From NCBI GenBank assembly GCA_001777665.1, contig MFEQ01000004.1:10-64009 (forward strand): a stretch of 64,000 nucleotides of DNA, given 5' to 3'. A program made the position numbers and the translations under genes. Below, in pieces: positions 1-64,000 of the stretch; position 1 is the first letter of the stretch; each line of letters opens with the position of its first letter. This stretch comes from Candidatus Doudnabacteria bacterium RIFCSPHIGHO2_02_FULL_42_25 (lineage in GTDB: Bacteria > Patescibacteriota > Doudnabacteria > UBA920 > O2-02-FULL-48-8). The notes beneath the pieces are model-generated. The model had not been told where the DNA came from and ran no database searches. It saw only the letters and a list, made by a program, of their open reading frames with translations.

Positions 1-96
1 CACACAAAATTAAATGGACTAACTCCAGTCGAGAAGTTAGCCCAAAGTGTCATCATTGACTGTTAACTCTACATGGCTGTGTAATGCGAATTATCA

Positions 97-507
97 CTAT
101 TTTTGACCAATTCGTTCTATAAGGACCTCAAGGGATTTTCTAGTATTCTCTGTTAAATTTAATTCGAGGACTTTAGTAAGTGGGATCCAGTCAAAATCCT
201 CACCTTCATTTAAGACCATTTCGCTTTTTTTCAATTCACTCTCGATGACAAAAATATAGCTTTGTCTTTGAAATTTTTCGTTAAAATAGCTCCGTAAGGG
301 TTCTATCTTTCCAGGATCAATCTCTATACTCAACTCTTCTTTCAACTCCCGGACTAAACATTGTTCTGGTGTCTCATTATTTTCGCTTGATCCACCAAAA
401 AAACTCCACAATCCAGGATTGAACTCTGCCTTCATATCGCGTTTTTGTAGCAAGACACTTTTGGTTTTTGGATTGTATAAAAACCCTCCCACAAAAAATC
501 CATCCAT
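97..507 (-). CDS. NUDIX hydrolase
   Basis: Nudix box GGSSENNETPEQCLVRELKEELSIE (GX5EX7REUXEE); 136 aa; last gene of a co-directional operon. Confidence 0.6.
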   Translation of the reverse strand: MDGFFVGGFLYNPKTKSVLLQKRDMKAEFNPGLWSFFGGSSENNETPEQCLVRELKEELSIEIDPGKIEPLRSYFNEKFQRQSYIFVIESELKKSEMVLNEGEDFDWIPLTKVLELNLTENTRKSLEVLIERIGQK

Positions 508-600
508 TATTGTTATCTACTGCTAATTATTAAATGCCGTGGTATTAAACAAACGTCAACTTGGCAAAGCAAGCGGTTCGTGCTGTAATGTGACTTAAAT

Positions 601-1368
601 TTATTTAAATAAATCAGTTAGTTCGTATACCATTCTCAATGATGTTGCATATGCAATACTCAAGGGTGTCCGTAGTGACCCTTTTTGCGTTCTCCCTGTT
701 TTATCATCAACGACATATGCTACATTATCAGCTCCCCAATTCATATTTCCATTAATTATACCAATGACTTTGTTACTATATTTACGAAAAAGAGGAGCAC
801 CGCTGTTCCCTCCTAAACTTATACTATTAATTTGTATGTGTTGATATCTTTCTCCGACCACCTCTGTATTTGGAAAACTTGAAACAATCCCTGTGTTAAT
901 TGCAAACGGAGTCTCCCTATTATCATAAGGAGGCGAAATAGGAAAACCGGCAAAAAATACATGATCATCATAATTAATTTCTGCGTTAAAATCTAAATCA
1001 AAATATTTTATATCTTTTCCAAAATTTTCATCACTCAATTTTAGTAGAACAATATCAAATTTATGATTATGTTTCTTAAGTTTTAAACTAGCAGTAGTTT
1101 TATCCGGAAATTCTATTATTACACTTTTTACCGATTGCGCGAACCATTTGTCAAGTTTTTCATGTTCATTTAGACCAATTATTTGCTGATACTCGCTAGT
1201 GTTTTTTAATTTCGAAAACCCTTGTCCAAAAGCCACATGAAAACAAGTTAAAAAATGGCCTTTATCATTAATAAAAAATCCGGAGCCAGTACTCCATCCA
1301 TTATTAGTATAATTTATTGTTACTCGAAGTATTCTATCTTTTTTAAACGGGACATTGTTGCTAAACAT
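601..1368 (-). CDS. Trypsin-like (S1 family) serine protease, cytoplasmic (no signal peptide)
   Basis: His motif TCFHVA, Asp in DIVLLKL, Ser motif GGNSGAPLF; 19-bp gap to upstream gene. Confidence 0.6.
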   Translation of the reverse strand: MFSNNVPFKKDRILRVTINYTNNGWSTGSGFFINDKGHFLTCFHVAFGQGFSKLKNTSEYQQIIGLNEHEKLDKWFAQSVKSVIIEFPDKTTASLKLKKHNHKFDIVLLKLSDENFGKDIKYFDLDFNAEINYDDHVFFAGFPISPPYDNRETPFAINTGIVSSFPNTEVVGERYQHIQINSISLGGNSGAPLFRKYSNKVIGIINGNMNWGADNVAYVVDDKTGRTQKGSLRTPLSIAYATSLRMVYELTDLFK

Positions 1369-1386
1369 ATATATAAGGCAATAATA

Positions 1387-2478
1387 TTATTTTCCGGATT
1401 TAGTTCGATTGTCTAATTTACATAACATCTGGCAGTTTTGTGCAATTGTCTTACCACCTTCGTGCCAAGGAGTGATATGATCCGCTTCCATTTCTTCGAT
1501 ATCATAATGCTTCTTGCATTTTGGACAAATTTCATCTTGCCGCTCATAAGCCTCGCGCTTCATTTTGTCAGTAAAGGCCCGGATATTAAGATATTTTTCT
1601 TGTCTTGTAAGCACGTAGGGATATATGCCGGATTTTTTCGTCACATCTTCATCTTGCATGAGATTCTTGATTTCAACTTCTAGCTTTTTTGGATCAAGTT
1701 TCTTATCTTTGAATTCATTATACAACTCGCCCCAATTCACCACCGCCATCTCGTTTCGATAATTCGGAAACGTTTTTCGCACCCACGCAACCACGTCTTG
1801 AAAATATCCCCACAGTTCGTCAGCATTTTTATCTTTCTGATGATTCGCCATATAATCCGCGATCTCGCCGTTGTTTATCCACGAAAGTGCTGTTTCCAAA
1901 TACTCCTGTCGAATTGGCGTGCCGTTTACTAATTTTCCACCATCATTTGCCAAGCGATATGCTACGCAATTTGATTTACTAAATTTCATTTTTGCGTCGC
2001 TTAACCATGGACCAGTGTAAACAGCATTACGGATTTCCTGATCATTCACCTTCTCGCCATAAGTATTAATAATAGTGAACCAGTCTATTCGCTCCTTATC
2101 AGTCCCTTCGCAAAAATAAACCATAAGTTCGTAATCCAAAATCTCGTCCTGTTCCTCTTTGGTTAAATTATGGAAAAAACGATCGTTCAGAGAAAAATCA
2201 CCCGTAACATATTGTCCGATACTAATGGTGCGCTGTTGACCATCTAACACTTCATATCCGCCGTCGTCCCTAATCATCCAGTACATCACATTTAGCGGGA
2301 AGCCGCTTTTGATAGTTTCGATCACTGCTTTGCTTTGTTCTGGCTTGTATACAAACTCACGCTGATATTTGGGCCGAATATCCAATTTGCCACCATAAGC
2401 AACCACGCCTTCTTCAGCGCTATCTTTATAACCCTTAACTATTTCACGAATTGCAATTTTATGCGGTTCAATTTTCAT
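1387..2478 (-). CDS. DUF262 (ParB-like nuclease, DGQQR motif) fused to C-terminal HNH endonuclease; GmrSD-like
   Basis: VLDGQQRTISI near N-term; C-term CPKCKK...DHITPWHEGG...NCQMLC HNH/zinc finger. Confidence 0.6.
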   Translation of the reverse strand: MKIEPHKIAIREIVKGYKDSAEEGVVAYGGKLDIRPKYQREFVYKPEQSKAVIETIKSGFPLNVMYWMIRDDGGYEVLDGQQRTISIGQYVTGDFSLNDRFFHNLTKEEQDEILDYELMVYFCEGTDKERIDWFTIINTYGEKVNDQEIRNAVYTGPWLSDAKMKFSKSNCVAYRLANDGGKLVNGTPIRQEYLETALSWINNGEIADYMANHQKDKNADELWGYFQDVVAWVRKTFPNYRNEMAVVNWGELYNEFKDKKLDPKKLEVEIKNLMQDEDVTKKSGIYPYVLTRQEKYLNIRAFTDKMKREAYERQDEICPKCKKHYDIEEMEADHITPWHEGGKTIAQNCQMLCKLDNRTKSGK

Positions 2479-2513
2479 ACTAATTTTCTTAATATTTAAA
2501 TGTAACTATTTTT

Positions 2514-3620
2514 TCACTTCTTATTTTTTATGATGATTCTCATATAAATAAACCTGAATCGATTTCCTTCTTTAACTATAGGACTACCATTTAAATCATT
2601 AAAATTATCACCGTCTTCTTTGGTATAGATCTTTATCTTTAAATTATACGGATCATTTCTATGCGTTAATCCAATTATCTCAAACTGTTCGGGGCTATAT
2701 TTATTCAAAAAAGTGATCGGCACACCTATTGCGCCATAATAATCCGTAGGGATATCGGAAACTTTCGAAACCTCTATTGCATCGTAATTATCGTATTTTG
2801 GAAATTCTTCTGAGGTGTATTTTTTATAAAGATCAAGCTTTTCATGTCGTTTCTCCGTATCAAGGTTTGTGTACCAATTGACAGCTGGGACTTTTACATA
2901 TCCATCATTTGGATTATATCCTTTCCCTTTAACAAACTGCTTGTTGGCTTCAAGGTTGTTGTTATAAGGTGTCTTATATACCATTGACATATTAAAACCG
3001 TAACCAGACCACAATTTATTTTGTTTTATTAATCCGAAAACATCTTTATACGTAATAGCGTTCATGTTCCCTAAAATCAAAAACTTTTTATCGTGTTCAA
3101 CAAGCTGAGCTAGGTATTCACGAAAAAGAGAAAATGGTGGATTAGTGACGACGATGTCGGCTTCTTTGAGTAGTTCGATACATTCAGCGCTTCGGAAATC
3201 ACCAGAGCCTTTTAGCGGAGTGGCAACATTAGCATCGTTTTTAAGCAACCATTCTACATCAGATAAACCAACGGAACCGTCGGCGTCTGCATCTGGGACT
3301 TTATTTATTTCTATCTTTAATGGCTGTTTGCCTTTTGATCCAGCCACTTGGAGCAACGGCAACTGACCGCCAACAATTGGCGAACCGCTATAACTCGTGG
3401 TAATGAGCTTCTTGAGCTTTAATTCGTTGAATTTAGAAGCGAAATATTTAAAAAAATTGCTTTCAAATGGATCATCGCAATTACAATATACAACTTTGCC
3501 GCGAAATTGATCTTTGTAGTGCTTCAGCTCTTTTTCAATATCAACTAACTGAGTATAAAACTCATCTTTTTTGGCCTGGCTTGCCTTATGTAAATTTTTA
3601 TTTGATGATTTTTTTTCCAT
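2514..3620 (-). CDS. N6-adenine methyltransferase (gamma-class-like), probably DNA
   Basis: N-terminal DEFYTQ (FxTP-like motif X) and catalytic IVVTNPPFS (motif IV); starts 10 bp after secA stop. Confidence 0.55.
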   Translation of the reverse strand: MEKKSSNKNLHKASQAKKDEFYTQLVDIEKELKHYKDQFRGKVVYCNCDDPFESNFFKYFASKFNELKLKKLITTSYSGSPIVGGQLPLLQVAGSKGKQPLKIEINKVPDADADGSVGLSDVEWLLKNDANVATPLKGSGDFRSAECIELLKEADIVVTNPPFSLFREYLAQLVEHDKKFLILGNMNAITYKDVFGLIKQNKLWSGYGFNMSMVYKTPYNNNLEANKQFVKGKGYNPNDGYVKVPAVNWYTNLDTEKRHEKLDLYKKYTSEEFPKYDNYDAIEVSKVSDIPTDYYGAIGVPITFLNKYSPEQFEIIGLTHRNDPYNLKIKIYTKEDGDNFNDLNGSPIVKEGNRFRFIYMRIIIKNKK

Positions 3621-3629
3621 AAATGCAAA

Positions 3630-6248
3630 TCAAACACCACCTTGCTTCTTGACAAGATTATTTTTATGCTCTTCAGTATTCAATAGCCCGCATTTCTTCC
3701 ATTTTTTACCACTACCGCAGGGGCAGGGGTCGTTGCGGCCGATTTCTGATCCTTGATCATTGTTACGTGTTACGGGGCTTACAGGCTGAGGAGTGACGTC
3801 GACTCGGAAAATTGTGTACGCGACTTGTCGATTTATTTCATCGAGTAATCTGCCAAATATTTCAAACCCTTCGTTTTTGAATTCGTGTAGTGGATCGCGT
3901 TGGCCGTATCCTCGGAGTCTCACTGAATCACGTAAATGCTCCATGGTGTCCAGATGTTCTTGCCAGAGGACATCGATGGCTCTGAGATAAACCACTCGCT
4001 CTAACTGACGCATCACTGGTGCTCCTAGTTTTTGCTCTTTCTTCTCGTACTCTCGCATCGCGAGATTGACGAAGTGTTGAGTCAGAACTTCCTGATCCAG
4101 GGATTTATTTTCATCCACATCGTGTTGCAGTGGGACTATGGTTCCGATTTCATGAAAAATCTTGTGGGAATCAACTTGTTCTTGGGCTAAACCAAAGTTT
4201 ACTATGTTCGTAATTTCTTTTACTAACATATCTTTAATTTGAGCACTTAGATCGGTTTGGGGATCGAGAGATTGTTTACGCTTACCATAAATAACCGTGC
4301 GCTGTTTATTCATGACATCGTCATATTCCAACACATGTTTTCTCATGTCGAAGTTTAACCCTTCAATCTTTTTCTGCGCTGATTCGATGGATTTGGAAAT
4401 TAACGCAGCTTCAATTGGTTGATCTTCAGGAATACCCAAAGTCTCCATCATCTTCCCTACCCGATCTCCGCCGAACAATCTCATCAGATCATCTTCGAGG
4501 GACAAGAAAAATTGCGAAGAACCAGGATCGCCCTGTCGGCCAGAACGTCCTCGCAACTGATTGTCGATACGTCTGGATTCATGACGTTCAGTTCCGATAA
4601 CTGCAAGACCTCCTAATTCTTTCACACGAGCTTGTTCCTCCGGATCTGCCGGGTTTCCACCCAAAATAATGTCGACTCCTCGACCTGCAATGTTTGTAGC
4701 TAGGGTTACTGACCCCAAACGCCCTGCTTGAGCGATTATATGGGCTTCACGCTCGTTATTCTTCGCATTTAGGAGCTCATGAGGCACTCCGGCTTGCTTG
4801 AGCAATTGCGACAATAATTCGTTCTTTTCGATAGATATAGTACCAATCAGAATAGGTCGCCCAGTTGAGTGGATTTCCTTAATGGCGCGAACTAGGGCCG
4901 TGAATTTTCCTTTTACGTTTTTGTAAACTTGATCCGGCAAATCTTTTCTGATCATCGGTCGGTGTGTCGGGATCAATACTACTTCGAGGTTATAAATTTT
5001 ATGAAATTCTTCGGCTTCGGTTTCAGCAGTACCAGTCATACCGGCCAATTTTTTGTACAAACGGAAATAGTTCTGGAAAGTGATGGTAGCGAGAGTTTTA
5101 CTTTCTTGCTGAACTTTCACACCTTCTTTGGCTTCGATGGCTTGGTGCAAGCCTTCAGAATATCGACGGCCAAACATCAGACGCCCGGTAAATTCATCGA
5201 CTATAACTACTTCCCCTTCTCGAACGACGTAATTGATGTCTTTTTTAAATAAAGTTTTGGCACGGAGTGCGGCATCAGCTTGATGTCGAAGTTTAGGATC
5301 ATTATAAATCGCATCACCGTACTTTTTTTCTAATTTCACATTGCCTTTTTCAGAGAAAGCGACCTGCTTTTTCTTTTCATCTACAACGTAATCATCAGGG
5401 CTAAGTGAAGTAATGACTTTTGCAAACTCAGAATACATATCTGTCGAATCAGTATCAGGGGCGGAAATGATGAGCGGGGTTCTAGCTTCATCAATCAAAA
5501 TCGAGTCGACTTCGTCTACGATAGCATAGTGCAAATCTCGTTGTGACATTTGATTCGGATCCCAGACCATGTTGTCGCGCAAATAATCAAACCCATATTC
5601 GTTATTTGTGCCATAAGTGATATCAGAAGCATATGCTTGTCTTCGTGGCACTGGGCGCATATGTTTGACGTCCAGGACCAATCCTTGCACTCCGGCTTCA
5701 ATCTGTTTGATTTCTTCTTCTTCTGGTTTGAAAGTCGGGTCATAGATAAACGACTGCTCGTGTTGGATCGAAGCAACTGACATTCCCAAGTAGTGATAAA
5801 TCTGGCCCATCCAAGAAGCCTGCCATCTGGAGAGATAATCGTTAACTGTGACCAGATGCACTCCTCGGCCAGTTAGAGCGTTAAGGTATAGCGGAAGTGT
5901 AGCAACCAAAGTTTTTCCTTCTCCAGTTCTCATTTCAGCGATAGCGCCAGTGTGAAGCACCATGCCACCGATTAGCTGCACATCATAGTGGCGCTGACCA
6001 ATGGTTCGTTTTGATGCTTCTCTCACCGCTGCAAAAGCTTGAGGTAATAATTCTTCCAATTTGGCTTTTTGCTGATCTAAATCCAAACTCGCCAACTGTG
6101 CTTTCCATTTAACAGTTAGTGCTTTGAGATCGTCTTGTGATTTGGATTCAAATTCTTTTTCCAGGGAGTTGATTTCATCAACTTTTTTCTGGAGTCGTTT
6201 GACTACAGCCTGGTTCGAATCTGAAAATAAATTACTAAAAAATGCCAT
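3630..6248 (-). CDS. secA: Preprotein translocase ATPase SecA
   Basis: 872 aa; DEAD-like motor, C-terminal CPCGSGKKWKKC zinc-binding tail. Confidence 0.95.
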   Translation of the reverse strand: MAFFSNLFSDSNQAVVKRLQKKVDEINSLEKEFESKSQDDLKALTVKWKAQLASLDLDQQKAKLEELLPQAFAAVREASKRTIGQRHYDVQLIGGMVLHTGAIAEMRTGEGKTLVATLPLYLNALTGRGVHLVTVNDYLSRWQASWMGQIYHYLGMSVASIQHEQSFIYDPTFKPEEEEIKQIEAGVQGLVLDVKHMRPVPRRQAYASDITYGTNNEYGFDYLRDNMVWDPNQMSQRDLHYAIVDEVDSILIDEARTPLIISAPDTDSTDMYSEFAKVITSLSPDDYVVDEKKKQVAFSEKGNVKLEKKYGDAIYNDPKLRHQADAALRAKTLFKKDINYVVREGEVVIVDEFTGRLMFGRRYSEGLHQAIEAKEGVKVQQESKTLATITFQNYFRLYKKLAGMTGTAETEAEEFHKIYNLEVVLIPTHRPMIRKDLPDQVYKNVKGKFTALVRAIKEIHSTGRPILIGTISIEKNELLSQLLKQAGVPHELLNAKNNEREAHIIAQAGRLGSVTLATNIAGRGVDIILGGNPADPEEQARVKELGGLAVIGTERHESRRIDNQLRGRSGRQGDPGSSQFFLSLEDDLMRLFGGDRVGKMMETLGIPEDQPIEAALISKSIESAQKKIEGLNFDMRKHVLEYDDVMNKQRTVIYGKRKQSLDPQTDLSAQIKDMLVKEITNIVNFGLAQEQVDSHKIFHEIGTIVPLQHDVDENKSLDQEVLTQHFVNLAMREYEKKEQKLGAPVMRQLERVVYLRAIDVLWQEHLDTMEHLRDSVRLRGYGQRDPLHEFKNEGFEIFGRLLDEINRQVAYTIFRVDVTPQPVSPVTRNNDQGSEIGRNDPCPCGSGKKWKKCGLLNTEEHKNNLVKKQGGV

Positions 6249-6255
6249 ATAATCC

Positions 6256-6292
6256 GGCTACGAACTTACGAATAAATACGAAAGTACGAAAA
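6256..6292. repeat. TACGAA direct-repeat array (left arm), inverted relative to 6689-6726
   Basis: cTACGAAcTTACGAAtaaaTACGAAagTACGAAaat. Confidence 0.55.
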
Positions 6293-6688
6293 TTAGTTAA
6301 TATTTAATATTCTACGAAATTTCACACCCTCTCTTGTAAAATTTGCTAAGATACCAAGCTTCAAATCGTTTGCTTTAAGATATGCCACCACTTGCTCGAT
6401 ATTTTTCTTTGAAAAGGGCTTATCTTTCTTAATTTCAATTGCTATCTTGGATTCGACAACAAAATCTATATAATATCTACCGATTGATTCACCTTTGTAC
6501 GTTAATGGAACAAATGCTTGTTCTTGAAACTTTATTTTTCTTTTGGCAAATTCTAAAGCCACCGACTTTTGATAATATTTCTCTTGGTAGCCACTCCCTA
6601 GTTCTCTGAACACTTCGATCAAAACTCCGACGATCGCATAACTTAGCTCTGGATACACAAGATCTTGTCTACGAAGACCCGTCTGCAT
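6293..6688 (-). CDS. GxxExxY family protein (PD-(D/E)XK nuclease fold)
   Basis: 131 aa; invariant GxxExxY region (ELGSGYQEKYY), EIK nuclease-like core; flanked by inverted TACGAA repeat arrays. Confidence 0.55.
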   Translation of the reverse strand: MQTGLRRQDLVYPELSYAIVGVLIEVFRELGSGYQEKYYQKSVALEFAKRKIKFQEQAFVPLTYKGESIGRYYIDFVVESKIAIEIKKDKPFSKKNIEQVVAYLKANDLKLGILANFTREGVKFRRILNIN

Positions 6689-6726
6689 TTTTTCGTATTT
6701 TCGTAATATTTAGTACTTTCGTAGCC
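6689..6726. repeat. TACGAA repeat array (right arm, inverted)
   Basis: ttttcgtattttcgtaatatttagtactttcgtagcc. Confidence 0.55.
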
Positions 6727-6808
6727 GTCCTATTATACAAAAACCCGGGCAAAAAGAAAAGGCCGAACTTCTGTGCGTCCGACCACGTGATTGCCTTCCA
6801 CGGACCGA

Positions 6809-7057
6809 TCATCCTTCGAGGAGTTCCAGCTTCTGGTTAGCATCCGTGAGCTTTTGCTGGAGATCACCAGCAAACCTCCGAAGAGAACCAGCGACCAGGG
6901 CCATGTCAGGGATTTCCTTGTTGATCTCGTTGTACGCCACTATCAAGCCATTGTCGGCAAGATAGCGTGAGAGCTCGACTCTCTTGTTTTCGGTAAGCTT
7001 TTCGCTCATATCCTCCTCCACGAGGATCAATATATGCTGTCTCTGACTTATTGTCAA
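6809..7057 (-). CDS. Hypothetical small protein (GC-rich island)
   Basis: 82 aa ORF; locally much higher GC than neighbours; palindromic motif 30 bp upstream. Confidence 0.3.
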   Translation of the reverse strand: MTISQRQHILILVEEDMSEKLTENKRVELSRYLADNGLIVAYNEINKEIPDMALVAGSLRRFAGDLQQKLTDANQKLELLEG

Positions 7058-7084
7058 TCTAACTGATTAAATATACAAACGGCA

Positions 7085-7121
7085 ATTTGCTACCATACTT
7101 GGTAGTATAGTAACATTTGCC
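7085..7121. promoter_or_regulatory. Palindromic motif TGCTACCATAC-TTGGTAG-TATRGTARCA (copy 1, degenerate)
   Basis: Near-identical 37-bp sequence at 42811-42847; both sit upstream of minus-strand genes. Confidence 0.4.
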
Positions 7122-7194
7122 CAGATGATTATTAGTCAAAATGAAAAGGCCACTATAGACCCTTTCGGGCTTATTGTCAATTCTAAACTAAAGT

Positions 7195-7785
7195 TTATTT
7201 CTGATCTTCGGGTGGACTTAAATCTACTTCTAAATAATCGTGAGGTTCGTTCCCCATCCATCTTTCCACTACTCGCAAACGTTTCGCGCCATGCATTCGT
7301 TGCATCAACTTACCGACCAACTCATCAGCTCGAGTATGCATAGTAATTGCTTTTAATCCCTGTTCTTTTGCTTTTTCAACTGTTGCTTGAAATATCTTCC
7401 CGAAATTTCCACTAGCTCTAGCCTCTTCTAAAATTGCAGCATCATATACATAAAGTTTATCTTTTTCGTTCTGAAAATCAGCATCTTGACCATATTCAGG
7501 GTCATCTTCTATAAAATCCTCATAGAATTCCGAGTTGGGTGCTGAAGCCATAAATCCGACCACTGTTCCTTCAGCATTCTTTAAAACAACGTTTATTGAG
7601 CCTGATTTCTCTAAACTAGTTTTTAAGTCTTCTTCATCCAACCGAAAATCCTCAGGAAAAACTTGAGTTTCCACGGCATATATTTCTTGAAAAATTTTTT
7701 CATCCAAATGCTCCAAAACCTCGACCCGATATTCTGGTCGTGTTTCTGAAGGAGGTAACGGTGGACGGCGGTCAGGATTCACCAT
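7195..7785 (-). CDS. Hypothetical protein (possible GNAT-like acetyltransferase)
   Basis: 196 aa; weak GNAT-like C-terminal segment; no firm motif. Confidence 0.35.
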   Translation of the reverse strand: MVNPDRRPPLPPSETRPEYRVEVLEHLDEKIFQEIYAVETQVFPEDFRLDEEDLKTSLEKSGSINVVLKNAEGTVVGFMASAPNSEFYEDFIEDDPEYGQDADFQNEKDKLYVYDAAILEEARASGNFGKIFQATVEKAKEQGLKAITMHTRADELVGKLMQRMHGAKRLRVVERWMGNEPHDYLEVDLSPPEDQK

Positions 7786-7786
7786 A

Positions 7787-9133
7787 CTAAGTATTCAAAT
7801 ATCCCCACGACTGGAGAAGGTCGGATTCGTTGAGCCAGCGCTCCCCGATGTCGACGCGATAAAACATGTTTTGTAAACGAATATTTTTTATACGATTGTA
7901 TGCTTGCCTTCGAGCGTCTTCAACTGTGGTGCCAGTGCCGGTAACTACCAATGCATACCCAGAAACTCCGGCTAACTGCAAAGTATTGTCCACCATTTTC
8001 AAATCCCCGATGTGTATACCATCAAGATTTGGATTTGGTCGACGGAAAAGTATCGATAAATCTTTATATGTCGAAATATCATCTGGGTCATCGGAAAGAT
8101 ACGAAGATACGGCACAACAAATGCCGAGTTGGAATCCTTTTTTGGTTGGAATCTCAAATTTTTCTCCACTTGCCAGTCGGTATAGAAATTCTCCAAACGG
8201 TAATTCCATACCAGTTGTTTGGACACTCGCTGTCGGATATCCAAATCGCGAAGTAAATTCCAGTGGATAAATTCCACGGGCATTCACGATACAATTAATA
8301 TCAAAATACCCGACATAATTGGCTTTAGCCAAATCAGTAACCATTTTATCGAGAGTCGCTTTAAACATAGCATTTGGTTGACTCCAAAACATCAGTGAAC
8401 CCATGTCCCCTGTCAGGGGCCCTATGTCTCCTGGAAATAATCGTTTAAATTCAAAATTGACATTGATCGGGTACAAAAACTCTTTGCCATTAAAATATCC
8501 ACCGACAGCGATCTCGACACCAGCAGCATAACGCTGGAGTTGAAAAGTTTTGATTTTACTTTTCCAGGCTTTTTTATTTGAAATCAAAAGTTCCAAAATA
8601 TCTCGGCCATCATCTTCTTCCCCGATAAACAACAAATCTTTATGATTTTGAGCGTGCCCGCTAGGTTTGAAAACATAACGGCTTGGGTTTTTTTGGATAA
8701 ACTCAATGGCTGCATCAAAATTCGTAAAATACCAATGCGGCAGAACATTCATACCAACTCGTTTCATTTCTGTCTGCCCAAATTCTCGGTTGTCTTCCAG
8801 ACTGTCTGTATATTTGCTTCCGCCAACCACGAGCTTACCTTTTTTACGCAAAGCATCAGCTAATTTACCAAACCCGACGTCATCAAAAACGATGATATCA
8901 GCCCAGTCGACATGATCTTCCCATTTTTTTACTTTATCTAAAATACCATCGTAAACGTCGACATCAGCTTCTCGTTCGATGTAAGCTTTTACTTCATGAC
9001 CTTCTTTTTGAACTTTCCAAGCAATATCGCCTGACAAGCTCTCAAAAGATACAAAAAGAAATTTTCGTGATGGTTTAGTTGGCAAAACAGCTTCTACGCT
9101 GGTCGTACTGCCATTACCGTTAGTGGTTCCCAT
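7787..9133 (-). CDS. ATP-grasp protein, phosphoribosylamine--glycine ligase (PurD) family
   Basis: C-terminal AYNRIKNIRLQNMFYRVDIG resembles PurD signature AYxxxxxIxFxGxxYRxDIG; N-term DIAWKVQKEGHEV like PurD ALAWKL. Confidence 0.5.
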   Translation of the reverse strand: MGTTNGNGSTTSVEAVLPTKPSRKFLFVSFESLSGDIAWKVQKEGHEVKAYIEREADVDVYDGILDKVKKWEDHVDWADIIVFDDVGFGKLADALRKKGKLVVGGSKYTDSLEDNREFGQTEMKRVGMNVLPHWYFTNFDAAIEFIQKNPSRYVFKPSGHAQNHKDLLFIGEEDDGRDILELLISNKKAWKSKIKTFQLQRYAAGVEIAVGGYFNGKEFLYPINVNFEFKRLFPGDIGPLTGDMGSLMFWSQPNAMFKATLDKMVTDLAKANYVGYFDINCIVNARGIYPLEFTSRFGYPTASVQTTGMELPFGEFLYRLASGEKFEIPTKKGFQLGICCAVSSYLSDDPDDISTYKDLSILFRRPNPNLDGIHIGDLKMVDNTLQLAGVSGYALVVTGTGTTVEDARRQAYNRIKNIRLQNMFYRVDIGERWLNESDLLQSWGYLNT

Positions 9134-9139
9134 TATTGT

Positions 9140-9475
9140 TTAATTTTTCCTCTTAGCAGATCGTGCCCCTCGACGAGTCAACGTTTGCTTTTTATCTTTA
9201 AACTTTCCAATTTGATCTTTAATTTTCGGGATTACCAAATCAATCGCGGCATAAACGTCTTCTGCTCGGGTTTCTCCACGCATAACTTTCCCGCCGACGA
9301 TTAACATCACTTCTGCACGAAAAACTTGCCCGGATTTGTGATGTTTGTCACGCTCGAGCTCAACTTTCGCATCAGTGGCAACTATAAATTTTCCCAAGTT
9401 GCCAATTTTCTCATTCACATATTGTTTGACTGATGGCGTCAAACTCATATTCGTTCCTTTTATAGATATATTCAT
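9140..9475 (-). CDS. hpf: Ribosome hibernation promoting factor / sigma-54 modulation protein
   Basis: 111 aa; MNISIKGTNMSLTPSVKQYVNEKI... RaiA/HPF fold. Confidence 0.8.
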   Translation of the reverse strand: MNISIKGTNMSLTPSVKQYVNEKIGNLGKFIVATDAKVELERDKHHKSGQVFRAEVMLIVGGKVMRGETRAEDVYAAIDLVIPKIKDQIGKFKDKKQTLTRRGARSAKRKN

Positions 9476-9576
9476 CCCGTTAGAAATAATGATTAGTTAA
9501 TAAATAAAATTATTTAAGATTGTCCCGATAACTATAATCTACACGTAACTTTAAACTCTGTAAAATTTCTAACGGG
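9476..9576. repeat. MITE-like palindromic element, family CCCGTTAGAAAT...ATTTCTAACGGG (copy 1, abuts hpf ATG)
   Basis: 12-bp terminal inverted repeats ~100 bp apart; internal GATTAGTTAAT. Confidence 0.55.
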
Positions 9577-9612
9577 ATTCATGCACTAATATTATCTTAA
9601 GCAAGGGACTTT

Positions 9613-9691
9613 GTAAAATTAACTCGCGCAGGACGACGGTCCGAGCGCGTAGGCCAAAAATTCAGCAGAATTTTATGGCCGGTAATTTTAC
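9613..9691. repeat. 79-nt multi-hairpin structured element, copy 1 (candidate cis-regulatory/ncRNA element)
   Basis: Closing stem GTAAAATTA/TAATTTTAC, hairpins CTCG..GGAC-GACG-GTCC..CGAG and GGCC-AAAAATTC-AGCA-GAATTTTAT-GGCC; ~90% identical to 43693-43771. Confidence 0.6.
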
Positions 9692-9707
9692 AATGATCCC
9701 GAGCGCG

Positions 9708-11078
9708 CTACTTTACCATCTTTCTTGCGAGGTTGTCTATATCTCCTGCGCCCATCATTAATACTAAATCAAAATGTTTTATTTTTTCTTTGATCAATTT
9801 TTCTGTTTGAGACAAGTCTTTGGCATAAGTAGCCTTAGCTCCCTTTTTTGTTAACTCTTCTACCAACTGCTCCGAACTTATATCTTCACCGTGCTCTCTT
9901 CCAGTTACATCAAATATTTCTGGCAAGATTATTTCGTCAGCAGTGACTAATGCCTCGACAAAATCCCCAAATAGCGCTTTCGTTCGATTCCTGTGGTGTG
10001 GCTGAAAAACTACCAAAATCTTTTTATTTGGAAAGAATTCTCGAGCTGCTTGGATCGTTAGCTCCACTCCTGCTGGATGATGAGCGTAATCTGAAATGAC
10101 CGGTTTCAAATAATGATTACCGACTTCTTCAAACCTTCGCCATAGCCCATTAAATTCCGCTAGAGTTTGTTTAATCACGTCAAATTCTACCCCGAGCTTG
10201 ATCGCAGCTAGAATCGCGCCTAATGCATTGCTCATATTAAATATCCCTGGGACTTTGAGGACTATTTGACCAATCATTTCATCATCGTAGTGAAGATCAG
10301 CTATTTGTTCTCTATTGCCTATTTTGCAATTTACAGCCTGCAAATCAGCATAATGGTGGATACCAAATGTAAATTTGTGACAGGCCACGTGTTTGCATAC
10401 ATCCACTGTATTATGATCATCAGCGTTAAAAATCAAAATCCCTTCCGGTCCGATTGATTTAGCATATTCCAAAAATGCGGATTTGATATCTGACAAATCA
10501 TTGTAATAATCCAAATGATCTTCAGCGACATTAGTCACGATAATCATTTTGGGTTTGTTAAACAACATCTTGCGATGATATTCGTCAGATTCAACTACTA
10601 AATATTCACCTTTCCCATACCTAGCATTCGCCTGAAATTTATCCGATTCATTTTTGTGGGAAAGAGTAGAGCCTATTAACACTGTGGGGTCTAGATTCGC
10701 TCTTTCGAGGATTAGGCCCAATAAAGCCGTGGTTGTAGATTTGCCATTGGTTCCGGTCACCCCAATCCCATATTTCTCAACCATTAAATCGCCTAGAGCT
10801 TGAGCTTGGGAAATTTTCGGAGAGGTTATAAAATCCAAATCATCTTTCGGGATATCTTGAGAATAGATAACCAGATCTGGTTCAGGTGTAATTTTTGCGG
10901 GATTTGGACCTATGTCCACATCCATCCCCAAATCTTCCAGGGATTTGGTAATCACTGATTCTTTGATGTCTGAACCGGAAACATTTTTACCCATAGCAAA
11001 AAGAATTCTAGCTAGAGCTGAAACTCCAATTCCTCCAATTCCCAGACAATAAATATTTTTAGCTTGTTTGATATCCAT
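9708..11078 (-). CDS. murC: UDP-N-acetylmuramate--L-alanine ligase
   Basis: 456 aa; N-terminal GIGGIGVSALA Rossmann, Mur ligase central GTNGKSTT. Confidence 0.85.
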   Translation of the reverse strand: MDIKQAKNIYCLGIGGIGVSALARILFAMGKNVSGSDIKESVITKSLEDLGMDVDIGPNPAKITPEPDLVIYSQDIPKDDLDFITSPKISQAQALGDLMVEKYGIGVTGTNGKSTTTALLGLILERANLDPTVLIGSTLSHKNESDKFQANARYGKGEYLVVESDEYHRKMLFNKPKMIIVTNVAEDHLDYYNDLSDIKSAFLEYAKSIGPEGILIFNADDHNTVDVCKHVACHKFTFGIHHYADLQAVNCKIGNREQIADLHYDDEMIGQIVLKVPGIFNMSNALGAILAAIKLGVEFDVIKQTLAEFNGLWRRFEEVGNHYLKPVISDYAHHPAGVELTIQAAREFFPNKKILVVFQPHHRNRTKALFGDFVEALVTADEIILPEIFDVTGREHGEDISSEQLVEELTKKGAKATYAKDLSQTEKLIKEKIKHFDLVLMMGAGDIDNLARKMVK

Positions 11079-11178
11079 CCCGTTAGAAATTTTGATTAGT
11101 TAATTTTTATTATAATTTATATTTAAATGCGCCAAGGTCTGTAAATAGAAAAAGCGACTAAAAAGCATTTCTAACGGG
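11079..11178. repeat. MITE-like palindromic element, same family (copy 2, abuts murC ATG; distal arm lies in patatin 3' coding end)
   Basis: CCCGTTAGAAATTTTGATTAGTTAAT ... ATTTCTAACGGG. Confidence 0.55.
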
Positions 11179-12153
11179 ATCCATATCCGCTGCAATTTGT
11201 TTTTGTTGATATTGTTTGATTAGTTTTTTTATTTCTGGAACAGCGGCCTCCGCAGCCCTCCGACCTTCTTGATATATTTTATCCAAATTCGAAAATTCAG
11301 TTTTACCATAATGCTTAACATGAGGTTCGATCATCAGATCACAGGCGACATGGGATTCGTCCCATTGTTCCTCAATCCGGAATGAATGTTCGACAGCTTT
11401 GGTCATGACAGATATAACTCCGGGTATTTTAATATCTCTTTGTTCCAGGACGTCAGATTGGCTGTCTAATCGAAATAGCAGTCTGGGAGAGAGCTTAGGA
11501 ATAATTTTTTCCCGAATAAACTGTAGCCCCATGACATTGGTCAAAAATCTGTAGCCTCGCCAGATCGGCATCTTTTTTTCGTATATAAATTTAGTAGCAG
11601 CGATATTGATGCCAATTACGATATCGGCTCCCATTTCTTTCACGGGAAGAGTTGGCACGATATTTACCAATCCACCGTCTACCAAAACATGCTTTTCCCA
11701 AACAACTGGTTCAAACAATCCTGGCACAGCCACTGAAGCTTTAAATGCTGTATTGATGCTTCCAGATTTAATAGTAACCAGTTCTCCTGTATTGATATCT
11801 GTTGCAGAAAAGCCAACTTTTGGTCCTTCGATATCTTCAAAATTCATGTTATGTGTAACACTATTCAGCAACTCCTCCATAGCCTCATTGTGCAAATGAA
11901 ATAACCCGCCTTTTGCATTTTTCAAAGACCAAAATCTTAGTATACTCGGAAAACTCAACTCATAAAAAACTTTTTTCATGGCTTCCATGGTTCCAATAGC
12001 AAAACTAGCGGCAATCAAAGCCCCAGACGAACATCCAACTAAATAGTCTATCGTAATTTTATGTTCGCGAAACACCTCCAAAGCACCAATATGCGCTATA
12101 GCTCGGCCAGAGGCTCCAGATAAAGCGATCCCAATTTTCGGTCGGTTAGTCAT
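11158..12153 (-). CDS. Patatin-like phospholipase
   Basis: GxSxG lipase motif GCSSGA; glycine-rich oxyanion GIALSGASGRAIAHIG. Confidence 0.75.
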   Translation of the reverse strand: MTNRPKIGIALSGASGRAIAHIGALEVFREHKITIDYLVGCSSGALIAASFAIGTMEAMKKVFYELSFPSILRFWSLKNAKGGLFHLHNEAMEELLNSVTHNMNFEDIEGPKVGFSATDINTGELVTIKSGSINTAFKASVAVPGLFEPVVWEKHVLVDGGLVNIVPTLPVKEMGADIVIGINIAATKFIYEKKMPIWRGYRFLTNVMGLQFIREKIIPKLSPRLLFRLDSQSDVLEQRDIKIPGVISVMTKAVEHSFRIEEQWDESHVACDLMIEPHVKHYGKTEFSNLDKIYQEGRRAAEAAVPEIKKLIKQYQQKQIAADMDPVRNAF

Positions 12154-13235
12154 TATTGTTTCGTAATTATCGCGGCAATCCTTTTACTCGCATCTTTCGG
12201 AATTAGATGGCTGATATTACTTCCCATGGCTTCCCCACGCTTGGCGTTGAATTTGAGACTATTCAGAATTTGCTTGAGATTTGCAGGTATAGCTTCTTTT
12301 GCATTCAATACCACAGCAGCATGGGCATCCATAAGTATTTTAGCATTTTCTTCCTGATGTGTCTGAGGCATGGGGATAATGATCGCGACCTTGCTCAATG
12401 CAGATAATTCTGCGATCGTCGATAACCCGGCCCGAGCTATAACCAAATGCGCTGCTTTTAATATCGCGGCATAAGGTTCAAAAGGGATCAACTCATAAGG
12501 ATGATAATTTTGATGTTTAAACTTTATTCTGTTTTTGCCCGAACCGGTTTGGTGGATAATTTGATGCGCTGTGACTAAGTCTGGGAGTATCGCTTCGATT
12601 AAATTATTGATTTGGGCAGCACCAGTGGCTCCGCCTAAAATCAAAAGGATCGGCAACTCGTCATGTAAATTAAAATGTTTTTTTGCATCAACTTTTGAAT
12701 CAAATAGATCAGGTCGAACAGGATTTCCGACCCAAATCGCTGGATGCCAATTTTTATTAAACAAACCAGAGCCTGAATGAAATTCCTTTGCTGTTTGTTC
12801 GAAAGCTGTAGTGATCTCGGAAGCTAAGGGTGCTATCAATTTATTCGCAAGCCCAATAGCAGCATCTTGTTGATGAATATAAATTGGAATTTTCTTGAGA
12901 TAACAAACCCAAGCCAGAGGCACGGCCACAAAACCACCCGCTGAAAAAAAGACATCTGGTTTAAACTTATTAATTATTGAATATGCTTTCGATAGCCCAC
13001 CTACAAAAATAAACGGTGCAAACAAATTTTTCACACTCAAAAAACGACGCCACCGAGCGGCTGGCACGGTCTTAAACTTGATCCCGGCTTGTTCGACCAT
13101 CGTCCGCTCTGGTCCTTTTCTGGTTCCGACGAATAAAAATTGAACTTTCGGATGTTGATTTTTGATTTCCATGGCAACAGCGAGAACCGGCGAAACCGGA
13201 CCTCCAGAACCGCCACCAGCTAGTAAAATTTTCAT
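12153..13235 (-). CDS. murG: Undecaprenyldiphospho-muramoylpentapeptide beta-N-acetylglucosaminyltransferase
   Basis: 360 aa; N-terminal ILLAGGGSGG motif typical of MurG. Confidence 0.85.
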   Translation of the reverse strand: MKILLAGGGSGGPVSPVLAVAMEIKNQHPKVQFLFVGTRKGPERTMVEQAGIKFKTVPAARWRRFLSVKNLFAPFIFVGGLSKAYSIINKFKPDVFFSAGGFVAVPLAWVCYLKKIPIYIHQQDAAIGLANKLIAPLASEITTAFEQTAKEFHSGSGLFNKNWHPAIWVGNPVRPDLFDSKVDAKKHFNLHDELPILLILGGATGAAQINNLIEAILPDLVTAHQIIHQTGSGKNRIKFKHQNYHPYELIPFEPYAAILKAAHLVIARAGLSTIAELSALSKVAIIIPMPQTHQEENAKILMDAHAAVVLNAKEAIPANLKQILNSLKFNAKRGEAMGSNISHLIPKDASKRIAAIITKQ

Positions 13236-14332
13236 TTGTACACCTCTACAGTTTCTTCAGCAGCTTTTTTCCAGCTGAAATGTTTTGACCTTGCCAATGC
13301 TAAATTTGCTAATTCTTCCAAACGAATTGGATTATTCAATAAATTTTTCAAAACATCTATCATGTTAGTTAAATTATTCGGATCAAAATATTCCGCTCCC
13401 TGACCTGCGACCTCATGCAAAACCGGAATATCCGAACAAGCGATCGGGGTCCCACAAACACCCGCCTCGAGAATCGGCAAACCAAATCCTTCCATGTGTG
13501 AGGGTAAAACAAAAAGTGTGGCAGCATTGTATACTGCTTTCAAATCGTCATCAGATATTCGGCCCAGTGCTTTGATACGATCCTTGTTTTTTATATTATA
13601 CACTTCTTCCTTTATTTCTGGATAAAAAGGATCTGGCTCACCCACTAATACCAGCTCCAGGTCCAGTCCTTGAGTAACTAATTTATCAAAAGCTCTCGCA
13701 AGCATTGGTAGGTTTTTATATCGGCGCCAGGTTCCCACATACAATATATAGTGTTTAGTAATTCCAAATCTATTGGATATTTGCTGGAAAGCCAATTCTT
13801 TGTCCATCATTTGGTAAGTTTGATTAAACCCTTCGTAAACTACTTTTATTTTACCAGGATTCAAATTCTGATAATAATCCAAAAGCGCTCTTTTTGTAGC
13901 TTCTGAGACAGCGATGATTTTATCCGCACTTCGAACTGCGTTCCAAAACACGAGATGATAAGCCAAGCGATGAAAAAATCGCGACTTCTTTTTCCCAGGA
14001 ATCAACGTGTGAGTTAAATCATGAATCGTGACTATAAATCTTCCTCGATAAAATATCGGGGCATTGAAATGCGGGAAATGGACTATATCTAATTTTTCTT
14101 TTTTCAAAACAGATGGCAGATGTAATTGCTCTGCTACAGAATAATGTTTAATTCCGGTTATGACTATTTTTTGATTGTATTTTTTAAATACCTCGGTCTG
14201 TGATTCTTCGCGGAAAAACAATACAAACTCATTCAATTTATCCTGGTTGAGAATTTCATGAAAAAGCTCGGTAATGTACCGATCTATTCCCGTTCCCCCA
14301 CCAATCATTCGTAAATCAATTCCTATGCGCAT
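13232..14332 (-). CDS. Glycosyltransferase family 1 (GT4)
   Basis: EGFGLPILEAGVCGTPIACSDIPVLHEV GT-B C-terminal motif. Confidence 0.75.
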   Translation of the reverse strand: MRIGIDLRMIGGGTGIDRYITELFHEILNQDKLNEFVLFFREESQTEVFKKYNQKIVITGIKHYSVAEQLHLPSVLKKEKLDIVHFPHFNAPIFYRGRFIVTIHDLTHTLIPGKKKSRFFHRLAYHLVFWNAVRSADKIIAVSEATKRALLDYYQNLNPGKIKVVYEGFNQTYQMMDKELAFQQISNRFGITKHYILYVGTWRRYKNLPMLARAFDKLVTQGLDLELVLVGEPDPFYPEIKEEVYNIKNKDRIKALGRISDDDLKAVYNAATLFVLPSHMEGFGLPILEAGVCGTPIACSDIPVLHEVAGQGAEYFDPNNLTNMIDVLKNLLNNPIRLEELANLALARSKHFSWKKAAEETVEVYK

Positions 14333-15401
14333 ATTTTTCCTCTACGAATTGCTTAATCTTTCTTTGGAATTCGTTTTTATCAAACTGTAGGGCATGGTTT
14401 CTGATTGTTGTGCGATCAAACTTAGTGGCATCAAAATTCCTAACTTTTTCGATAATTGCTTCTTTTGTCTGTTCAGCAAAAAATTCACCCGTGACTCCCT
14501 CTTTTATCGCTTCTAGTGCTCCACCCTTACCGTAGGCGATTACTGGCGTACCGCAAGACTGAGCTTCCAAAAAAGTAATTCCAGCGTCTTCATCTGCTGC
14601 AAAAACATAAGCCTGTGCCTCACTGTAGTGTCTTCGCAATTGTTCATTCGACAGTACTCCCAAGAATTCTATGTTTGATTTGGCCTGGGATTTCAGCGTT
14701 TCCATTTCAGTACCAGATCCTGCAATTTTTAGAGATAACCCCAATTCATTGAAAGCCTGAACTATAACATCTACTTTCTTGTAAGGTTCAAGTCTACTAG
14801 CTGTAAAAAAATAATCTTTTTTTTCACCCATTGGTTGAAACGCTTGTGTGTCTACAGGTGGCGGAATCACAACTGAATCACGATTATAATATTTTTTTAT
14901 ACGCTCCTGGACATTCTTTGAATTCGTAATTATATAATTGGGTCTCTGAGCTGCTTTATAATCCCATTTTCTTAAAAGCGGAACAAACATTTTACCAATT
15001 GCTTTGAAAATTCTAGGATATTTCTGAACGTCTAAATATTTCGATTCTGTCCAAAGAAATCTAGTTGGTGTGTGCATATAACAAATATGGAGCTTGTCGG
15101 TCTTAATTCCTTTTGCAAACGAAGAGGAATCAGAAAGAACTAAATCATACTCTGCAAATTTAAAACTCTCGATTGCAGACGGCATCCAAAGCAAGAGCAA
15201 CCTATGATGGGTTTGGGCCAATGGAAAACTATTTAACCAGCTAATTTTCTTTTGATATTTTTCAAACTCATTACGTGTTTTTTCTTTATTGTAGAGAATC
15301 AAATGGACTTTAGCATCAGGCCAAATTTCAAAAAAATTCTGCAACACTCTTTCAGCACCTCCGATTTGATTCAAAAATTCATGTACTAACGCTACCTTCA
15401 T
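14316..15401 (-). CDS. Glycosyltransferase family 1 (GT4)
   Basis: C-terminal GTPVIAYGKGGALEAIKEGVTGEFF GT-B motif. Confidence 0.7.
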   Translation of the reverse strand: MKVALVHEFLNQIGGAERVLQNFFEIWPDAKVHLILYNKEKTRNEFEKYQKKISWLNSFPLAQTHHRLLLLWMPSAIESFKFAEYDLVLSDSSSFAKGIKTDKLHICYMHTPTRFLWTESKYLDVQKYPRIFKAIGKMFVPLLRKWDYKAAQRPNYIITNSKNVQERIKKYYNRDSVVIPPPVDTQAFQPMGEKKDYFFTASRLEPYKKVDVIVQAFNELGLSLKIAGSGTEMETLKSQAKSNIEFLGVLSNEQLRRHYSEAQAYVFAADEDAGITFLEAQSCGTPVIAYGKGGALEAIKEGVTGEFFAEQTKEAIIEKVRNFDATKFDRTTIRNHALQFDKNEFQRKIKQFVEEKYAHRN

Positions 15402-15799
15402 TGGTGTAACTCCGCAGTTGTTCCCCTCCCTGGAAGGGAGGGGTTAGGGGAGGGTCGAAGAGCTAACTTAAGCGTTAGGTCTGCAAACACTCCATCTAGG
15501 TTATTGAGAATTTGGGAGTTATCATAACGAATGATTTGATAACCTTTGGATATTAGATATTTCGTTCTGGTTTTATCGTAATCTATTCCTTGTGTTGTAA
15601 AATGCGAATCCCCATCTATTTCGATAATTAGATTTAAGGCTGCACAGTAAAAATCTACTATATAGGGACCTATGTCATGCTGCCGACGAAACTTAAGGTT
15701 ATTAAATTGCTTTGCAGAAACCATAGCCCAAAATACCTTCTCTGCTGGAGTAGAGTTGTGTCTTAATTCTCTTCTTTGCTTTGTTCGAGCTAAAACCAT
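15398..15799 (-). CDS. DUF559 endonuclease-domain protein (Vsr-like fold)
   Basis: GPYIVDFYCAALNLIIEIDGDSH... DUF559 core; C-terminal tail encoded by a CCCCTCCC/GGGAGGGG hairpin. Confidence 0.6.
   Translation of the reverse strand: MVLARTKQRRELRHNSTPAEKVFWAMVSAKQFNNLKFRRQHDIGPYIVDFYCAALNLIIEIDGDSHFTTQGIDYDKTRTKYLISKGYQIIRYDNSQILNNLDGVFADLTLKLALRPSPNPSLPGRGTTAELHQ
15423..15443. repeat. GC-rich hairpin CCCCTCCC-TGGA-AGGGAGGGG (family flanking DUF559 genes)
   Basis: Related hairpins at 15826-15846, 25566-25589, 40372-40392, 40804-40824, 40887-40907. Confidence 0.5.
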
Positions 15800-15859
15800 G
15801 TTAACCCTTTACGCTCCTCCCCCAGCCCCTCCTCAAAGAGGAGGGGTGAAACTGCGAGA

Positions 15860-17278
15860 TTAATAGTCAACCTTGGGCTTACGTCCAAGCAAAATCAAAA
15901 AAGTTTTAAAGATGATGTATATATCTAACCAGATCGACCAGTTTTCGATATAAAATGCATCAAGCTTGATTTCTTCCTCCCAAGATAACTCTGGTTTTTC
16001 TGAAGCCTGGGTAATTTGAGTAAGCCCAGTAGCTCCCGGCTTTAACACAAACAAATGTTTATATTCATTACGGAAATGATCTACCTCTTTCACCATGTGC
16101 ACCCTAGGACCGACCAAACTCATCTGGCCGATAAGGATGTGCCAAAGTTGTGGCATCTCGTCGAGTTTAGTTTTACGTAAAAATTTCCCGATCGGGGTAA
16201 CCCTAGGATCATTTTTAATTTTTACGAAGTGGCCTTGCCTCGCGTTTTGCTTCTCCAGCTCTTCTCGCAATTTGTCACCTGACACTGTCCCTTCACTCAT
16301 TTCATAAAACATGGTTCGGAATTTATAACATTCAAATTGCCCTAAGCCCGCCGCACGTAGTTGATGAAAAAATACAGGACCTCTGGAACTTAACTTGATC
16401 AAAATCGCTATGACCAAAAATATCGGACTTAGAATAATTAAACTAATCAATGAAATTATAAAATCGATAACCCTCTTCAATACCCGCCCCCAACCTTCGA
16501 GAGGTGTGCGTTTCAAAATAATAATCGGAATTCCGGAAATGGTTTCGACGTCTATGTTCGTCACCGAGGTTTCATACAAATTCGGGACAAAATTAAACCT
16601 GATTCCATAGTCTCGACAAAATTCAAGTAATGCTTCACTTACGTCTTGATGGAGTCTGGTGTCGGCTTGGAGGAGCTCGTCTATCCCTTCGTGATTTTTG
16701 ATTCGATTTAGTTCCTCTAATATCTGTTCCTTCGATAAATTCGAATCAATTTTGGCGACAATTCTATATCCGAGCTCTTTCCGTCGGTCAATATCCGATA
16801 TCAATTCCAAAACATCTTGCGGTTGAATTATAACCAGTCTATGCTGACCAATTCCCCTTCGAAGCATATTGACTTGGACCTGACGTAAAATAATTCTCCC
16901 CAAACTTATAAGAACAATCGTCAGAATCCATGTGAACAAAATAATTAACCTGGAGGGGAAAACTGTTTGGTTAAAAAAGAACAAAATCACGACCAGCAGT
17001 AGCCCCGAAGAAACTGCTAGTGTAATTTTTAGAAGCTCGGCCGATGTTCGTCGCGTGCCTTTCAAATTGTAAAGCCCGGCAAAAGCCAAAATCAAGATAA
17101 GTCCGGGACTGATTAGAAACAGAATTTGCATAAAATCAGCCAACGTCATCTCGTAAATAATCGGTCGGAATTTGTCGAATTCAAAGCGTAAATAAAAAGC
17201 GATGATACCCGCAAAAATGATCATCAAAAAATCGACGAAAATCGAGATTAAATTGAAATATAATTCGGACTTCTTCAT
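15860..17278 (-). CDS. Polyprenyl glycosylphosphotransferase (bacterial sugar transferase, WbaP/PssY-like)
   Basis: 472 aa; N-terminal TM helices, C-terminal YKFRTM...SLVGPR sugar-transferase domain. Confidence 0.8.
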   Translation of the reverse strand: MKKSELYFNLISIFVDFLMIIFAGIIAFYLRFEFDKFRPIIYEMTLADFMQILFLISPGLILILAFAGLYNLKGTRRTSAELLKITLAVSSGLLLVVILFFFNQTVFPSRLIILFTWILTIVLISLGRIILRQVQVNMLRRGIGQHRLVIIQPQDVLELISDIDRRKELGYRIVAKIDSNLSKEQILEELNRIKNHEGIDELLQADTRLHQDVSEALLEFCRDYGIRFNFVPNLYETSVTNIDVETISGIPIIILKRTPLEGWGRVLKRVIDFIISLISLIILSPIFLVIAILIKLSSRGPVFFHQLRAAGLGQFECYKFRTMFYEMSEGTVSGDKLREELEKQNARQGHFVKIKNDPRVTPIGKFLRKTKLDEMPQLWHILIGQMSLVGPRVHMVKEVDHFRNEYKHLFVLKPGATGLTQITQASEKPELSWEEEIKLDAFYIENWSIWLDIYIIFKTFLILLGRKPKVDY

Positions 17279-17301
17279 TGATTTAGGTAATTAGTATAGC
17301 A

Positions 17302-17332
17302 AAAAGCCTCGCTTTTCGCGAGGCTTTTTTTA
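17302..17332. terminator. Bidirectional rho-independent terminator
   Basis: AAAAAGCCTCGCTTTTCGCGAGGCTTTTTTT. Confidence 0.7.
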
Positions 17333-17342
17333 TGCGTAACGT

Positions 17343-17624
17343 TTAGCGTCTATCGTAGTCCCTACGTGGGCCTTCGGTTTTAGGACGTGCTTCGTTAACA
17401 GCCAATTGTCTTCCGCCAAAATCTGTACCATTGAACATCTCAATAGCTTTGTCAGCTTCATCATCGCTGGACATTTCCACGAATCCAAAGCCTTTAGATC
17501 TGCCAGAAAACTTGTCGGTTATGATTTGCGCGCTTACTACATTACCAGCACCTGAAAAGTGATTTTTCAACTCATCAGAAGTGGTAGAGTATGGCAAACC
17601 ACCGACGAACAATTTCTTAGCCAT
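17343..17624 (-). CDS. RNA-binding protein (RRM domain)
   Basis: RNP2 LFVGGL and RNP1 KGFGFVEM motifs. Confidence 0.75.
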   Translation of the reverse strand: MAKKLFVGGLPYSTTSDELKNHFSGAGNVVSAQIITDKFSGRSKGFGFVEMSSDDEADKAIEMFNGTDFGGRQLAVNEARPKTEGPRRDYDRR

Positions 17625-17704
17625 TTACTAGCCTTCAATACAAAGGGAAACACACTAATATGCGAACCCCTATTGTCTAATTAATGAACTTCCCTTCGAC
17701 TAAA

Positions 17705-17846
17705 CCCAGTATATCAACTTCGATAAATGGCTAATTTGCTTTTGCCTATTATCAAAGCTTGTTTTATAAAAAAATTATTAATCTATAAACCAAATTTTGA
17801 CGTTAAGCCATTTGAAGGGCAAAAGCATCGAAGTTGTATTACTGGG
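17705..17846. repeat. Long imperfect palindrome, family CCCAGTATATCAACTTCGATA...TATCGAAGTTGTATTACTGGG (copy 1)
   Basis: ~21-30-bp TIRs plus inner IRs (AAATGGCT/AGCCATTT; GCTTTTGCC/GGCAAAAGC). Confidence 0.55.
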
Positions 17847-17875
17847 AAAGGAAACAGGAATAAGTATACACTAGG

Positions 17876-17904
17876 TTGACAAATATGTCAATATCCGCTA
17901 TACT
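17876..17904 (+). promoter_or_regulatory. Sigma-70-like promoter for rnpB (TTGACA-17 bp-TATACT)
   Basis: TTGACA at 17876-17881, 17-bp spacer, TATACT at 17899-17904, ~7 nt before RNase P RNA 5' end. Confidence 0.6.
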
Positions 17905-17911
17905 ATACATT

Positions 17912-18288
17912 GCTTTCTAAGTAAGTGGGTAATCGCCCTGACGGAAACGTCCGGGAGGAAAGTCCGAACACGTGTGAATTGGATGAAGTCTCATGAGTTC
18001 ATGCAGTTCAGCAGGTAGTGGGTAATTCCCACCGGGAGTAATCCTCGAGATGCGAACAGAAACGCTTCGATCAGAAATGGGAGAAGTATCCAGTAATGGA
18101 TAATGCTCGTCGTAAGGCGAGAGTGAAACGGCTAAATTCATACTTGTCAGTGCAATACCGAATAGGTCCTTCACAGGACGGGTAGGTAGCTAGAGTTCTA
18201 CAGCAATGTAGATCCCAGAGAGATGATTGCCTCTCCCGACGTAAGTCGGGATCAGACAGAATTCGGCTTATAGCTTGCTTAGAAAGCA
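17912..18288 (+). ncRNA. rnpB: RNase P RNA (bacterial type A-like)
   Basis: GGGAGGAAAGTCCGAACAC (P4 5' strand) and ACAGAATTCGGCTTATAG (P4 3' strand); P1 pairing GCTTTCTAAGTAAG / CTTGCTTAGAAAGC; promoter immediately upstream. Confidence 0.8.
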
Positions 18289-18343
18289 TTTTTAAAATCC
18301 GATCAAAAGATGGGATTTTAAATTGTATTAATTATTTTTATAA

Positions 18344-20176
18344 ATGAAAAGACAAGACATCCGTAACATCGCTATAATCGCTCACGTCGACCATGGCAAA
18401 ACTACACTTGTAGACGCCATGCTCAAACAAACCCATGTTCAGAGAAATGTAGAAGAACTTGGGGTTTTGATCATGGATTCGATGGACCTCGAACGTGAAC
18501 GCGGAATCACTATTAAAGCCAAAAACGCATCAGTTACTTACAACGGAACCAAAATCAACATAGTTGATACCCCAGGCCACGCTGATTTCGGCGGAGAAGT
18601 CGAACGTACACTCCGAATGGTAGAAGGTGTGTTGCTTCTGGTAGATGCCAAGGAAGGCCCGATGCCTCAGACCAAATTTGTGCTCAAAAAAGCTTTAGAG
18701 CTCGGCCACAAAGCGATCGTGGTTATAAATAAAATCGATCGATCTGATGCGCAAATAGATGAAGTCGTGAACAAAACTTTTGATTTATTTGTTTCCCTCA
18801 AAGCCACAGACGAACAACTGGATTTTCCCATTATCTACGCTTCCGGTATTGCTGGCCAAGCCTCCCTCGATTCACACAAACCGGGAACTGATCTCAATCC
18901 CCTTTTCGATACAATTCTTGAAAAAATTCCTGGACCGGAAGTTTTGGAAAATGAACCTCTGCAAATTCTAGTTTTGGCACTAGCTTATGATTCTTACAAA
19001 GGCAAACAAGGAATTGGCAAAATCACTTCTGGGGTGATTAAGAAAAACATGCCAATCATGCAGATTGCCCCAGATGGAGCTAGACTCTCTGGTCGAGCTG
19101 TGGATATTTCGGTTTTCTCAGGTCTTGATAAAAAATCAGTAGAAGAAGCAACAGCCGGTGAAATCGTCTCTGTCGCAGGACTTACAGAAGTCACTATCGG
19201 TTCCACTATTACTGGTCACGCCAATCCTAAACAGATTGATCCAGTTACTGTCGATGAACCGACAGTTCAAATGACTTTTGCAGTCAACAACTCGCCTTTC
19301 GCAGGCAAGGAAGGTAAGTTTGTAACCTCTCGTAATCTTCGCGATCGACTATATAAAGAACTGGAGACCAATGTCGCGCTTAAGGTTACTGACACTCCTA
19401 GCCCAGATACTTTGCTTGTGGCTGGCCGAGGTGAATTGCATTTAGCTATTCTCATCGAAACCATGCGACGCGAAGGATACGAGCTCCAAGTTTCTCAACC
19501 AGAAGTTATCTTTAAAACAATAGATGGGGTGCAGTCTGAACCATTTGAACGCCTATCTGTCATCGTCCCAAATGAATTCCAAGGAGCTGCTATAGAAGAG
19601 GTCGGACGACGCAAAGCTGAACTCGTCACCATGGTTCATACTGATAATGGTGAAGTGCATCTGGATTACGTTATGTCTACACGGAACTTGATTGGGCTCA
19701 AAAGCAAACTCATGACCCAGACCAAGGGCACGGCCATTATCAATCATATCTTTGATTCATATAAACCCGCAGAAGCACAAATCCAGTCAGCCAGCGCTCA
19801 TGGTGCTCTCATCGCCTCTGAATCCGGGGTCTCGAATGCCTATGGTCTAAATAACGCTCAAGAACGAGGTGACTTATTTATCAAACCAGCGGTGGAGGTT
19901 TACCAAGGCATGATCGTCGGTGAAAATTCCAAAACAGAAGATATCGAAATTAACGTCAACAGAACTAAGAAACTGACAAACATGCGTGCCTCTGGTTCAG
20001 ATGATTCAATTATTCTGACCCCACCTAAAGTTATGAGTTTGGAAGAATCTTTGGAATTCCTGGCTTCTGACGAACTGCTCGAAGTCACTCCTCAAAGCCT
20101 ACGACTACGCAAAAAAATTCTCGACCCGACTAAACGCAAACGCGAAAAAGTCGCTCAAGAAAAAAATCCCGCCTAG
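18344..20176 (+). CDS. typA: Translational GTPase TypA/BipA
   Basis: 610 aa; G-domain [26 protein letters not shown]. Confidence 0.9.
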
Positions 20177-20190
20177 GCGGGATTTTTTTC
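20161..20190 (+). terminator. Rho-independent terminator after typA
   Basis: AAAAAATCCCGCCTAGGCGGGATTTTTTT perfect hairpin + T-run. Confidence 0.7.
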
Positions 20191-20553
20191 TAACCTACTC
20201 GTCAGAGCTAGTCTCTTGTCGATTCATTTCCTCTTCTGATGAGTCAGGACTATATTCTCTATCAATCATATTCGCTCCTTTCAATTAATATCAAAAAGGT
20301 ATCTTAACTATTTTGAGAGCCACTTTGAGTTCCACTCTGGCCTTGTTTCTTCAATTCATCATCATTGAACATAAAGTCTCCTTTCTATTTAATGATCTCC
20401 TGTTATTTAACCAGGAAAAAAAGATATATAAAATAACTAATTAACACTAAGACCATCAAGCTTTTCAGGCTTTGCTTTTGTGCACTTCCTACAGCGCTAG
20501 CTTAAAAGTTGTGATATACTCATACATAACGTTGCCAAACGGAGGCACATTTT

Positions 20554-20877
20554 ATGCGAAGGATTTACGAGATGATTAAATGGGTTCGAGAGCTTAGCAA
20601 AGTCAACCAGTGGATTTTCTGGTTGGCAAGCGCAATCTTCGTCTTCGCTTCCACCACCGCGCTCGTCATGATTGCTCACATACTTGGGATTCATTCCCAG
20701 ATCTCAATTCCACTGGCAATCCTGATAAGTTGCATTTATGTCTTCCTGGCTGCGACATTCGCGCCATACTCACCTCTGAGTCTGAGAAAATCCACGGAAA
20801 CCAAGATAAATGTTAATCCTGGTGGAACAAGCTTGAACGAGGAGCCATTCTCCAGCGATCCCAGCCGTGGAGATTGA
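20554..20877 (+). CDS. Hypothetical small membrane protein
   Basis: 107 aa, two hydrophobic helices; GGAGG SD 8 nt upstream; extended -10 TGtgaTATACT upstream; terminator hairpin 20893-20926 downstream. Confidence 0.45.
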   Translation: MRRIYEMIKWVRELSKVNQWIFWLASAIFVFASTTALVMIAHILGIHSQISIPLAILISCIYVFLAATFAPYSPLSLRKSTETKINVNPGGTSLNEEPFSSDPSRGD

Positions 20878-20937
20878 AGCCTGGTTACGCTAAAGGTGCA
20901 CCCTGTCGTGCCACCTTCTTTTTTTATGCTTAAAAAT

Positions 20938-20965
20938 AGACCCCGGATCAAGTCCGGGGTGGTTA
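20938..20965. repeat. Hairpin repeat GACCCCGGATCAAGTCCGGGGTGGTTA (copy 1, intergenic)
   Basis: CCCCGGA-TCAAG-TCCGGGG hairpin; identical 27-mer at 34719-34746. Confidence 0.5.
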
Positions 20966-20978
20966 TTTTGCTATAAGA

Positions 20979-21530
20979 TTAGCGCTTGCTAAATTGTGGA
21001 GCACGCCTAGCTCGTTTCAAGCCTGGTTTCTTTCGTTCCTTCACGCGAGGGTCGCGTGTGAGGAAACCTAATTTCTTCAGGGTTCTTCGTGATTCAGGAT
21101 TGTAATTTATCAATGCTCTGGAAATAGCATGTCTGACGGCTTCGGCTTGAGAGTGAATACCTCCGCCACTGACTTTGGTTTTAACATTTAAACCCTTCTC
21201 AACGCCAATCGATGTCATCGGATGCATTACGATATATTGCAAATCTGAAGTTTGGAAATAACTCTCTAGAGGTAACTTGTTAATCGTGATCTCCCCTGTA
21301 CCGACACTGACCAGAACTTGAGCTACGGAAGTTTTGCGTCTCCCGACAGCATAAAAATTCTTGCCATGGGCAACTTTGTGAGCTGCGGCTACAGGAGCTG
21401 CTTCTGGTTCAACATGCTTTACTTCATGATGCTTAGTTTCAGGCTTCACATGAGGTTTAGCAACCCTTGGTTTCCGAGTTGCGTGAGGCTTTGCAGTAGG
21501 CTTTTTAGTTGTCGGCTTTTTCTGAATCAT
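20979..21530 (-). CDS. rpsI: 30S ribosomal protein S9 with Lys/Pro-rich N-terminal extension
   Basis: C-terminal GGGIHSQAEAVRHAISRAL...RDPRVKERKKPGLKRARRAPQFSKR. Confidence 0.85.
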   Translation of the reverse strand: MIQKKPTTKKPTAKPHATRKPRVAKPHVKPETKHHEVKHVEPEAAPVAAAHKVAHGKNFYAVGRRKTSVAQVLVSVGTGEITINKLPLESYFQTSDLQYIVMHPMTSIGVEKGLNVKTKVSGGGIHSQAEAVRHAISRALINYNPESRRTLKKLGFLTRDPRVKERKKPGLKRARRAPQFSKR

Positions 21531-21546
21531 AAATTCTTGTTACGGG

Positions 21547-21963
21547 TTATATGTTACGTGTTATGGGAAAACTATGCTTATCCCCTTTAACGACTTTTAA
21601 TCTGCGCATGATATCTTTTCTTAATCGATTCTTATCTACCATATTATATACGGCATCACGGATAACTTTCTCTGGCTCTTTTTCCATGCGCTCTTTCAAA
21701 CTCTTTTTATAAATTCCACCAGGATATCCTGAAAATCTGTAGTATTGCTTTTGGTCTAATTTGCGGCCGGTAAACTTAATCTTCTCTGCATTTTTGACCA
21801 CAACGAAATCCCCGACATCCATGTGTGGTGTAAACGTCACTTTGTGCTTGCCACGAAGAATCGTAGCAATTCTGGTAGCTAGGCGGCCTAAAGTAAACTT
21901 GGAAGCATCAGCTTCGTACCAAGCGCGTTTGATCTCTGAAGTTTTAGGTAAAAAAGTCTTCAT
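21547..21963 (-). CDS. rplM: 50S ribosomal protein L13
   Basis: MKTFLPKTSEIKRAWYEADASKFTLGRLATRIATILRGKHK. Confidence 0.9.
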   Translation of the reverse strand: MKTFLPKTSEIKRAWYEADASKFTLGRLATRIATILRGKHKVTFTPHMDVGDFVVVKNAEKIKFTGRKLDQKQYYRFSGYPGGIYKKSLKERMEKEPEKVIRDAVYNMVDKNRLRKDIMRRLKVVKGDKHSFPITRNI

Positions 21964-21968
21964 ATAAA

Positions 21969-22313
21969 TTAATCAACTAACTCCAATTGAACTTTCGGCA
22001 TGCCGTCTTTGGATTTACCGATACGGATAATACGAGTGTAACCGCCTTTTCGTTCTTTATATTTCGGTCCCAATACTTCAATAACTTTCTTTGCAGCGTT
22101 ATTAGGAAGGGCTGCAAAAATCTGACGCTTACTGTGAAGAGTTTCGCTCTTACCTTTGGTAATTAATTTCTCAACCACTGATCGTGTGACTTTAGCCCTG
22201 GCTTCTGTGGTCTGAATTTTTTCGTAAATAATTGCAGATGCGGCCAAAGCACGGACCAGTTTTCTGCCGTGATTTCTACCGCTACCGATTTTTTTCTTCT
22301 TCAAATGTCTCAT
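21969..22313 (-). CDS. rplQ: 50S ribosomal protein L17
   Basis: MRHLKKKKIGSGRNHGRKLVRALAAS... Confidence 0.9.
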   Translation of the reverse strand: MRHLKKKKIGSGRNHGRKLVRALAASAIIYEKIQTTEARAKVTRSVVEKLITKGKSETLHSKRQIFAALPNNAAKKVIEVLGPKYKERKGGYTRIIRIGKSKDGMPKVQLELVD

Positions 22314-22321
22314 GTGTATTG

Positions 22322-23269
22322 TTACGTGTTACGTGATCCGTGATACGTGGCCAATAATCTTTCAATCTCTTCGACTGATTTCGCGCCCAATCCTTCCACA
22401 GTCATCAGTTGTTCGTGTGTCATGGCTGACAGTTGAGAAATCTTATTGATCTCATTCTTAAGCAAAGCATTGTACGATCGGTTGGAAAGTCCGAGGGATT
22501 TCAAATCATCTTCTTCTGGGGTGCGCAGTCCTTCTTCGACTGCAACATCCATAACTGGAGCTTCCATTTCACTGGCAGCTTGCAAATTATTTTTACCAAG
22601 CAATGCGAAGTGATCCATCAAAATTACTGCAGCTTGGTCAATAGCATCTTTACCTGTGATCGTGCCGTCAGTTTCAATAGTCAAAATCAATTCATCATAG
22701 TTGGTGATTTGGCCAACACGGACATTGTTAATGTCATAATTCACGGTTCGGACTGGGGTGTAGATGGCATCCACAGCAATCATTCCGATTTCCAATTTCT
22801 CATTCTCACGTTGTTCTACAGGAACGTAGCCACGTCCAGCTTGGACGACAACTTCCATGTCCAAATCCGCACTCTTGTTGTCGAGAGTGGCGATGTGAAG
22901 ATCTGGATTGACGATTTCGACTTCTGAATTCTTTTTAAAATCAGCACCGGTTACGGCTTTCTCCCCTTTAACTTTGAGTTCTAATCTTACCTGGCCTTCT
23001 GAATGAATTTTCAAACGCAACTGTTTGAGATTTAAAATAATTTCGATCACATCTTCTTTGACATTTGGGATAGTGGAAAATTCATGATCTACACCTTTGA
23101 TCTTCACAGCGACCACAGCAGCTCCTGGAAGTGAAGACAACATAACTCGGCGAAGACTATTGCCCAGGGTTACCCCATAACCTGGATATAGAGGCTCCAT
23201 AACAACCTTGTATTTATTATCGCTTAGATCTTCGAATAAAACTTTTTTTGGTAATGGAATATTTTCCAT
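22322..23269 (-). CDS. rpoA: DNA-directed RNA polymerase subunit alpha
   Basis: 315 aa; NTD GNSLRRVMLSSLPGAAV; C-terminal 9 codons overlap a CACGTAA tandem repeat. Confidence 0.9.
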   Translation of the reverse strand: MENIPLPKKVLFEDLSDNKYKVVMEPLYPGYGVTLGNSLRRVMLSSLPGAAVVAVKIKGVDHEFSTIPNVKEDVIEIILNLKQLRLKIHSEGQVRLELKVKGEKAVTGADFKKNSEVEIVNPDLHIATLDNKSADLDMEVVVQAGRGYVPVEQRENEKLEIGMIAVDAIYTPVRTVNYDINNVRVGQITNYDELILTIETDGTITGKDAIDQAAVILMDHFALLGKNNLQAASEMEAPVMDVAVEEGLRTPEEDDLKSLGLSNRSYNALLKNEINKISQLSAMTHEQLMTVEGLGAKSVEEIERLLATYHGSRNT

Positions 23270-23305
23270 AAATTTAGATTAAAGATTAATGATTTAAGAT
23301 TAAAG

Positions 23306-23914
23306 TTACCTAGAGTAATACTCAACAATTAACTGCGTATTGAGTGAGCTGTCGAGCTGATCTTTGGAAGGTTTGGACAAAACCTTACCGGATAAATTCT
23401 TTGGCTCCAGAGACAACCATTCTACTGTTTTGTAATTAGCCAAGCCTTGAGCCATGGTTTTGATATATGAGGAATTCTTCTTTCCCTCTAAAATTTTAAT
23501 CTCGTCGCCGACTCGGACTTGATAAGAAGGAATATTGACTCGTTTGCCATTAACTTCAAAAAATCCGTGAGAAACGATTTGTCTGGCTTGTGGTCGAGTT
23601 TGAGCAAATCCCATTCGGAAAACGATGTTGTCTAATCGAAATTCGAGCATTTGGAGCAAAGCGTCTCCGGTTACTCCAACTTTTTTAGTAGCAGTTTCGT
23701 AATATCTGCGGAATTGCTTTTCCATCACGCCATAAATAATTTTGGCTTTTTGCTTTTCTCGAAGTTGCATACCGAATTCAGAGACACGCTGTGGATTTTG
23801 TCCATGTTGTCCTGGTCGATAATTTCGCTTCGCCAAATACTTTTCAGCTTTCTTAGTTAAAGCTATGCCGAATTTGCGAGATTGTTTAATTTTGGGTCCG
23901 GTATGACGTGCCAT
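23306..23914 (-). CDS. rpsD: 30S ribosomal protein S4
   Basis: MARHTGPKIKQSRKFG... Confidence 0.9.
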   Translation of the reverse strand: MARHTGPKIKQSRKFGIALTKKAEKYLAKRNYRPGQHGQNPQRVSEFGMQLREKQKAKIIYGVMEKQFRRYYETATKKVGVTGDALLQMLEFRLDNIVFRMGFAQTRPQARQIVSHGFFEVNGKRVNIPSYQVRVGDEIKILEGKKNSSYIKTMAQGLANYKTVEWLSLEPKNLSGKVLSKPSKDQLDSSLNTQLIVEYYSR

Positions 23915-23919
23915 ATTAT

Positions 23920-24369
23920 TTAAACTCTACGTGCTTTCTTAGGACGCACTCCAGCGTGTGGAATTGGCGTTTGATCTTTAATTGATAGTATAGAAAATCC
24001 TGAACCCTGTAGCGCGCGCACTGCTGATTCTCGGCCAGTACCTATCCCTTTGACGAACACATCTACTTCGGACAATCCGACATCTTTGAGTCTAGCTAGA
24101 GCTTCTTCCATAGTTTTCTGAGCGGCGTAAGGGGTAGATTTTTTGGAACCTTTAAATCCTGTGCGGCCAGATGAACCCCAACCAATGACGTTGCCATTCA
24201 CATCTGTGATGGTAATAATCGTGTTGTTGTAAGTCGATTGGACATAAATTCGGCCACGCGTAACTTTAATCTTCGATTTCTTACGCTTCGAAGGTGTCGC
24301 AGCAGTAGCAGTGCTTGCCGCTGCTTTCGTTTCTTCTCCTGGAATTGTAGTGGTTTTAGTTTGTCCCAT
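23920..24369 (-). CDS. rpsK: 30S ribosomal protein S11
   Basis: [28 protein letters not shown]... Confidence 0.9.
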
Positions 24370-24431
24370 AGATCATGTATCCCGAAACCTGAAACCCGAA
24401 GCAATTCTGTTTCATGTTTCATGCTTCATGT

Positions 24432-24827
24432 TTAAGTTTTCTCGGATGATGCTTTACGTCCTGATCCGGCTGTTCGTCTAACGTTACCTCGACGAGTACG
24501 TGAATTAGTTTTGGTTCTCTGTCCTCTTACTGGAAGTCCTCGGATATGTCGGATGCCTTGATATGAACCAATTTCTTTCTTCAACTTGATATTAGAAGAA
24601 ATTGTTTGGCGAAGAGCTCCTTCGACGCTGTAGTTCTTTTCTATAAATTCACGAATTTTCGCAACTTCGGCTTCGGTCAATTCTGAAGTTCGTTTGTTCG
24701 GATCGATTTTGGCAGCAGCTAAAATCCGTTTGCTGGCAGGCCAACCCACACCAAAGATATATGGGAGAGCGGCTTCGATTCTTTTTTGTTGTGGCAAGGT
24801 CACCCCTGCAATTCTTACTAGCGCCAT
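24432..24827 (-). CDS. rpsM: 30S ribosomal protein S13
   Basis: [28 protein letters not shown]. Confidence 0.9.
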
Positions 24828-24909
24828 GTGTTTTTGCGTTAATGGTTATTCGGCGGAGCTGCGCGTATCGGTTAACGTCTGACGATACGCGTGGCGCTGC
24901 CCGATACCG

Positions 24910-25023
24910 TCAGCCTTGTCTTTGCTTATGTTTAGGAATTTCGCAAATAATATAAACTCGACCGCGGCGGCGGACAATTTTGCATTTCTTACAAATCGGT
25001 TTTACACTTGCTCTAACCTTCAT
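24910..25023 (-). CDS. rpmJ: 50S ribosomal protein L36
   Basis: Manual translation of minus strand: [37 protein letters not shown]; below the 60-aa ORF-track cutoff. Confidence 0.8.
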
Positions 25024-25134
25024 AGTTTATCGTTATTCGTCTGCGCTGCGAGTATCGTCTTACGGCGGCGTTGTGCGTTGAGATCCGGTTTACGTTTGAC
25101 GTTTACCGATACGCGCTGCGCTGCCGTTTAACTT

Positions 25135-25317
25135 TTAACGCAACCTTCTAATTACGCGACCTCGGGTCAAATCATAAGGGGTTACTTCAATGATAACTTT
25201 ATCCCCTGGTAAAATTCTAATTTTATTTACTCGCAATTTACCGGCTATATGAGCCAAAATAATCTGCCCCGACTCAATTTGCACACGAAAAACAGCGTTG
25301 GGCAGAGTTTCTACCAC
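25135..25317 (-). CDS. infA: Translation initiation factor IF-1
   Basis: [29 protein letters not shown]...; GTG start in track; IF-1-like residues continue in-frame upstream. Confidence 0.8.
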
Positions 25318-25407
25318 TTTACCCTCAAGTTCGATGGTATTTTTTTGTGGGCCTTGCGTCCCTAAATCTTGAGTGCCTGTAGAAATATGAGTGGGTTCTT
25401 ACTTAAA

Positions 25408-25508
25408 CCCCGTTAGAGATAACGAATACTAGTAAAATGGGGTCTAAAATTTAAAAATATCTTAGATAATAACAAATTACTTAACCGTTAATTAATCTCT
25501 AAACGGGG
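25408..25508. repeat. MITE-like palindromic element, variant termini CCCCGTTAGAGAT...ATCTCTAAACGGGG (copy 3, upstream of infA)
   Basis: Seen directly. Confidence 0.5.
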
Positions 25509-25928
25509 TAATTTGCTCAAAAATGATAACAAATTCTGACAGATGTGTCAACTCGAATTAGAATACCCCTCTCCTTGAGAGGAGAGGGGCCGGGGGTGAG
25601 GTAGATTTATAGCTAACATTAGCCATTTTCTATATCTAAGGCCAGCCGACACTTGCAAAAATATAGTCAGAATTCGAAGCGAGCTGTAGTGTTGCGACGG
25701 TAGAGGTATAGGTCTTCTGAGCAACATGAAGAGAGTAAGCGAGCTAAGAATTCTGGTATATTTTTGCCGTGTCGCCAATTTTTGGGCGGATCGCTAAAAC
25801 GCGATCCGCCCTTTTGTTTGGTACAAAAGGTGGAGAATAAATAATAACTTGAGTATTAATTATAGAAATGGATCCCGGATCGCCCTTCACCCTGGTATAT
25901 TCCAGGGAACGTAGCGTCCGGGATGGAC

Positions 25929-27488
25929 TTATTGCTTAAGCACTGTTTCGATATTTATTTTCCCGTTGAATCTTGGGGCTTTGTGGACGAACCACTCGGG
26001 CCAGAACTTTACTTCTACATCATCGACTTCTGGCTTGCTTAGCAAAATTTCTTTTATTTCTAATTCATTTTTTCCAGTCAGAAGCTTTGAGAGATTATCA
26101 GTATCCATTTTGTACGCAGCGACGGTTTCGAAATGCACTGACAAAACACCTTTGGTCTGGGCTGGATCTATTGTCTTATAGACGGCTTCATACTTCGACT
26201 CTGCAGACTCAAGGAGGTATTTATCATCTGATAAGACTTCATTGATTTTTGCCAAAACAACTTCGCTGACATCATCTTCACGGAATGCCAGTCCACTGAC
26301 CCGTGCGATTATCGTCATATCGAAACTAGTAACTTCAGCACCAATATTTTTATTCGCCGTTTTTGCCAATACTTCTTTTTTGGAGCCCGAATCCAGTAAC
26401 TTCATTTCAACAGAGTTGGTTTGAGATATTTCAGCAGCAGCCACAGATACAATTTCAACTAGCATGGCATCTGTCGCTTTATCGATGTCTTCCTGGGTCA
26501 GGATTTTTGTAACTGCGCCCGTTGTTCCTCCAGTCAATGCCTGGGGATTAGTAGCATATACATCAGCATTACCCAGGGCCGCATTGGAAATTTGAAATCG
26601 CGTATTCGCGGCGAGATTCGAATCCGCTCCCCCATCTTGGGCAATAATTTGGATTCCGGTTGTAGAAGCGCCGTTACCCCGAATTCCACCGACATCACTC
26701 ACGAAATTAAACTTTTTGCCATTCGCAATCAAAGTCGTAGTAGCTGCTTTAAGTGTTAAAGTATTCGGAGTGTTATTAACTATTGTTACTGTTCCTGTGG
26801 CTTTTGTACCTGACGACTTAGTCCCTGTTGTATCAAATGTTTTAGTTAATGAAACTTCTTTCGAAACTACTACACCAGGAATAGAAAGTGCCGACGCATT
26901 CACTGCTTTATTTTCTTTATCAACACTGACTTCGAAATCTCTCGATATAGCTTCTGATCTCGCCGTAACTTTCACATTGGCTTTTGGTAACAGCACTAGT
27001 GCCCCAAACACTGCCACTATCACCACCACTAAAATTAAAATAAAAAATTTGGAAAACTTGGAAGACTTCTTGGCAATTTCAAATTCGAGCCTGGAACCGC
27101 TGGGTTCATACGACTGATGTACGACATGATGTTGTGGTTCTTCATGGACTTTTTTCGACATCGTGATATCGCCAAATTGGGTCCCAGGTTTTGGACTAGC
27201 ATTAGTCCGACGAGTGGGCCTCACGGCTTTTACTGAAGTCACCTCACCGGGTAACATCCCAACTTTCTTTACGAGCTGCATCCCCGCTTCGTCAGAAGTT
27301 TGAATTTTTACTTCTTTACCATAAATCTCACCAGTCTTCTTTAGTAGCCTCAAATGGTTCTGATTCCGTAAGATAGCCGACCCAGATTCTAACTCAAAAA
27401 CCACCCCATCATCCTTTAGGGATTTGATCTGCTTTACTGCTTCAACCAGATCGTTTTTCTTATTTAATTTAAGGATTTTGAGGGACAT
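25929..27488 (-). CDS. Hypothetical membrane-anchored protein with Thr-rich extracellular region
   Basis: 519 aa; cytoplasmic N-domain, single TM (FFILILVVVIVAVFGALVLL), long T/S/A-rich region. Confidence 0.5.
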   Translation of the reverse strand: MSLKILKLNKKNDLVEAVKQIKSLKDDGVVFELESGSAILRNQNHLRLLKKTGEIYGKEVKIQTSDEAGMQLVKKVGMLPGEVTSVKAVRPTRRTNASPKPGTQFGDITMSKKVHEEPQHHVVHQSYEPSGSRLEFEIAKKSSKFSKFFILILVVVIVAVFGALVLLPKANVKVTARSEAISRDFEVSVDKENKAVNASALSIPGVVVSKEVSLTKTFDTTGTKSSGTKATGTVTIVNNTPNTLTLKAATTTLIANGKKFNFVSDVGGIRGNGASTTGIQIIAQDGGADSNLAANTRFQISNAALGNADVYATNPQALTGGTTGAVTKILTQEDIDKATDAMLVEIVSVAAAEISQTNSVEMKLLDSGSKKEVLAKTANKNIGAEVTSFDMTIIARVSGLAFREDDVSEVVLAKINEVLSDDKYLLESAESKYEAVYKTIDPAQTKGVLSVHFETVAAYKMDTDNLSKLLTGKNELEIKEILLSKPEVDDVEVKFWPEWFVHKAPRFNGKINIETVLKQ

Positions 27489-27506
27489 GTAAGGTATTCT
27501 AACACA

Positions 27507-28310
27507 TCAGGAAGAAAGTGAAGAAAACTGCACTGCGTACTTAATCGGATTGTTGAGAAACTCGAGAAGTTTAGGATTTCGGATAGCTGCAGTATACATT
27601 GGTTCCTGGGCATCAAATCCGAAATCGGTTCGGACTTTGTCATTCATGGTTAACTTGCGCATTAAAGGTTGGTTTTCATAATTTTCATTTTTTACAAAAG
27701 TTGGTTGACCATCTTTGCCCCTAATTACATAAATTGCCATACCCTCCTTCTCTTTTATCGGTTCATAGAGTGGTTTGTAATCGGTCGATATCCAATTTGC
27801 AGTAACTAAAACCTCCGCTCCGATGTTGACGATAATATGACCATAATTAGGTGGGTAAATAACTTTATCACCGGCTCCAGCCTCGAATGCTAAAATTGTA
27901 ATAACATTCTTCATCTCTGGATCCATTTTTTGGAGCAAAAATAATGCTTTTCCGTTTAAGACTTCGTAAATTTCTGGATGAGCAACTGTGGATCCTTCAA
28001 TATTCTGATGATAATGCCCAAGTGTTTTGTTATACTCGTCTCCAAGCATTATTGGTGGAATAATAGTAACGTCATACTGAATATGGTTAACCGCAGTAAG
28101 GGTTTTATCTGATTCGAGAGATATTCCGCGGTACACATGATACAGCTCTTCTTGTTCTGGTTTGGCTTTGCGGTCAAACAGGACAGGCTCCATTTCGGAT
28201 AATTTGCGGACGAATTTTTGACCACTTTCCACTACACCCGGCTTTAAATTGAGCTGAAAGTCATCTGTGACTTCCATGGGAAGACCGGAAACTTTAGTTA
28301 AATCGATCAT
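27507..28310 (-). CDS. Cupin-type glucose-6-phosphate isomerase (archaeal-type PGI)
   Basis: VRKLSEMEPVLF, TLGHYHQ, YPPNYGHIIVNIG align with cupin PGI motifs VRRLSDMEGYF, TKGHFHA, VPPYWAHRTVNIG. Confidence 0.6.
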   Translation of the reverse strand: MIDLTKVSGLPMEVTDDFQLNLKPGVVESGQKFVRKLSEMEPVLFDRKAKPEQEELYHVYRGISLESDKTLTAVNHIQYDVTIIPPIMLGDEYNKTLGHYHQNIEGSTVAHPEIYEVLNGKALFLLQKMDPEMKNVITILAFEAGAGDKVIYPPNYGHIIVNIGAEVLVTANWISTDYKPLYEPIKEKEGMAIYVIRGKDGQPTFVKNENYENQPLMRKLTMNDKVRTDFGFDAQEPMYTAAIRNPKLLEFLNNPIKYAVQFSSLSS

Positions 28311-28317
28311 ATGGATG

Positions 28318-29991
28318 TTAATTAATTATCGCTTTGATTCGGCGGACGCCAGCAGAAACGGCTTCTTCTTTCTGAATTTTTACCTCGCCTATCGCTCCTG
28401 TGTGTTCGACGTGGGGACCTCCACAAAACTCTCGAGAAACGACCGCATTCGACTGAGGGTCATATATAGTATATACCGAAACAGTCTCTGGGTACTTCTC
28501 ACCGAAAACCCCGATGGCTCCCAGATTTTGCGCCTGGTCAAAGGACATTTCTTCCCGTTTTACCCTTAAATCCCTTTTTACCCACTCATTAACAAGTTTT
28601 TCTACTTCGGATTTCTCTTCATCCGTCATCTTCTGTTTATGTGTGAAATCAAATCTAGTTCGCTCTTCAGTGATATTACTCCCTTTTTGCCAAACTTCTG
28701 ACCCGAGCACCTTTCTCAAAGCTGCGTTAAGTAGATGCGTGGCAGTGTGCAGTCTGACAACTTTTTCGGAATGATCGGCGAGACCGCCCTTGAACTGACC
28801 CGCAGACGCAGTCCTGGATAATTCTTGGTGCTTTTTAAATTCTTCTTCGAATTTTTCTCTTTTTAAACTTTGGGCTTTAGGACCAGCGACCTCTTTGATG
28901 ACTTCAAACGGCAAACCGAAACTTTCATAAAGTCTAAAAGCAGTTGCAGCATTTAAGTCCTCTGTTTTTTCTAGCTCTTTCAGTCCTAACTGCAGAGTTT
29001 TATAAAACTTGTCAGATTCATTGCGCCAAACTTGAATTATTGCCTTTTCTTCTAAGTTATAAATGCCCTTAAACTTTAGAACGAATTCGTCAATAATCAA
29101 ATACGGGGAAATATCAATATTTTTTTTATTATACAGTTCCTCCAGCGTAATTACTCGACGCATAAGTCTACGCAACACATAACCCTGTTCTTTATTAGAT
29201 GGAATCACGCCATCATCAATCAAAAAAGTGGCGGCACGGATATGGTCAAGAATAATCCGCTTATCTCTAGTTGAGATTTCAGGATTTAATTTTCCGATTG
29301 GACCATCAAACAAATCCGTCTCGTATACATTTTTTATTTTTTGAACAACAGTAAGCAGTCTTTCCAATCCCATTCCCGTATCAATGCCAACAAATTTTAG
29401 TGGTTGAAATTTTTTATTTTTAGTTTGAAAATATTGATTGAAAACAATATTCCAAATTTCTAAACCATTTACATAAATCTCGGTAGTCGGACCACAAGGC
29501 CCTTCGTCACCAGTGGGTCCCCAAAAATTATCTTGGCGACCTGATAGTTTGACTATAATATTTGAATCTATAGCTTTCCAAATTGATTCTGACTCGGTAT
29601 CAGCAGGAATCCCCTCTTCCCCTTTAAAGACAGAAACGTAATCGATGGTTAAATTTAATCCCTTAGTGATGAATTCGTGGGCATATTCGATCGCTTCTTT
29701 CTTACCATAACCACCGAATGAAAAATTTCCCAACATTTCGAAAAATGTTAGATGGGTGTCGTCTCCCACTTCGTCTATATCAGAAGTGCGGATACATTTC
29801 TGTACTGAAGTTACACTTTTTGCAGGTGCACTATCAGGATTTAAATAATATGGTTTAAACTGCTGCATGCCAGCAGTAGTAAACAGAACAGAGGGGTCAT
29901 TGACGGGAATTAGAGAAGCCGAGGGCACGATTTTATGCCCTTTGCTTTCAAAGAATTTGAGAAATTTATCCCTTATCTCGCTTGAATTCAT
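28318..29991 (-). CDS. alaS: Alanine--tRNA ligase, short form (catalytic + editing domains, no C-Ala domain)
   Basis: N-terminal FTTAGMQQFKPYYL; editing domain HTATHLL...CGGPHVEHTG. Confidence 0.85.
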   Translation of the reverse strand: MNSSEIRDKFLKFFESKGHKIVPSASLIPVNDPSVLFTTAGMQQFKPYYLNPDSAPAKSVTSVQKCIRTSDIDEVGDDTHLTFFEMLGNFSFGGYGKKEAIEYAHEFITKGLNLTIDYVSVFKGEEGIPADTESESIWKAIDSNIIVKLSGRQDNFWGPTGDEGPCGPTTEIYVNGLEIWNIVFNQYFQTKNKKFQPLKFVGIDTGMGLERLLTVVQKIKNVYETDLFDGPIGKLNPEISTRDKRIILDHIRAATFLIDDGVIPSNKEQGYVLRRLMRRVITLEELYNKKNIDISPYLIIDEFVLKFKGIYNLEEKAIIQVWRNESDKFYKTLQLGLKELEKTEDLNAATAFRLYESFGLPFEVIKEVAGPKAQSLKREKFEEEFKKHQELSRTASAGQFKGGLADHSEKVVRLHTATHLLNAALRKVLGSEVWQKGSNITEERTRFDFTHKQKMTDEEKSEVEKLVNEWVKRDLRVKREEMSFDQAQNLGAIGVFGEKYPETVSVYTIYDPQSNAVVSREFCGGPHVEHTGAIGEVKIQKEEAVSAGVRRIKAIIN

Positions 29992-31220
29992 TACTTTAGA
30001 AGTTCTAAGGCCTTGTCCATTTGTGGATCTTTGTCATTTTTGGCGTCATCAGCTGTCATTTCGACTATCACATCTGGTTCCAGCCCGAGCTTATCAATTC
30101 CTCGACCATTCGGAGTAAACCATTTGGCCACAGTAATTTTGATTTGAGATTCACCACGCAACTCTTGTAGTTCCTGGACTGATCCTTTACCGAAAGTTTT
30201 CTCGCCAACAATAGTGGCTGCACCATAATCCTGTAAGGCGCCAGCGACAATTTCTGAAGCTGAGGCCGAGCCGCCATTGACCAATACTATGGTTTTTATC
30301 CCTTTCAACCTTGGTACTCCTTTTGTTCTAAACAGCCTTTCGTCATCACCATATCCCATTTCCTTTACCGCGACTTTATCTGCATCCACCCAGTTAGAAA
30401 TAGTCGTGACAGCTGTGTCTAGATAACCCCCAGGATTATTCCGGAGATCCAGAACCATTCCGTCATACCCACCTGTTACTATCTTATCGATTGTTTGATC
30501 CAGCAATCCTTTCGTACCATCACCAAATTGATTCATTTTGACTACGGCAATTTTTTTACCATTCACGGTCTTGTCTTCCAACTTCACACTTTTAATTTCG
30601 ATCTTCGCTCTAGTGATTGTAATTTCCACGGGTTCACTTGTTTCTTTGTGAACGACTGTCAATGTCACTTGGGTGCCTGCCTTGCCACGAATTTTGCTCA
30701 CTGCAACATCTGTGGTCATACCGATGGTGCTTTCGCCATCGATTTCCAGAATCGTATCACCTGCTAGGATACCAGCGCGTTCGGCTGGAGTATCTTCCAG
30801 CGGGGCCACAACGACGATCTGTTCATTTTTCTTTCCGATTTCAGCCCCAATGCCATCGAATGACCCACGAAGCTGTTCACGAAACTTTTTGGCATCATCT
30901 GGACGAAGAAAAGCTGTATATGGATCGCCAGCAGCTCCGACCAATCCTGAAACCGCGCCATACATTAATTCGACCTGGTCCAATGGACGATCGACGTATT
31001 CATTATTTAATCGATCAAGCGCTTCCCAAAGTAATGAATAATCTGCAGAAGTTGCGGGCGCATTCCCTTTATTTATTTCAATCTTACCGTTTGTAACTGT
31101 AAGACCTGATTTACCTGAAAGAAATCCCAAAGAAAAAACTCCGACAACCAATAGCAGGATAAGAAAATATTTTGGGATCGGACTTTTCTTTGCTTCTGAC
31201 GTCAATTCTTGATTAAGCAT
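29991..31220 (-). CDS. ctpA: Carboxyl-terminal processing protease (S41)
   Basis: N-terminal TM, PDZ region, VNGGSASASEIVAGALQDYGAATIVGEKTFGKG. Confidence 0.8.
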   Translation of the reverse strand: MLNQELTSEAKKSPIPKYFLILLLVVGVFSLGFLSGKSGLTVTNGKIEINKGNAPATSADYSLLWEALDRLNNEYVDRPLDQVELMYGAVSGLVGAAGDPYTAFLRPDDAKKFREQLRGSFDGIGAEIGKKNEQIVVVAPLEDTPAERAGILAGDTILEIDGESTIGMTTDVAVSKIRGKAGTQVTLTVVHKETSEPVEITITRAKIEIKSVKLEDKTVNGKKIAVVKMNQFGDGTKGLLDQTIDKIVTGGYDGMVLDLRNNPGGYLDTAVTTISNWVDADKVAVKEMGYGDDERLFRTKGVPRLKGIKTIVLVNGGSASASEIVAGALQDYGAATIVGEKTFGKGSVQELQELRGESQIKITVAKWFTPNGRGIDKLGLEPDVIVEMTADDAKNDKDPQMDKALELLK

Positions 31221-31275
31221 GAATTAACTTTACCATAATCAGGAAAGGTCGTAAAATGATAAGCCCTGATAGGTG

Positions 31276-31304
31276 TTGACAAGCATTTATTGCAGCTTTA
31301 TAAT
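31276..31304 (+). promoter_or_regulatory. Consensus sigma-70-like promoter (TTGACA-17-TATAAT) facing a GC-rich non-coding island
   Basis: TTGACA 31276-31281, 17-bp spacer, TATAAT 31299-31304. Confidence 0.5.
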
Positions 31305-31890
31305 TTAGGCAAGAGCCGATGTTTGGCTCAAACACTCAAGAAACAAAGCACAATCTCAAGTTAGAGAGGAGGATTTACGGCCATAAACCGCAGACCTCGC
31401 TTTCGACGTCTCGCACGTAGGCGACCGTTTTTCCTGTTGATCTCTCCACCGACGCCACCCTACGGCGTCACGCTCCTCACCGCGCGTTCGAACGGAGGCA
31501 CGATGAGTACATCGGCACGTGGATCGCCCACACACCTGCGCAGAAAAGCGCGAGCACCCTAGTCATCTGACGATCGCTCGCGATCTCTCTTCCGGCTCGA
31601 TGCTCGACAGCCCTTTCTTTGATGGGTGTAACGCCTAACAACCTGCCGTCTGCAGTGGAATGCCCCCAATAGTGATGACCAACCCGCGTCGCCTCGGCGT
31701 ACGCAATACGCACCTTGTGCGTTGGTCTACAAACCCGTCGAGGGGCTGGACTCTGTCCCGCCCCTCACCTCTCCTCGTTCTAACGAACGCTTTTTTTATG
31801 CCTATTATTTATCGTACTTCTCGACTCCACTAATCGCTCTGCTCGAAGACTATTATTCTTCGACCAAGTGAATCGCGTGGAGAAGTCCTC

Positions 31891-32757
31891 TCAATGCACT
31901 GTCTTTTTTTTACGAAAAATATTTACAAGCAAAACCAAATACATTCGCAAATTGATGCCGAGATATACAAATACGTTGAATAGCGAATTGTACTTCGGAG
32001 CATAATGTTTTCTATAAAAAATCTTCATAGCTTGGTGGGCCATTTTGATGGTACGAAATGGAATCAGCTGTGACGATCCATACTTGTAGTGGACAATCTC
32101 TGCTTTTGGATAATACATAACTTTATAGCCAGCAGCTTTGGTTTGCCAGCACCAATCCAAATCCTCGCCGTACATAAAGTACTCTTCATCAAGTAATCCG
32201 ATCTTATCGACAACGGTTTTTCGAATCATCAAATACGCGCCCATCACGGCATCAACTTCGACTTCCTGATCAATCGGGGTATCGATGTTGTAGTCACTCA
32301 ATTTGGCCAACCCGAATAATCTCAAGAAAGAATTCCACGGATTAGGAAATTTTCTTCGACAGGCTTTATCCAAAGTTCCATCTGGCAACAATACCTTCGC
32401 ACCCATAATTCCAACATCTATATGATCATCCATGTACTTGATCGAGAGATCAATCGCATCTGGTCTTACTGCTGTATCAGAATTCAATAGCAATATGTAC
32501 TTCCCTATTGCTTGTTTAATCGCGACATTATTGCCTTGAGAAAAACCTAAATTCGCATTGTTTTGAATTAGTTTGACTTGGGAAAAATTCGTCTCGACCA
32601 TGGTAATGCTGCCATCAGTCGAACCATTATCCGAGACTATAACTTCCATCTGCCAACTGCCAACTGAATTTAAAACCGACCCCAAACATTTTCGGAGCAG
32701 TTCTTTCGTATTGTAATTAACTATTATAATTGATAAATCCATATTATTGATTTGCAA
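31891..32757 (-). CDS. Glycosyltransferase family 2
   Basis: LSIIIVNYNTKELL, DNGSTDGS, downstream D.D GT-A motifs. Confidence 0.75.
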   Translation of the reverse strand: MQINNMDLSIIIVNYNTKELLRKCLGSVLNSVGSWQMEVIVSDNGSTDGSITMVETNFSQVKLIQNNANLGFSQGNNVAIKQAIGKYILLLNSDTAVRPDAIDLSIKYMDDHIDVGIMGAKVLLPDGTLDKACRRKFPNPWNSFLRLFGLAKLSDYNIDTPIDQEVEVDAVMGAYLMIRKTVVDKIGLLDEEYFMYGEDLDWCWQTKAAGYKVMYYPKAEIVHYKYGSSQLIPFRTIKMAHQAMKIFYRKHYAPKYNSLFNVFVYLGINLRMYLVLLVNIFRKKKTVH

Positions 32758-33694
32758 ACTTTCTTTTTTTCCAGATACTAGGCAACTGGCGAAATAGTTC
32801 TGGAATAACTTTTAAAGTACTTGTTTCAAATATTATAATATAACCCAACATCGCAAGTTCACGCAAAATAAAAGCCGGGTGCCAGACATGCTTCGCGTTT
32901 TTGATATACATCAAAATATGATTTTTGTAATTCCATCGTAAAATTTGTGGAGATAATTTTTTATGATGTTTGATAAAACCAAGAAGGTTTTTGTATCCGC
33001 CTTTGCTCTGGCCCGCCGATCGACCGTGATAAGCAATCGCCGTCGGTATATATTTAGAAATAAAACCCGCATTTTGTAATCTCCAAGACAAATCCGCATC
33101 ATCCCAGTACATCACGAAATCTTCATCCAAATATTCATCTTGGTATTTTACTTTATCTAAGGCTGATTTTCGGTGCATGGGGCCAGCACCTGAAACTCCA
33201 AATATTTCTCGTGAGGCTTCAGACTGACCTCGGTCAATTTCCAGTTGAGCGATATCCCTCACTCTTCCCGACCTATCTAAAACCAGTCCTAAAGTATCAA
33301 TAACTTTTGTTTTTGCGTGATTAGCAAAATCATATCTTAGGATTTTCCCAGTTGCAGAAGCGACTTTTGGATCACTGAATGCTTTTAAAATCTCTTCGAT
33401 ATAGTTCGGCTCCAGAATCAGGTCATCATTTACTAATTGAATAAACTCCCCAATCGAATTATTGATGCCCAAATTAACTCCTTTAGCAAAAAACAGATTC
33501 TGACCAGGTTCCAGAATTTTCACTTGCGGATAATTTGCTTGGATTATTTCTCTCGAACCATCGTTCGAATCATTTAGCACAGCGATCACTTCCAAATCTT
33601 TGTGCGTTTGCGCAAAAATCGCATCAAATACAGGCTTGATGATCTGCGTTCTTCGAAATGGCAATATTATCACACTAACTTTCATTTGCACCAC
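32744..33694 (-). CDS. Glycosyltransferase family 2
   Basis: VSVIILPFRRTQIIKPVFDAI... GT-A fold. Confidence 0.75.
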   Translation of the reverse strand: MVQMKVSVIILPFRRTQIIKPVFDAIFAQTHKDLEVIAVLNDSNDGSREIIQANYPQVKILEPGQNLFFAKGVNLGINNSIGEFIQLVNDDLILEPNYIEEILKAFSDPKVASATGKILRYDFANHAKTKVIDTLGLVLDRSGRVRDIAQLEIDRGQSEASREIFGVSGAGPMHRKSALDKVKYQDEYLDEDFVMYWDDADLSWRLQNAGFISKYIPTAIAYHGRSAGQSKGGYKNLLGFIKHHKKLSPQILRWNYKNHILMYIKNAKHVWHPAFILRELAMLGYIIIFETSTLKVIPELFRQLPSIWKKRKFANQ

Positions 33695-34976
33695 CCCGGA
33701 CTGAGATCCTAGGGGTCCATACTAATATTAAATAAATCAAAAGTAATAACGCAAGGTCTAGATACATTTCAGCGCGGACTGTGAATGACAAATATACGGT
33801 CATAACTATAAAGAACATGGTGTAAGCATAAAGATTGGTACTCAAAAAATTGGGTCTGGTTTCCCAGTACTTCCAAGCCCAAGTTAAGATACCGGCGATG
33901 ATAAACGGGATGAAATAAAACGCAACTGTCCCGAAATCTTGAACAAAAGGAAATAAGTAAGTGCCTGTGTTCCACCAAGGATGAAAAATCGCGCCTAAAT
34001 CATAGTTGGATTTAAATTGATTGAGTGGTTTGATAACTTTTCCAAAAATATTTGTAAACGGATCTAAGAAAACCCTACCCTTCTGGACTTCATGATCTTG
34101 GTAATAATTTTCAGCGTGGAGCAATGCTTGCTGGTTGAACGAAACCCCGACATAAATCGGAACCAAGGCTTTTTGGACGACATTATAATTACTGGTATCT
34201 ATTCCGGTAATGCTGCCTAGATAGTCGGCGCCATAACTTTTATAATTCCGATAGAGTGGGACAGCAGCTAATACCAAAACCGAAACAAGTAAAAAAACTG
34301 GGTAAAATTTTAATGCCTGCTTGAGGTTTGGCTTCCGCATCAAAAGATAAAGTGCCATAATCCACAAATCGATAAAGAAAATTTGAGTTCTGGAAGCAAA
34401 CAATATCAAGAACCAAACCCCAATGACACAAATCCCAATCAAATCCCAATGTTTCTTCCAGGAAAACTTTTCTGCAAAAAATACAAAAAAAGATAATGGG
34501 ATAAAAATTCGAGCGAGTTGTGATAAATAATTAATCAGTCCTGGTACTGATTCATCAGCCGTAAATCGAAACGCATCGGGATCAGGGGCTAGAAGCGGAA
34601 AATTTCCTGCATTTTGGTAAAAAAGGTAAAGAGCTAAAAGTGAAATAGCGAAAAGAATATAAATTACCCAGCGTAGCTTACTCGAACCCATCCCAGCGGA
34701 AGCTGGGATCCTAGAAGTGGACCCCGGATCAAGTCCGGGGTGGTTAAAAACAAAAAATCCTAAACAAAAGCTTATGAGTGAAATAAGTAGCAATCCCCAA
34801 TATTTCCCTGACCATGGCAACTCTAAAGTTGATAAATTAAGCTGTGAAATAGCAATTGCTATAAACCACACTGAAAGCATTAACCACAACGGGCTTAATT
34901 TATATTTACCTCGCAAAAACAACCAAAACGATCCAGCAGATAAAAACGTAAATAAAATTATTAAAAATAGTTGCAT
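33675..34976 (-). CDS. Polytopic membrane protein, O-antigen/oligosaccharide repeat-unit polymerase (Wzy)-like
   Basis: 433 aa, ~10 TM segments in a glycan gene cluster; carries a 57-nt in-frame double-hairpin insertion (34690-34746). Confidence 0.5.
   Translation of the reverse strand: MQLFLIILFTFLSAGSFWLFLRGKYKLSPLWLMLSVWFIAIAISQLNLSTLELPWSGKYWGLLLISLISFCLGFFVFNHPGLDPGSTSRIPASAGMGSSKLRWVIYILFAISLLALYLFYQNAGNFPLLAPDPDAFRFTADESVPGLINYLSQLARIFIPLSFFVFFAEKFSWKKHWDLIGICVIGVWFLILFASRTQIFFIDLWIMALYLLMRKPNLKQALKFYPVFLLVSVLVLAAVPLYRNYKSYGADYLGSITGIDTSNYNVVQKALVPIYVGVSFNQQALLHAENYYQDHEVQKGRVFLDPFTNIFGKVIKPLNQFKSNYDLGAIFHPWWNTGTYLFPFVQDFGTVAFYFIPFIIAGILTWAWKYWETRPNFLSTNLYAYTMFFIVMTVYLSFTVRAEMYLDLALLLLIYLILVWTPRISVRGGANES
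34690..34746. repeat. Two tandem hairpins (ATCCCAGC-GGAA-GCTGGGAT and CCCCGGA-TCAAG-TCCGGGG) inserted in-frame in Wzy-like gene
   Basis: 57 nt = 19 codons; degenerate relative at 33697-33728 forms the gene's 3' end. Confidence 0.5.
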
Positions 34977-36082
34977 TATTTCAAACTCTCTATCACTTCT
35001 AGCGTTTGTTTGGCGGCATTTTCCCAGGTAAACAGCTTGGCTCTCTCCAGTCCTTTGGCAATCATTTGTTTACGCAAATCTGAATCGATGATCACCTTCA
35101 ACAATCCGCCTGCAATTGAATTCACTGAAGTCGGATCCACGAGCACTCCTGCATCCCCCACCACTTCTGGTAATGATGAAATATTTGAAACTACAGTCGG
35201 AACTCCAGAAGCCATGGCTTCCAAAGGTGGAATCCCAAAACCTTCATAGGTGGCTGGTAGAGTCAATAATTTCGCCCCTGCGATTAGGTATGGCAAATCT
35301 TCTTTGGGTATGTAGTCCAAATATTTTACCGATCCATCTATACTAGCCGTTTTAACTACTTTTAAAATTGGTTCCCATAACCAACCACGGCCTCCGGCAA
35401 TAATTAGTTTTTCTTCAATTCGATTTTCTTTTCTTACTTTTTGGAATGCTTCTACAAGTTTGGGAATATTTTTGCGAGGCTGAATAGTGCCCAAAAACAA
35501 AATGTATTTTTGATAAACAAGATTGTATTTATCTAAAACAGGTTGACACTCTTCGTAACTCATCGGTTTGAAGCCTTCGGCAGAACCTAAAAGCGTAACC
35601 GTAATTTTCTTAGGATCGGTATTATAAACCCTGACCAAATCTTTTTTAGTAGCCTCTGAAACCGTGATCAATCTCGAAGCAAATCTCGACGCATACCTCG
35701 AACTAAATTTCTGAAAGTATTTCATATACCCTGTGTATATGCCATCGAACAGCTCATATGCGATGTCGTGAATAGTAACCACTGTTTTCCGAGGATGGAT
35801 CAATGGTAGTGTTGCGGCTAAAATAACCAAAACTTCCACAGGTTTTATCAGCATCTCCCATGAGATTCTGATTTGAGTCCAAAATTTCGGAAACGGAATA
35901 ACTTTAATCGAGAAATTTTTCGGTAGCTGATAGAACCAGTCCTGGGGTTTGGTTCTAAAATATAAAATATATTCGTTGGTATGATCGAGTTTGGCCAAAT
36001 TTCTGATTATTTCCGCGGCGTACCTCTCGGGTCCAGCTGGGTTTGGCATATTTGCTCGTTCGGCTTCAATCCCGATTTTCAT
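34976..36082 (-). CDS. Glycosyltransferase family 1 (GT4)
   Basis: EGFGIPPLEAMASGVPTVVSNISSLPEVVGDAG. Confidence 0.75.
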   Translation of the reverse strand: MKIGIEAERANMPNPAGPERYAAEIIRNLAKLDHTNEYILYFRTKPQDWFYQLPKNFSIKVIPFPKFWTQIRISWEMLIKPVEVLVILAATLPLIHPRKTVVTIHDIAYELFDGIYTGYMKYFQKFSSRYASRFASRLITVSEATKKDLVRVYNTDPKKITVTLLGSAEGFKPMSYEECQPVLDKYNLVYQKYILFLGTIQPRKNIPKLVEAFQKVRKENRIEEKLIIAGGRGWLWEPILKVVKTASIDGSVKYLDYIPKEDLPYLIAGAKLLTLPATYEGFGIPPLEAMASGVPTVVSNISSLPEVVGDAGVLVDPTSVNSIAGGLLKVIIDSDLRKQMIAKGLERAKLFTWENAAKQTLEVIESLK

Positions 36083-37515
36083 GGAATTTCAACTTTCTTT
36101 CGGAAATTAAATGTCGTTTTGATTAGATCAATATCTTCTTTCGTGAAAAATCGCATCAGGAGTAATCCTGCTAGGTAGATAACTCCGCCGGCAGGTAAAA
36201 GCAGATAAATACTTCTGTCCTTGAAATAATAAATCGCTACGCCCATGATCAATCCTGCTATAAATGGTTTCAAGAAATTTTCAAAATATTTAAAGTTTAA
36301 TATTTTGGTTCTAACTATATATGTATATCCGGTTAACTGGATTAATTCACTAAAAAGCGTGATCACTGCTGCCATGACAAATCCGAATTTCGGTACCAAT
36401 AAAATATTCATGATTAAATTAAAAGCCAAAGTAATCCCTGTGATTTTTGTCGCGGTTTTAGTTCGTTGGGAAATCATAATACTATTTACTGGTGCATAAA
36501 CCATCAGCACTGAAACCGCAGCAACTAAAAGCCAAAGCGCTGGAGCTGCTGGAGCGAATTCCGTGGTTCTTAAAAGAGTTTCTAACAATCTCTCTGCAAG
36601 CAAAGCAGCCCCTACGGTGAGTGCGACCCCTAACGCGATCATAAATTTGGTATATGTCTGGACTACTCTCCGAGCTTCAGTCAATTCGCCCATAAATAAT
36701 CTACTGGCAAAATATGGATACAGGACTGCTCCCACAGCGCCAGGAATAAATGCCAGCAAATCCCAGAACTTGTACGCAACAGTATAGAATCCAGTTTCGG
36801 TAAAATCACGCAAATGCGGTAATAGTAGCGTATCGACTCTGTTATAAATACTAAACAAAGTTAGAGGGATGAAAGGCAGATTCCAAATAAACAATTGACG
36901 CCAAAAATCATAATCAAATTTAAACTTTAAATGGGCAAATCTTTTCCGGACGATGTAACTATATACTGCTATATCAAATAATGAGACTATGACTGGAATA
37001 AATGCCAGAAATAAAATATTGCGATGCAGGACAATGGTCAGTAAAATCATACTGGCATTGATCATGGTATTCAAAAAATTGATCGATGCAATGACTTTGA
37101 ATCTCTCAAATGCATTCAGCACTGACATGAATGGCATAGTCATCGAGGACAAAAACAAACCTACTGTAGTGACCAGCAAAGCCTTGGTTACGATCGGAGG
37201 GTAATCCGCAGCCAAAACTATCACTGCCATAATTGCAGCGAATGCTAATCCGAGTAAAAATTGAATGCCGAAGTAGTTACTTAAATATTTACTAGCTTCG
37301 TTTTTATTTTCGCTGATTTTTTTTATGACTAATTGTTGCATACCCAAGTCAACGAAGTATGCGAACACGATCAAATAGGACGCCTGCAGTCCATACTTTC
37401 CCATCGCATCCGCGCCAAGGTATTCAGGCAATCTAAAATATATTAAAAGAAGGATGATCGCGGAGAGCACCCTCGAGGTAATCAAACTCAAAATATTGCG
37501 TCCAATATGCAGCAT
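36079..37515 (-). CDS. Polysaccharide flippase (Wzx-like, MOP superfamily)
   Basis: 478 aa, ~12-14 TM helices, adjacent to GT and Wzy-like genes. Confidence 0.65.
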   Translation of the reverse strand: MLHIGRNILSLITSRVLSAIILLLIYFRLPEYLGADAMGKYGLQASYLIVFAYFVDLGMQQLVIKKISENKNEASKYLSNYFGIQFLLGLAFAAIMAVIVLAADYPPIVTKALLVTTVGLFLSSMTMPFMSVLNAFERFKVIASINFLNTMINASMILLTIVLHRNILFLAFIPVIVSLFDIAVYSYIVRKRFAHLKFKFDYDFWRQLFIWNLPFIPLTLFSIYNRVDTLLLPHLRDFTETGFYTVAYKFWDLLAFIPGAVGAVLYPYFASRLFMGELTEARRVVQTYTKFMIALGVALTVGAALLAERLLETLLRTTEFAPAAPALWLLVAAVSVLMVYAPVNSIMISQRTKTATKITGITLAFNLIMNILLVPKFGFVMAAVITLFSELIQLTGYTYIVRTKILNFKYFENFLKPFIAGLIMGVAIYYFKDRSIYLLLPAGGVIYLAGLLLMRFFTKEDIDLIKTTFNFRKKVEIP

Positions 37516-37531
37516 TTGCTATTATTATAAC

Positions 37532-37654
37532 ATGGACTGGGGTTTTATACTTAAAACAGGAGCGATTGTATTTATCGGCATATTGCTGGTAGTTTGGGAT
37601 ATCTATTTATATCATAATCCCAGAAAAAATAAAGACTCCGACGCCTCCCACTGA
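37532..37654 (+). CDS. Putative 40-aa single-TM peptide
   Basis: MDWGFILKTGAIVFIGILLVVWDIYLYHNPRKNKDSDASH; lone plus-strand ORF with terminator hairpin overlapping its stop. Confidence 0.25.
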   Translation: MDWGFILKTGAIVFIGILLVVWDIYLYHNPRKNKDSDASH

Positions 37655-37665
37655 GGCGTTTTTTA
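37642..37665. terminator. Hairpin CGCCTC-CCACT-GAGGCG + T-run (likely bidirectional terminator)
   Basis: Seen directly; sits between guaA stop and the small plus ORF. Confidence 0.5.
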
Positions 37666-39189
37666 TTCCCACTCCATGGTACCTGGTGGCTTATTCGTAA
37701 TATCGTATACTACTCGATTTACTTCTTTTATTTCGTTTGTGATCCTCGTCGAAATCTTTTCCAAAATTTCGTAAGGCAATTTTGAAAAATTTGCAGTCAT
37801 ACCATCTTTTGATTCAACAATCCTTAAAACAAGTGGGAATTTATAACTTCTTTCATCTCCCTGTATGCCCACACTCTTGATTGGTAAGACTACGCCAAAA
37901 CTCATCCAGATCTGTTTCCAGTATTTGGTGTTGATCAATTCCTCTTCAATAATTACTTGCGCCTTGCGGACAATCAACGCACTTTCTTTGTTTACCTCAC
38001 CAATAATTCTTACAGCCAAACCAGGACCCGGAAATACCTGACGTGAAGTTATTTCATTGGGTAGTTTTAATATCCTTGAAATTTTTCGAACTTCATCTTT
38101 GTATAAATCTTTCAATGGCTCATGCAACTTTAACTTCAAATCTTTCGGAAGTCCTCCGACGTTATGGTGTGATTTTATATTAGAAGAATGTTTAGTTAAC
38201 CCACTCTCTATTCGATCAGAATAAATGGTGCCTTGTATCAAATAATCAGCGTTTGATTTTTTTGCCTCTCTGTAGAACACATCAATAAATAATTTTCCGA
38301 TAATTTTTCGCTTTTGCTCTGGAGAAGTGACACCCTTCAACCCTTTGAAAAATAATTCACTCGCATTTACTATTTTTAAATTTAAACCTTTATTTCGAAA
38401 AGCTTTTTTTATGTACTGTGTTTCATTCGCTCGCATAAGACCAGTATCGACATATACGGCCGTTAATCTCTTGCCAATGGCTTTGCTGACAATCATCGCC
38501 GCTACTGACGAGTCAATTCCTCCGGATAGGCCAATTATAGCTTTGCTACTGCCTATAGCTACTTTCGTCTCCTTTATCAATTGAGAAATAATATTTTTAT
38601 CGCTTCTTTGAGGCTTTGACCTGCAAATCTTAAAGATAAAATTTTCTAGAATTTTATCTCCTTTTTGAGTATGACTGACTTCTGGGTGAAACTGAACTCC
38701 AAAAATACGAAGTTTCTCGTTTGAATAGGAAGCAATTGGGCTATTCTTTGTGTGCGTTGTAGGTACAAAACCTCTTGGAAGTTTGATTACTATATCTCTA
38801 TGATTCATCCAGACTTTTAATTTTTTGTTTAAACTGGTAAGTAATTTATCTCGTTTGCGAATTTCTAAATCCATCAACCCATACTCACCTGATTTACCCG
38901 AACGGACTATCCCACCAAGTTTGTGCGCGATGAGCTGATGGCCATAACAAATACCAAAAACTGGAATTTCTAAATCGAGAATCCTTTTGTTAAATTTGGG
39001 TGGATTTTTCTCATATACTGATCTGGCACCCCCTGACAATATTATCCCCTTTATTAGGGGATCTTTTCGAATCTCTGCTGGAGTTATCGAAGATTCAGTC
39101 ACTTCAGCCAAAACACCGAAGTCTCGAATTCTTCGAGCGATCAAGTGACAATATTGGCCCCCAAAATCGAGTACTATAATTTTATCCAT
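37663..39189 (-). CDS. guaA: GMP synthase (glutamine-hydrolysing)
   Basis: 508 aa; GATase domain + ATP-PPase SGGIDSSV motif. Confidence 0.9.
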   Translation of the reverse strand: MDKIIVLDFGGQYCHLIARRIRDFGVLAEVTESSITPAEIRKDPLIKGIILSGGARSVYEKNPPKFNKRILDLEIPVFGICYGHQLIAHKLGGIVRSGKSGEYGLMDLEIRKRDKLLTSLNKKLKVWMNHRDIVIKLPRGFVPTTHTKNSPIASYSNEKLRIFGVQFHPEVSHTQKGDKILENFIFKICRSKPQRSDKNIISQLIKETKVAIGSSKAIIGLSGGIDSSVAAMIVSKAIGKRLTAVYVDTGLMRANETQYIKKAFRNKGLNLKIVNASELFFKGLKGVTSPEQKRKIIGKLFIDVFYREAKKSNADYLIQGTIYSDRIESGLTKHSSNIKSHHNVGGLPKDLKLKLHEPLKDLYKDEVRKISRILKLPNEITSRQVFPGPGLAVRIIGEVNKESALIVRKAQVIIEEELINTKYWKQIWMSFGVVLPIKSVGIQGDERSYKFPLVLRIVESKDGMTANFSKLPYEILEKISTRITNEIKEVNRVVYDITNKPPGTMEWE

Positions 39190-39206
39190 ATTAAAATGAT
39201 ACCAGT

Positions 39207-40355
39207 TTATTTCTTTTTCTTGAAATACTTTTTCCCTTTTAGTTTGTCTGGCAATAAATCCTCTTTGGTATACAATTCATAGCCCTGATGATAACCCAAT
39301 TCTTTCATCAATTTAGTCGGGGCGTTGCGGATCATCATTGGTATGGGTAAATTCCCTGTATCTCTGACGTCGTCTACTACTTCAAAATATGCGTCGTAGG
39401 ATTCGCGACTTTTAGGAGCCAAAGCTAAATATGCCACACCGTGGGATAGATTGATTGCACACTCCGGATATCCGATAGTCTCACAGGCTCGAAATACGTC
39501 ATTGGCTAGCTGTAATGCCACCGGGTCTGCGAGGCCTATATCTTCTGACGCAAACACAACCATGCGACGGGCGATGAATTTCGAATCCTCGCCTGCTTCG
39601 ACCATTCGAGCTAAATAATACAGCGCTGCATCGACTTGCGAGGCGCGCATAGATTTAATGAATGCGGAAATAGTATTGTAATGCTCATCTGCTTTTTTAT
39701 CGTATCTTAAATGTTTACTCTGTAAAGTATTCTTTAAATTTTCAACAGTAATATCCTGATAAAATTTGGCCGTGTTCTCGAGCATAGTGATAGCTTGTCT
39801 CGCATCGCCATTGGCCATGCGAATCAACCAATCTTTGGCTTCTTTGTCTATCTGGAAACCCGTACTCTCAATTATTTGCTCCATTTCTTTTTCTGGGAGT
39901 TCATTGAGGACAAATACTCGACAACGAGAAAGTAGAGCTGGGATGACTTCGAAACTAGGGTTTTCAGTGGTGGCACCAATCAAAGTTAAAACACCGTTCT
40001 CAACATAAGGTAAAAGAAAATCTTGCTGGGCTTTATTGAATCTATGAATTTCATCTAGAAATAATATTTTTGGTTTATTGCCCGTCAGCAAATCGGCTTT
40101 CTTTTCAACTATGTTTCGAATGTCTTCCTTTCCTGCAGAAACTGCGGAAAGTTCGTAATAATCGGCTTCCAATGCTTGAGCATAAATTCGAGCCAGAGTA
40201 GTTTTGCCTACTCCAGGTGGCCCCCACAGAATAAAGCTAAACAAATGCTTGCCTTCGATGGCAATTCGAAGAGGCTTGTCAGGACCAACTAGGTGTTCCT
40301 GACCGACAAAGTCTTTCAAACTCTTAGGGCGAATTTTGGATGCGAGGGGTTCCAT
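39207..40355 (-). CDS. rarA: Replication-associated recombination protein A (AAA+ ATPase)
   Basis: Walker [12 protein letters not shown]; MgsA/RarA-type C-terminal domain. Confidence 0.85.
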
Positions 40356-40426
40356 TCAAGAGAATCCTGACCCTCTCCTTCCAGGAGAGGGTGGCGCGAA
40401 GCGCCGGGTGAGGTGGTTTAAGGTGG

Positions 40427-40777
40427 TTAATGATTCAACAAACGATCAATTGTCTCCATTACACCATCAAAATTATCAGAGATATCACTGTTCCAGAATC
40501 TTACCACTTTATACCCAGTCGAGGTCAAGTAATTAGTTCTTATTTGATCTTTAATAATATTTATCTGTTCGTTGTGTTGCCCACCATCAAGCTCAATTAC
40601 TAGTTTCTTCTCAAAACAACAAAAGTCTACAATATATGGACCAATAACAAATTGGCGACGGAATCGATAACCGTTAAATCTCTTTCCTCTGAGATAATGC
40701 CAGAGAGTGTCCTCCCAAGGAGTTTGAAGTTTCCGAAGTTGTCTTGAACTTGATAATAATCTTTTGTTGATTCTCAT
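40427..40777 (-). CDS. DUF559 endonuclease-domain protein
   Basis: Start at MRINKRLL; GPYIVDFCCFEKKLVIELDGGQHNE core; upstream track extension is encoded by GC hairpins. Confidence 0.6.
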   Translation of the reverse strand: MRINKRLLSSSRQLRKLQTPWEDTLWHYLRGKRFNGYRFRRQFVIGPYIVDFCCFEKKLVIELDGGQHNEQINIIKDQIRTNYLTSTGYKVVRFWNSDISDNFDGVMETIDRLLNH

Positions 40778-40803
40778 GGTTGTAAAACTCTCTCCTGCCA
40801 GGA

Positions 40804-40907
40804 GAGAGTGGCCGAAGGCCGAGAGAGGTGCTTTAGCCACCCCACCCCGTCCGGTCAATCGACCGGACGGCCCTCCCCTGTTAGGGGAGGGTGCGTTATT
40901 CTTTGGA
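40804..40907. repeat. Cluster of GC-rich hairpins upstream of DUF559 gene
   Basis: CTCTCTCC-TGCC-AGGAGAGAG; GGCC-GAA-GGCC; CCGTCCGGTC-AA-TCGACCGGACGG; CCCTCCCC-TGTTA-GGGGAGGG. 40804-40836 is a ~75% direct repeat of 40372-40406 on the other side of the gene. Confidence 0.5.
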
Positions 40908-41066
40908 ATAAAAACAGCGACGTTGCCGCCGCTCATCTTTATTAACTCCCCTATTTCTAGGGTTCCGAATGTGTTACTAAGATATTATACCCCATGAAGG
41001 AGAATTATGCAAATTTGCTCTCGATTTGTTATTGCTATAAAATATAATAAATCAGAGGAGGCAACC

Positions 41067-41624
41067 ATGGACGAGCCGACTCGAACGAAGTTGACCGAGG
41101 AAATCTGGGAATGCCGTACTTTTGTACGGGCCTTGTGCTATCGGTCCGTATGGCGCGAGACGGATGCGGCCGGCCTTGCTGAAGATTTGACTCAAGAAAT
41201 CATGGTCAAAGCGTGGCGAGGCCTCGACAAGTTCAAGCAGAATGCCAAAATCAGTTCTTGGATGCACCGCATCGCGATCAATCACTGTCTGACCTACCAC
41301 AGGACACATCGCCGTCGATCAGTTTCGACTGACGACGTACTCTATGCCATCGAGGACTCGACAGATCACGTCTTAGAATTGCTCAATACCGGCGACTCTG
41401 AAAGCCGGTACATCAGCGACTTAAACGCACTTCGACAGGCCAGACGCTATTCGCAGTACCTCGACCCGTCTGAAAAAAAATTGTTCCACTCCTTATTAGT
41501 GGACAAAACTTGGGTTGAGTCCGCTCGAATGTTGGGCCTTAAACTCAGCGCCTACAAGTCACGGGTTCGTCGTCTAAGGAAACGACTTCAAGAGCTGAAT
41601 GCAACAAATCCACGCCTTATGTAG
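41067..41624 (+). CDS. ECF-type RNA polymerase sigma-70 factor
   Basis: AGGAGG SD then ATG; region 2 DLTQEIMVKAWRGLDKF...SWMHRIAINHCL; region 4 SARMLGLKLSAYKSRVRRLRKRL. Confidence 0.7.
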   Translation: MDEPTRTKLTEEIWECRTFVRALCYRSVWRETDAAGLAEDLTQEIMVKAWRGLDKFKQNAKISSWMHRIAINHCLTYHRTHRRRSVSTDDVLYAIEDSTDHVLELLNTGDSESRYISDLNALRQARRYSQYLDPSEKKLFHSLLVDKTWVESARMLGLKLSAYKSRVRRLRKRLQELNATNPRLM

Positions 41625-41650
41625 CAGTTGCTCGCAGGCGTTTTCTTTTT

Positions 41651-42169
41651 TCAATTTGAAAATCTTTTTATTAATAAATCTATATATGGCATGGGAGACC
41701 ATTCAGCTTTATTGTTTTTATTCGCTGCGACATTTTTTAAATCCATCCATTTGACTTCATCTACTTCCTCTTTTTCTAGCTTCAGATCTTTCAAATCACC
41801 CTCCCATCGATAAACATAGACGTATCGGAATTCTTTATTTAAACCATTATCCCATTTAATCGTTTCGACGAATTCTAAATCCTCTGGCTTTGCATTCAGT
41901 CCCGATTCTTCAAATAATTCCTGTCGAGCGTTTTCCAAAATATCTTGTCCTGCCAAACAATGCCCGCCAAAAGCCGGATCCCAACATCCAGGCGAGTGGA
42001 CTTTCAACATCGAGCGCTTATTGCAAAGAATTTCGTTTTTGTCATTCATAACAATAATGTCCGTGCCCCTATGCCAAATTCCTTCAGCGTGAGCTTTTTC
42101 TCTAACCACTGATTCTATAGGCTGATTGTTTTCATCCACTGCAAAAATCAATTCTTGATTGTTGATCAT
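41651..42169 (-). CDS. NUDIX hydrolase
   Basis: GGHCLAGQDILENARQELFEESGL Nudix box. Confidence 0.65.
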   Translation of the reverse strand: MINNQELIFAVDENNQPIESVVREKAHAEGIWHRGTDIIVMNDKNEILCNKRSMLKVHSPGCWDPAFGGHCLAGQDILENARQELFEESGLNAKPEDLEFVETIKWDNGLNKEFRYVYVYRWEGDLKDLKLEKEEVDEVKWMDLKNVAANKNNKAEWSPMPYIDLLIKRFSN

Positions 42170-42768
42170 AGACTTTTAATATCTTCTATAATCACGGGTA
42201 ATTCTGGAAGATTAAAATGGCCAAACCCATCAAGAACTCGGACGGTTGCTTTTGGTAGAGCTTTGCGATAAATTTCTAAATCAGAAAACGGAACCATGTT
42301 ATCATCTTTGCTGTGATATAAAAATATTTTATCTGCTTGAGATGATAACTTTTCTAGACTTTCAGGCAATGAAAAATCTAACAATCTATACTCGGGCAAA
42401 TTATCTTTGGCTGGTCCCGCTAAAAGAAAAACAGCTTTTATTTTCTTAGGAAAATCGTTCTCACTTAAATATTTCGCAAGAAATAACGCGCCTAGTGAAC
42501 CGCCTATTAAAATAACACCATCATTTAAATACGAAATAAACTTTTCAAACCAAATTTTCCATTCAATATACTTGGCATTGCGCTTGCTCGGCATCTCTGG
42601 TCGAATAATTTGATAATCCGTCCCGAGTCGATCAGCTAAATTATCTTGCCAGCCCTTAACCCGCAAACCGTGCTTTTCAAAATCAATCTGCTTATTTTTA
42701 AGATAAGCTAAATATTCCTCGTGTGTCTCCCAATTATCGCCGCCATGAACCAATAAGATTTGTTGCAT
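42166..42768 (-). CDS. Alpha/beta-hydrolase (serine hydrolase, YdeN/RBBP9-like)
   Basis: Start at MQQILLVHGG; GxSxG nucleophile elbow GGSLGA. Confidence 0.5.
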   Translation of the reverse strand: MQQILLVHGGDNWETHEEYLAYLKNKQIDFEKHGLRVKGWQDNLADRLGTDYQIIRPEMPSKRNAKYIEWKIWFEKFISYLNDGVILIGGSLGALFLAKYLSENDFPKKIKAVFLLAGPAKDNLPEYRLLDFSLPESLEKLSSQADKIFLYHSKDDNMVPFSDLEIYRKALPKATVRVLDGFGHFNLPELPVIIEDIKSL

Positions 42769-42810
42769 ACAATAATCATAACAAAAAATCGCCCGCGAGG
42801 CGACTGGGCT

Positions 42811-42847
42811 ATTTGCTACCATACTTGGTAGTATGGTAGCATTTGGC
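42811..42847. promoter_or_regulatory. Palindromic motif TGCTACCATA-CTTGGTAG-TATGGTAGCA (copy 2, perfect 10-bp IR)
   Basis: Seen directly; ~45 bp upstream of hydrolase ATG. Confidence 0.4.
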
Positions 42848-42907
42848 TATTTTGATGTTTGGTCTGAACGAAAAAAAGACCTGGCGTATGCCGCCAGGCA
42901 CGACCGA

Positions 42908-43540
42908 CTACTTCGTTGTCACGGCGATGATAGATCGGGCACGATCGTTTGTATTCAATGCCCGAAACCTCGCGTAGGACATCGAGTCCAGAATCGTGGC
43001 ACCAACCTCATCGAGCCTGCTCGACGCCGAACTACGGATGATCCGATCAACCTCGGTAGGATTAGCGTGATGTGCATATTGGCGTACAGCATTTTCGAGT
43101 AAACCTAGAGATAACTCGTCGAACTCTTCTGCTCTTAAACCGTAGCGATCACTGATCAGTCGACACGCCTTCTCGACAAAATAACCGTCGTCGTTTTTCC
43201 GTGTACCAGCTTCGCAGATCGCTGCTATGCCGAAGAACAACCCCGGCAAAGCTCCCATCACAAACCCCGAATTGTGCGAACGGTCAGGATGTTGAACGAA
43301 AGGACACACAAAAGTCCCAAGCCAATCATCCTGGTGCTCTGGGAACAGACGGTAGAGAGCCACGATGGCGCCCACTACGCGGTTTCTGTCTTGCGCCCTT
43401 GCCAGCACAGGATAGATTTCTTGCGCGTTGGAATGCGTCGGATTTCGGGCCTTAAGCGCGATAGACACGACCTCGTGTGCGAGCCGACTGTCGACCAGAT
43501 ACATTACTTCTTTCAGCACGTCACGTGGAATACTCAGCAT
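42908..43540 (-). CDS. Hypothetical protein, GC-rich island
   Basis: 210 aa, no recognisable motif; GC content clearly above flanking genes. Confidence 0.4.
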   Translation of the reverse strand: MLSIPRDVLKEVMYLVDSRLAHEVVSIALKARNPTHSNAQEIYPVLARAQDRNRVVGAIVALYRLFPEHQDDWLGTFVCPFVQHPDRSHNSGFVMGALPGLFFGIAAICEAGTRKNDDGYFVEKACRLISDRYGLRAEEFDELSLGLLENAVRQYAHHANPTEVDRIIRSSASSRLDEVGATILDSMSYARFRALNTNDRARSIIAVTTK

Positions 43541-43631
43541 ATTCCCTCATTTCTTTTGTCGAACTCCCTCTGCAGGAGTTTCACTCCTTAGGCACTGACA
43601 CTCAGCATGTCAGCACCATGAGGATAGCATA

Positions 43632-43655
43632 ACAAAAAACCGCCCCGAGGGCGAT
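43632..43655 (-). terminator. Rho-independent terminator (minus strand) after ABC permease + structured element
   Basis: Minus-strand CGCCCTCGGGGCG hairpin followed by GTTTTTTGTT. Confidence 0.55.
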
Positions 43656-43692
43656 GTGTAAAAAATCCATTAACCTGGCAGCGAGGCACTTG

Positions 43693-43771
43693 GTAAAATT
43701 AGCTCTCGCAGGACGACGGTCCGAGAGCGCAGGCCAAAAATTCAGCAGAATTTTATGGCCGGTAATTTTAC
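43693..43771. repeat. 79-nt multi-hairpin structured element, copy 2
   Basis: Same architecture; stem differs by paired changes (CTCTCG/CGAGAG vs CTCGCG/CGCGAG-like in copy 1). Confidence 0.6.
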
Positions 43772-43788
43772 CAACGTGCCGAGCGTAA

Positions 43789-44871
43789 TTATTGGCGTTT
43801 TTCTTCGAAGGAGAAGGTCCAGTTGGCTAAAATTACCAGGATGATGGCCCAGCCGATCATCCACCAAATATCAGTACTGATTTGCGCAAAACTTGCGCCT
43901 TTGGTCATGACTTCCCTCATTGAGTGTGAAAGAAAAGTTAGCGGTAAATATTTCGCAATGTTCATAAGCCATGTCGGGAAAGATTCGATAGCAAAAAATG
44001 TTCCGCCCAAAAACAACATCGGGAAAGCGATGAGGTTTGCAAACACCGGTACTGACTCAACTGTCGATGCCATGCCTGATATGGCAAACCCGAGACCCAG
44101 AAACATCAATGAACCTAAAATAGCAATCAATGCTATCAGCCAATACGAACCTATAATTTGGACATTAAAAAATATAACTGCAATGCTGATAAATATTGCG
44201 GTTTGGATCAATGTAATCAGCAATCGCACTATGACATTGGAGAGAACAAATGTAGACGGTCGCATCGGGGTGGCAATCATTCGCTTGAGGATTCCTTTTT
44301 CTTTGAAAGTGACAAACAAAAATGCCACAGTGAAAATCGTCATTTGCATGATCGAGAGAGCCACTAATCCCGGTAGCAAAAAATCGATATACTTTAGATG
44401 ATGAGAATTAATCTCTTCTTTATTAACAGTGAAATGATTGGCACCGCCACTTAGAGTTAGCGCAGTTTTATCGAGCATACCACTGATAATATTTACTGCG
44501 GCCGCTGATTCTGCAGGTTCGTTGGCATTGGCCAAAACCTTGATTTCGCTCGGACCCGGAATTAAATCAGCTGGAATGATAAAAACAGCAGCACGCTTAT
44601 CATCTTGAAGTGCTTTCCGCTCTTCGGACTCGATTCCTTCGTGGATTTCAAAAACCGGAACTTGTTTAATGCCCTCGATGAACTGCTTTGTTTGTGCACT
44701 GGGCGGTGCATTTAAAACAATTCCGACATCGAATTTGGTGGCACTGTCAAAATTGATTAAACCCAAAACTACCATCAGGAAAATTGGGAAAAAGAAAGTA
44801 AAATACATTGCCTGCTTGTTGCGGACAAACATTTTTATCGCGACGACAGTTAGTTTCCAAAGTGTAAACAT
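43789..44871 (-). CDS. ABC-2 type transporter permease
   Basis: 360 aa; N-terminal TM, large periplasmic loop, 5 C-terminal TM helices; 4-bp gap to ATPase gene. Confidence 0.7.
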   Translation of the reverse strand: MFTLWKLTVVAIKMFVRNKQAMYFTFFFPIFLMVVLGLINFDSATKFDVGIVLNAPPSAQTKQFIEGIKQVPVFEIHEGIESEERKALQDDKRAAVFIIPADLIPGPSEIKVLANANEPAESAAAVNIISGMLDKTALTLSGGANHFTVNKEEINSHHLKYIDFLLPGLVALSIMQMTIFTVAFLFVTFKEKGILKRMIATPMRPSTFVLSNVIVRLLITLIQTAIFISIAVIFFNVQIIGSYWLIALIAILGSLMFLGLGFAISGMASTVESVPVFANLIAFPMLFLGGTFFAIESFPTWLMNIAKYLPLTFLSHSMREVMTKGASFAQISTDIWWMIGWAIILVILANWTFSFEEKRQ

Positions 44872-44875
44872 CCCG

Positions 44876-45802
44876 TTAGTCCCTTAATCCATGGCCCGTT
44901 AGTTTCAAAAAGACATCTTCCAAAGTCGGCTGATGAAGTTGTAAGTCTACTAATTTTACTCCTGCTTCTCTGCTCAATTTAAATAAATCGGATAACGTCG
45001 CTTCAGAATTATCTGTAGTTAATCGATAAGTATGATCTTCAGACTGAACAGAAGTAACCCCTGTTATTGCTTTTAGTTGTTCTATATCCAAAGGCTTATC
45101 CACCAAAAAATGAATAGACGTTGACAAACCAGGCAATTTCAAAAGATTTTGTGTAGTATCGAGAGCTATAATGTGAGCATGGTCCATGACCGCAATTCGA
45201 TCACATAAAATCTCTGCTTCATCCATATAGTGGGTTGTCAGGACGACGGTTTTTCCTTTTTTGTTAATCTCTGTAATCAATTCCCAAAGATTACGTCTGG
45301 CTTGAGGATCTAGGCCCGTGGTTGGCTCATCCAAAAATAAAACTTTCGGATCATTGACTAGAGCAGCAGCTATAGAAAATCTCTGCTTCTGTCCACCAGA
45401 TAATTCTTTGTGCTGAGATTTTGCTTTTTCCTCGAGTTGGACTTCACGCAGCAATTCCATGGCATCAACTTTGCGGTTATAAAGAGCGCCGAAAGTTTCC
45501 AATAATTCTAATAAATTTAATCCTTCGAAAAACGAAGACGACTGCAACTGCACTCCAATCAACGATTTTACAGTTCGAGTATCTTTGCTGACATCGTGCC
45601 CATCCAAAAAGGCCTGGCCAGATGTTATACCCTTCAGCCCTTCAATCATTTCTAGCGTAGTAGTCTTCCCTGCTCCATTTGGCCCGAGAATACCAAAAAC
45701 CTCACCTTCATTAACCTCGAAGCTGATATTATCAACGGCAGTTAATCCGCCAGCTGGCGGACCGTATTTTTTCTTTAAATTTTTGACTTCAATAATTGCC
45801 AC
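44876..45802 (-). CDS. ABC transporter ATP-binding protein
   Basis: Walker A GPNGAGKTT, signature LSGGQKQR, Walker B LFLDEPTTGLD. Confidence 0.85.
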   Translation of the reverse strand: MAIIEVKNLKKKYGPPAGGLTAVDNISFEVNEGEVFGILGPNGAGKTTTLEMIEGLKGITSGQAFLDGHDVSKDTRTVKSLIGVQLQSSSFFEGLNLLELLETFGALYNRKVDAMELLREVQLEEKAKSQHKELSGGQKQRFSIAAALVNDPKVLFLDEPTTGLDPQARRNLWELITEINKKGKTVVLTTHYMDEAEILCDRIAVMDHAHIIALDTTQNLLKLPGLSTSIHFLVDKPLDIEQLKAITGVTSVQSEDHTYRLTTDNSEATLSDLFKLSREAGVKLVDLQLHQPTLEDVFLKLTGHGLRD

Positions 45803-45876
45803 AGTTAAATATTATAGCGTATTTTGGAACGCCTGTCAAAGCCGAGTTCTTATTACTATTTACTACTTACTAGTTA

Positions 45877-47595
45877 CTAATTTATTATTTCACCGGCTGG
45901 AAAACCATCAACATCGCCTTGTGGTAAGATAGTCGGTTTCGGATACCTCGCCCGTTTGTATGACGCGGCAGTGTACATGCGCTTCAAACCATTTTCCATT
46001 TTATATATGGCGGAAGACTGATCGCCTTTGATCACTGTCCCATCGCGAGGTGGGAACAAACCTCCATTCGGAATGGCCATTAACTCCTCCGAGGAAACTG
46101 TCAACAGTGGGAAGAATCCAACCCCTCGTTGCTTCCAGACAAAAGCCGTCACTCCTCTTCGAGAATTGTCACGGAACCACCAAATCGTTGGGTCATCCGG
46201 AGTTTTCAGAGCGACCATATTAGGCGGTGTTAGAAACGGTCCAGATGCCATAGAAGACACTTCAACATCGGACAGTTTCATAATTTTCCCGAAAGAATAT
46301 TTACGAGCAACAAATACAGCACCTGATATTGGTCGTTTTAATCCGGTATCAATAATATATACCGTGGGATTCGTCTCACTCATGATCAGGGTTCCATCTG
46401 TTGGAGTTTCATAACTACCGGTCGCATATGAATCGACTTCGGCTTGGGGTAGTATCATCACGTTGCTAGCTAACAATTTTCGTTGGGCGAATACTGGGGC
46501 AGAAATGGGATGCTTTACTCCATCGCCAATTACATACGTTGTCGCATCGATATCACCTTTGAGCAAAGTGCCCTCAAGGGGAACCATTTGTTTTTCAGTT
46601 GGATATGAATCAAATTCTGTTTGGGAGACAATTATTACATTTGCAGTTTTGATGCCCCTCTGTCCCGCTACAAATGCAGAGAACGGCCGCTTCGTGCCAT
46701 TATCTATGACATACTGTTGAATGTCGCCAACACGGATAATAACTGTTCCATTCGGGTATTTAAACCAAGTGGAATAAAATTTCCAAAAATTATAATTGCC
46801 ATTGTAGACGTGAGGGGTATATCGATAAAGCGCAGCCGTCGCGTAATTGCCCAAAGTTACTGTTTGCTGTTGTTGGACTCCACTATAACCATTCAAAGTA
46901 TTATCAAGCGTAATACTATCGCCCACTCTGGCGGTTCGGACTACAGGACGGCCATAGGTCGTATTTTGGGCATCTACCATAGGTCCGCGGCCGACTCGAG
47001 CACCACCAACTTCAGCTCTAAATGAGCGCATCAAGGAAGCTGCAGCGCCTAGCCATCGATTACCTTCTCCGTCGAAAGTTCCAAATAGTTGTCGATAGAA
47101 ACCTAGGAAAATATCGCCGCAACCTTCGTAATCAGGACAGCCAAATCCTAACGAACGATCAAGCGCTCTTTGCAAACTACTGTCAGAATTAAAAGTTCCA
47201 GCAATTAAACTTTGTTCTTTTTGCAAAATTACTAAGATGACTTGAGGATTTAGCCCCCACTTCGCACCGGCATCGTAAATTAGCTCTGCGGCTGTACGCA
47301 GTCTGGTTAGGTTTGGTTGTGGATCTTCAAGCCCGACTTTCGTCAATGTATCTGCTTCTTTGAGTTTGATTAAAAATTCCGGAGTGGTATTGGCTAACAC
47401 TGAACCCTTTAATTCCAAAAAGCTCTGAATTCCCGCAGCGGAACCAAACGTTCCGACATCAGCAAATGCTTCGTCAGGAATAATCAATCCGGGATTAAAT
47501 GCAGAATCAGGCACCGCTTGAGCTAACGCTTGCAGGGGTGAAAATCCAATTTCCAGGCTCCAAAACACAATTAGCAACCATTTGATATTTTTCAT
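45877..47595 (-). CDS. Secreted protein: N-terminal putative cell-wall/glycan hydrolase-like domain + five ~55-aa repeats
   Basis: Signal peptide; repeats of form DGTLIxxxxDPTVYxIDxGxKRPIS..VF...Y.F..V..L..AEV. Confidence 0.45.
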   Translation of the reverse strand: MKNIKWLLIVFWSLEIGFSPLQALAQAVPDSAFNPGLIIPDEAFADVGTFGSAAGIQSFLELKGSVLANTTPEFLIKLKEADTLTKVGLEDPQPNLTRLRTAAELIYDAGAKWGLNPQVILVILQKEQSLIAGTFNSDSSLQRALDRSLGFGCPDYEGCGDIFLGFYRQLFGTFDGEGNRWLGAAASLMRSFRAEVGGARVGRGPMVDAQNTTYGRPVVRTARVGDSITLDNTLNGYSGVQQQQTVTLGNYATAALYRYTPHVYNGNYNFWKFYSTWFKYPNGTVIIRVGDIQQYVIDNGTKRPFSAFVAGQRGIKTANVIIVSQTEFDSYPTEKQMVPLEGTLLKGDIDATTYVIGDGVKHPISAPVFAQRKLLASNVMILPQAEVDSYATGSYETPTDGTLIMSETNPTVYIIDTGLKRPISGAVFVARKYSFGKIMKLSDVEVSSMASGPFLTPPNMVALKTPDDPTIWWFRDNSRRGVTAFVWKQRGVGFFPLLTVSSEELMAIPNGGLFPPRDGTVIKGDQSSAIYKMENGLKRMYTAASYKRARYPKPTILPQGDVDGFPAGEIIN

Positions 47596-47602
47596 TTATG
47601 AT

Positions 47603-49615
47603 CTAATTTAATATTGGCAAGCCAGGACTAACAACCTCCACTTCAGCCTGGGGTAAAGTTTTTACGCTTGAAAACAGATAGCCCCTTCCAGCAAATGCTT
47701 CAAACGACATTAATCTTTTGGTTCCATTTTCGATAACGTAAATTCCAGGATCTGTGTCGGATTTAATCAAAGTTCCATCAAGTGGTGCGAGCCAATAATT
47801 ATCTCTCGGCACAGGGATGTGGCCAAATTCATCTCGAGTAACATTCACAACATTCTTAAAAGATAAATTTCTTTGCGTAAAAACAAAATATGTTGACGGG
47901 CGCCTGACTCCCTGATCCATGACGAATACTGTCGGGTCATCTTTTATCAAAACCATAGTACCGTCTGGTGGCCAATACCATTCCCCTGTTGTAAATGCCG
48001 CAACTTCTGCTGTTGGTAAGACTTTTATGTCCGAAAATTTATAACCCCTAGAAATAAAGACGAGGTAAGTCAGAGGGCGTTTCATTTCCGAATTAATTAT
48101 ATAGACTTGCTGGTCATTCGATGATTTAATTAGCGTTCCTTCTGGTGGGGTTAAAGCCAAAACCAAAGAAAAATTGGCTAGCTCGTTTTTCGTATCGCTA
48201 ACCACAACATTCAGATCAAATCCACGTTCTACAAAAACACTCGGAATCACTAACCTCTTCGTGCCGTTAACCAAAAAATAAATATCCCCTGTCCCTAAAT
48301 CACGCATCAGAGTCCCATTTGGAATTGGCTGGGGCTTGATCGCATTCAATGCATTTATCCGACCCTTACCGAGCAACCCATTACAGCTACTACCCAAACA
48401 GGATGTTTGATTAACCCCATCTATATTATCGACCGAGCGAAGCAATAAGTTACGGATTTCCACGTTCGATAAATTTGGATTCTGCGCCTTTAACAAGGCC
48501 GCAACACCTGACACTATCGGTGTGGCCAGTGAAGTTCCTGAACCATAAATCAAAAGATTGTTTGCTGGATCAGATGGTAGATAAGTGGTTGTGATAATTT
48601 TTTTGCCCGGAGCTGCGATATCGAGACAGATCGCACCGAAGTTGGAAAAACCTGCTTTTTGATCATTGATGTCGGTTGCCGCCACCCCAATAATCATATT
48701 TTCTCCATTGTCACCACACACAGGATAAATAGGATTTTTGTCCAAACTATTTCCTACGTCAGCTGTATCGTTACCAGCAGCAGAAACTAATAGCAACCCT
48801 TTATTATAAGCGTACGAAATTGCATTACTCAAAGTCATATCGTTGCCAAAACCCGGGCCTCCCATGCTTAAATTGATAATGTTTGCGCCATTATCAGCAG
48901 CCCAGACAATTCCTGCTGCCACGTCTGAGGTGTCCCCTGTGCCATCTGCGGCCAAGGTTTTAACCGGCATTAATCTAACATTCCAATTAACTCCAGCAAT
49001 TCCTTTTTGATTATTCGGAATGGCGCCGACGACTCCAGCTACTGCGGTCCCATGTCCATTGTCATCTGAATTGCCACCTGATGGAATAATTTCTTTTTTA
49101 AATACATCATAGCCAGGTCCCACTCTGCCGTCATTTAATTCGATATGGCTAGCATGAATGCCAGTATCTATAATGGCCACTGTCACCGCTGTCGAACCCT
49201 TGGTATATTCCCAAGCATCGGGAATCTGGGTTTTCGGCAAATACCACTGCCTATCTTCTTTCGTCGCATCCAAAGTAAAAAACGGATCATTGGCAGTGAC
49301 CAGTTGAGTAACAGAAATCTCGGCAGCAGTCATTTTACTATCCCGCTGAACATAATTAATTCTCGGATCCGAACTCATCAAATCAAAAGTTCTCGTAGAA
49401 ATTTCTGTTTTATAAATATTTTGAAATAAATATGAAGCGTCCAAAGAATAATCTGAAAATACTGCCTGATTATATTCAGGGCTTTTTATTTGAAACGTAA
49501 CCTCTACCAATTCTTGATCAGTAATTGCTTGCGGTATGGCCGTAAATAAAAAAATTGGCACCAAGATGCTGCCTAGAGTTTGTAATTTGAAATTTGTAAT
49601 TTGTAATTTACTCAT
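47603..49615 (-). CDS. Secreted subtilisin-like serine protease (S8) with four C-terminal ~55-aa repeats
   Basis: Catalytic D (AIIDTGI), H (HGTAVAG), S (GTSLATP); repeat family shared with upstream neighbour. Confidence 0.8.
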   Translation of the reverse strand: MSKLQITNFKLQTLGSILVPIFLFTAIPQAITDQELVEVTFQIKSPEYNQAVFSDYSLDASYLFQNIYKTEISTRTFDLMSSDPRINYVQRDSKMTAAEISVTQLVTANDPFFTLDATKEDRQWYLPKTQIPDAWEYTKGSTAVTVAIIDTGIHASHIELNDGRVGPGYDVFKKEIIPSGGNSDDNGHGTAVAGVVGAIPNNQKGIAGVNWNVRLMPVKTLAADGTGDTSDVAAGIVWAADNGANIINLSMGGPGFGNDMTLSNAISYAYNKGLLLVSAAGNDTADVGNSLDKNPIYPVCGDNGENMIIGVAATDINDQKAGFSNFGAICLDIAAPGKKIITTTYLPSDPANNLLIYGSGTSLATPIVSGVAALLKAQNPNLSNVEIRNLLLRSVDNIDGVNQTSCLGSSCNGLLGKGRINALNAIKPQPIPNGTLMRDLGTGDIYFLVNGTKRLVIPSVFVERGFDLNVVVSDTKNELANFSLVLALTPPEGTLIKSSNDQQVYIINSEMKRPLTYLVFISRGYKFSDIKVLPTAEVAAFTTGEWYWPPDGTMVLIKDDPTVFVMDQGVRRPSTYFVFTQRNLSFKNVVNVTRDEFGHIPVPRDNYWLAPLDGTLIKSDTDPGIYVIENGTKRLMSFEAFAGRGYLFSSVKTLPQAEVEVVSPGLPILN

Positions 49616-50354
49616 TTGATGAGTATTTACCAGTTAATGCTTTCCATTTAATAATAAACAGGTCGCGAAGCGATTGTAAGTATGCTTTTAGGGGCACATG
49701 CGAACCTCCATGTTCTTCCCAGGACACTGGCACTTCCTTAATTCTATAGCTTAATTTCAGAGCAATAGCAAGTAATTCCATGTCGAAAGCCCAACCAAAA
49801 ATGGTCAGGTGCTTGAAAATTTTTGTTGCCGCTGATGTTTTAAATGCTTTGAAGCCACATTGCGTGTCCTTGATATGTGGTATTAATACTATTTGGATGA
49901 GCATATTACTCATCCTGGACAAAAGAATTTTATAAAATGGTTGTTTGATTTTTACTGTAGTCTGATCTTGGTATCGGGAGCCAATGACAACTTCTATTCC
50001 GGATTCTAAATACTGCCAAAATTTTTCAATCTCCGAGATAGGTGTTGCGTTATCCGCGTCCATAAACACAGCAAATTCGCCTCTCGCTTCAGCGATTCCT
50101 AGTTGTACTGCCGCACCTTTCCCCCTCACCCATTGTTTAATTGCTCGGGCATTTTGGACTGTTGTCGTCTCTAATTTTCGAACAACTTCAAAAGTTTTGT
50201 CCTTACTATTATTATCGATAACAATAATCTCATACCCAAAATTTTGTTTCTCTAAGTAACTATCAACAGCGCGCAGAGTTTTTTCGATACGCTTTTCTTC
50301 GTTATATGCAGGGATAATGACTGATAATTTGATCATATTTTGAGGGCAAATCAA
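49608..50354 (-). CDS. Glycosyltransferase family 2 (dolichyl/polyprenyl-phosphate glycosyltransferase-like)
   Basis: LSVIIPAYNEEKRI, VIDNNSKD, FMDADNAT (DxD). Confidence 0.75.
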   Translation of the reverse strand: MICPQNMIKLSVIIPAYNEEKRIEKTLRAVDSYLEKQNFGYEIIVIDNNSKDKTFEVVRKLETTTVQNARAIKQWVRGKGAAVQLGIAEARGEFAVFMDADNATPISEIEKFWQYLESGIEVVIGSRYQDQTTVKIKQPFYKILLSRMSNMLIQIVLIPHIKDTQCGFKAFKTSAATKIFKHLTIFGWAFDMELLAIALKLSYRIKEVPVSWEEHGGSHVPLKAYLQSLRDLFIIKWKALTGKYSSNE

Positions 50355-50388
50355 AAGTAATTATACCAAAAATTGCTTTGATTGTAAA

Positions 50389-51402
50389 TTATTTTGTTTC
50401 GAATTCGCGTTGTTTTTCCACCAATAACTTCTGATGCCAGGCCCAGGCAGTTTTTATGATTGTTTCGACATCAGAATAGATAGGGTTAAATCCCAATTCA
50501 GTTTGGATTTTGGTGGGATCTGCGACTAAAACTGCTGGATCCCCTGGCCGTCTGGGTGAATACTCAATCGGGATCATTCGCTTTGTCACCTCAACACAGG
50601 TGTTCACGATTTCATTTACTGATCGGCCCTTACCAGTACCGACATTGTAAGCAAATACGCCTTGGTCAGAATCTAATTTATGCAAAGCGAGATTATGTGC
50701 TGTCGCTAAATCTTCCACATGAATATAATCTCTGACGCATGTTCCATCAAAAGTGGGATAGTCGTTGCCAAAAATCTTTAAGACTTCTTGCTGCTTGGCT
50801 GCAACCTGTAAAATTTTCGGGATCAAATGTGATTCGACTGGATGACTCTCGCCGATTCTTGCATCCGTGCTGCCACCGCAGGCATTAAAATATCGGAGGC
50901 TGATCGAGGACAGCCCAAACGCTTCGTGGTACCACTTCAATATTTTTTCAAACACCAGTTTCGTTTCACCATATGGGTTGACGGGTTTTTTGGGATGCTC
51001 TTCGTCAATCGGAACATAATGTGGCTCACCGTAAATGGCTGCACTGGATGAGTAAACCAATTTCGTGACTTTGTGGCTGACCATGGCATCGAGTAAATTT
51101 CGGCCGTTATTGACGTTGTTATCAAAATATCGATTCGGGAACAAAACTGATTCTTCAACTATGATTGAGTTGGCAAAATGGATTACAGAATCGATTTCAT
51201 GATCATCAAAAATTTTATCAAGGAGTTTTTTATCAGATAAATCCCCGACTATCAACTGACAATTAATTGCGTTGGAATGCCCGGCCGAGAGATTATCAAG
51301 GACGATAACCTCTTTCCCGATGGATTGCAATAATTTCACGGTGTGGGAACCGATGTAGCCCGCACCACCAGTAACTAAAATTTTCTGCTTTGGGGAATCC
51401 AT
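50389..51402 (-). CDS. galE: UDP-glucose 4-epimerase / NAD-dependent epimerase
   Basis: VTGGAGYIGSH Rossmann, YxxxK active-site region; 337 aa. Confidence 0.75.
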   Translation of the reverse strand: MDSPKQKILVTGGAGYIGSHTVKLLQSIGKEVIVLDNLSAGHSNAINCQLIVGDLSDKKLLDKIFDDHEIDSVIHFANSIIVEESVLFPNRYFDNNVNNGRNLLDAMVSHKVTKLVYSSSAAIYGEPHYVPIDEEHPKKPVNPYGETKLVFEKILKWYHEAFGLSSISLRYFNACGGSTDARIGESHPVESHLIPKILQVAAKQQEVLKIFGNDYPTFDGTCVRDYIHVEDLATAHNLALHKLDSDQGVFAYNVGTGKGRSVNEIVNTCVEVTKRMIPIEYSPRRPGDPAVLVADPTKIQTELGFNPIYSDVETIIKTAWAWHQKLLVEKQREFETK

Positions 51403-51409
51403 AGTTTAT

Positions 51410-51496
51410 CTACGAAATTACGAATCTTTTACGAAAATACGAAAAGGGTTCTCTCTTGTTCGTACTTTCGTAACCTTTCGTAATTCGTAGACGAAC
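51410..51496. repeat. Gene-less palindrome of inverted TACGAA arrays (19-bp centre), immediately upstream of galE ATG
   Basis: ctacgaaattacgaatcttttacgaaaatacgaaaag ...centre... cgtactttcgtaacctttcgtaattcgtagacgaac. Confidence 0.55.
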
Positions 51497-51557
51497 AAAA
51501 AACCGACATCAGCGCGGTTTGTTTTTGTTTTCTTTATGTTGGATTAATCATAGATGA

Positions 51558-51600
51558 CAAAAAAAAGTGCCGCAAGATCTGCGGCACTTTAGTTTTTTTG
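51558..51600. terminator. Perfect hairpin AGTGCCGCA-AGATC-TGCGGCACT flanked by A-run and T-run (bidirectional terminator)
   Basis: Seen directly downstream of the 51602..52195 gene. Confidence 0.7.
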
Positions 51601-51601
51601 A

Positions 51602-52195
51602 TTAATTACCGGAAGTTATCCCCACTAACCGTCTCCGGAATATAAATCCGGCAGTCAATAATGCGGCCAGGAGCACTGGAACAAATTCAGAGGCACCTGA
51701 TGTTGGTGCAATGTAGTTTGAAGCAACTTGCTGCATGGCAGAACCCCCAGAAACTACTGCTGTTGGTCGAATCTCTACAGCTAGTTCGTTATTGAAGCTG
51801 ATTCTCATCGTGGTCGATGTACTACCAGAAGGCAGCGAGTTAACTTTGACCGAGAAAGTTTGGGAGATGGATTCGTGTGGTGGAATATCGCGAGGTGTCC
51901 AGACGAGTGAATTCGTCGCAGAATTATAGGAAGCACCTGAAGCTTCAACTAGTGAAGCTTGATTGGTAACATCAGAGATGTTTGCTTCCATAACATAACC
52001 CGAGATAGTCTCATCATTTGGATTTTCAGCATTGAGAGTAAACACAACACTGTCCCCTGGTACAGCAGTCGTGGTAGAAGCCGAGACCGAGAGTACTGGA
52101 GTTGCTTTTTCTTTCTCGTCCCAATTAACGAACCAGACAATTGCCCCAATGATGAGGATTAGCGCCACAAGGCCAATAATTGTTCTTTTGTCCAT
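51602..52195 (-). CDS. Small surface protein (DUF11-like domain) with C-terminal IAPTSG sorting-signal-like motif
   Basis: N-terminal signal/TM; C-term YIAPTSG + hydrophobic stretch + RRR. Confidence 0.5.
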   Translation of the reverse strand: MDKRTIIGLVALILIIGAIVWFVNWDEKEKATPVLSVSASTTTAVPGDSVVFTLNAENPNDETISGYVMEANISDVTNQASLVEASGASYNSATNSLVWTPRDIPPHESISQTFSVKVNSLPSGSTSTTMRISFNNELAVEIRPTAVVSGGSAMQQVASNYIAPTSGASEFVPVLLAALLTAGFIFRRRLVGITSGN

Positions 52196-55134
52196 AGTTT
52201 TCCCTTTCTAATACCTACGTATGCTAGCACAGCCAGTGCGGCTAATGCTAGTGCGATAATGGTTGAAGTAGGCCCTGTCTTTGGTGCGATGTATGTAACC
52301 CCAGCAACAATTGGAGCAGCAACACGAACATTGAGTGTATTGCCAAAGATGTTGGTCATGGTCAAATCAGAACCAGTTGGGAAACTGCCATTAACTTTCA
52401 CACTGAAAGTTTTTTCTACTGTTCCGTTTGCTGGAATGGTGGTTGCCGGCCAGCTCAAACTTAGATTGCCAATATTAAACGCAGCATCACCGAAAGTTTG
52501 CAACATGGATAACTGCAAAACATCAGAGATGCCATCCTGGAAGACATAGTTAGTTGCAGCCACACTTCCGCTGTTACGTACGCTCAAAGTGTAGATAATA
52601 ATGTCACCGGGTCGTGCAATGCTAGACACAGCATCAATATTTTGAGTTTGATTGAAAGCTCTTTTGCTCAAAATAAGATTGATGCTACCCCCGCCTGATA
52701 CAGATCGATTGACCACCACAGTGGCAGAATCTGATACTGAACTTGCATTACTAGAAGTAACTGTAACATTGTTGACCCAGTTCGAAATTCCGGTCGGGAA
52801 ATTTCCTTCTGAAGCAGCTTGTACTGTAATGAACACAGTTTGAGTGTTCCCAGCATTCATGCTGCCAAAATTCGTAACTGTAGAACCTGAGACCAAACTA
52901 AAGTTATTCGGGAAGGTGTCAGTGACTACAACATTATTGGCTGTCGCATTGCTGACTGAAACTTGAATCTGATATTGAACTTGATCACCTGGGTTGGCAT
53001 TTACTGTTTTACTAAACCCTGTTCCTTGGGTGACATTTTTTACTAATTTAGTTACCAAAATAACTGGAGTTGGTGAACCACCGCCACCACAAGATTTGCT
53101 GACAGTGATAGCTGCGGTATCAGAAGCTGAACCAGCGTTGGTTGAAGTTGCAGATGCAGTGTTGGTGTGATTAGTAGAACCACAAGCAACATCTGGGACT
53201 ACAGAAGACAGAGTAAAGGTATGAGAAGTTCCTGCGTTTAGATTGCCTATATTGTTCGCAGAGTTTGAGCCAGTCACAAAGCTCCAGCCTGATGGCAGAG
53301 TGTCTGTAATAATTACATTTTGGGCATGAGTATTACCAGTAGCACTTACTTTGATTTGGAACTGAACGATATCACCAGGAGCGGCATTGGTAGAATTGCT
53401 GAAACCACTATCATTTTTGGTGATATTTTTTACTTGTTTATCTAGACTCAAACTCACATTCGTAGAAGGTGGGTTTATAGTCACAACGACGTTCGCTGAA
53501 GCGCTTGCGCTATTGGAACTAGAAGTAACTGTTACATTGTTAGTCAGAGTAGATGTTCCGACACTAAAGCTTCCTGAGCCACTAACTGTAGCGCGAATAA
53601 TAATTTTTCTGTCACTGCCAGCAACTTCAGAACCGAGTCCGATTTGATTGATTGGGTCGGAGCTAGGAACGCCGTCCACAGTCAAAGAGTTTGCCACATA
53701 ATTCAGTCTGTTTGGCAAAACATCATTGATAACAACACCAGTGACTAGTCCAGCATTTACTTTCAAATTGATTTGAAATTCCACTTGGTCACCAGGATTG
53801 GCAGCAGTAGAAGACGTAAAAGCGCTTTGTCCTTGGGTTACGTTACGAACAGTTTTAGTTATGGTCACGGTCCCAGGGGTAGGTGTTGGTGTAGGAGTCG
53901 GAGTTGGTGTCGGAGTAACAACTATAACAACAGGTTTGTATCCGAAGTTATGGACGAAATCCGGACAAACAGTAAAAGCTATACTGTCATCAGTAGTTCG
54001 AGTATATCCAGTTGGTACAGTGTGTTTAACGCGGTAAGTTCCGGCAGTTAAGTTATTGAAGGAATAGAAACCCTGGCTGTCTGTTCTAGTAGTTGAGATC
54101 ACTTGAGTATCAGCGGAATTAGTCAAAGATACTAGTTCGTTACTTTGAGCTTGATCATTGCCATCAAATATTCCGTTACCGTTGTGATCTATGAATACGC
54201 GGCCAGTAGCTTTGGCTATACATTGGCTAACTTTAAAATCATATGTGACTAAATGCAAATATTCATAGCATCCACGCATATCACCTATTGAAGCCCCGGT
54301 TGTGACTACGGAATCCGATAATACGCGAACATTTGTCATGTTGCGATCGTATAACTTAGCAGAACCAGCAACGTAATTCAGAGAAGAACCATTTGGCATA
54401 CCAATTGTGACATCACCACCTTTTTGAGCAGAATTGATTCGATCAGCATTGTTGGCCCAAGCTTCGGCAGTGATGGTTGATCCTGAAATCGCTGATTTCA
54501 CTATGACATTATTAGCCACGTTCACATCGTAATCTAGAGTCCCGTTATGAACATAAAGTTCTGCTCGAAGAGTATCACCAGGATTGGCGTTTACAGTGCT
54601 ACCATTAACCCAGTTACCACCTTGAGTAACATTCTTTACAGAAAGCAGAGGGTAGTCTGTACAATCCGCACCGGTCGTGGCAATAGGGAAAATGTTGAGC
54701 ATTGGTTGGCCCATTGGAGGTGTTGGCGTACAACCATCTGGGCTTGTGTTTCCGCCCGTGCCGCCGCCGCCAGTTATATCCATACGAATCATCGATGCTA
54801 TCCATTCAGTATCCATATCAGCGAGGATATTGGTATAGGTTCGAGAATAGAACCCGGTTGCAGTTAATTCAATATCAACGTATCCAGGAGTTATACCCTG
54901 AAAAGTATATGCACCTGAACCATCCGTAACACCTTGTAACCCACTATTGAGTTTGACATTTACTCCTGAAACTAGAGTGTTGTTCGCTGGGTCGCCTTCA
55001 TAAACTCGAACAGTCAAGTTGACTGGGTCCGCAGCGAAAGAAGTGGCAACAGCAGAAACTGTACCAGCCAATACTAATGCCATCGCAATTGTTTTTATGA
55101 CTTTTGTTTTTTGAAGACCTTTGATGAATTGCAT
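52159..55134 (-). CDS. Large surface adhesin/pilin-like protein (Cna-B-like and multiple DUF11 repeats, TP-linker) with IAPKTG sorting signal
   Basis: Start at MQFIKGLQKT (SD AGGAA); GTYRVKHTVPTGYT Cna-B motif; (TP)6 linker; C-term YIAPKTGP + hydrophobic + RKGK. Confidence 0.6.
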   Translation of the reverse strand: MQFIKGLQKTKVIKTIAMALVLAGTVSAVATSFAADPVNLTVRVYEGDPANNTLVSGVNVKLNSGLQGVTDGSGAYTFQGITPGYVDIELTATGFYSRTYTNILADMDTEWIASMIRMDITGGGGTGGNTSPDGCTPTPPMGQPMLNIFPIATTGADCTDYPLLSVKNVTQGGNWVNGSTVNANPGDTLRAELYVHNGTLDYDVNVANNVIVKSAISGSTITAEAWANNADRINSAQKGGDVTIGMPNGSSLNYVAGSAKLYDRNMTNVRVLSDSVVTTGASIGDMRGCYEYLHLVTYDFKVSQCIAKATGRVFIDHNGNGIFDGNDQAQSNELVSLTNSADTQVISTTRTDSQGFYSFNNLTAGTYRVKHTVPTGYTRTTDDSIAFTVCPDFVHNFGYKPVVIVVTPTPTPTPTPTPTPGTVTITKTVRNVTQGQSAFTSSTAANPGDQVEFQINLKVNAGLVTGVVINDVLPNRLNYVANSLTVDGVPSSDPINQIGLGSEVAGSDRKIIIRATVSGSGSFSVGTSTLTNNVTVTSSSNSASASANVVVTINPPSTNVSLSLDKQVKNITKNDSGFSNSTNAAPGDIVQFQIKVSATGNTHAQNVIITDTLPSGWSFVTGSNSANNIGNLNAGTSHTFTLSSVVPDVACGSTNHTNTASATSTNAGSASDTAAITVSKSCGGGGSPTPVILVTKLVKNVTQGTGFSKTVNANPGDQVQYQIQVSVSNATANNVVVTDTFPNNFSLVSGSTVTNFGSMNAGNTQTVFITVQAASEGNFPTGISNWVNNVTVTSSNASSVSDSATVVVNRSVSGGGSINLILSKRAFNQTQNIDAVSSIARPGDIIIYTLSVRNSGSVAATNYVFQDGISDVLQLSMLQTFGDAAFNIGNLSLSWPATTIPANGTVEKTFSVKVNGSFPTGSDLTMTNIFGNTLNVRVAAPIVAGVTYIAPKTGPTSTIIALALAALAVLAYVGIRKGKLWTKEQLLALWR

Positions 55135-55249
55135 ATAGATTCCTTTCTTAAAATAATAAATAAATAAATTTTTTATTTGTTTATCACTTGAAAAAAGAGA
55201 GTGAGCAGGGTGGTGATTTTCATCAACCACCCGCTCGGGAAACGCGTAC

Positions 55250-56236
55250 TTACCGACTACCCGGACTACCTGTCTTGCTGGGTGTGTTGTTGCCGTCAGG
55301 ACCAGCACGTCCTCGAATGACGGGCAGGATCGCTGCAGCAGCACATGCAGCCCAAGTGTAGCTGGACACGCATGGAATCCACACCTTACCCCGCTTCTTC
55401 TCGACAACCGGGACTGGTGCTGGCTCTGGGGTGGGTCTCGAGACCAGGAGCGGCGGCAGATCCTTCGGCAGGAGCGGCTGATACGTGACGATGTCAGGCT
55501 CAGGTTGCAACGGCTTCTCAGGCCTAACCTCGCTCGTCTGTGTCAGTCCCTCCCGAAGCATGTCCAACGAAAAGTCGAGGTTACCGCAGATTAGGTAGAA
55601 CCAGCCTGTCTGCCTCTGACCCATCTGATGTCCTTCTGTGATTTCGAGTTCTGAAGTCGCGATCACTCGGACACCACACTCGCCTGCTTCGGTCTTCACT
55701 CCGACTTCGCAGAAGCCGAGAACGACCGCCTCGTTACTCCACATGCGGGCCCACGGAATCCGAGATCCGTCAGGCATCACCCGATCGGGAGCCGCCTCTG
55801 ACGGGAACCAAACAGTGGTCTTACCGCAAGGGACGATCTTCTCGACGAGCTTGACCGAGCGTAACGCCGGAAGAAACGAAGCCGGCGGTTCCACTGCGAC
55901 CTTGTCCATCATCGTACCAGGCGGTGTAAACGCCTGCTGGACGAAGAGCGCATTTATCCTGACACGAGCCCTAATCAAATCAGGTTCTGTAGTCGGATCG
56001 AGCACGGGATCCGCCAGTACGCGACGGATGTACGAAATTGCCTCCGCCGTCTGCATCCTGCGCAGTTCTGGAATCACGGGATTGGTACCCGCATGATCCT
56101 TGGTCCAGCGCGGCATGGTTTCGAACCCAGGCCGGTACTGTGTCACAGGACAGTCCTGGAGCTCGCCGACCTGTGCTTCCGCGGTGGAAGCCAAACACAC
56201 ACAGAGCGCGATCAGCATGGGGAGTATGCGTCGCAT
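55250..56236 (-). CDS. Secreted hypothetical protein (GC-rich island)
   Basis: Signal peptide MRRILPMLIALCVCLASTAEA; AGGAGG SD; GC far above neighbours. Confidence 0.45.
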   Translation of the reverse strand: MRRILPMLIALCVCLASTAEAQVGELQDCPVTQYRPGFETMPRWTKDHAGTNPVIPELRRMQTAEAISYIRRVLADPVLDPTTEPDLIRARVRINALFVQQAFTPPGTMMDKVAVEPPASFLPALRSVKLVEKIVPCGKTTVWFPSEAAPDRVMPDGSRIPWARMWSNEAVVLGFCEVGVKTEAGECGVRVIATSELEITEGHQMGQRQTGWFYLICGNLDFSLDMLREGLTQTSEVRPEKPLQPEPDIVTYQPLLPKDLPPLLVSRPTPEPAPVPVVEKKRGKVWIPCVSSYTWAACAAAAILPVIRGRAGPDGNNTPSKTGSPGSR

Positions 56237-56419
56237 CTTGCCTCCTTATTGGCATTGCGCTTCCTTGGGTAAGAAGCGACTCCCAAGCCCTCTTTTCTTG
56301 GGACTCACTTCTTCATAAACGCAACTTAGAACTTTACCACAAAACCCTAGCAAAGTCAATGTGATTTTCTGTTTGGAGAGGAGACGGGGAACCCATAGTG
56401 GGCTCCCCTTTGTACTTGC

Positions 56420-56971
56420 CTATAAGGCACCCCTGATGTACGTGTAGTAGCGGTCCACCAAGCCGCTGTCGTCGTACGTTTCGCGGACCAATTCCAGCGA
56501 AACCGGATCGCGCCGCACGTGTTCAGCAAACGGGAACCGCAGCTCCTTGATGCCGCTGCCGTCAGCCGCTTCGACACGAATACGGATCCGCAGGATGTTG
56601 CCGGGACAAAGAGCAACGCTCGGAAACAATACCGTGCGCTTTTTCGTCACTGGGTCGACCGAGTTGCTATACTCGGTCCCGACCTGGGTCGCCTTCGTTT
56701 CATCGTCGCACTTTCGTACGACGTAGATCTTGGCGCCATTCCAGTCGGATAACCCGCCGTCGTCTCCGAAGGCCCAGTTGAAGTTCTCGCCCAGTATGAG
56801 CGAAGCCTTGCCTTCTGCGATCTTCTTCGCCGTGATGGTGATCACGTCGACCTCAGCGCTCGGTGTCACCGCACGCTGTTCCGGCGTCATCTCAGGCGCC
56901 AGAGGTGACTTCTTGTCGCAACCCAAGGTCGCGACGACGAACAAAACTATACCTACGATCCGCATGTCCAT
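56420..56971 (-). CDS. Putative lipoprotein (GC-rich island)
   Basis: Start MDMRIVGIVLFVVATLGC (lipobox LGC) after GGAGGA SD; GC-rich. Confidence 0.45.
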   Translation of the reverse strand: MDMRIVGIVLFVVATLGCDKKSPLAPEMTPEQRAVTPSAEVDVITITAKKIAEGKASLILGENFNWAFGDDGGLSDWNGAKIYVVRKCDDETKATQVGTEYSNSVDPVTKKRTVLFPSVALCPGNILRIRIRVEAADGSGIKELRFPFAEHVRRDPVSLELVRETYDDSGLVDRYYTYIRGAL

Positions 56972-57009
56972 TCCTCCGTTTGGAGGGCTCTGGGGGGAGC
57001 CCATGACCG

Positions 57010-58119
57010 TTACAATGCTACCGGAACTGCTGATACAACAAGCCTGTCTTTCGTGGTTCCTATCGGCCAGCAGGTTGAAAGATTCAACTTGCTACCCGAT
57101 CCATCCGTAAATTGAGATTGGTCATCTGGTCTGTATGTCTTGCTGCCTGTAACCTGATATCGAAAATTGTAAGTCTTGCCGTCGTTACCATAAACTTCAA
57201 CAAAAATGTCATCACCTGGGGCAAGGTTATTTAGTCTAGAAAAAACGTTCTGCATTGGGTTACGTTTCCAGAGGTAATCTGAAGAGTGTCCAGAAACATA
57301 AATGATTCCATTCTCTCCTGGTAAAGCTGTTCCAGGGTAATGGATTATACCTTTGGTTAAATCAGCATCGAATTGAGAAACATCTTTGGACCAAATCAAA
57401 GGCACCTGCAAATTTAATTTGGGAATCGAAATTCTACCAGGTAAATCAAGATTGTAAGCGATCATACTACCTCCGCTGACAACTCCTTCTGGAATTTGGG
57501 AAGTACTAAACGAAATTCGGTTGTTGATTAAATTCAAATCAATACTTTCAGATAATTTTTTCTGATTAGCAGTCATCTGTCCTCGACCCCATGGGTTATA
57601 ACCATTGAGGAGTTCTACCCCATCAGTAAAATTGTCAGAATCCGAGTCAGCAATAATAGGATTGGTCCGCATCACGAATTCATCATGATTAGAAAGCCCG
57701 TCTTTATCGATATCATTGGTTGGCTCTAAAAACTTATCATCGCCTACGGCATAGAAATAATTACCAATCCATTTGTAATATTCCTGAAGATCTTCACCCA
57801 AAATTTGTTCATCCTGAGGTTTAGAAAACCAGCCCTGGATTTGGCTCCAAAATGCACCAAAATTTATAACACTATAAAAGAATACAAAAGCGGCTAGGAA
57901 AAGCATAACATAGCCAACTAACATCTTTAACGCTTTGCCCAGTTTGGAACCAACCTGAACAGAAACTTCTTCTATCGCAGCGGTGCTATCTGAAGCCATG
58001 CTCAATTCTTCTACAGCCTCATGCGGTGTCATGTGTTCTTGGCCAGAACCAAGATGATGGACCTCCTCTGCAGGAGCCCCTATTTTCAAAAGTTTATGAA
58101 TTTCTGATTCGTATTCCAT
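57010..58119 (-). CDS. Sortase-family transpeptidase with N-terminal TM and Ca-binding-like Asp-rich insert
   Basis: His (YVSGHSS), Cys (KLNLSTCWP, TLxTC-like), Arg (KDRLVVSA) in sortase order; one TM helix. Confidence 0.55.
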   Translation of the reverse strand: MEYESEIHKLLKIGAPAEEVHHLGSGQEHMTPHEAVEELSMASDSTAAIEEVSVQVGSKLGKALKMLVGYVMLFLAAFVFFYSVINFGAFWSQIQGWFSKPQDEQILGEDLQEYYKWIGNYFYAVGDDKFLEPTNDIDKDGLSNHDEFVMRTNPIIADSDSDNFTDGVELLNGYNPWGRGQMTANQKKLSESIDLNLINNRISFSTSQIPEGVVSGGSMIAYNLDLPGRISIPKLNLQVPLIWSKDVSQFDADLTKGIIHYPGTALPGENGIIYVSGHSSDYLWKRNPMQNVFSRLNNLAPGDDIFVEVYGNDGKTYNFRYQVTGSKTYRPDDQSQFTDGSGSKLNLSTCWPIGTTKDRLVVSAVPVAL

Positions 58120-58188
58120 ATATTTAACTTGAAGTGAGGATTAAAAAAATTCAATCCGAACGGTAAATATTAGCATAAATCAGTCCAC

Positions 58189-58218
58189 TTGTCAAGAGCA
58201 ATAGGCAGTTTGTATAAT
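58189..58218 (+). promoter_or_regulatory. Sigma-70-like promoter (TTGTCA-18-TATAAT) for CAP-domain gene
   Basis: TTGTCA 58189-58194, TATAAT 58213-58218, ATG at 58242. Confidence 0.5.
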
Positions 58219-58241
58219 ACCATCAGGCCTATTCTAACGGG

Positions 58242-59420
58242 ATGAAACTAAAACATTACCTAATAGCTTCCGAACAAAACGACTATAAACCCTGGATTAT
58301 CAAACCGAGCGCACTTGGGCTTTTTTGTCTCGTTATCTGGAGTTTACGGATCCTAGTCCCAGCAACTGTCACTTTGGCTGCCAATTCTATCGATCCCACT
58401 GATCTGATGGCGAAAGTCAACGCTGAACGCAGCCAGCGTTTCCTTTCCACACTAAAGACAGATTCCAGACTCTCTACCGCTGCCAATGACAAAGCCAATG
58501 ACATGATTACACGAAGCTATTTTGCGCACGTTGATCCAGATGGTAAATACGTCTGGCCCAGAATCGAAGCCGCTGGGTATAAGCCTTATGTCACGTTAGG
58601 AGAAAATCTGGCCATGGATTTTGATTCAGCGAACAAAGTTGTAGAGGCTTGGATGAACAGCCCGACTCATCGAGCAAATATTGTAAACACAAAGTTTGAA
58701 GATCAAGGACTGGCTGCCGTCGATGGACTTTATGAACCAGGGCATAACACGATTATGATTGTTAGTTTGTTCGGGACTCTGGTTAAAACTCAAACGAATC
58801 CTCCAGCGCCCGCCCCTAGCCCCACTCCAACCACGACTCCGCCGCCCGCCCCAACTCCGACACCTACATCACCAACTCCTACACCCACCCCTCCTCCTGT
58901 TACTGCTGTCATTCCAGTAGAAATTTCAAAAGATATAAAAATAATTAGCACGTCACTTTCAGGTCATACCATGGTCGACATCACTGTACCCATTTCAGGA
59001 AATCCGACTTTAGTCACAGCGCAACTCAATACCCAATCCATTTCGTTAATCCAAAGTCAAACAGCTGGAGAATTTTTGGGCACATTTACTTTTAACCAAT
59101 CTGAAGATCTGACCCAGTCCAAACTTTCGATTGAGGCCAGAGATAGTTCAGGAATTAAAACCAATCAAGAATTCCCAGTGAACATCGAATCACATGTAAC
59201 AGGCTCAGCCCAATCAGAGACTGTCCCAGTTTCAAACGAAGCAGGAGTGATTAAAATATTAAGAATTATATTCGGAATATTTGCTGTTATATACCTGGGT
59301 TTTTTGATTCTAGACGCAGTAATTTTACATCGGGATAAAATAAAAAGAGACGGGATTCGACCGAATGCCCATCTCTTAATCTTTGTTATTCTAGTAGGCG
59401 TAACGTTATTTACGCTATAA
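58242..59420 (+). CDS. Secreted CAP/SCP (YkwD-like) domain protein with Pro/Thr-rich linker and C-terminal membrane anchor
   Basis: YFAHVDPDGKY...GENLA...AWMNSPTHRANIV CAP motifs; P/T linker; C-terminal TM helices. Confidence 0.65.
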   Translation: MKLKHYLIASEQNDYKPWIIKPSALGLFCLVIWSLRILVPATVTLAANSIDPTDLMAKVNAERSQRFLSTLKTDSRLSTAANDKANDMITRSYFAHVDPDGKYVWPRIEAAGYKPYVTLGENLAMDFDSANKVVEAWMNSPTHRANIVNTKFEDQGLAAVDGLYEPGHNTIMIVSLFGTLVKTQTNPPAPAPSPTPTTTPPPAPTPTPTSPTPTPTPPPVTAVIPVEISKDIKIISTSLSGHTMVDITVPISGNPTLVTAQLNTQSISLIQSQTAGEFLGTFTFNQSEDLTQSKLSIEARDSSGIKTNQEFPVNIESHVTGSAQSETVPVSNEAGVIKILRIIFGIFAVIYLGFLILDAVILHRDKIKRDGIRPNAHLLIFVILVGVTLFTL

Positions 59421-60383
59421 AATTCGTTGGTTGAAATTGTGTCCAGCAAACACTAACGTAACTATAAATACCATCATCGCCAAATACTCAAAGGCGACTT
59501 TTTTAGTTAAAGTGTTATCCAAACGATGATGCAAAATGCCCCAGGCGGCGTTGTACACAGCCAACATCACTAGTCCGGCAGTGAGGTACTCACTATTCCA
59601 ATTGCTATAAACCCAAAATGAAACCAAGGCCATCATCACAGCGATGAGTAATATCCAGAAAAAAATCGTAAAGTTCAGTAAACGGTGCTGGAATAGAGCT
59701 TGATATACCAAAAAAAATGTCAAAGTTAAAACACTAAGCGATAAAAAGAAGGCATTGAAACCGAAATAAAAAGTTACACCAACGGTTGAAGCAAAAATAA
59801 TATATGCTCCATAAAGCTTGACCAAAGATAAAACTAAAATCCAATGGTCTTGGTGCTCTAATTTTCGGCTGACGTGTTCTTTCATATACCAGTAAGCAAC
59901 AGCCATAGCGATTGTTGATGAAAAAACTAAAATCTGTTTGAGTCCAATGTTAAATGGATTCAATAAAAGCAGGGTTACAGTACCCCAATAAATTATTCCC
60001 GGTAAGACCAAATAGTTCTGATAATGACGAAAATAATGCCAGTTCCGTAAATGTTCAAACCTTTCTAATAAAGCCATCCAGAGCATTCTTACACCAGTAT
60101 GATTAAGTTTCGCGTTGGCTAACACTCCACGCTTTTTTAAGTGTAAATCGAACATGAAAGTCAACCAGATCAAATGGAAGGCGTAAATATAAAGCGATAA
60201 GTAAAGTCCAGAGTTTAGTTGGTAAAGCGAAAGTGTGGTGCTGATCGCTTGAAATCCAAAAAATGCACCAAGCGTAACGATCAAAACCGATAAAATTTTA
60301 TTTTTGGTTTCGTTAAGTAATGGTTGCATTCTTTTTGCGAGCAAGTTCCCCTGCCTTAAATAAAGATTCGAACGTCCCAGCAT
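59415..60383 (-). CDS. Polytopic membrane protein, unknown function
   Basis: ~9 TM helices; likely true start at the internal Met (60329) to avoid overlap with rfbA. Confidence 0.4.
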   Translation of the reverse strand: MLGRSNLYLRQGNLLAKRMQPLLNETKNKILSVLIVTLGAFFGFQAISTTLSLYQLNSGLYLSLYIYAFHLIWLTFMFDLHLKKRGVLANAKLNHTGVRMLWMALLERFEHLRNWHYFRHYQNYLVLPGIIYWGTVTLLLLNPFNIGLKQILVFSSTIAMAVAYWYMKEHVSRKLEHQDHWILVLSLVKLYGAYIIFASTVGVTFYFGFNAFFLSLSVLTLTFFLVYQALFQHRLLNFTIFFWILLIAVMMALVSFWVYSNWNSEYLTAGLVMLAVYNAAWGILHHRLDNTLTKKVAFEYLAMMVFIVTLVFAGHNFNQRIL

Positions 60384-61032
60384 CTATCCATTCACCCTTC
60401 AAAACGTCTACTTTTAACTGTCCTTTTTGTAAATAAAAATTATGCAACTCTGTAATCTCCAGTTCCCCGCGTGCGGATGGTTTCACTGCTTTGGCTGCCT
60501 CAACTACTTGCGAATCATAAAGATACAATCCGGTGATCGCATAATCTGAAATTTTTATTTCGGGTTTTTCAGCTATCTCCACAGCATTCATGCTTGCATC
60601 AAATTTAACCTGACCAAATCGCTCTGGGTCAGAAACTTTTTTCGCAAATATATGTCCGCCGCTTTTAAAATTCTTTATAGTTTCGGATACATTGTCCTCA
60701 AAAATATTATCGCCAAGGATCATACAGACATTATCATTCTCTATAAAATTTTCACCAATGATAAATGCTTGAGCCAACCCTTCTGGCTTGTCTTGCACTT
60801 CATAGGCGAATCTTGCGCCGAACTCTTTTCCACTTCCTAAAAGATTCAGATAATCCCCAGCGTGATATGGAGCGACAATAATTAAGATGTCTTTGATTCC
60901 TGCACTCAATAATGTTTGGAGAGGATACATGATCATCGGCTTATCGTAAACAGGTAAAAGCTGCTTACTAGTAACTTTTGTAAGCGGCTGCAATCGTGTA
61001 CCCGAACCTCCCGATAAAATTATGCCTTTCAT
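60313..61032 (-). CDS. rfbA: Glucose-1-phosphate thymidylyltransferase (short form)
   Basis: MKGIILSGGSGTRLQPLT nucleotidyltransferase motif. Confidence 0.8.
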   Translation of the reverse strand: MKGIILSGGSGTRLQPLTKVTSKQLLPVYDKPMIMYPLQTLLSAGIKDILIIVAPYHAGDYLNLLGSGKEFGARFAYEVQDKPEGLAQAFIIGENFIENDNVCMILGDNIFEDNVSETIKNFKSGGHIFAKKVSDPERFGQVKFDASMNAVEIAEKPEIKISDYAITGLYLYDSQVVEAAKAVKPSARGELEITELHNFYLQKGQLKVDVLKGEWIDAGTFESLFKAGELARKKNATIT

Positions 61033-61856
61033 TTGAGATGATCTTTCAGTGCTTCGTGCCAGGGACGAAGCTGAATAAATTTCGTGTTGTTCAAAATACC
61101 ATATTTAGGCCGCTCTGCTAGTCGGACAAATGCGTCACGACTTGCTGTTTCAAGTTTGATATCCAAGCCTTTGATCTTGAATATTTCTTTGGCCCAATCA
61201 TACCAACTGGCCATCCCAGAATTCACAATGTGATAAATGCCAAATGGTTTTTCTTGGTCTACCAAAGCCTTGGTCGCTTCAGCTAAATCTTGAACAAAAG
61301 TCGGTTGGCCAAACTCATCAGAGATGACTTTAATCTCTTTTTGGTCCTTACTTAACTTAAGCATAGTATCGACAAAACTCGGCTTGCCTCGTTCACTCAA
61401 CCGGCCATAAAGCCAAGTTGTACGGATTAAGTAATAATTCTCACAATTCTCGGGCAGTTCCATCTCGCCCAAAAGCTTTGATTTGGCATAAGCCGAGTGC
61501 GCACTAGGCTTATCATCTTCATTATAGCCTTCTGGATTGTTTCCATCAAAAACATAAGCAGTGCTGAAATGAACCAAGGTTGCATTAACTGCAGATGCGG
61601 CTTTGGCGATGTACCCCACCGCAGAACCGTTGAGGAGTTCAGCAGTGGCTCGATCTTCTTCAGCGCGGTCCACCGCGTTATACGCAGCACAGTTAATGAT
61701 CAAATCTGGTTTCAATTCTGAAATTTTTTGCATGACCATTTCTTCATCTGTGATGTCGAGCTCCTCGCGGTCCCATGCAAAAATCTCTTCTCCCTTATAG
61801 ACATCAACAAAAGTTTGGCCCAGAGCTCCTTTAGCTCCTAAAATAAGTACTCTCAT
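61029..61856 (-). CDS. rfbD: dTDP-4-dehydrorhamnose reductase
   Basis: MRVLILGAKGALG Rossmann; RmlD-like length, in rfb operon. Confidence 0.8.
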   Translation of the reverse strand: MRVLILGAKGALGQTFVDVYKGEEIFAWDREELDITDEEMVMQKISELKPDLIINCAAYNAVDRAEEDRATAELLNGSAVGYIAKAASAVNATLVHFSTAYVFDGNNPEGYNEDDKPSAHSAYAKSKLLGEMELPENCENYYLIRTTWLYGRLSERGKPSFVDTMLKLSKDQKEIKVISDEFGQPTFVQDLAEATKALVDQEKPFGIYHIVNSGMASWYDWAKEIFKIKGLDIKLETASRDAFVRLAERPKYGILNNTKFIQLRPWHEALKDHLK

Positions 61857-62404
61857 TTATAAATATCCTTGAGCAAAGGATGGCTTTTATCTTTTTCAGA
61901 AATAATAGCCTGGTCAAGCGGGATCGGCCACTTGATAGCCAACCCTGGATCAGCTAAATTGACTGCTAAATATTTTTTATCAGGAGACCAGTGATCATTG
62001 ATCAAATATTGATAATAAGTATTTGGTTCCAATGTCTGGAAAGAGTTTCCGACACCGCGAGGAACGAAAACTGACTTAGATCGGTCAATGACTATTTCGA
62101 CATGTTTGCCCATGTCAATCCCTTGTCGCAAATCGACAAAGACCGCATGGACTTTTCCACTGACCACACTAATGTATTTATCCCAAGGTTCGGCATGAAT
62201 TCCTCTGGTCACGCCAACCTCTTTGTTAAAAGAAAGATTTTCCTGCACTGGAACAAAGCTTTCAGGGAAGCCTGCTGCTACTAATTTTGCCTTTTGAAAT
62301 TTTTCCTGAAAAAAACCTCTACCGTCTTCTACTAGAGTTACGTCAATTTCCAAAAGACCCGGAATCTCCCGTTCAGTTATTTTAAATTCAGTCATCTTTT
62401 GCAT
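61853..62404 (-). CDS. rfbC: dTDP-4-dehydrorhamnose 3,5-epimerase
   Basis: 183 aa cupin; RmlC-like; operon context. Confidence 0.85.
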   Translation of the reverse strand: MQKMTEFKITEREIPGLLEIDVTLVEDGRGFFQEKFQKAKLVAAGFPESFVPVQENLSFNKEVGVTRGIHAEPWDKYISVVSGKVHAVFVDLRQGIDMGKHVEIVIDRSKSVFVPRGVGNSFQTLEPNTYYQYLINDHWSPDKKYLAVNLADPGLAIKWPIPLDQAIISEKDKSHPLLKDIYK

Positions 62405-62459
62405 GCTAGTAATTTACTCCAATACTCTATAGTATTGGAGTATTTTTCTCTATAAATTA

Positions 62460-63443
62460 TTATAACCCTTTTTCTAATCGATCGACTAAGGGTTGCCACC
62501 ATTCTTGATTTTGCTTATACCATTCTACTGTTTCGGCTAATCCTTTTTCAAACTCGTAATCTCTTTTGAAAGCGAGCTCACGTTCAATTTTGCTGCTATC
62601 AATCGCATACCGTAAGTCATGGCCTGGTCGATCTGGAACGAGTTGAATGAGGGTTTCGGGTTTACCCAACAAATTTAAAATTTGACGAACTACTTCCAAA
62701 TTCGCCTTTTCACAATTACCACCAACAAGATACGTTTCGCCTGTTCTTCCAGTTTGGAGGACCATATCAATCGCTTTACAATGATCCTTAACATGGATCC
62801 AATCTCGAACATTGCGACCCTGGGCATATACAGGGACGGGTTTGTCTCGAAGTGCGTTAACAATCGTTTTCGGGATTAACTTTTCTGGGAACTGATAAGG
62901 ACCATAATTGTTCGAACAATTGGTTATAGTTGCATCCAAACCATAGGTCCGACTATACGCATGCAGCAAATGATCACCAGCGGCTTTGCTGGCGGAATAT
63001 GGTGACGATGGAAAGTAAGTGCTGTGCTCGGTAAACTTTTGTCCTGTGCCCAAAGGCAGGTCCCCGAAAACTTCATCAGTGGAAATATGATGAAGCCTTT
63101 TTTTGTGCTGTGTGGCAGCATCAAGCAAGGTATGCAATCCCACAACATTGGTTTGAATAAATTCCGACGGGCCAGTGATCGAACGATCGACATGAGTTTC
63201 AGCTGCAAAATTCACGACAAAATCCACATCTTTCATCAACTCATCCACTAGTTTCGCATCCGCGATATCCCCTTTTACAAATTTGTATTGAGGGTTCGCT
63301 TCAAATTTTTTGAGATTCGCAGGATTGCCAGCATAAGTTAACTTGTCCAGATTCGTCACATGGACATCATGATATTTCTCAAACAGATAATGAATAAAAT
63401 TCGAACCGATAAACCCAGAACCTCCAGTAATCAAATATCTCAT
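62460..63443 (-). CDS. rfbB: dTDP-glucose 4,6-dehydratase
   Basis: MRYLITGGSGFIGSNF; YxxxK (YSASKAA). Confidence 0.9.
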   Translation of the reverse strand: MRYLITGGSGFIGSNFIHYLFEKYHDVHVTNLDKLTYAGNPANLKKFEANPQYKFVKGDIADAKLVDELMKDVDFVVNFAAETHVDRSITGPSEFIQTNVVGLHTLLDAATQHKKRLHHISTDEVFGDLPLGTGQKFTEHSTYFPSSPYSASKAAGDHLLHAYSRTYGLDATITNCSNNYGPYQFPEKLIPKTIVNALRDKPVPVYAQGRNVRDWIHVKDHCKAIDMVLQTGRTGETYLVGGNCEKANLEVVRQILNLLGKPETLIQLVPDRPGHDLRYAIDSSKIERELAFKRDYEFEKGLAETVEWYKQNQEWWQPLVDRLEKGL

Positions 63444-63588
63444 CCCAGTATATCAACTTCGATAATGGTTTTTGAGTTCGCTTTTGCGAAAGAAAAACGC
63501 ATTAATTTAATATTTTCTAAAATCATAGCAATTATATTTTAATTATCAAAAACCATTAAAGCAAAAGTATCGAAGTTGTATTACTGGG
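63444..63588. repeat. Long imperfect palindrome, same family (copy 2; fills the HIT-rfbB intergenic region, abutting rfbB ATG)
   Basis: Same TIRs; inner IR ATGGTTTTT/AAAAACCAT. Confidence 0.55.
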
Positions 63589-63999
63589 TCATAGATGTTT
63601 TTTAATTTCTTCGGCTAATTGTGTTCGTGTTCGTGGCTCTGTTTCTTGATGCGGCCAGGGCTTGAGTCCATCTTTTCGATACCTCGGAATGATATGGAAA
63701 TGTAAATGAAAAACTGTTTGACCAGCTGCCTCGCCACGATTAGTGCTAATCGTAAAACCGTCAGCGTTCAATGCATGCTGAATTGAAACCGCAATCCTTT
63801 TGGCCTGTTTCATCACATCAGCAATCACATCATCAGGTGTTTCCACAATATCTGCTGCATGAAGCTTAGGTAGGACTAAGGCGTGGCCTCGACTCACAGG
63901 GCGAATATCCATAAAGGCAACAACTTTGTCATCTTCATAGATTTTATCCGATGGAATTTCACCAGCTGCAATTTTACAAAAAATACAATCCTTCATCAT
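63589..63999 (-). CDS. HIT-family (histidine triad) protein
   Basis: HLHFHIIPR histidine triad motif. Confidence 0.7.
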   Translation of the reverse strand: MMKDCIFCKIAAGEIPSDKIYEDDKVVAFMDIRPVSRGHALVLPKLHAADIVETPDDVIADVMKQAKRIAVSIQHALNADGFTISTNRGEAAGQTVFHLHFHIIPRYRKDGLKPWPHQETEPRTRTQLAEEIKKHL

Positions 64000-64000
64000 G

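Follow-up and report, generated by a model that had tools for sequence, protein, structure and literature searches.

Non-canonical sorting signals are known from several sortase classes; the signal of class D is LPNTA and that of class E is LAxTG. SrtB of Clostridioides difficile is a natural sortase for [SP]PxTG signals. In the literature, we found APxTG solely as a specificity of engineered Staphylococcus aureus sortase A. The SrtA variants F40, F1-21/A1-22 and cW11 accept this signal, APKTG being the peptide used with F40; they are laboratory products of a randomisation of the beta6/beta7 loop, reduced activity has been reported for them, and APxTG specificity was sought, for example, for the traceless semisynthesis of histone H3 (PMC9126251, PMC8248031). 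Sortases have furthermore been reported in more than half of the CPR genomes (PMC6744442), and in the literature we came across no account of the signals or substrates of these enzymes.

Here we describe a locus of an uncultured groundwater Candidatus Doudnabacteria (CPR/Patescibacteria), in which a sortase gene adjoins two genes for surface proteins. Judged from the sequence, sortase and substrates likely form a dedicated operon, the signal of which carries Ala at P4 and an aromatic residue two positions upstream of this Ala.

Organization of the locus

The features of the locus are compiled in Table 1. All positions refer to the window, that is the whole stretch of 64 kb of DNA that was analysed, which has a GC content of 41%. 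The small substrate gene overlaps the 3' end of the large one by 37 nt, and in many related loci the two genes overlap as well, by 4–37 nt. The predicted promoter, the terminator-like hairpin and the overlapping substrate genes are consistent with a single transcription unit. Two GC-rich genes, not mentioned in the initial annotation of this DNA, separate the sortase gene from the genes of its substrates.

Table 1. Features of the Doudnabacteria sortase locus, with positions in the window
Feature	Position	Strand	Evidence and remarks
Terminator-like hairpin (intrinsic type), 12-bp stem and T run	51564..51590	-	Operon end, after small gene; consensus scan
Small protein, 197 aa	51602..52195	-	DUF11-like domain; family of 39 aligned members
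Sorting motif YIAPTSG, small protein	51695..51715	-	Followed by hydrophobic stretch and RRR
Large surface protein, 991 aa	52159..55134	-	Pfam and NCBIfam domains; sorting signal at C-terminus
Sorting motif YIAPKTG, large protein	52273..52293	-	Followed by hydrophobic stretch and RKGK
GC-rich secreted orphan, 328 aa	55250..56236	-	GC 59% (range 57-64%); GC3 0.64
Sigma-70-like internal promoter, TTGACT, 17 nt, TAAAGT	56331..56359	-	Precedes 328-aa GC-rich gene; consensus scan, pattern match
GC-rich (59%) lipoprotein-like ORF, family-less	56420..57004	-	Likely start MRIVGIVLFVVATLGC at 56965; lipobox-like TLGC
Sortase, 369 aa	57010..58119	-	PF04203 E 2.6e-20; TIGR01076 above cut-off; AF2 fold match
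Catalytic Arg359 (DR359LVV)	57043..57045	-	Invariant, 30 homologues
Catalytic Cys350 (LNLSTC350WPIGT)	57070..57072	-	Invariant, 30 homologues; aligns with class C TLxTC cysteine
Catalytic His278 (SGH278SSDY)	57286..57288	-	Invariant, 30 homologues
TSP3-like calcium-binding repeats of sortase, NDIDKDGLSNHDEF and ADSDSDNFTDGVEL	57589..57723	-	Alignment A1, PF18884, NCBIfam
Sortase TM anchor, residues 67-90, LVGYVMLFLAAFVFFYSVINFGAF	57850..57921	-	Sequence; AF2 helix 59-85, pLDDT 84-93
Sigma-70-like promoter, TTGACA, 17 nt, TAATAT, TG extension	58167..58195	-	5' of sortase gene; consensus scan 10/12, pattern match

The sortase

A sortase-like enzyme with the order His, Cys (within LNLSTC) and Arg had been proposed in the initial annotation. 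By profile cut-offs, invariant triad and predicted fold, this protein is a true sortase. It scores 72.9 bits with Pfam PF04203 (cut-off 26.6) and 47.1 bits with the generic sortase model of NCBIfam, TIGR01076 (cut-off 39.35), and the three catalytic residues, in the proposed order, are present without exception in the alignment of 30 homologues (alignment A1). The catalytic domain (approximately residues 228–367) is modelled by AF2 with pLDDT values mostly of 80–97. With this model, Foldseek matched some 100 sortase chains with E values of 0.001 or lower, down to 7e-12 for the best, and a sequence-profile search against the PDB reached an E value of 5e-9. Both searches have class C sortases as the closest solved structures.

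The catalytic domain forms the C-terminal part of the protein and is preceded by a conserved cytoplasmic N-terminus, one TM helix and TSP3-like repeats. Lysines precede the TM helix; therefore, we infer that the catalytic domain faces outward. The repeats, an addition to the initial annotation, have invariant Asp, Gly, Asn and Glu positions in alignment A1. PF18884 is precomputed for many of the sortase homologues, and NCBIfam gives weak matches of the sortase to thrombospondin-repeat proteins. Altogether, 252 homologues of the sortase were found, the named sources of which are mostly Candidatus Doudnabacteria. We propose that the specificity may reside in the family-specific beta6/beta7 loop, the invariant PDDQxQF at residues 331–337.

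The comparison with classes A to F was made by the scores of the NCBIfam class models, which stand in for a phylogeny here, and no class model reached its cut-off with the Doudnabacteria sortase. The scores were 46.2 bits for class C (NF033745, cut-off 160), 56.7 and 58.5 bits for class D (NF033746, cut-off 165; NF058671, cut-off 140), 41.3 bits for class E (NF033747, cut-off 160) and 24.5 bits for class F (NF033748, cut-off 166). Class A sortases are housekeeping enzymes for many LPXTG proteins dispersed over a genome; none of the NCBIfam matches is a class A model, and the adjacent substrates carry APxTG, not LPXTG. The lid motif DP[FWY] of class C was not seen in the sequence ahead of strand 1; region 207–218 is disordered in the AF2 model. 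A C-terminal membrane anchor, another class C trait, is absent, as the protein ends 10 residues past Arg359.

Substrate proteins and their signals

The large protein consists of a Sec signal peptide (read from the sequence as MQFIKGLQKTKVIKTIAMALVLAGTVSAVATSFA, followed by AD), a CarboxypepD_reg domain, a Cna-B-type SdrD_B domain, a (TP)7 linker beginning at residue 407, four DUF11 stretches and the sorting signal. The initial annotation had named Cna-B, a (TP)n linker and repeated DUF11 modules, all of which were recovered: SdrD_B with 64.5 bits (E 1.3e-17) and the four DUF11 stretches with 76.8 bits (E 2.1e-21) in Pfam, and four stretches with 104.6 bits for TIGR01451 of NCBIfam. In the small protein, a hydrophobic anchor at the N-terminus is followed by one DUF11-like domain and the sorting signal. 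Its domain is placed just below the Pfam cut-off for DUF11 (24.0 versus 24.6) and shows 36% identity to the last domain and signal of the large protein (E 4e-15).

The C-termini are YIAPKTG-PTSTIIALALAALAVLAYVGI-RKGK for the large and YIAPTSG-ASEFVPVLLAALLTAGFIF-RRR for the small protein, so that both neighbours of the sortase bear out the layout that had been recognised in them: at the position of LPXTG they read Ala-Pro-x-Thr/Ser-Gly, and a hydrophobic stretch and then a basic tail come next. The same three-part layout at the extreme C-terminus is found in 65 non-identical signal tails from related loci. The NCBIfam model for LPXTG anchors matched neither substrate at E up to 0.1. The signal-bearing peptide sequences are GVTYIAPKTGPTS and SNYIAPTSGAS.

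In the 39 aligned small proteins (alignment A2), Pro164 and Gly167 never vary, and at least 90% have Ala163. Of the 65 signal tails, 57 have Ala and 5 have Ser at P4, and none has Leu; P1 is occupied by Thr in 48 and by Ser in 16, and P6 by Tyr or Phe in 55. Judged by this conservation, the aromatic residue at P6, two positions upstream of Ala and not noted in the initial annotation, is part of the signal, which suggests a recognition past the pentapeptide. Furthermore, the signals differ by type of substrate. Orthologous large proteins carry F[VI]APKTG and variants of it at the position of YIAPKTG, and the small proteins YKAP[KTV][TS]G.

Recurrence in related loci

A sortase of this clade is paired with [FY]x[AS]Px[TS]G-signal proteins in 49 related Doudnabacteria-type loci. 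Where the sequences are long enough to include downstream genes, between one and three large proteins and a single protein of about 200 aa follow the sortase and share the motif, which is still present at 40% sortase identity (locus L049). The neighbourhoods covered were up to about 21 kb for each related locus, in addition to the one 64-kb window. In the window and 20 related loci (553 ORFs, 130,681 aa), 27 of 28 matches to the pattern [FY].[AS]P.[TS]G lie within the last 45 residues, compared to 2 of 21 for LPxTG-like patterns. The motif is thus clearly enriched at C-termini, and no alternative sortase-signal candidates were found in these neighbourhoods. A pairing of enzyme and motif by chance appears unlikely. 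The co-occurrence of both in dozens of independent Doudnabacteria loci also lends support to the altered APxTG specificity that the initial annotation had suggested for this enzyme.

GC-rich genes within the cassette

The 328-aa orphan is composed of a signal peptide, a Cys-containing domain of about 240 aa, a Pro-rich linker, a short hydrophobic segment and a tail ending in TPSKTGSPGSR; AAGGAGG precedes its ATG. It has no fold match in the PDB. Only 4 homologues were found in a set of 5.8 billion protein clusters and 25 in another of 1.84 billion cluster representatives, and none was traced beyond these sortase loci. One BLAST cluster holds the orphan together with the GC-rich ORFs of related loci, and the gene stands beside the sortase, in either orientation, in nearly every locus examined, across species; in locus L022, which has intact substrates, no GC-rich gene was seen. 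The orphan gene, which had escaped the initial annotation, is a conserved part of the cassette and has no place in a simple sortase-substrate model. The lipoprotein-like ORF next to the sortase has a GC3 of 0.74, compared to 0.35 in the sortase gene, and GGAGG upstream of its likely start. Nothing was found for it in Pfam, NCBIfam or PHROGs. In locus L013 a lipoprotein-like GC-rich ORF occupies the equivalent position, without BLAST similarity to the one in the window.

Several origins of the GC-rich island were considered, and none was supported. An assembly chimera is contradicted by the identical sequence in the six contigs inspected (of 24 with the sortase), which come from different samples and assemblers, and also by the equivalent GC-rich gene in other species. 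The small numbers of homologues in the two sets of clusters do not support the idea that the island came recently from a high-GC donor with a sequenced genome. For a mobile element or phage, neither flanking direct or inverted repeats nor a PHROGs match were found. A syntenic orphan of 60% GC in genomes of 41–50% GC is a compositional puzzle, which bears on the evolution of surface loci in the CPR.

Proposed mechanism and alternative explanations

The model that we favour is a display of both substrates on the cell wall, and we assign it a probability of about 0.8. Both DUF11-domain proteins would be exported by Sec and retained in the membrane by a hydrophobic segment with its basic tail at the C-terminus. 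From its outward-facing position, the catalytic domain of the sortase would then recognise [F/Y]-x-[A/S]-P-x-[T/S]-G, and Cys350, together with His278 and Arg359, would cut at the presumed site between Thr/Ser and Gly. The protein would be transferred to an amine, most likely that of the peptidoglycan precursor lipid II, resulting in covalent display on the wall. Lipid II is made, because a Mur ligase and MurG are encoded within the window. Several points stand against the wall-display model. The N-terminal anchor of the small protein apparently stays uncleaved, which is unusual for a wall-anchored protein, and the predicted fold is nearest to the pilus-specific class C sortases, which polymerise proteins and do not attach them to the wall. 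The conserved GC-rich gene does not fit in, and beyond the neighbourhoods covered, the genome may hold a second sortase or LPXTG proteins.

A pilus-type sortase would link the large protein, which would be the adhesin at the tip, to a lysine in the small one, acting as base or stalk, or build a short covalent fibre, with the base alone attached to the wall. In addition to the nearest solved structures being of class C, this reading draws on the clustering of the enzyme gene with the substrate genes, on the overlap of 4–37 nt between large and small gene in many loci, which hints at a coupling of their expression, on the systematically distinct signals of the two proteins and on a Pro-rich stalk before the motif in some small proteins, as is typical of basal pilins such as FctB and SpaB. 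However, there is no invariant lysine among the 39 small proteins and no pilin motif YPK in the large one, and the sortase, with 46 bits against the class C cut-off of 160, has neither a visible DP[FWY] lid nor a C-terminal membrane anchor, and we regard a pilus-type system as doubtful. Highly improbable appears the view that the C-terminal segments are uncleaved membrane anchors, with APxTG as a structural or stalk element and other proteins as targets of the sortase. The processing of both substrates is a prediction from sequence, which would leave room for it, as would the lack of a match to the LPXTG-anchor model, but it does not agree with the invariant Pro and Gly, the near-invariant Thr/Ser and the fixed distance of the motif to the hydrophobic segment and basic tail. 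Moreover, the motif is tied to the sortase clade over 49 loci, and the neighbourhoods searched hold no other candidates for a sortase signal.

Another explanation concerns the GC-rich orphan, which might be a working part of the system instead of a passenger, for instance an acceptor or docking partner via the lysine in its tail, P-x-K-[TS]-G-[GS]-P-G. It adjoins the sortase in nearly all loci examined, the orphans form one rare homologous family, and nearly all tail-bearing members have Lys followed by a Gly/Pro-rich stretch. Yet the gene can point either way with respect to the sortase gene, some members are tail-less and end beta-strand-like in GFSF or IRF, and the GC-rich gene was not seen in L022 despite intact substrates. 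A membrane-spanning hydrophobic segment would furthermore place the tail in the cytoplasm, beyond the reach of the sortase. We therefore consider such a role distinctly unlikely. A bolder reading, which we hold to be unlikely, would see here an undescribed display machine of four parts: a calcium-repeat sortase of a new class for the extended signal [F/Y]xAPxTG, two types of substrates with distinct signal sub-variants, and a lineage-restricted secreted partner with an aberrant composition of about 60% GC. This partner would either take part in the reaction, e.g. as a tail-lysine acceptor, or serve in the interaction with a host, as a module that is exchanged rapidly and whose high GC content is maintained by recombination.

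The locus provides a concrete conserved pair of enzyme and signal for one CPR lineage. It also identifies the adhesins that are likely displayed in covalent linkage by this organism, for which a life in attachment to other cells is presumed. A natural family apparently using APxTG would also be an obvious candidate tool orthogonal to the LPXTG sortases, and recognition past the pentapeptide is a topic of current interest in sortase engineering.

Comparison with known systems

The Pam pili of CPR bacteria were considered as a match and rejected, as they are a donor-strand exchange system without a sortase (bioRxiv 10.64898/2026.03.03.709456). With class C sortases such as Streptococcus agalactiae SrtC1 and Actinomyces oris SrtC1 and SrtC2, the Doudnabacteria sortase shares the eight-stranded barrel, the His-Cys-Arg triad, the spacing TC-x-P-x-G-x4-R after the cysteine and the clustering of the gene with its own substrates. 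It differs from them by the missing lid motif and C-terminal anchor and by substrates without pilin motif; P4 Ala, the upstream aromatic residue, the TSP3-like repeats and the CPR host also set the Doudnabacteria system apart from class C.

An N-terminal membrane anchor, a small dedicated set of substrates and a non-canonical signal are shared with classes D and E. The best class-specific NCBIfam scores were those of class D, 57–58 bits with cut-offs of 140–165, but the Doudnabacteria signals end in TG or SG, unlike a signal of the LPxTA type. In the LAxTG signal of class E, Ala replaces Pro at P3, whereas in the Doudnabacteria signals this Pro is invariant and Ala replaces Leu at P4. The signal of C. 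difficile SrtB likewise has a small residue at P4, where LPXTG has Leu. However, SrtB is a class B enzyme of a Firmicute, its P4 residue is Ser or Pro and not Ala, and a conservation of an aromatic P6 is not described for it. Dedicated sortase systems, e.g. the proteobacterial class GN 'marine sortase' (TIGR03784), likewise combine few adjacent substrates with a private variant of the signal; here, substrates and lineage differ, and the TIGR03784 score is 19 bits with a cut-off of 158. Finally, the Doudnabacteria sortase would share the pentapeptide preference of the engineered SrtA variants, but it is natural, distant from SrtA and apparently directed to a longer signal.

The sortase and its gene cluster

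The initial annotation had read the 369-aa product of 57010-58119 as a sortase with the order His...Cys...Arg, which database comparison bears out. The protein matches the Pfam family Sortase with E 2.6e-20 and also exceeds the cut-off of the generic NCBIfam sortase model. Across 30 aligned homologues with 48–66% identity, His278 (SGHSSDY), Cys350 (LNLSTCWPIGT) and Arg359 are invariant, and so are the PDDQxQF loop between strands 6 and 7 and two thrombospondin-type-3-like calcium-binding repeats (DxDxDGLxNxDE and DSDxDGxxDG; residues 133–177, window 57589-57723), located in the stretch that separates the membrane helix from the catalytic domain. Furthermore, the cytoplasmic N-terminal motif YxSEIHRLLKLG (residues 1–10, 58090-58119) is conserved. 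To our knowledge, neither these repeats nor this N-terminal motif belong to any described sortase class.

The class-specific NCBIfam models all remained far below their cut-offs: 57–58 bits versus 140–165 for class D, 46 versus 160 for class C, 41 versus 160 for class E, 25 versus 166 for class F and 19 versus 158 for class GN. The AlphaFold model has a mean pLDDT of 70, with most of the catalytic domain at 80–97, and about 100 solved sortase chains match the predicted fold, class C first (E ~1e-11) and classes A, E and F close behind. A PDB profile search also gave class C as best match (E 5e-9). The DP[FWY] lid motif is absent from the sequence and the C-terminus falls just after the last strand; therefore two hallmarks of class C are missing. 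From these comparisons we conclude that the enzyme is a genuine sortase standing outside every curated class.

The genes of interest are all encoded on the minus strand of the window (~41% GC) and appear to form a single transcription unit, delimited by a sigma-70-like promoter and a strong hairpin terminator.

Coordinates of the putative sortase transcription unit and of related GC-rich genes
Feature	Position	Strand	Remark
Sigma-70-like promoter	58195-58167	-	sequence pattern; 5' limit of unit
Sortase gene	57010-58119	-	first in unit
GC-rich lipoprotein-like ORF	56420-57004	-	second in unit
GC-rich gene, 328-aa secreted protein	55250-56236	-	third; own promoter-like site and ribosome-binding site
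991-aa surface protein	52159-55134	-	fourth in unit
197-aa protein	51602-52195	-	last; 37-nt overlap with 991-aa gene
Strong hairpin terminator	51590-51564	-	3' limit of unit
GC-rich gene equivalent, related locus L010	13724-15013	-	
GC-rich gene equivalent, related locus L013	2216-4117	+	
GC-rich gene equivalent, related locus L015	6107-7483	+	

The unit is surrounded by cell-envelope genes for dTDP-rhamnose synthesis, glycosyltransferases, a flippase-type polysaccharide export protein, an ABC-2 exporter, an S8 subtilase and a CAP/YkwD protein. Lipid II is evidently made by this organism, since a Mur ligase and MurG are encoded farther off in the window. Synteny of the cassette is kept in related loci with enough flanking sequence (window 47603-51402 and 58242-60383): upstream are two proteins, one with a CAP/YkwD domain, a Pro/Thr-rich linker and a membrane segment at its C-terminus, the other a DUF5656 membrane protein; downstream are an epimerase, a GT2 glycosyltransferase and the subtilase, which has a long C-terminal extension. 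Directly downstream of the latter, a 572-aa ORF (45877-47595, minus strand) lacks a Pfam match and has one weak PHROG match (phrog_9616, function unassigned, E 2e-5). Elsewhere in the window, an EcoRI-type adenine methyltransferase (E 6e-138) adjoins a GmrSD-N/HNH endonuclease (1387-3620), likely a restriction-modification or modification-dependent restriction pair, and the sole Rfam match is a bacterial class A RNase P RNA (17917-18286, plus strand; 127.5 bits, E 1e-38).

Putative substrates and their sorting signal

The Cna-B domain, (TP)n linker and repeated DUF11 modules initially assigned to the large protein were recovered: along with a Sec signal peptide and a carboxypeptidase-regulatory-like domain, it has one domain of SdrD_B/Cna-B type, a (TP)7 linker and four DUF11 stretches. 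In the small protein, a long hydrophobic segment at the N-terminus shows no obvious site for signal peptidase; the only DUF11-like domain of this protein shares 36% identity (E 4e-15) with the final domain plus signal of the large one. Both C-termini carry the anticipated motif, hydrophobic stretch and basic tail: YIAPKTG, PTSTIIALALAALAVLAYVGI and RKGK in the large protein, YIAPTSG, ASEFVPVLLAALLTAGFIF and RRR in the small one.

With the sortase as sole bait, 20 loci from species-representative genomes and 29 from metagenomes were compared. Homologues with a source name are mostly labelled Candidatus Doudnabacteria (CPR/Patescibacteria). Where downstream sequence suffices, one to three large proteins and a single protein of ~200 aa come after the sortase and carry this ending; its variants include FIAPKTG, FVAPKTG, FVSPKTG, FVAPRTG, FVAPPTG, YYPPKTG, YKAPKTG, YTAPTTG, YKAPVTG and YVSPNSG. 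Even at L049, a locus whose sortase is only 40% identical, the motif persists. In the window plus the first 20 loci, which together supply 553 ORFs, 27 of 28 occurrences of [FY].[AS]P.[TS]G fall in the last 45 residues, versus 2 of 21 LPxTG-like strings that are C-terminal. Just 12 columns are invariant among 39 aligned small proteins, two of which are the motif's Pro and Gly; the Ala is at least 90% conserved. We also compiled 65 non-identical tails, taken from 29 small-protein homologues as well as from the window and related loci. Here P6, two residues upstream of P4 (the place of Leu in LPXTG), is Tyr in 36 and Phe in 19, P4 is Ala in 57 and Ser in 5, and P1 is Thr in 48 and Ser in 16. Large proteins favour F[VI]APKTG and small ones YKAP[KTV][TS]G. 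The altered APxTG specificity proposed initially is thus supported by comparative evidence, as the motif occurs beside this sortase clade across loci.

Some short contigs with a Doudnabacteria-type cassette are filed in bins named Acidobacteriaceae, Candidatus Binatia, Verrucomicrobiia or Saccharibacteria (L015, L016, L017; also L009, L021, L024, L026). These labels are probably binning or naming errors, to which the GC-rich gene possibly contributes.

GC-rich genes between sortase and substrates

The 1.75 kb separating the sortase from the large protein (55250-57004) has 58–60% GC, and its GC3 is 0.64–0.74 versus 0.33–0.39 in flanking genes. An artefact is ruled out as source of this island, since the locus is identical in all six contigs inspected of the 24 carrying this sortase, from Rifle aquifer datasets (including GCA_001780055.1 and GCA_001777545.1). 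At nearly every related locus a gene of 57–64% GC adjoins the sortase, irrespective of a locus-wide GC of 0.41–0.58; its orientation relative to the sortase differs among species, being the same in some and opposite in others. One BLAST cluster takes 30 of the 34 GC-rich ORFs of related loci.

The 328-aa protein belongs to an orphan family with 25 matches, about 18 of them true members, among 1.84 billion representative proteins; GC3 across its genes, in the window and at the corresponding positions of L007-L026, is 0.63–0.82 versus ~0.35 in neighbouring genes of the window. After a signal peptide come a ~240-aa domain containing conserved cysteines (WxKDHAG, FCEVG, GEC, CGNLDF) and a Pro-rich linker; the C-terminus is either a short hydrophobic segment with a tail such as PSKTGSPGSR or an ending that resembles a beta-strand, for example GFSF or IRF. 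No relatives were found in Pfam, NCBIfam, PHROGs or PDB, by sequence or predicted fold, and no flanking repeats around the region. The gene may be a fast-evolving host-interaction cassette swapped among Doudnabacteria, or a product of GC-biased gene conversion at a recombination hotspot; its product possibly is a functional partner of the sortase.

In one Rifle sample (locus L006) the lipoprotein-like gene carries an insertion of ~90 nt (11644-11729 versus window ~56477-56486); the called product has 242 aa versus 181–194 aa elsewhere, with an identical sortase. Strain variation is also suggested close to the start of the large adhesin gene, as several assemblies break at 55069-55570.

Proposed pathway

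The evidence best supports the standard sortase pathway, here with a private signal. Judged by family membership and signal architecture, substrates would be exported by Sec and retained by the C-terminal anchor, and Cys350 would attack the Thr/Ser-Gly bond. An amine would then resolve the acyl-enzyme; our guess is that lipid II is the most likely acceptor. The chief competing account is an assembly of pilus-like or two-component type that would link the large protein to the small one. Consistent with such joining are the class C-like fold, the clustering of enzyme and substrate genes, the overlap of the two substrate genes and the two signal sub-variants, but the sortase has no lid, the substrates have no pilin motif and no lysine is invariant in the 39 small proteins.

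Relation to known systems

Sortases are common in CPR bacteria, their signals and substrates not being described there (PMC6744442, PMC4736985, PMC6851277). The Pam pili described not long ago from CPR bacteria form a separate system, one without sortase. Full-text search of the open-access literature returned no natural APKTG/APXTG sortase; the sortase papers returned dealt solely with engineered S. aureus SrtA, of which the variants F40, F1-21/A1-22 and cW11 were built for APxTG ligation, histone H3 being one example. Because APxTG appears there only with engineered SrtA variants, we consider both the natural [FY]xAPxTG signal and its sortase clade to be undescribed in the literature searched. 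Judged from sequence, this would be a natural APxTG-type sortase family and the first defined sortase-substrate pairing found for CPR bacteria, with an odd GC-rich partner gene. In kind it is still a sortase system, the variant being new and not the category: compared with LPXTG, the Doudnabacteria signal keeps Pro, Thr and Gly in place but has Ala for Leu and adds a conserved aromatic residue two positions upstream of this Ala.
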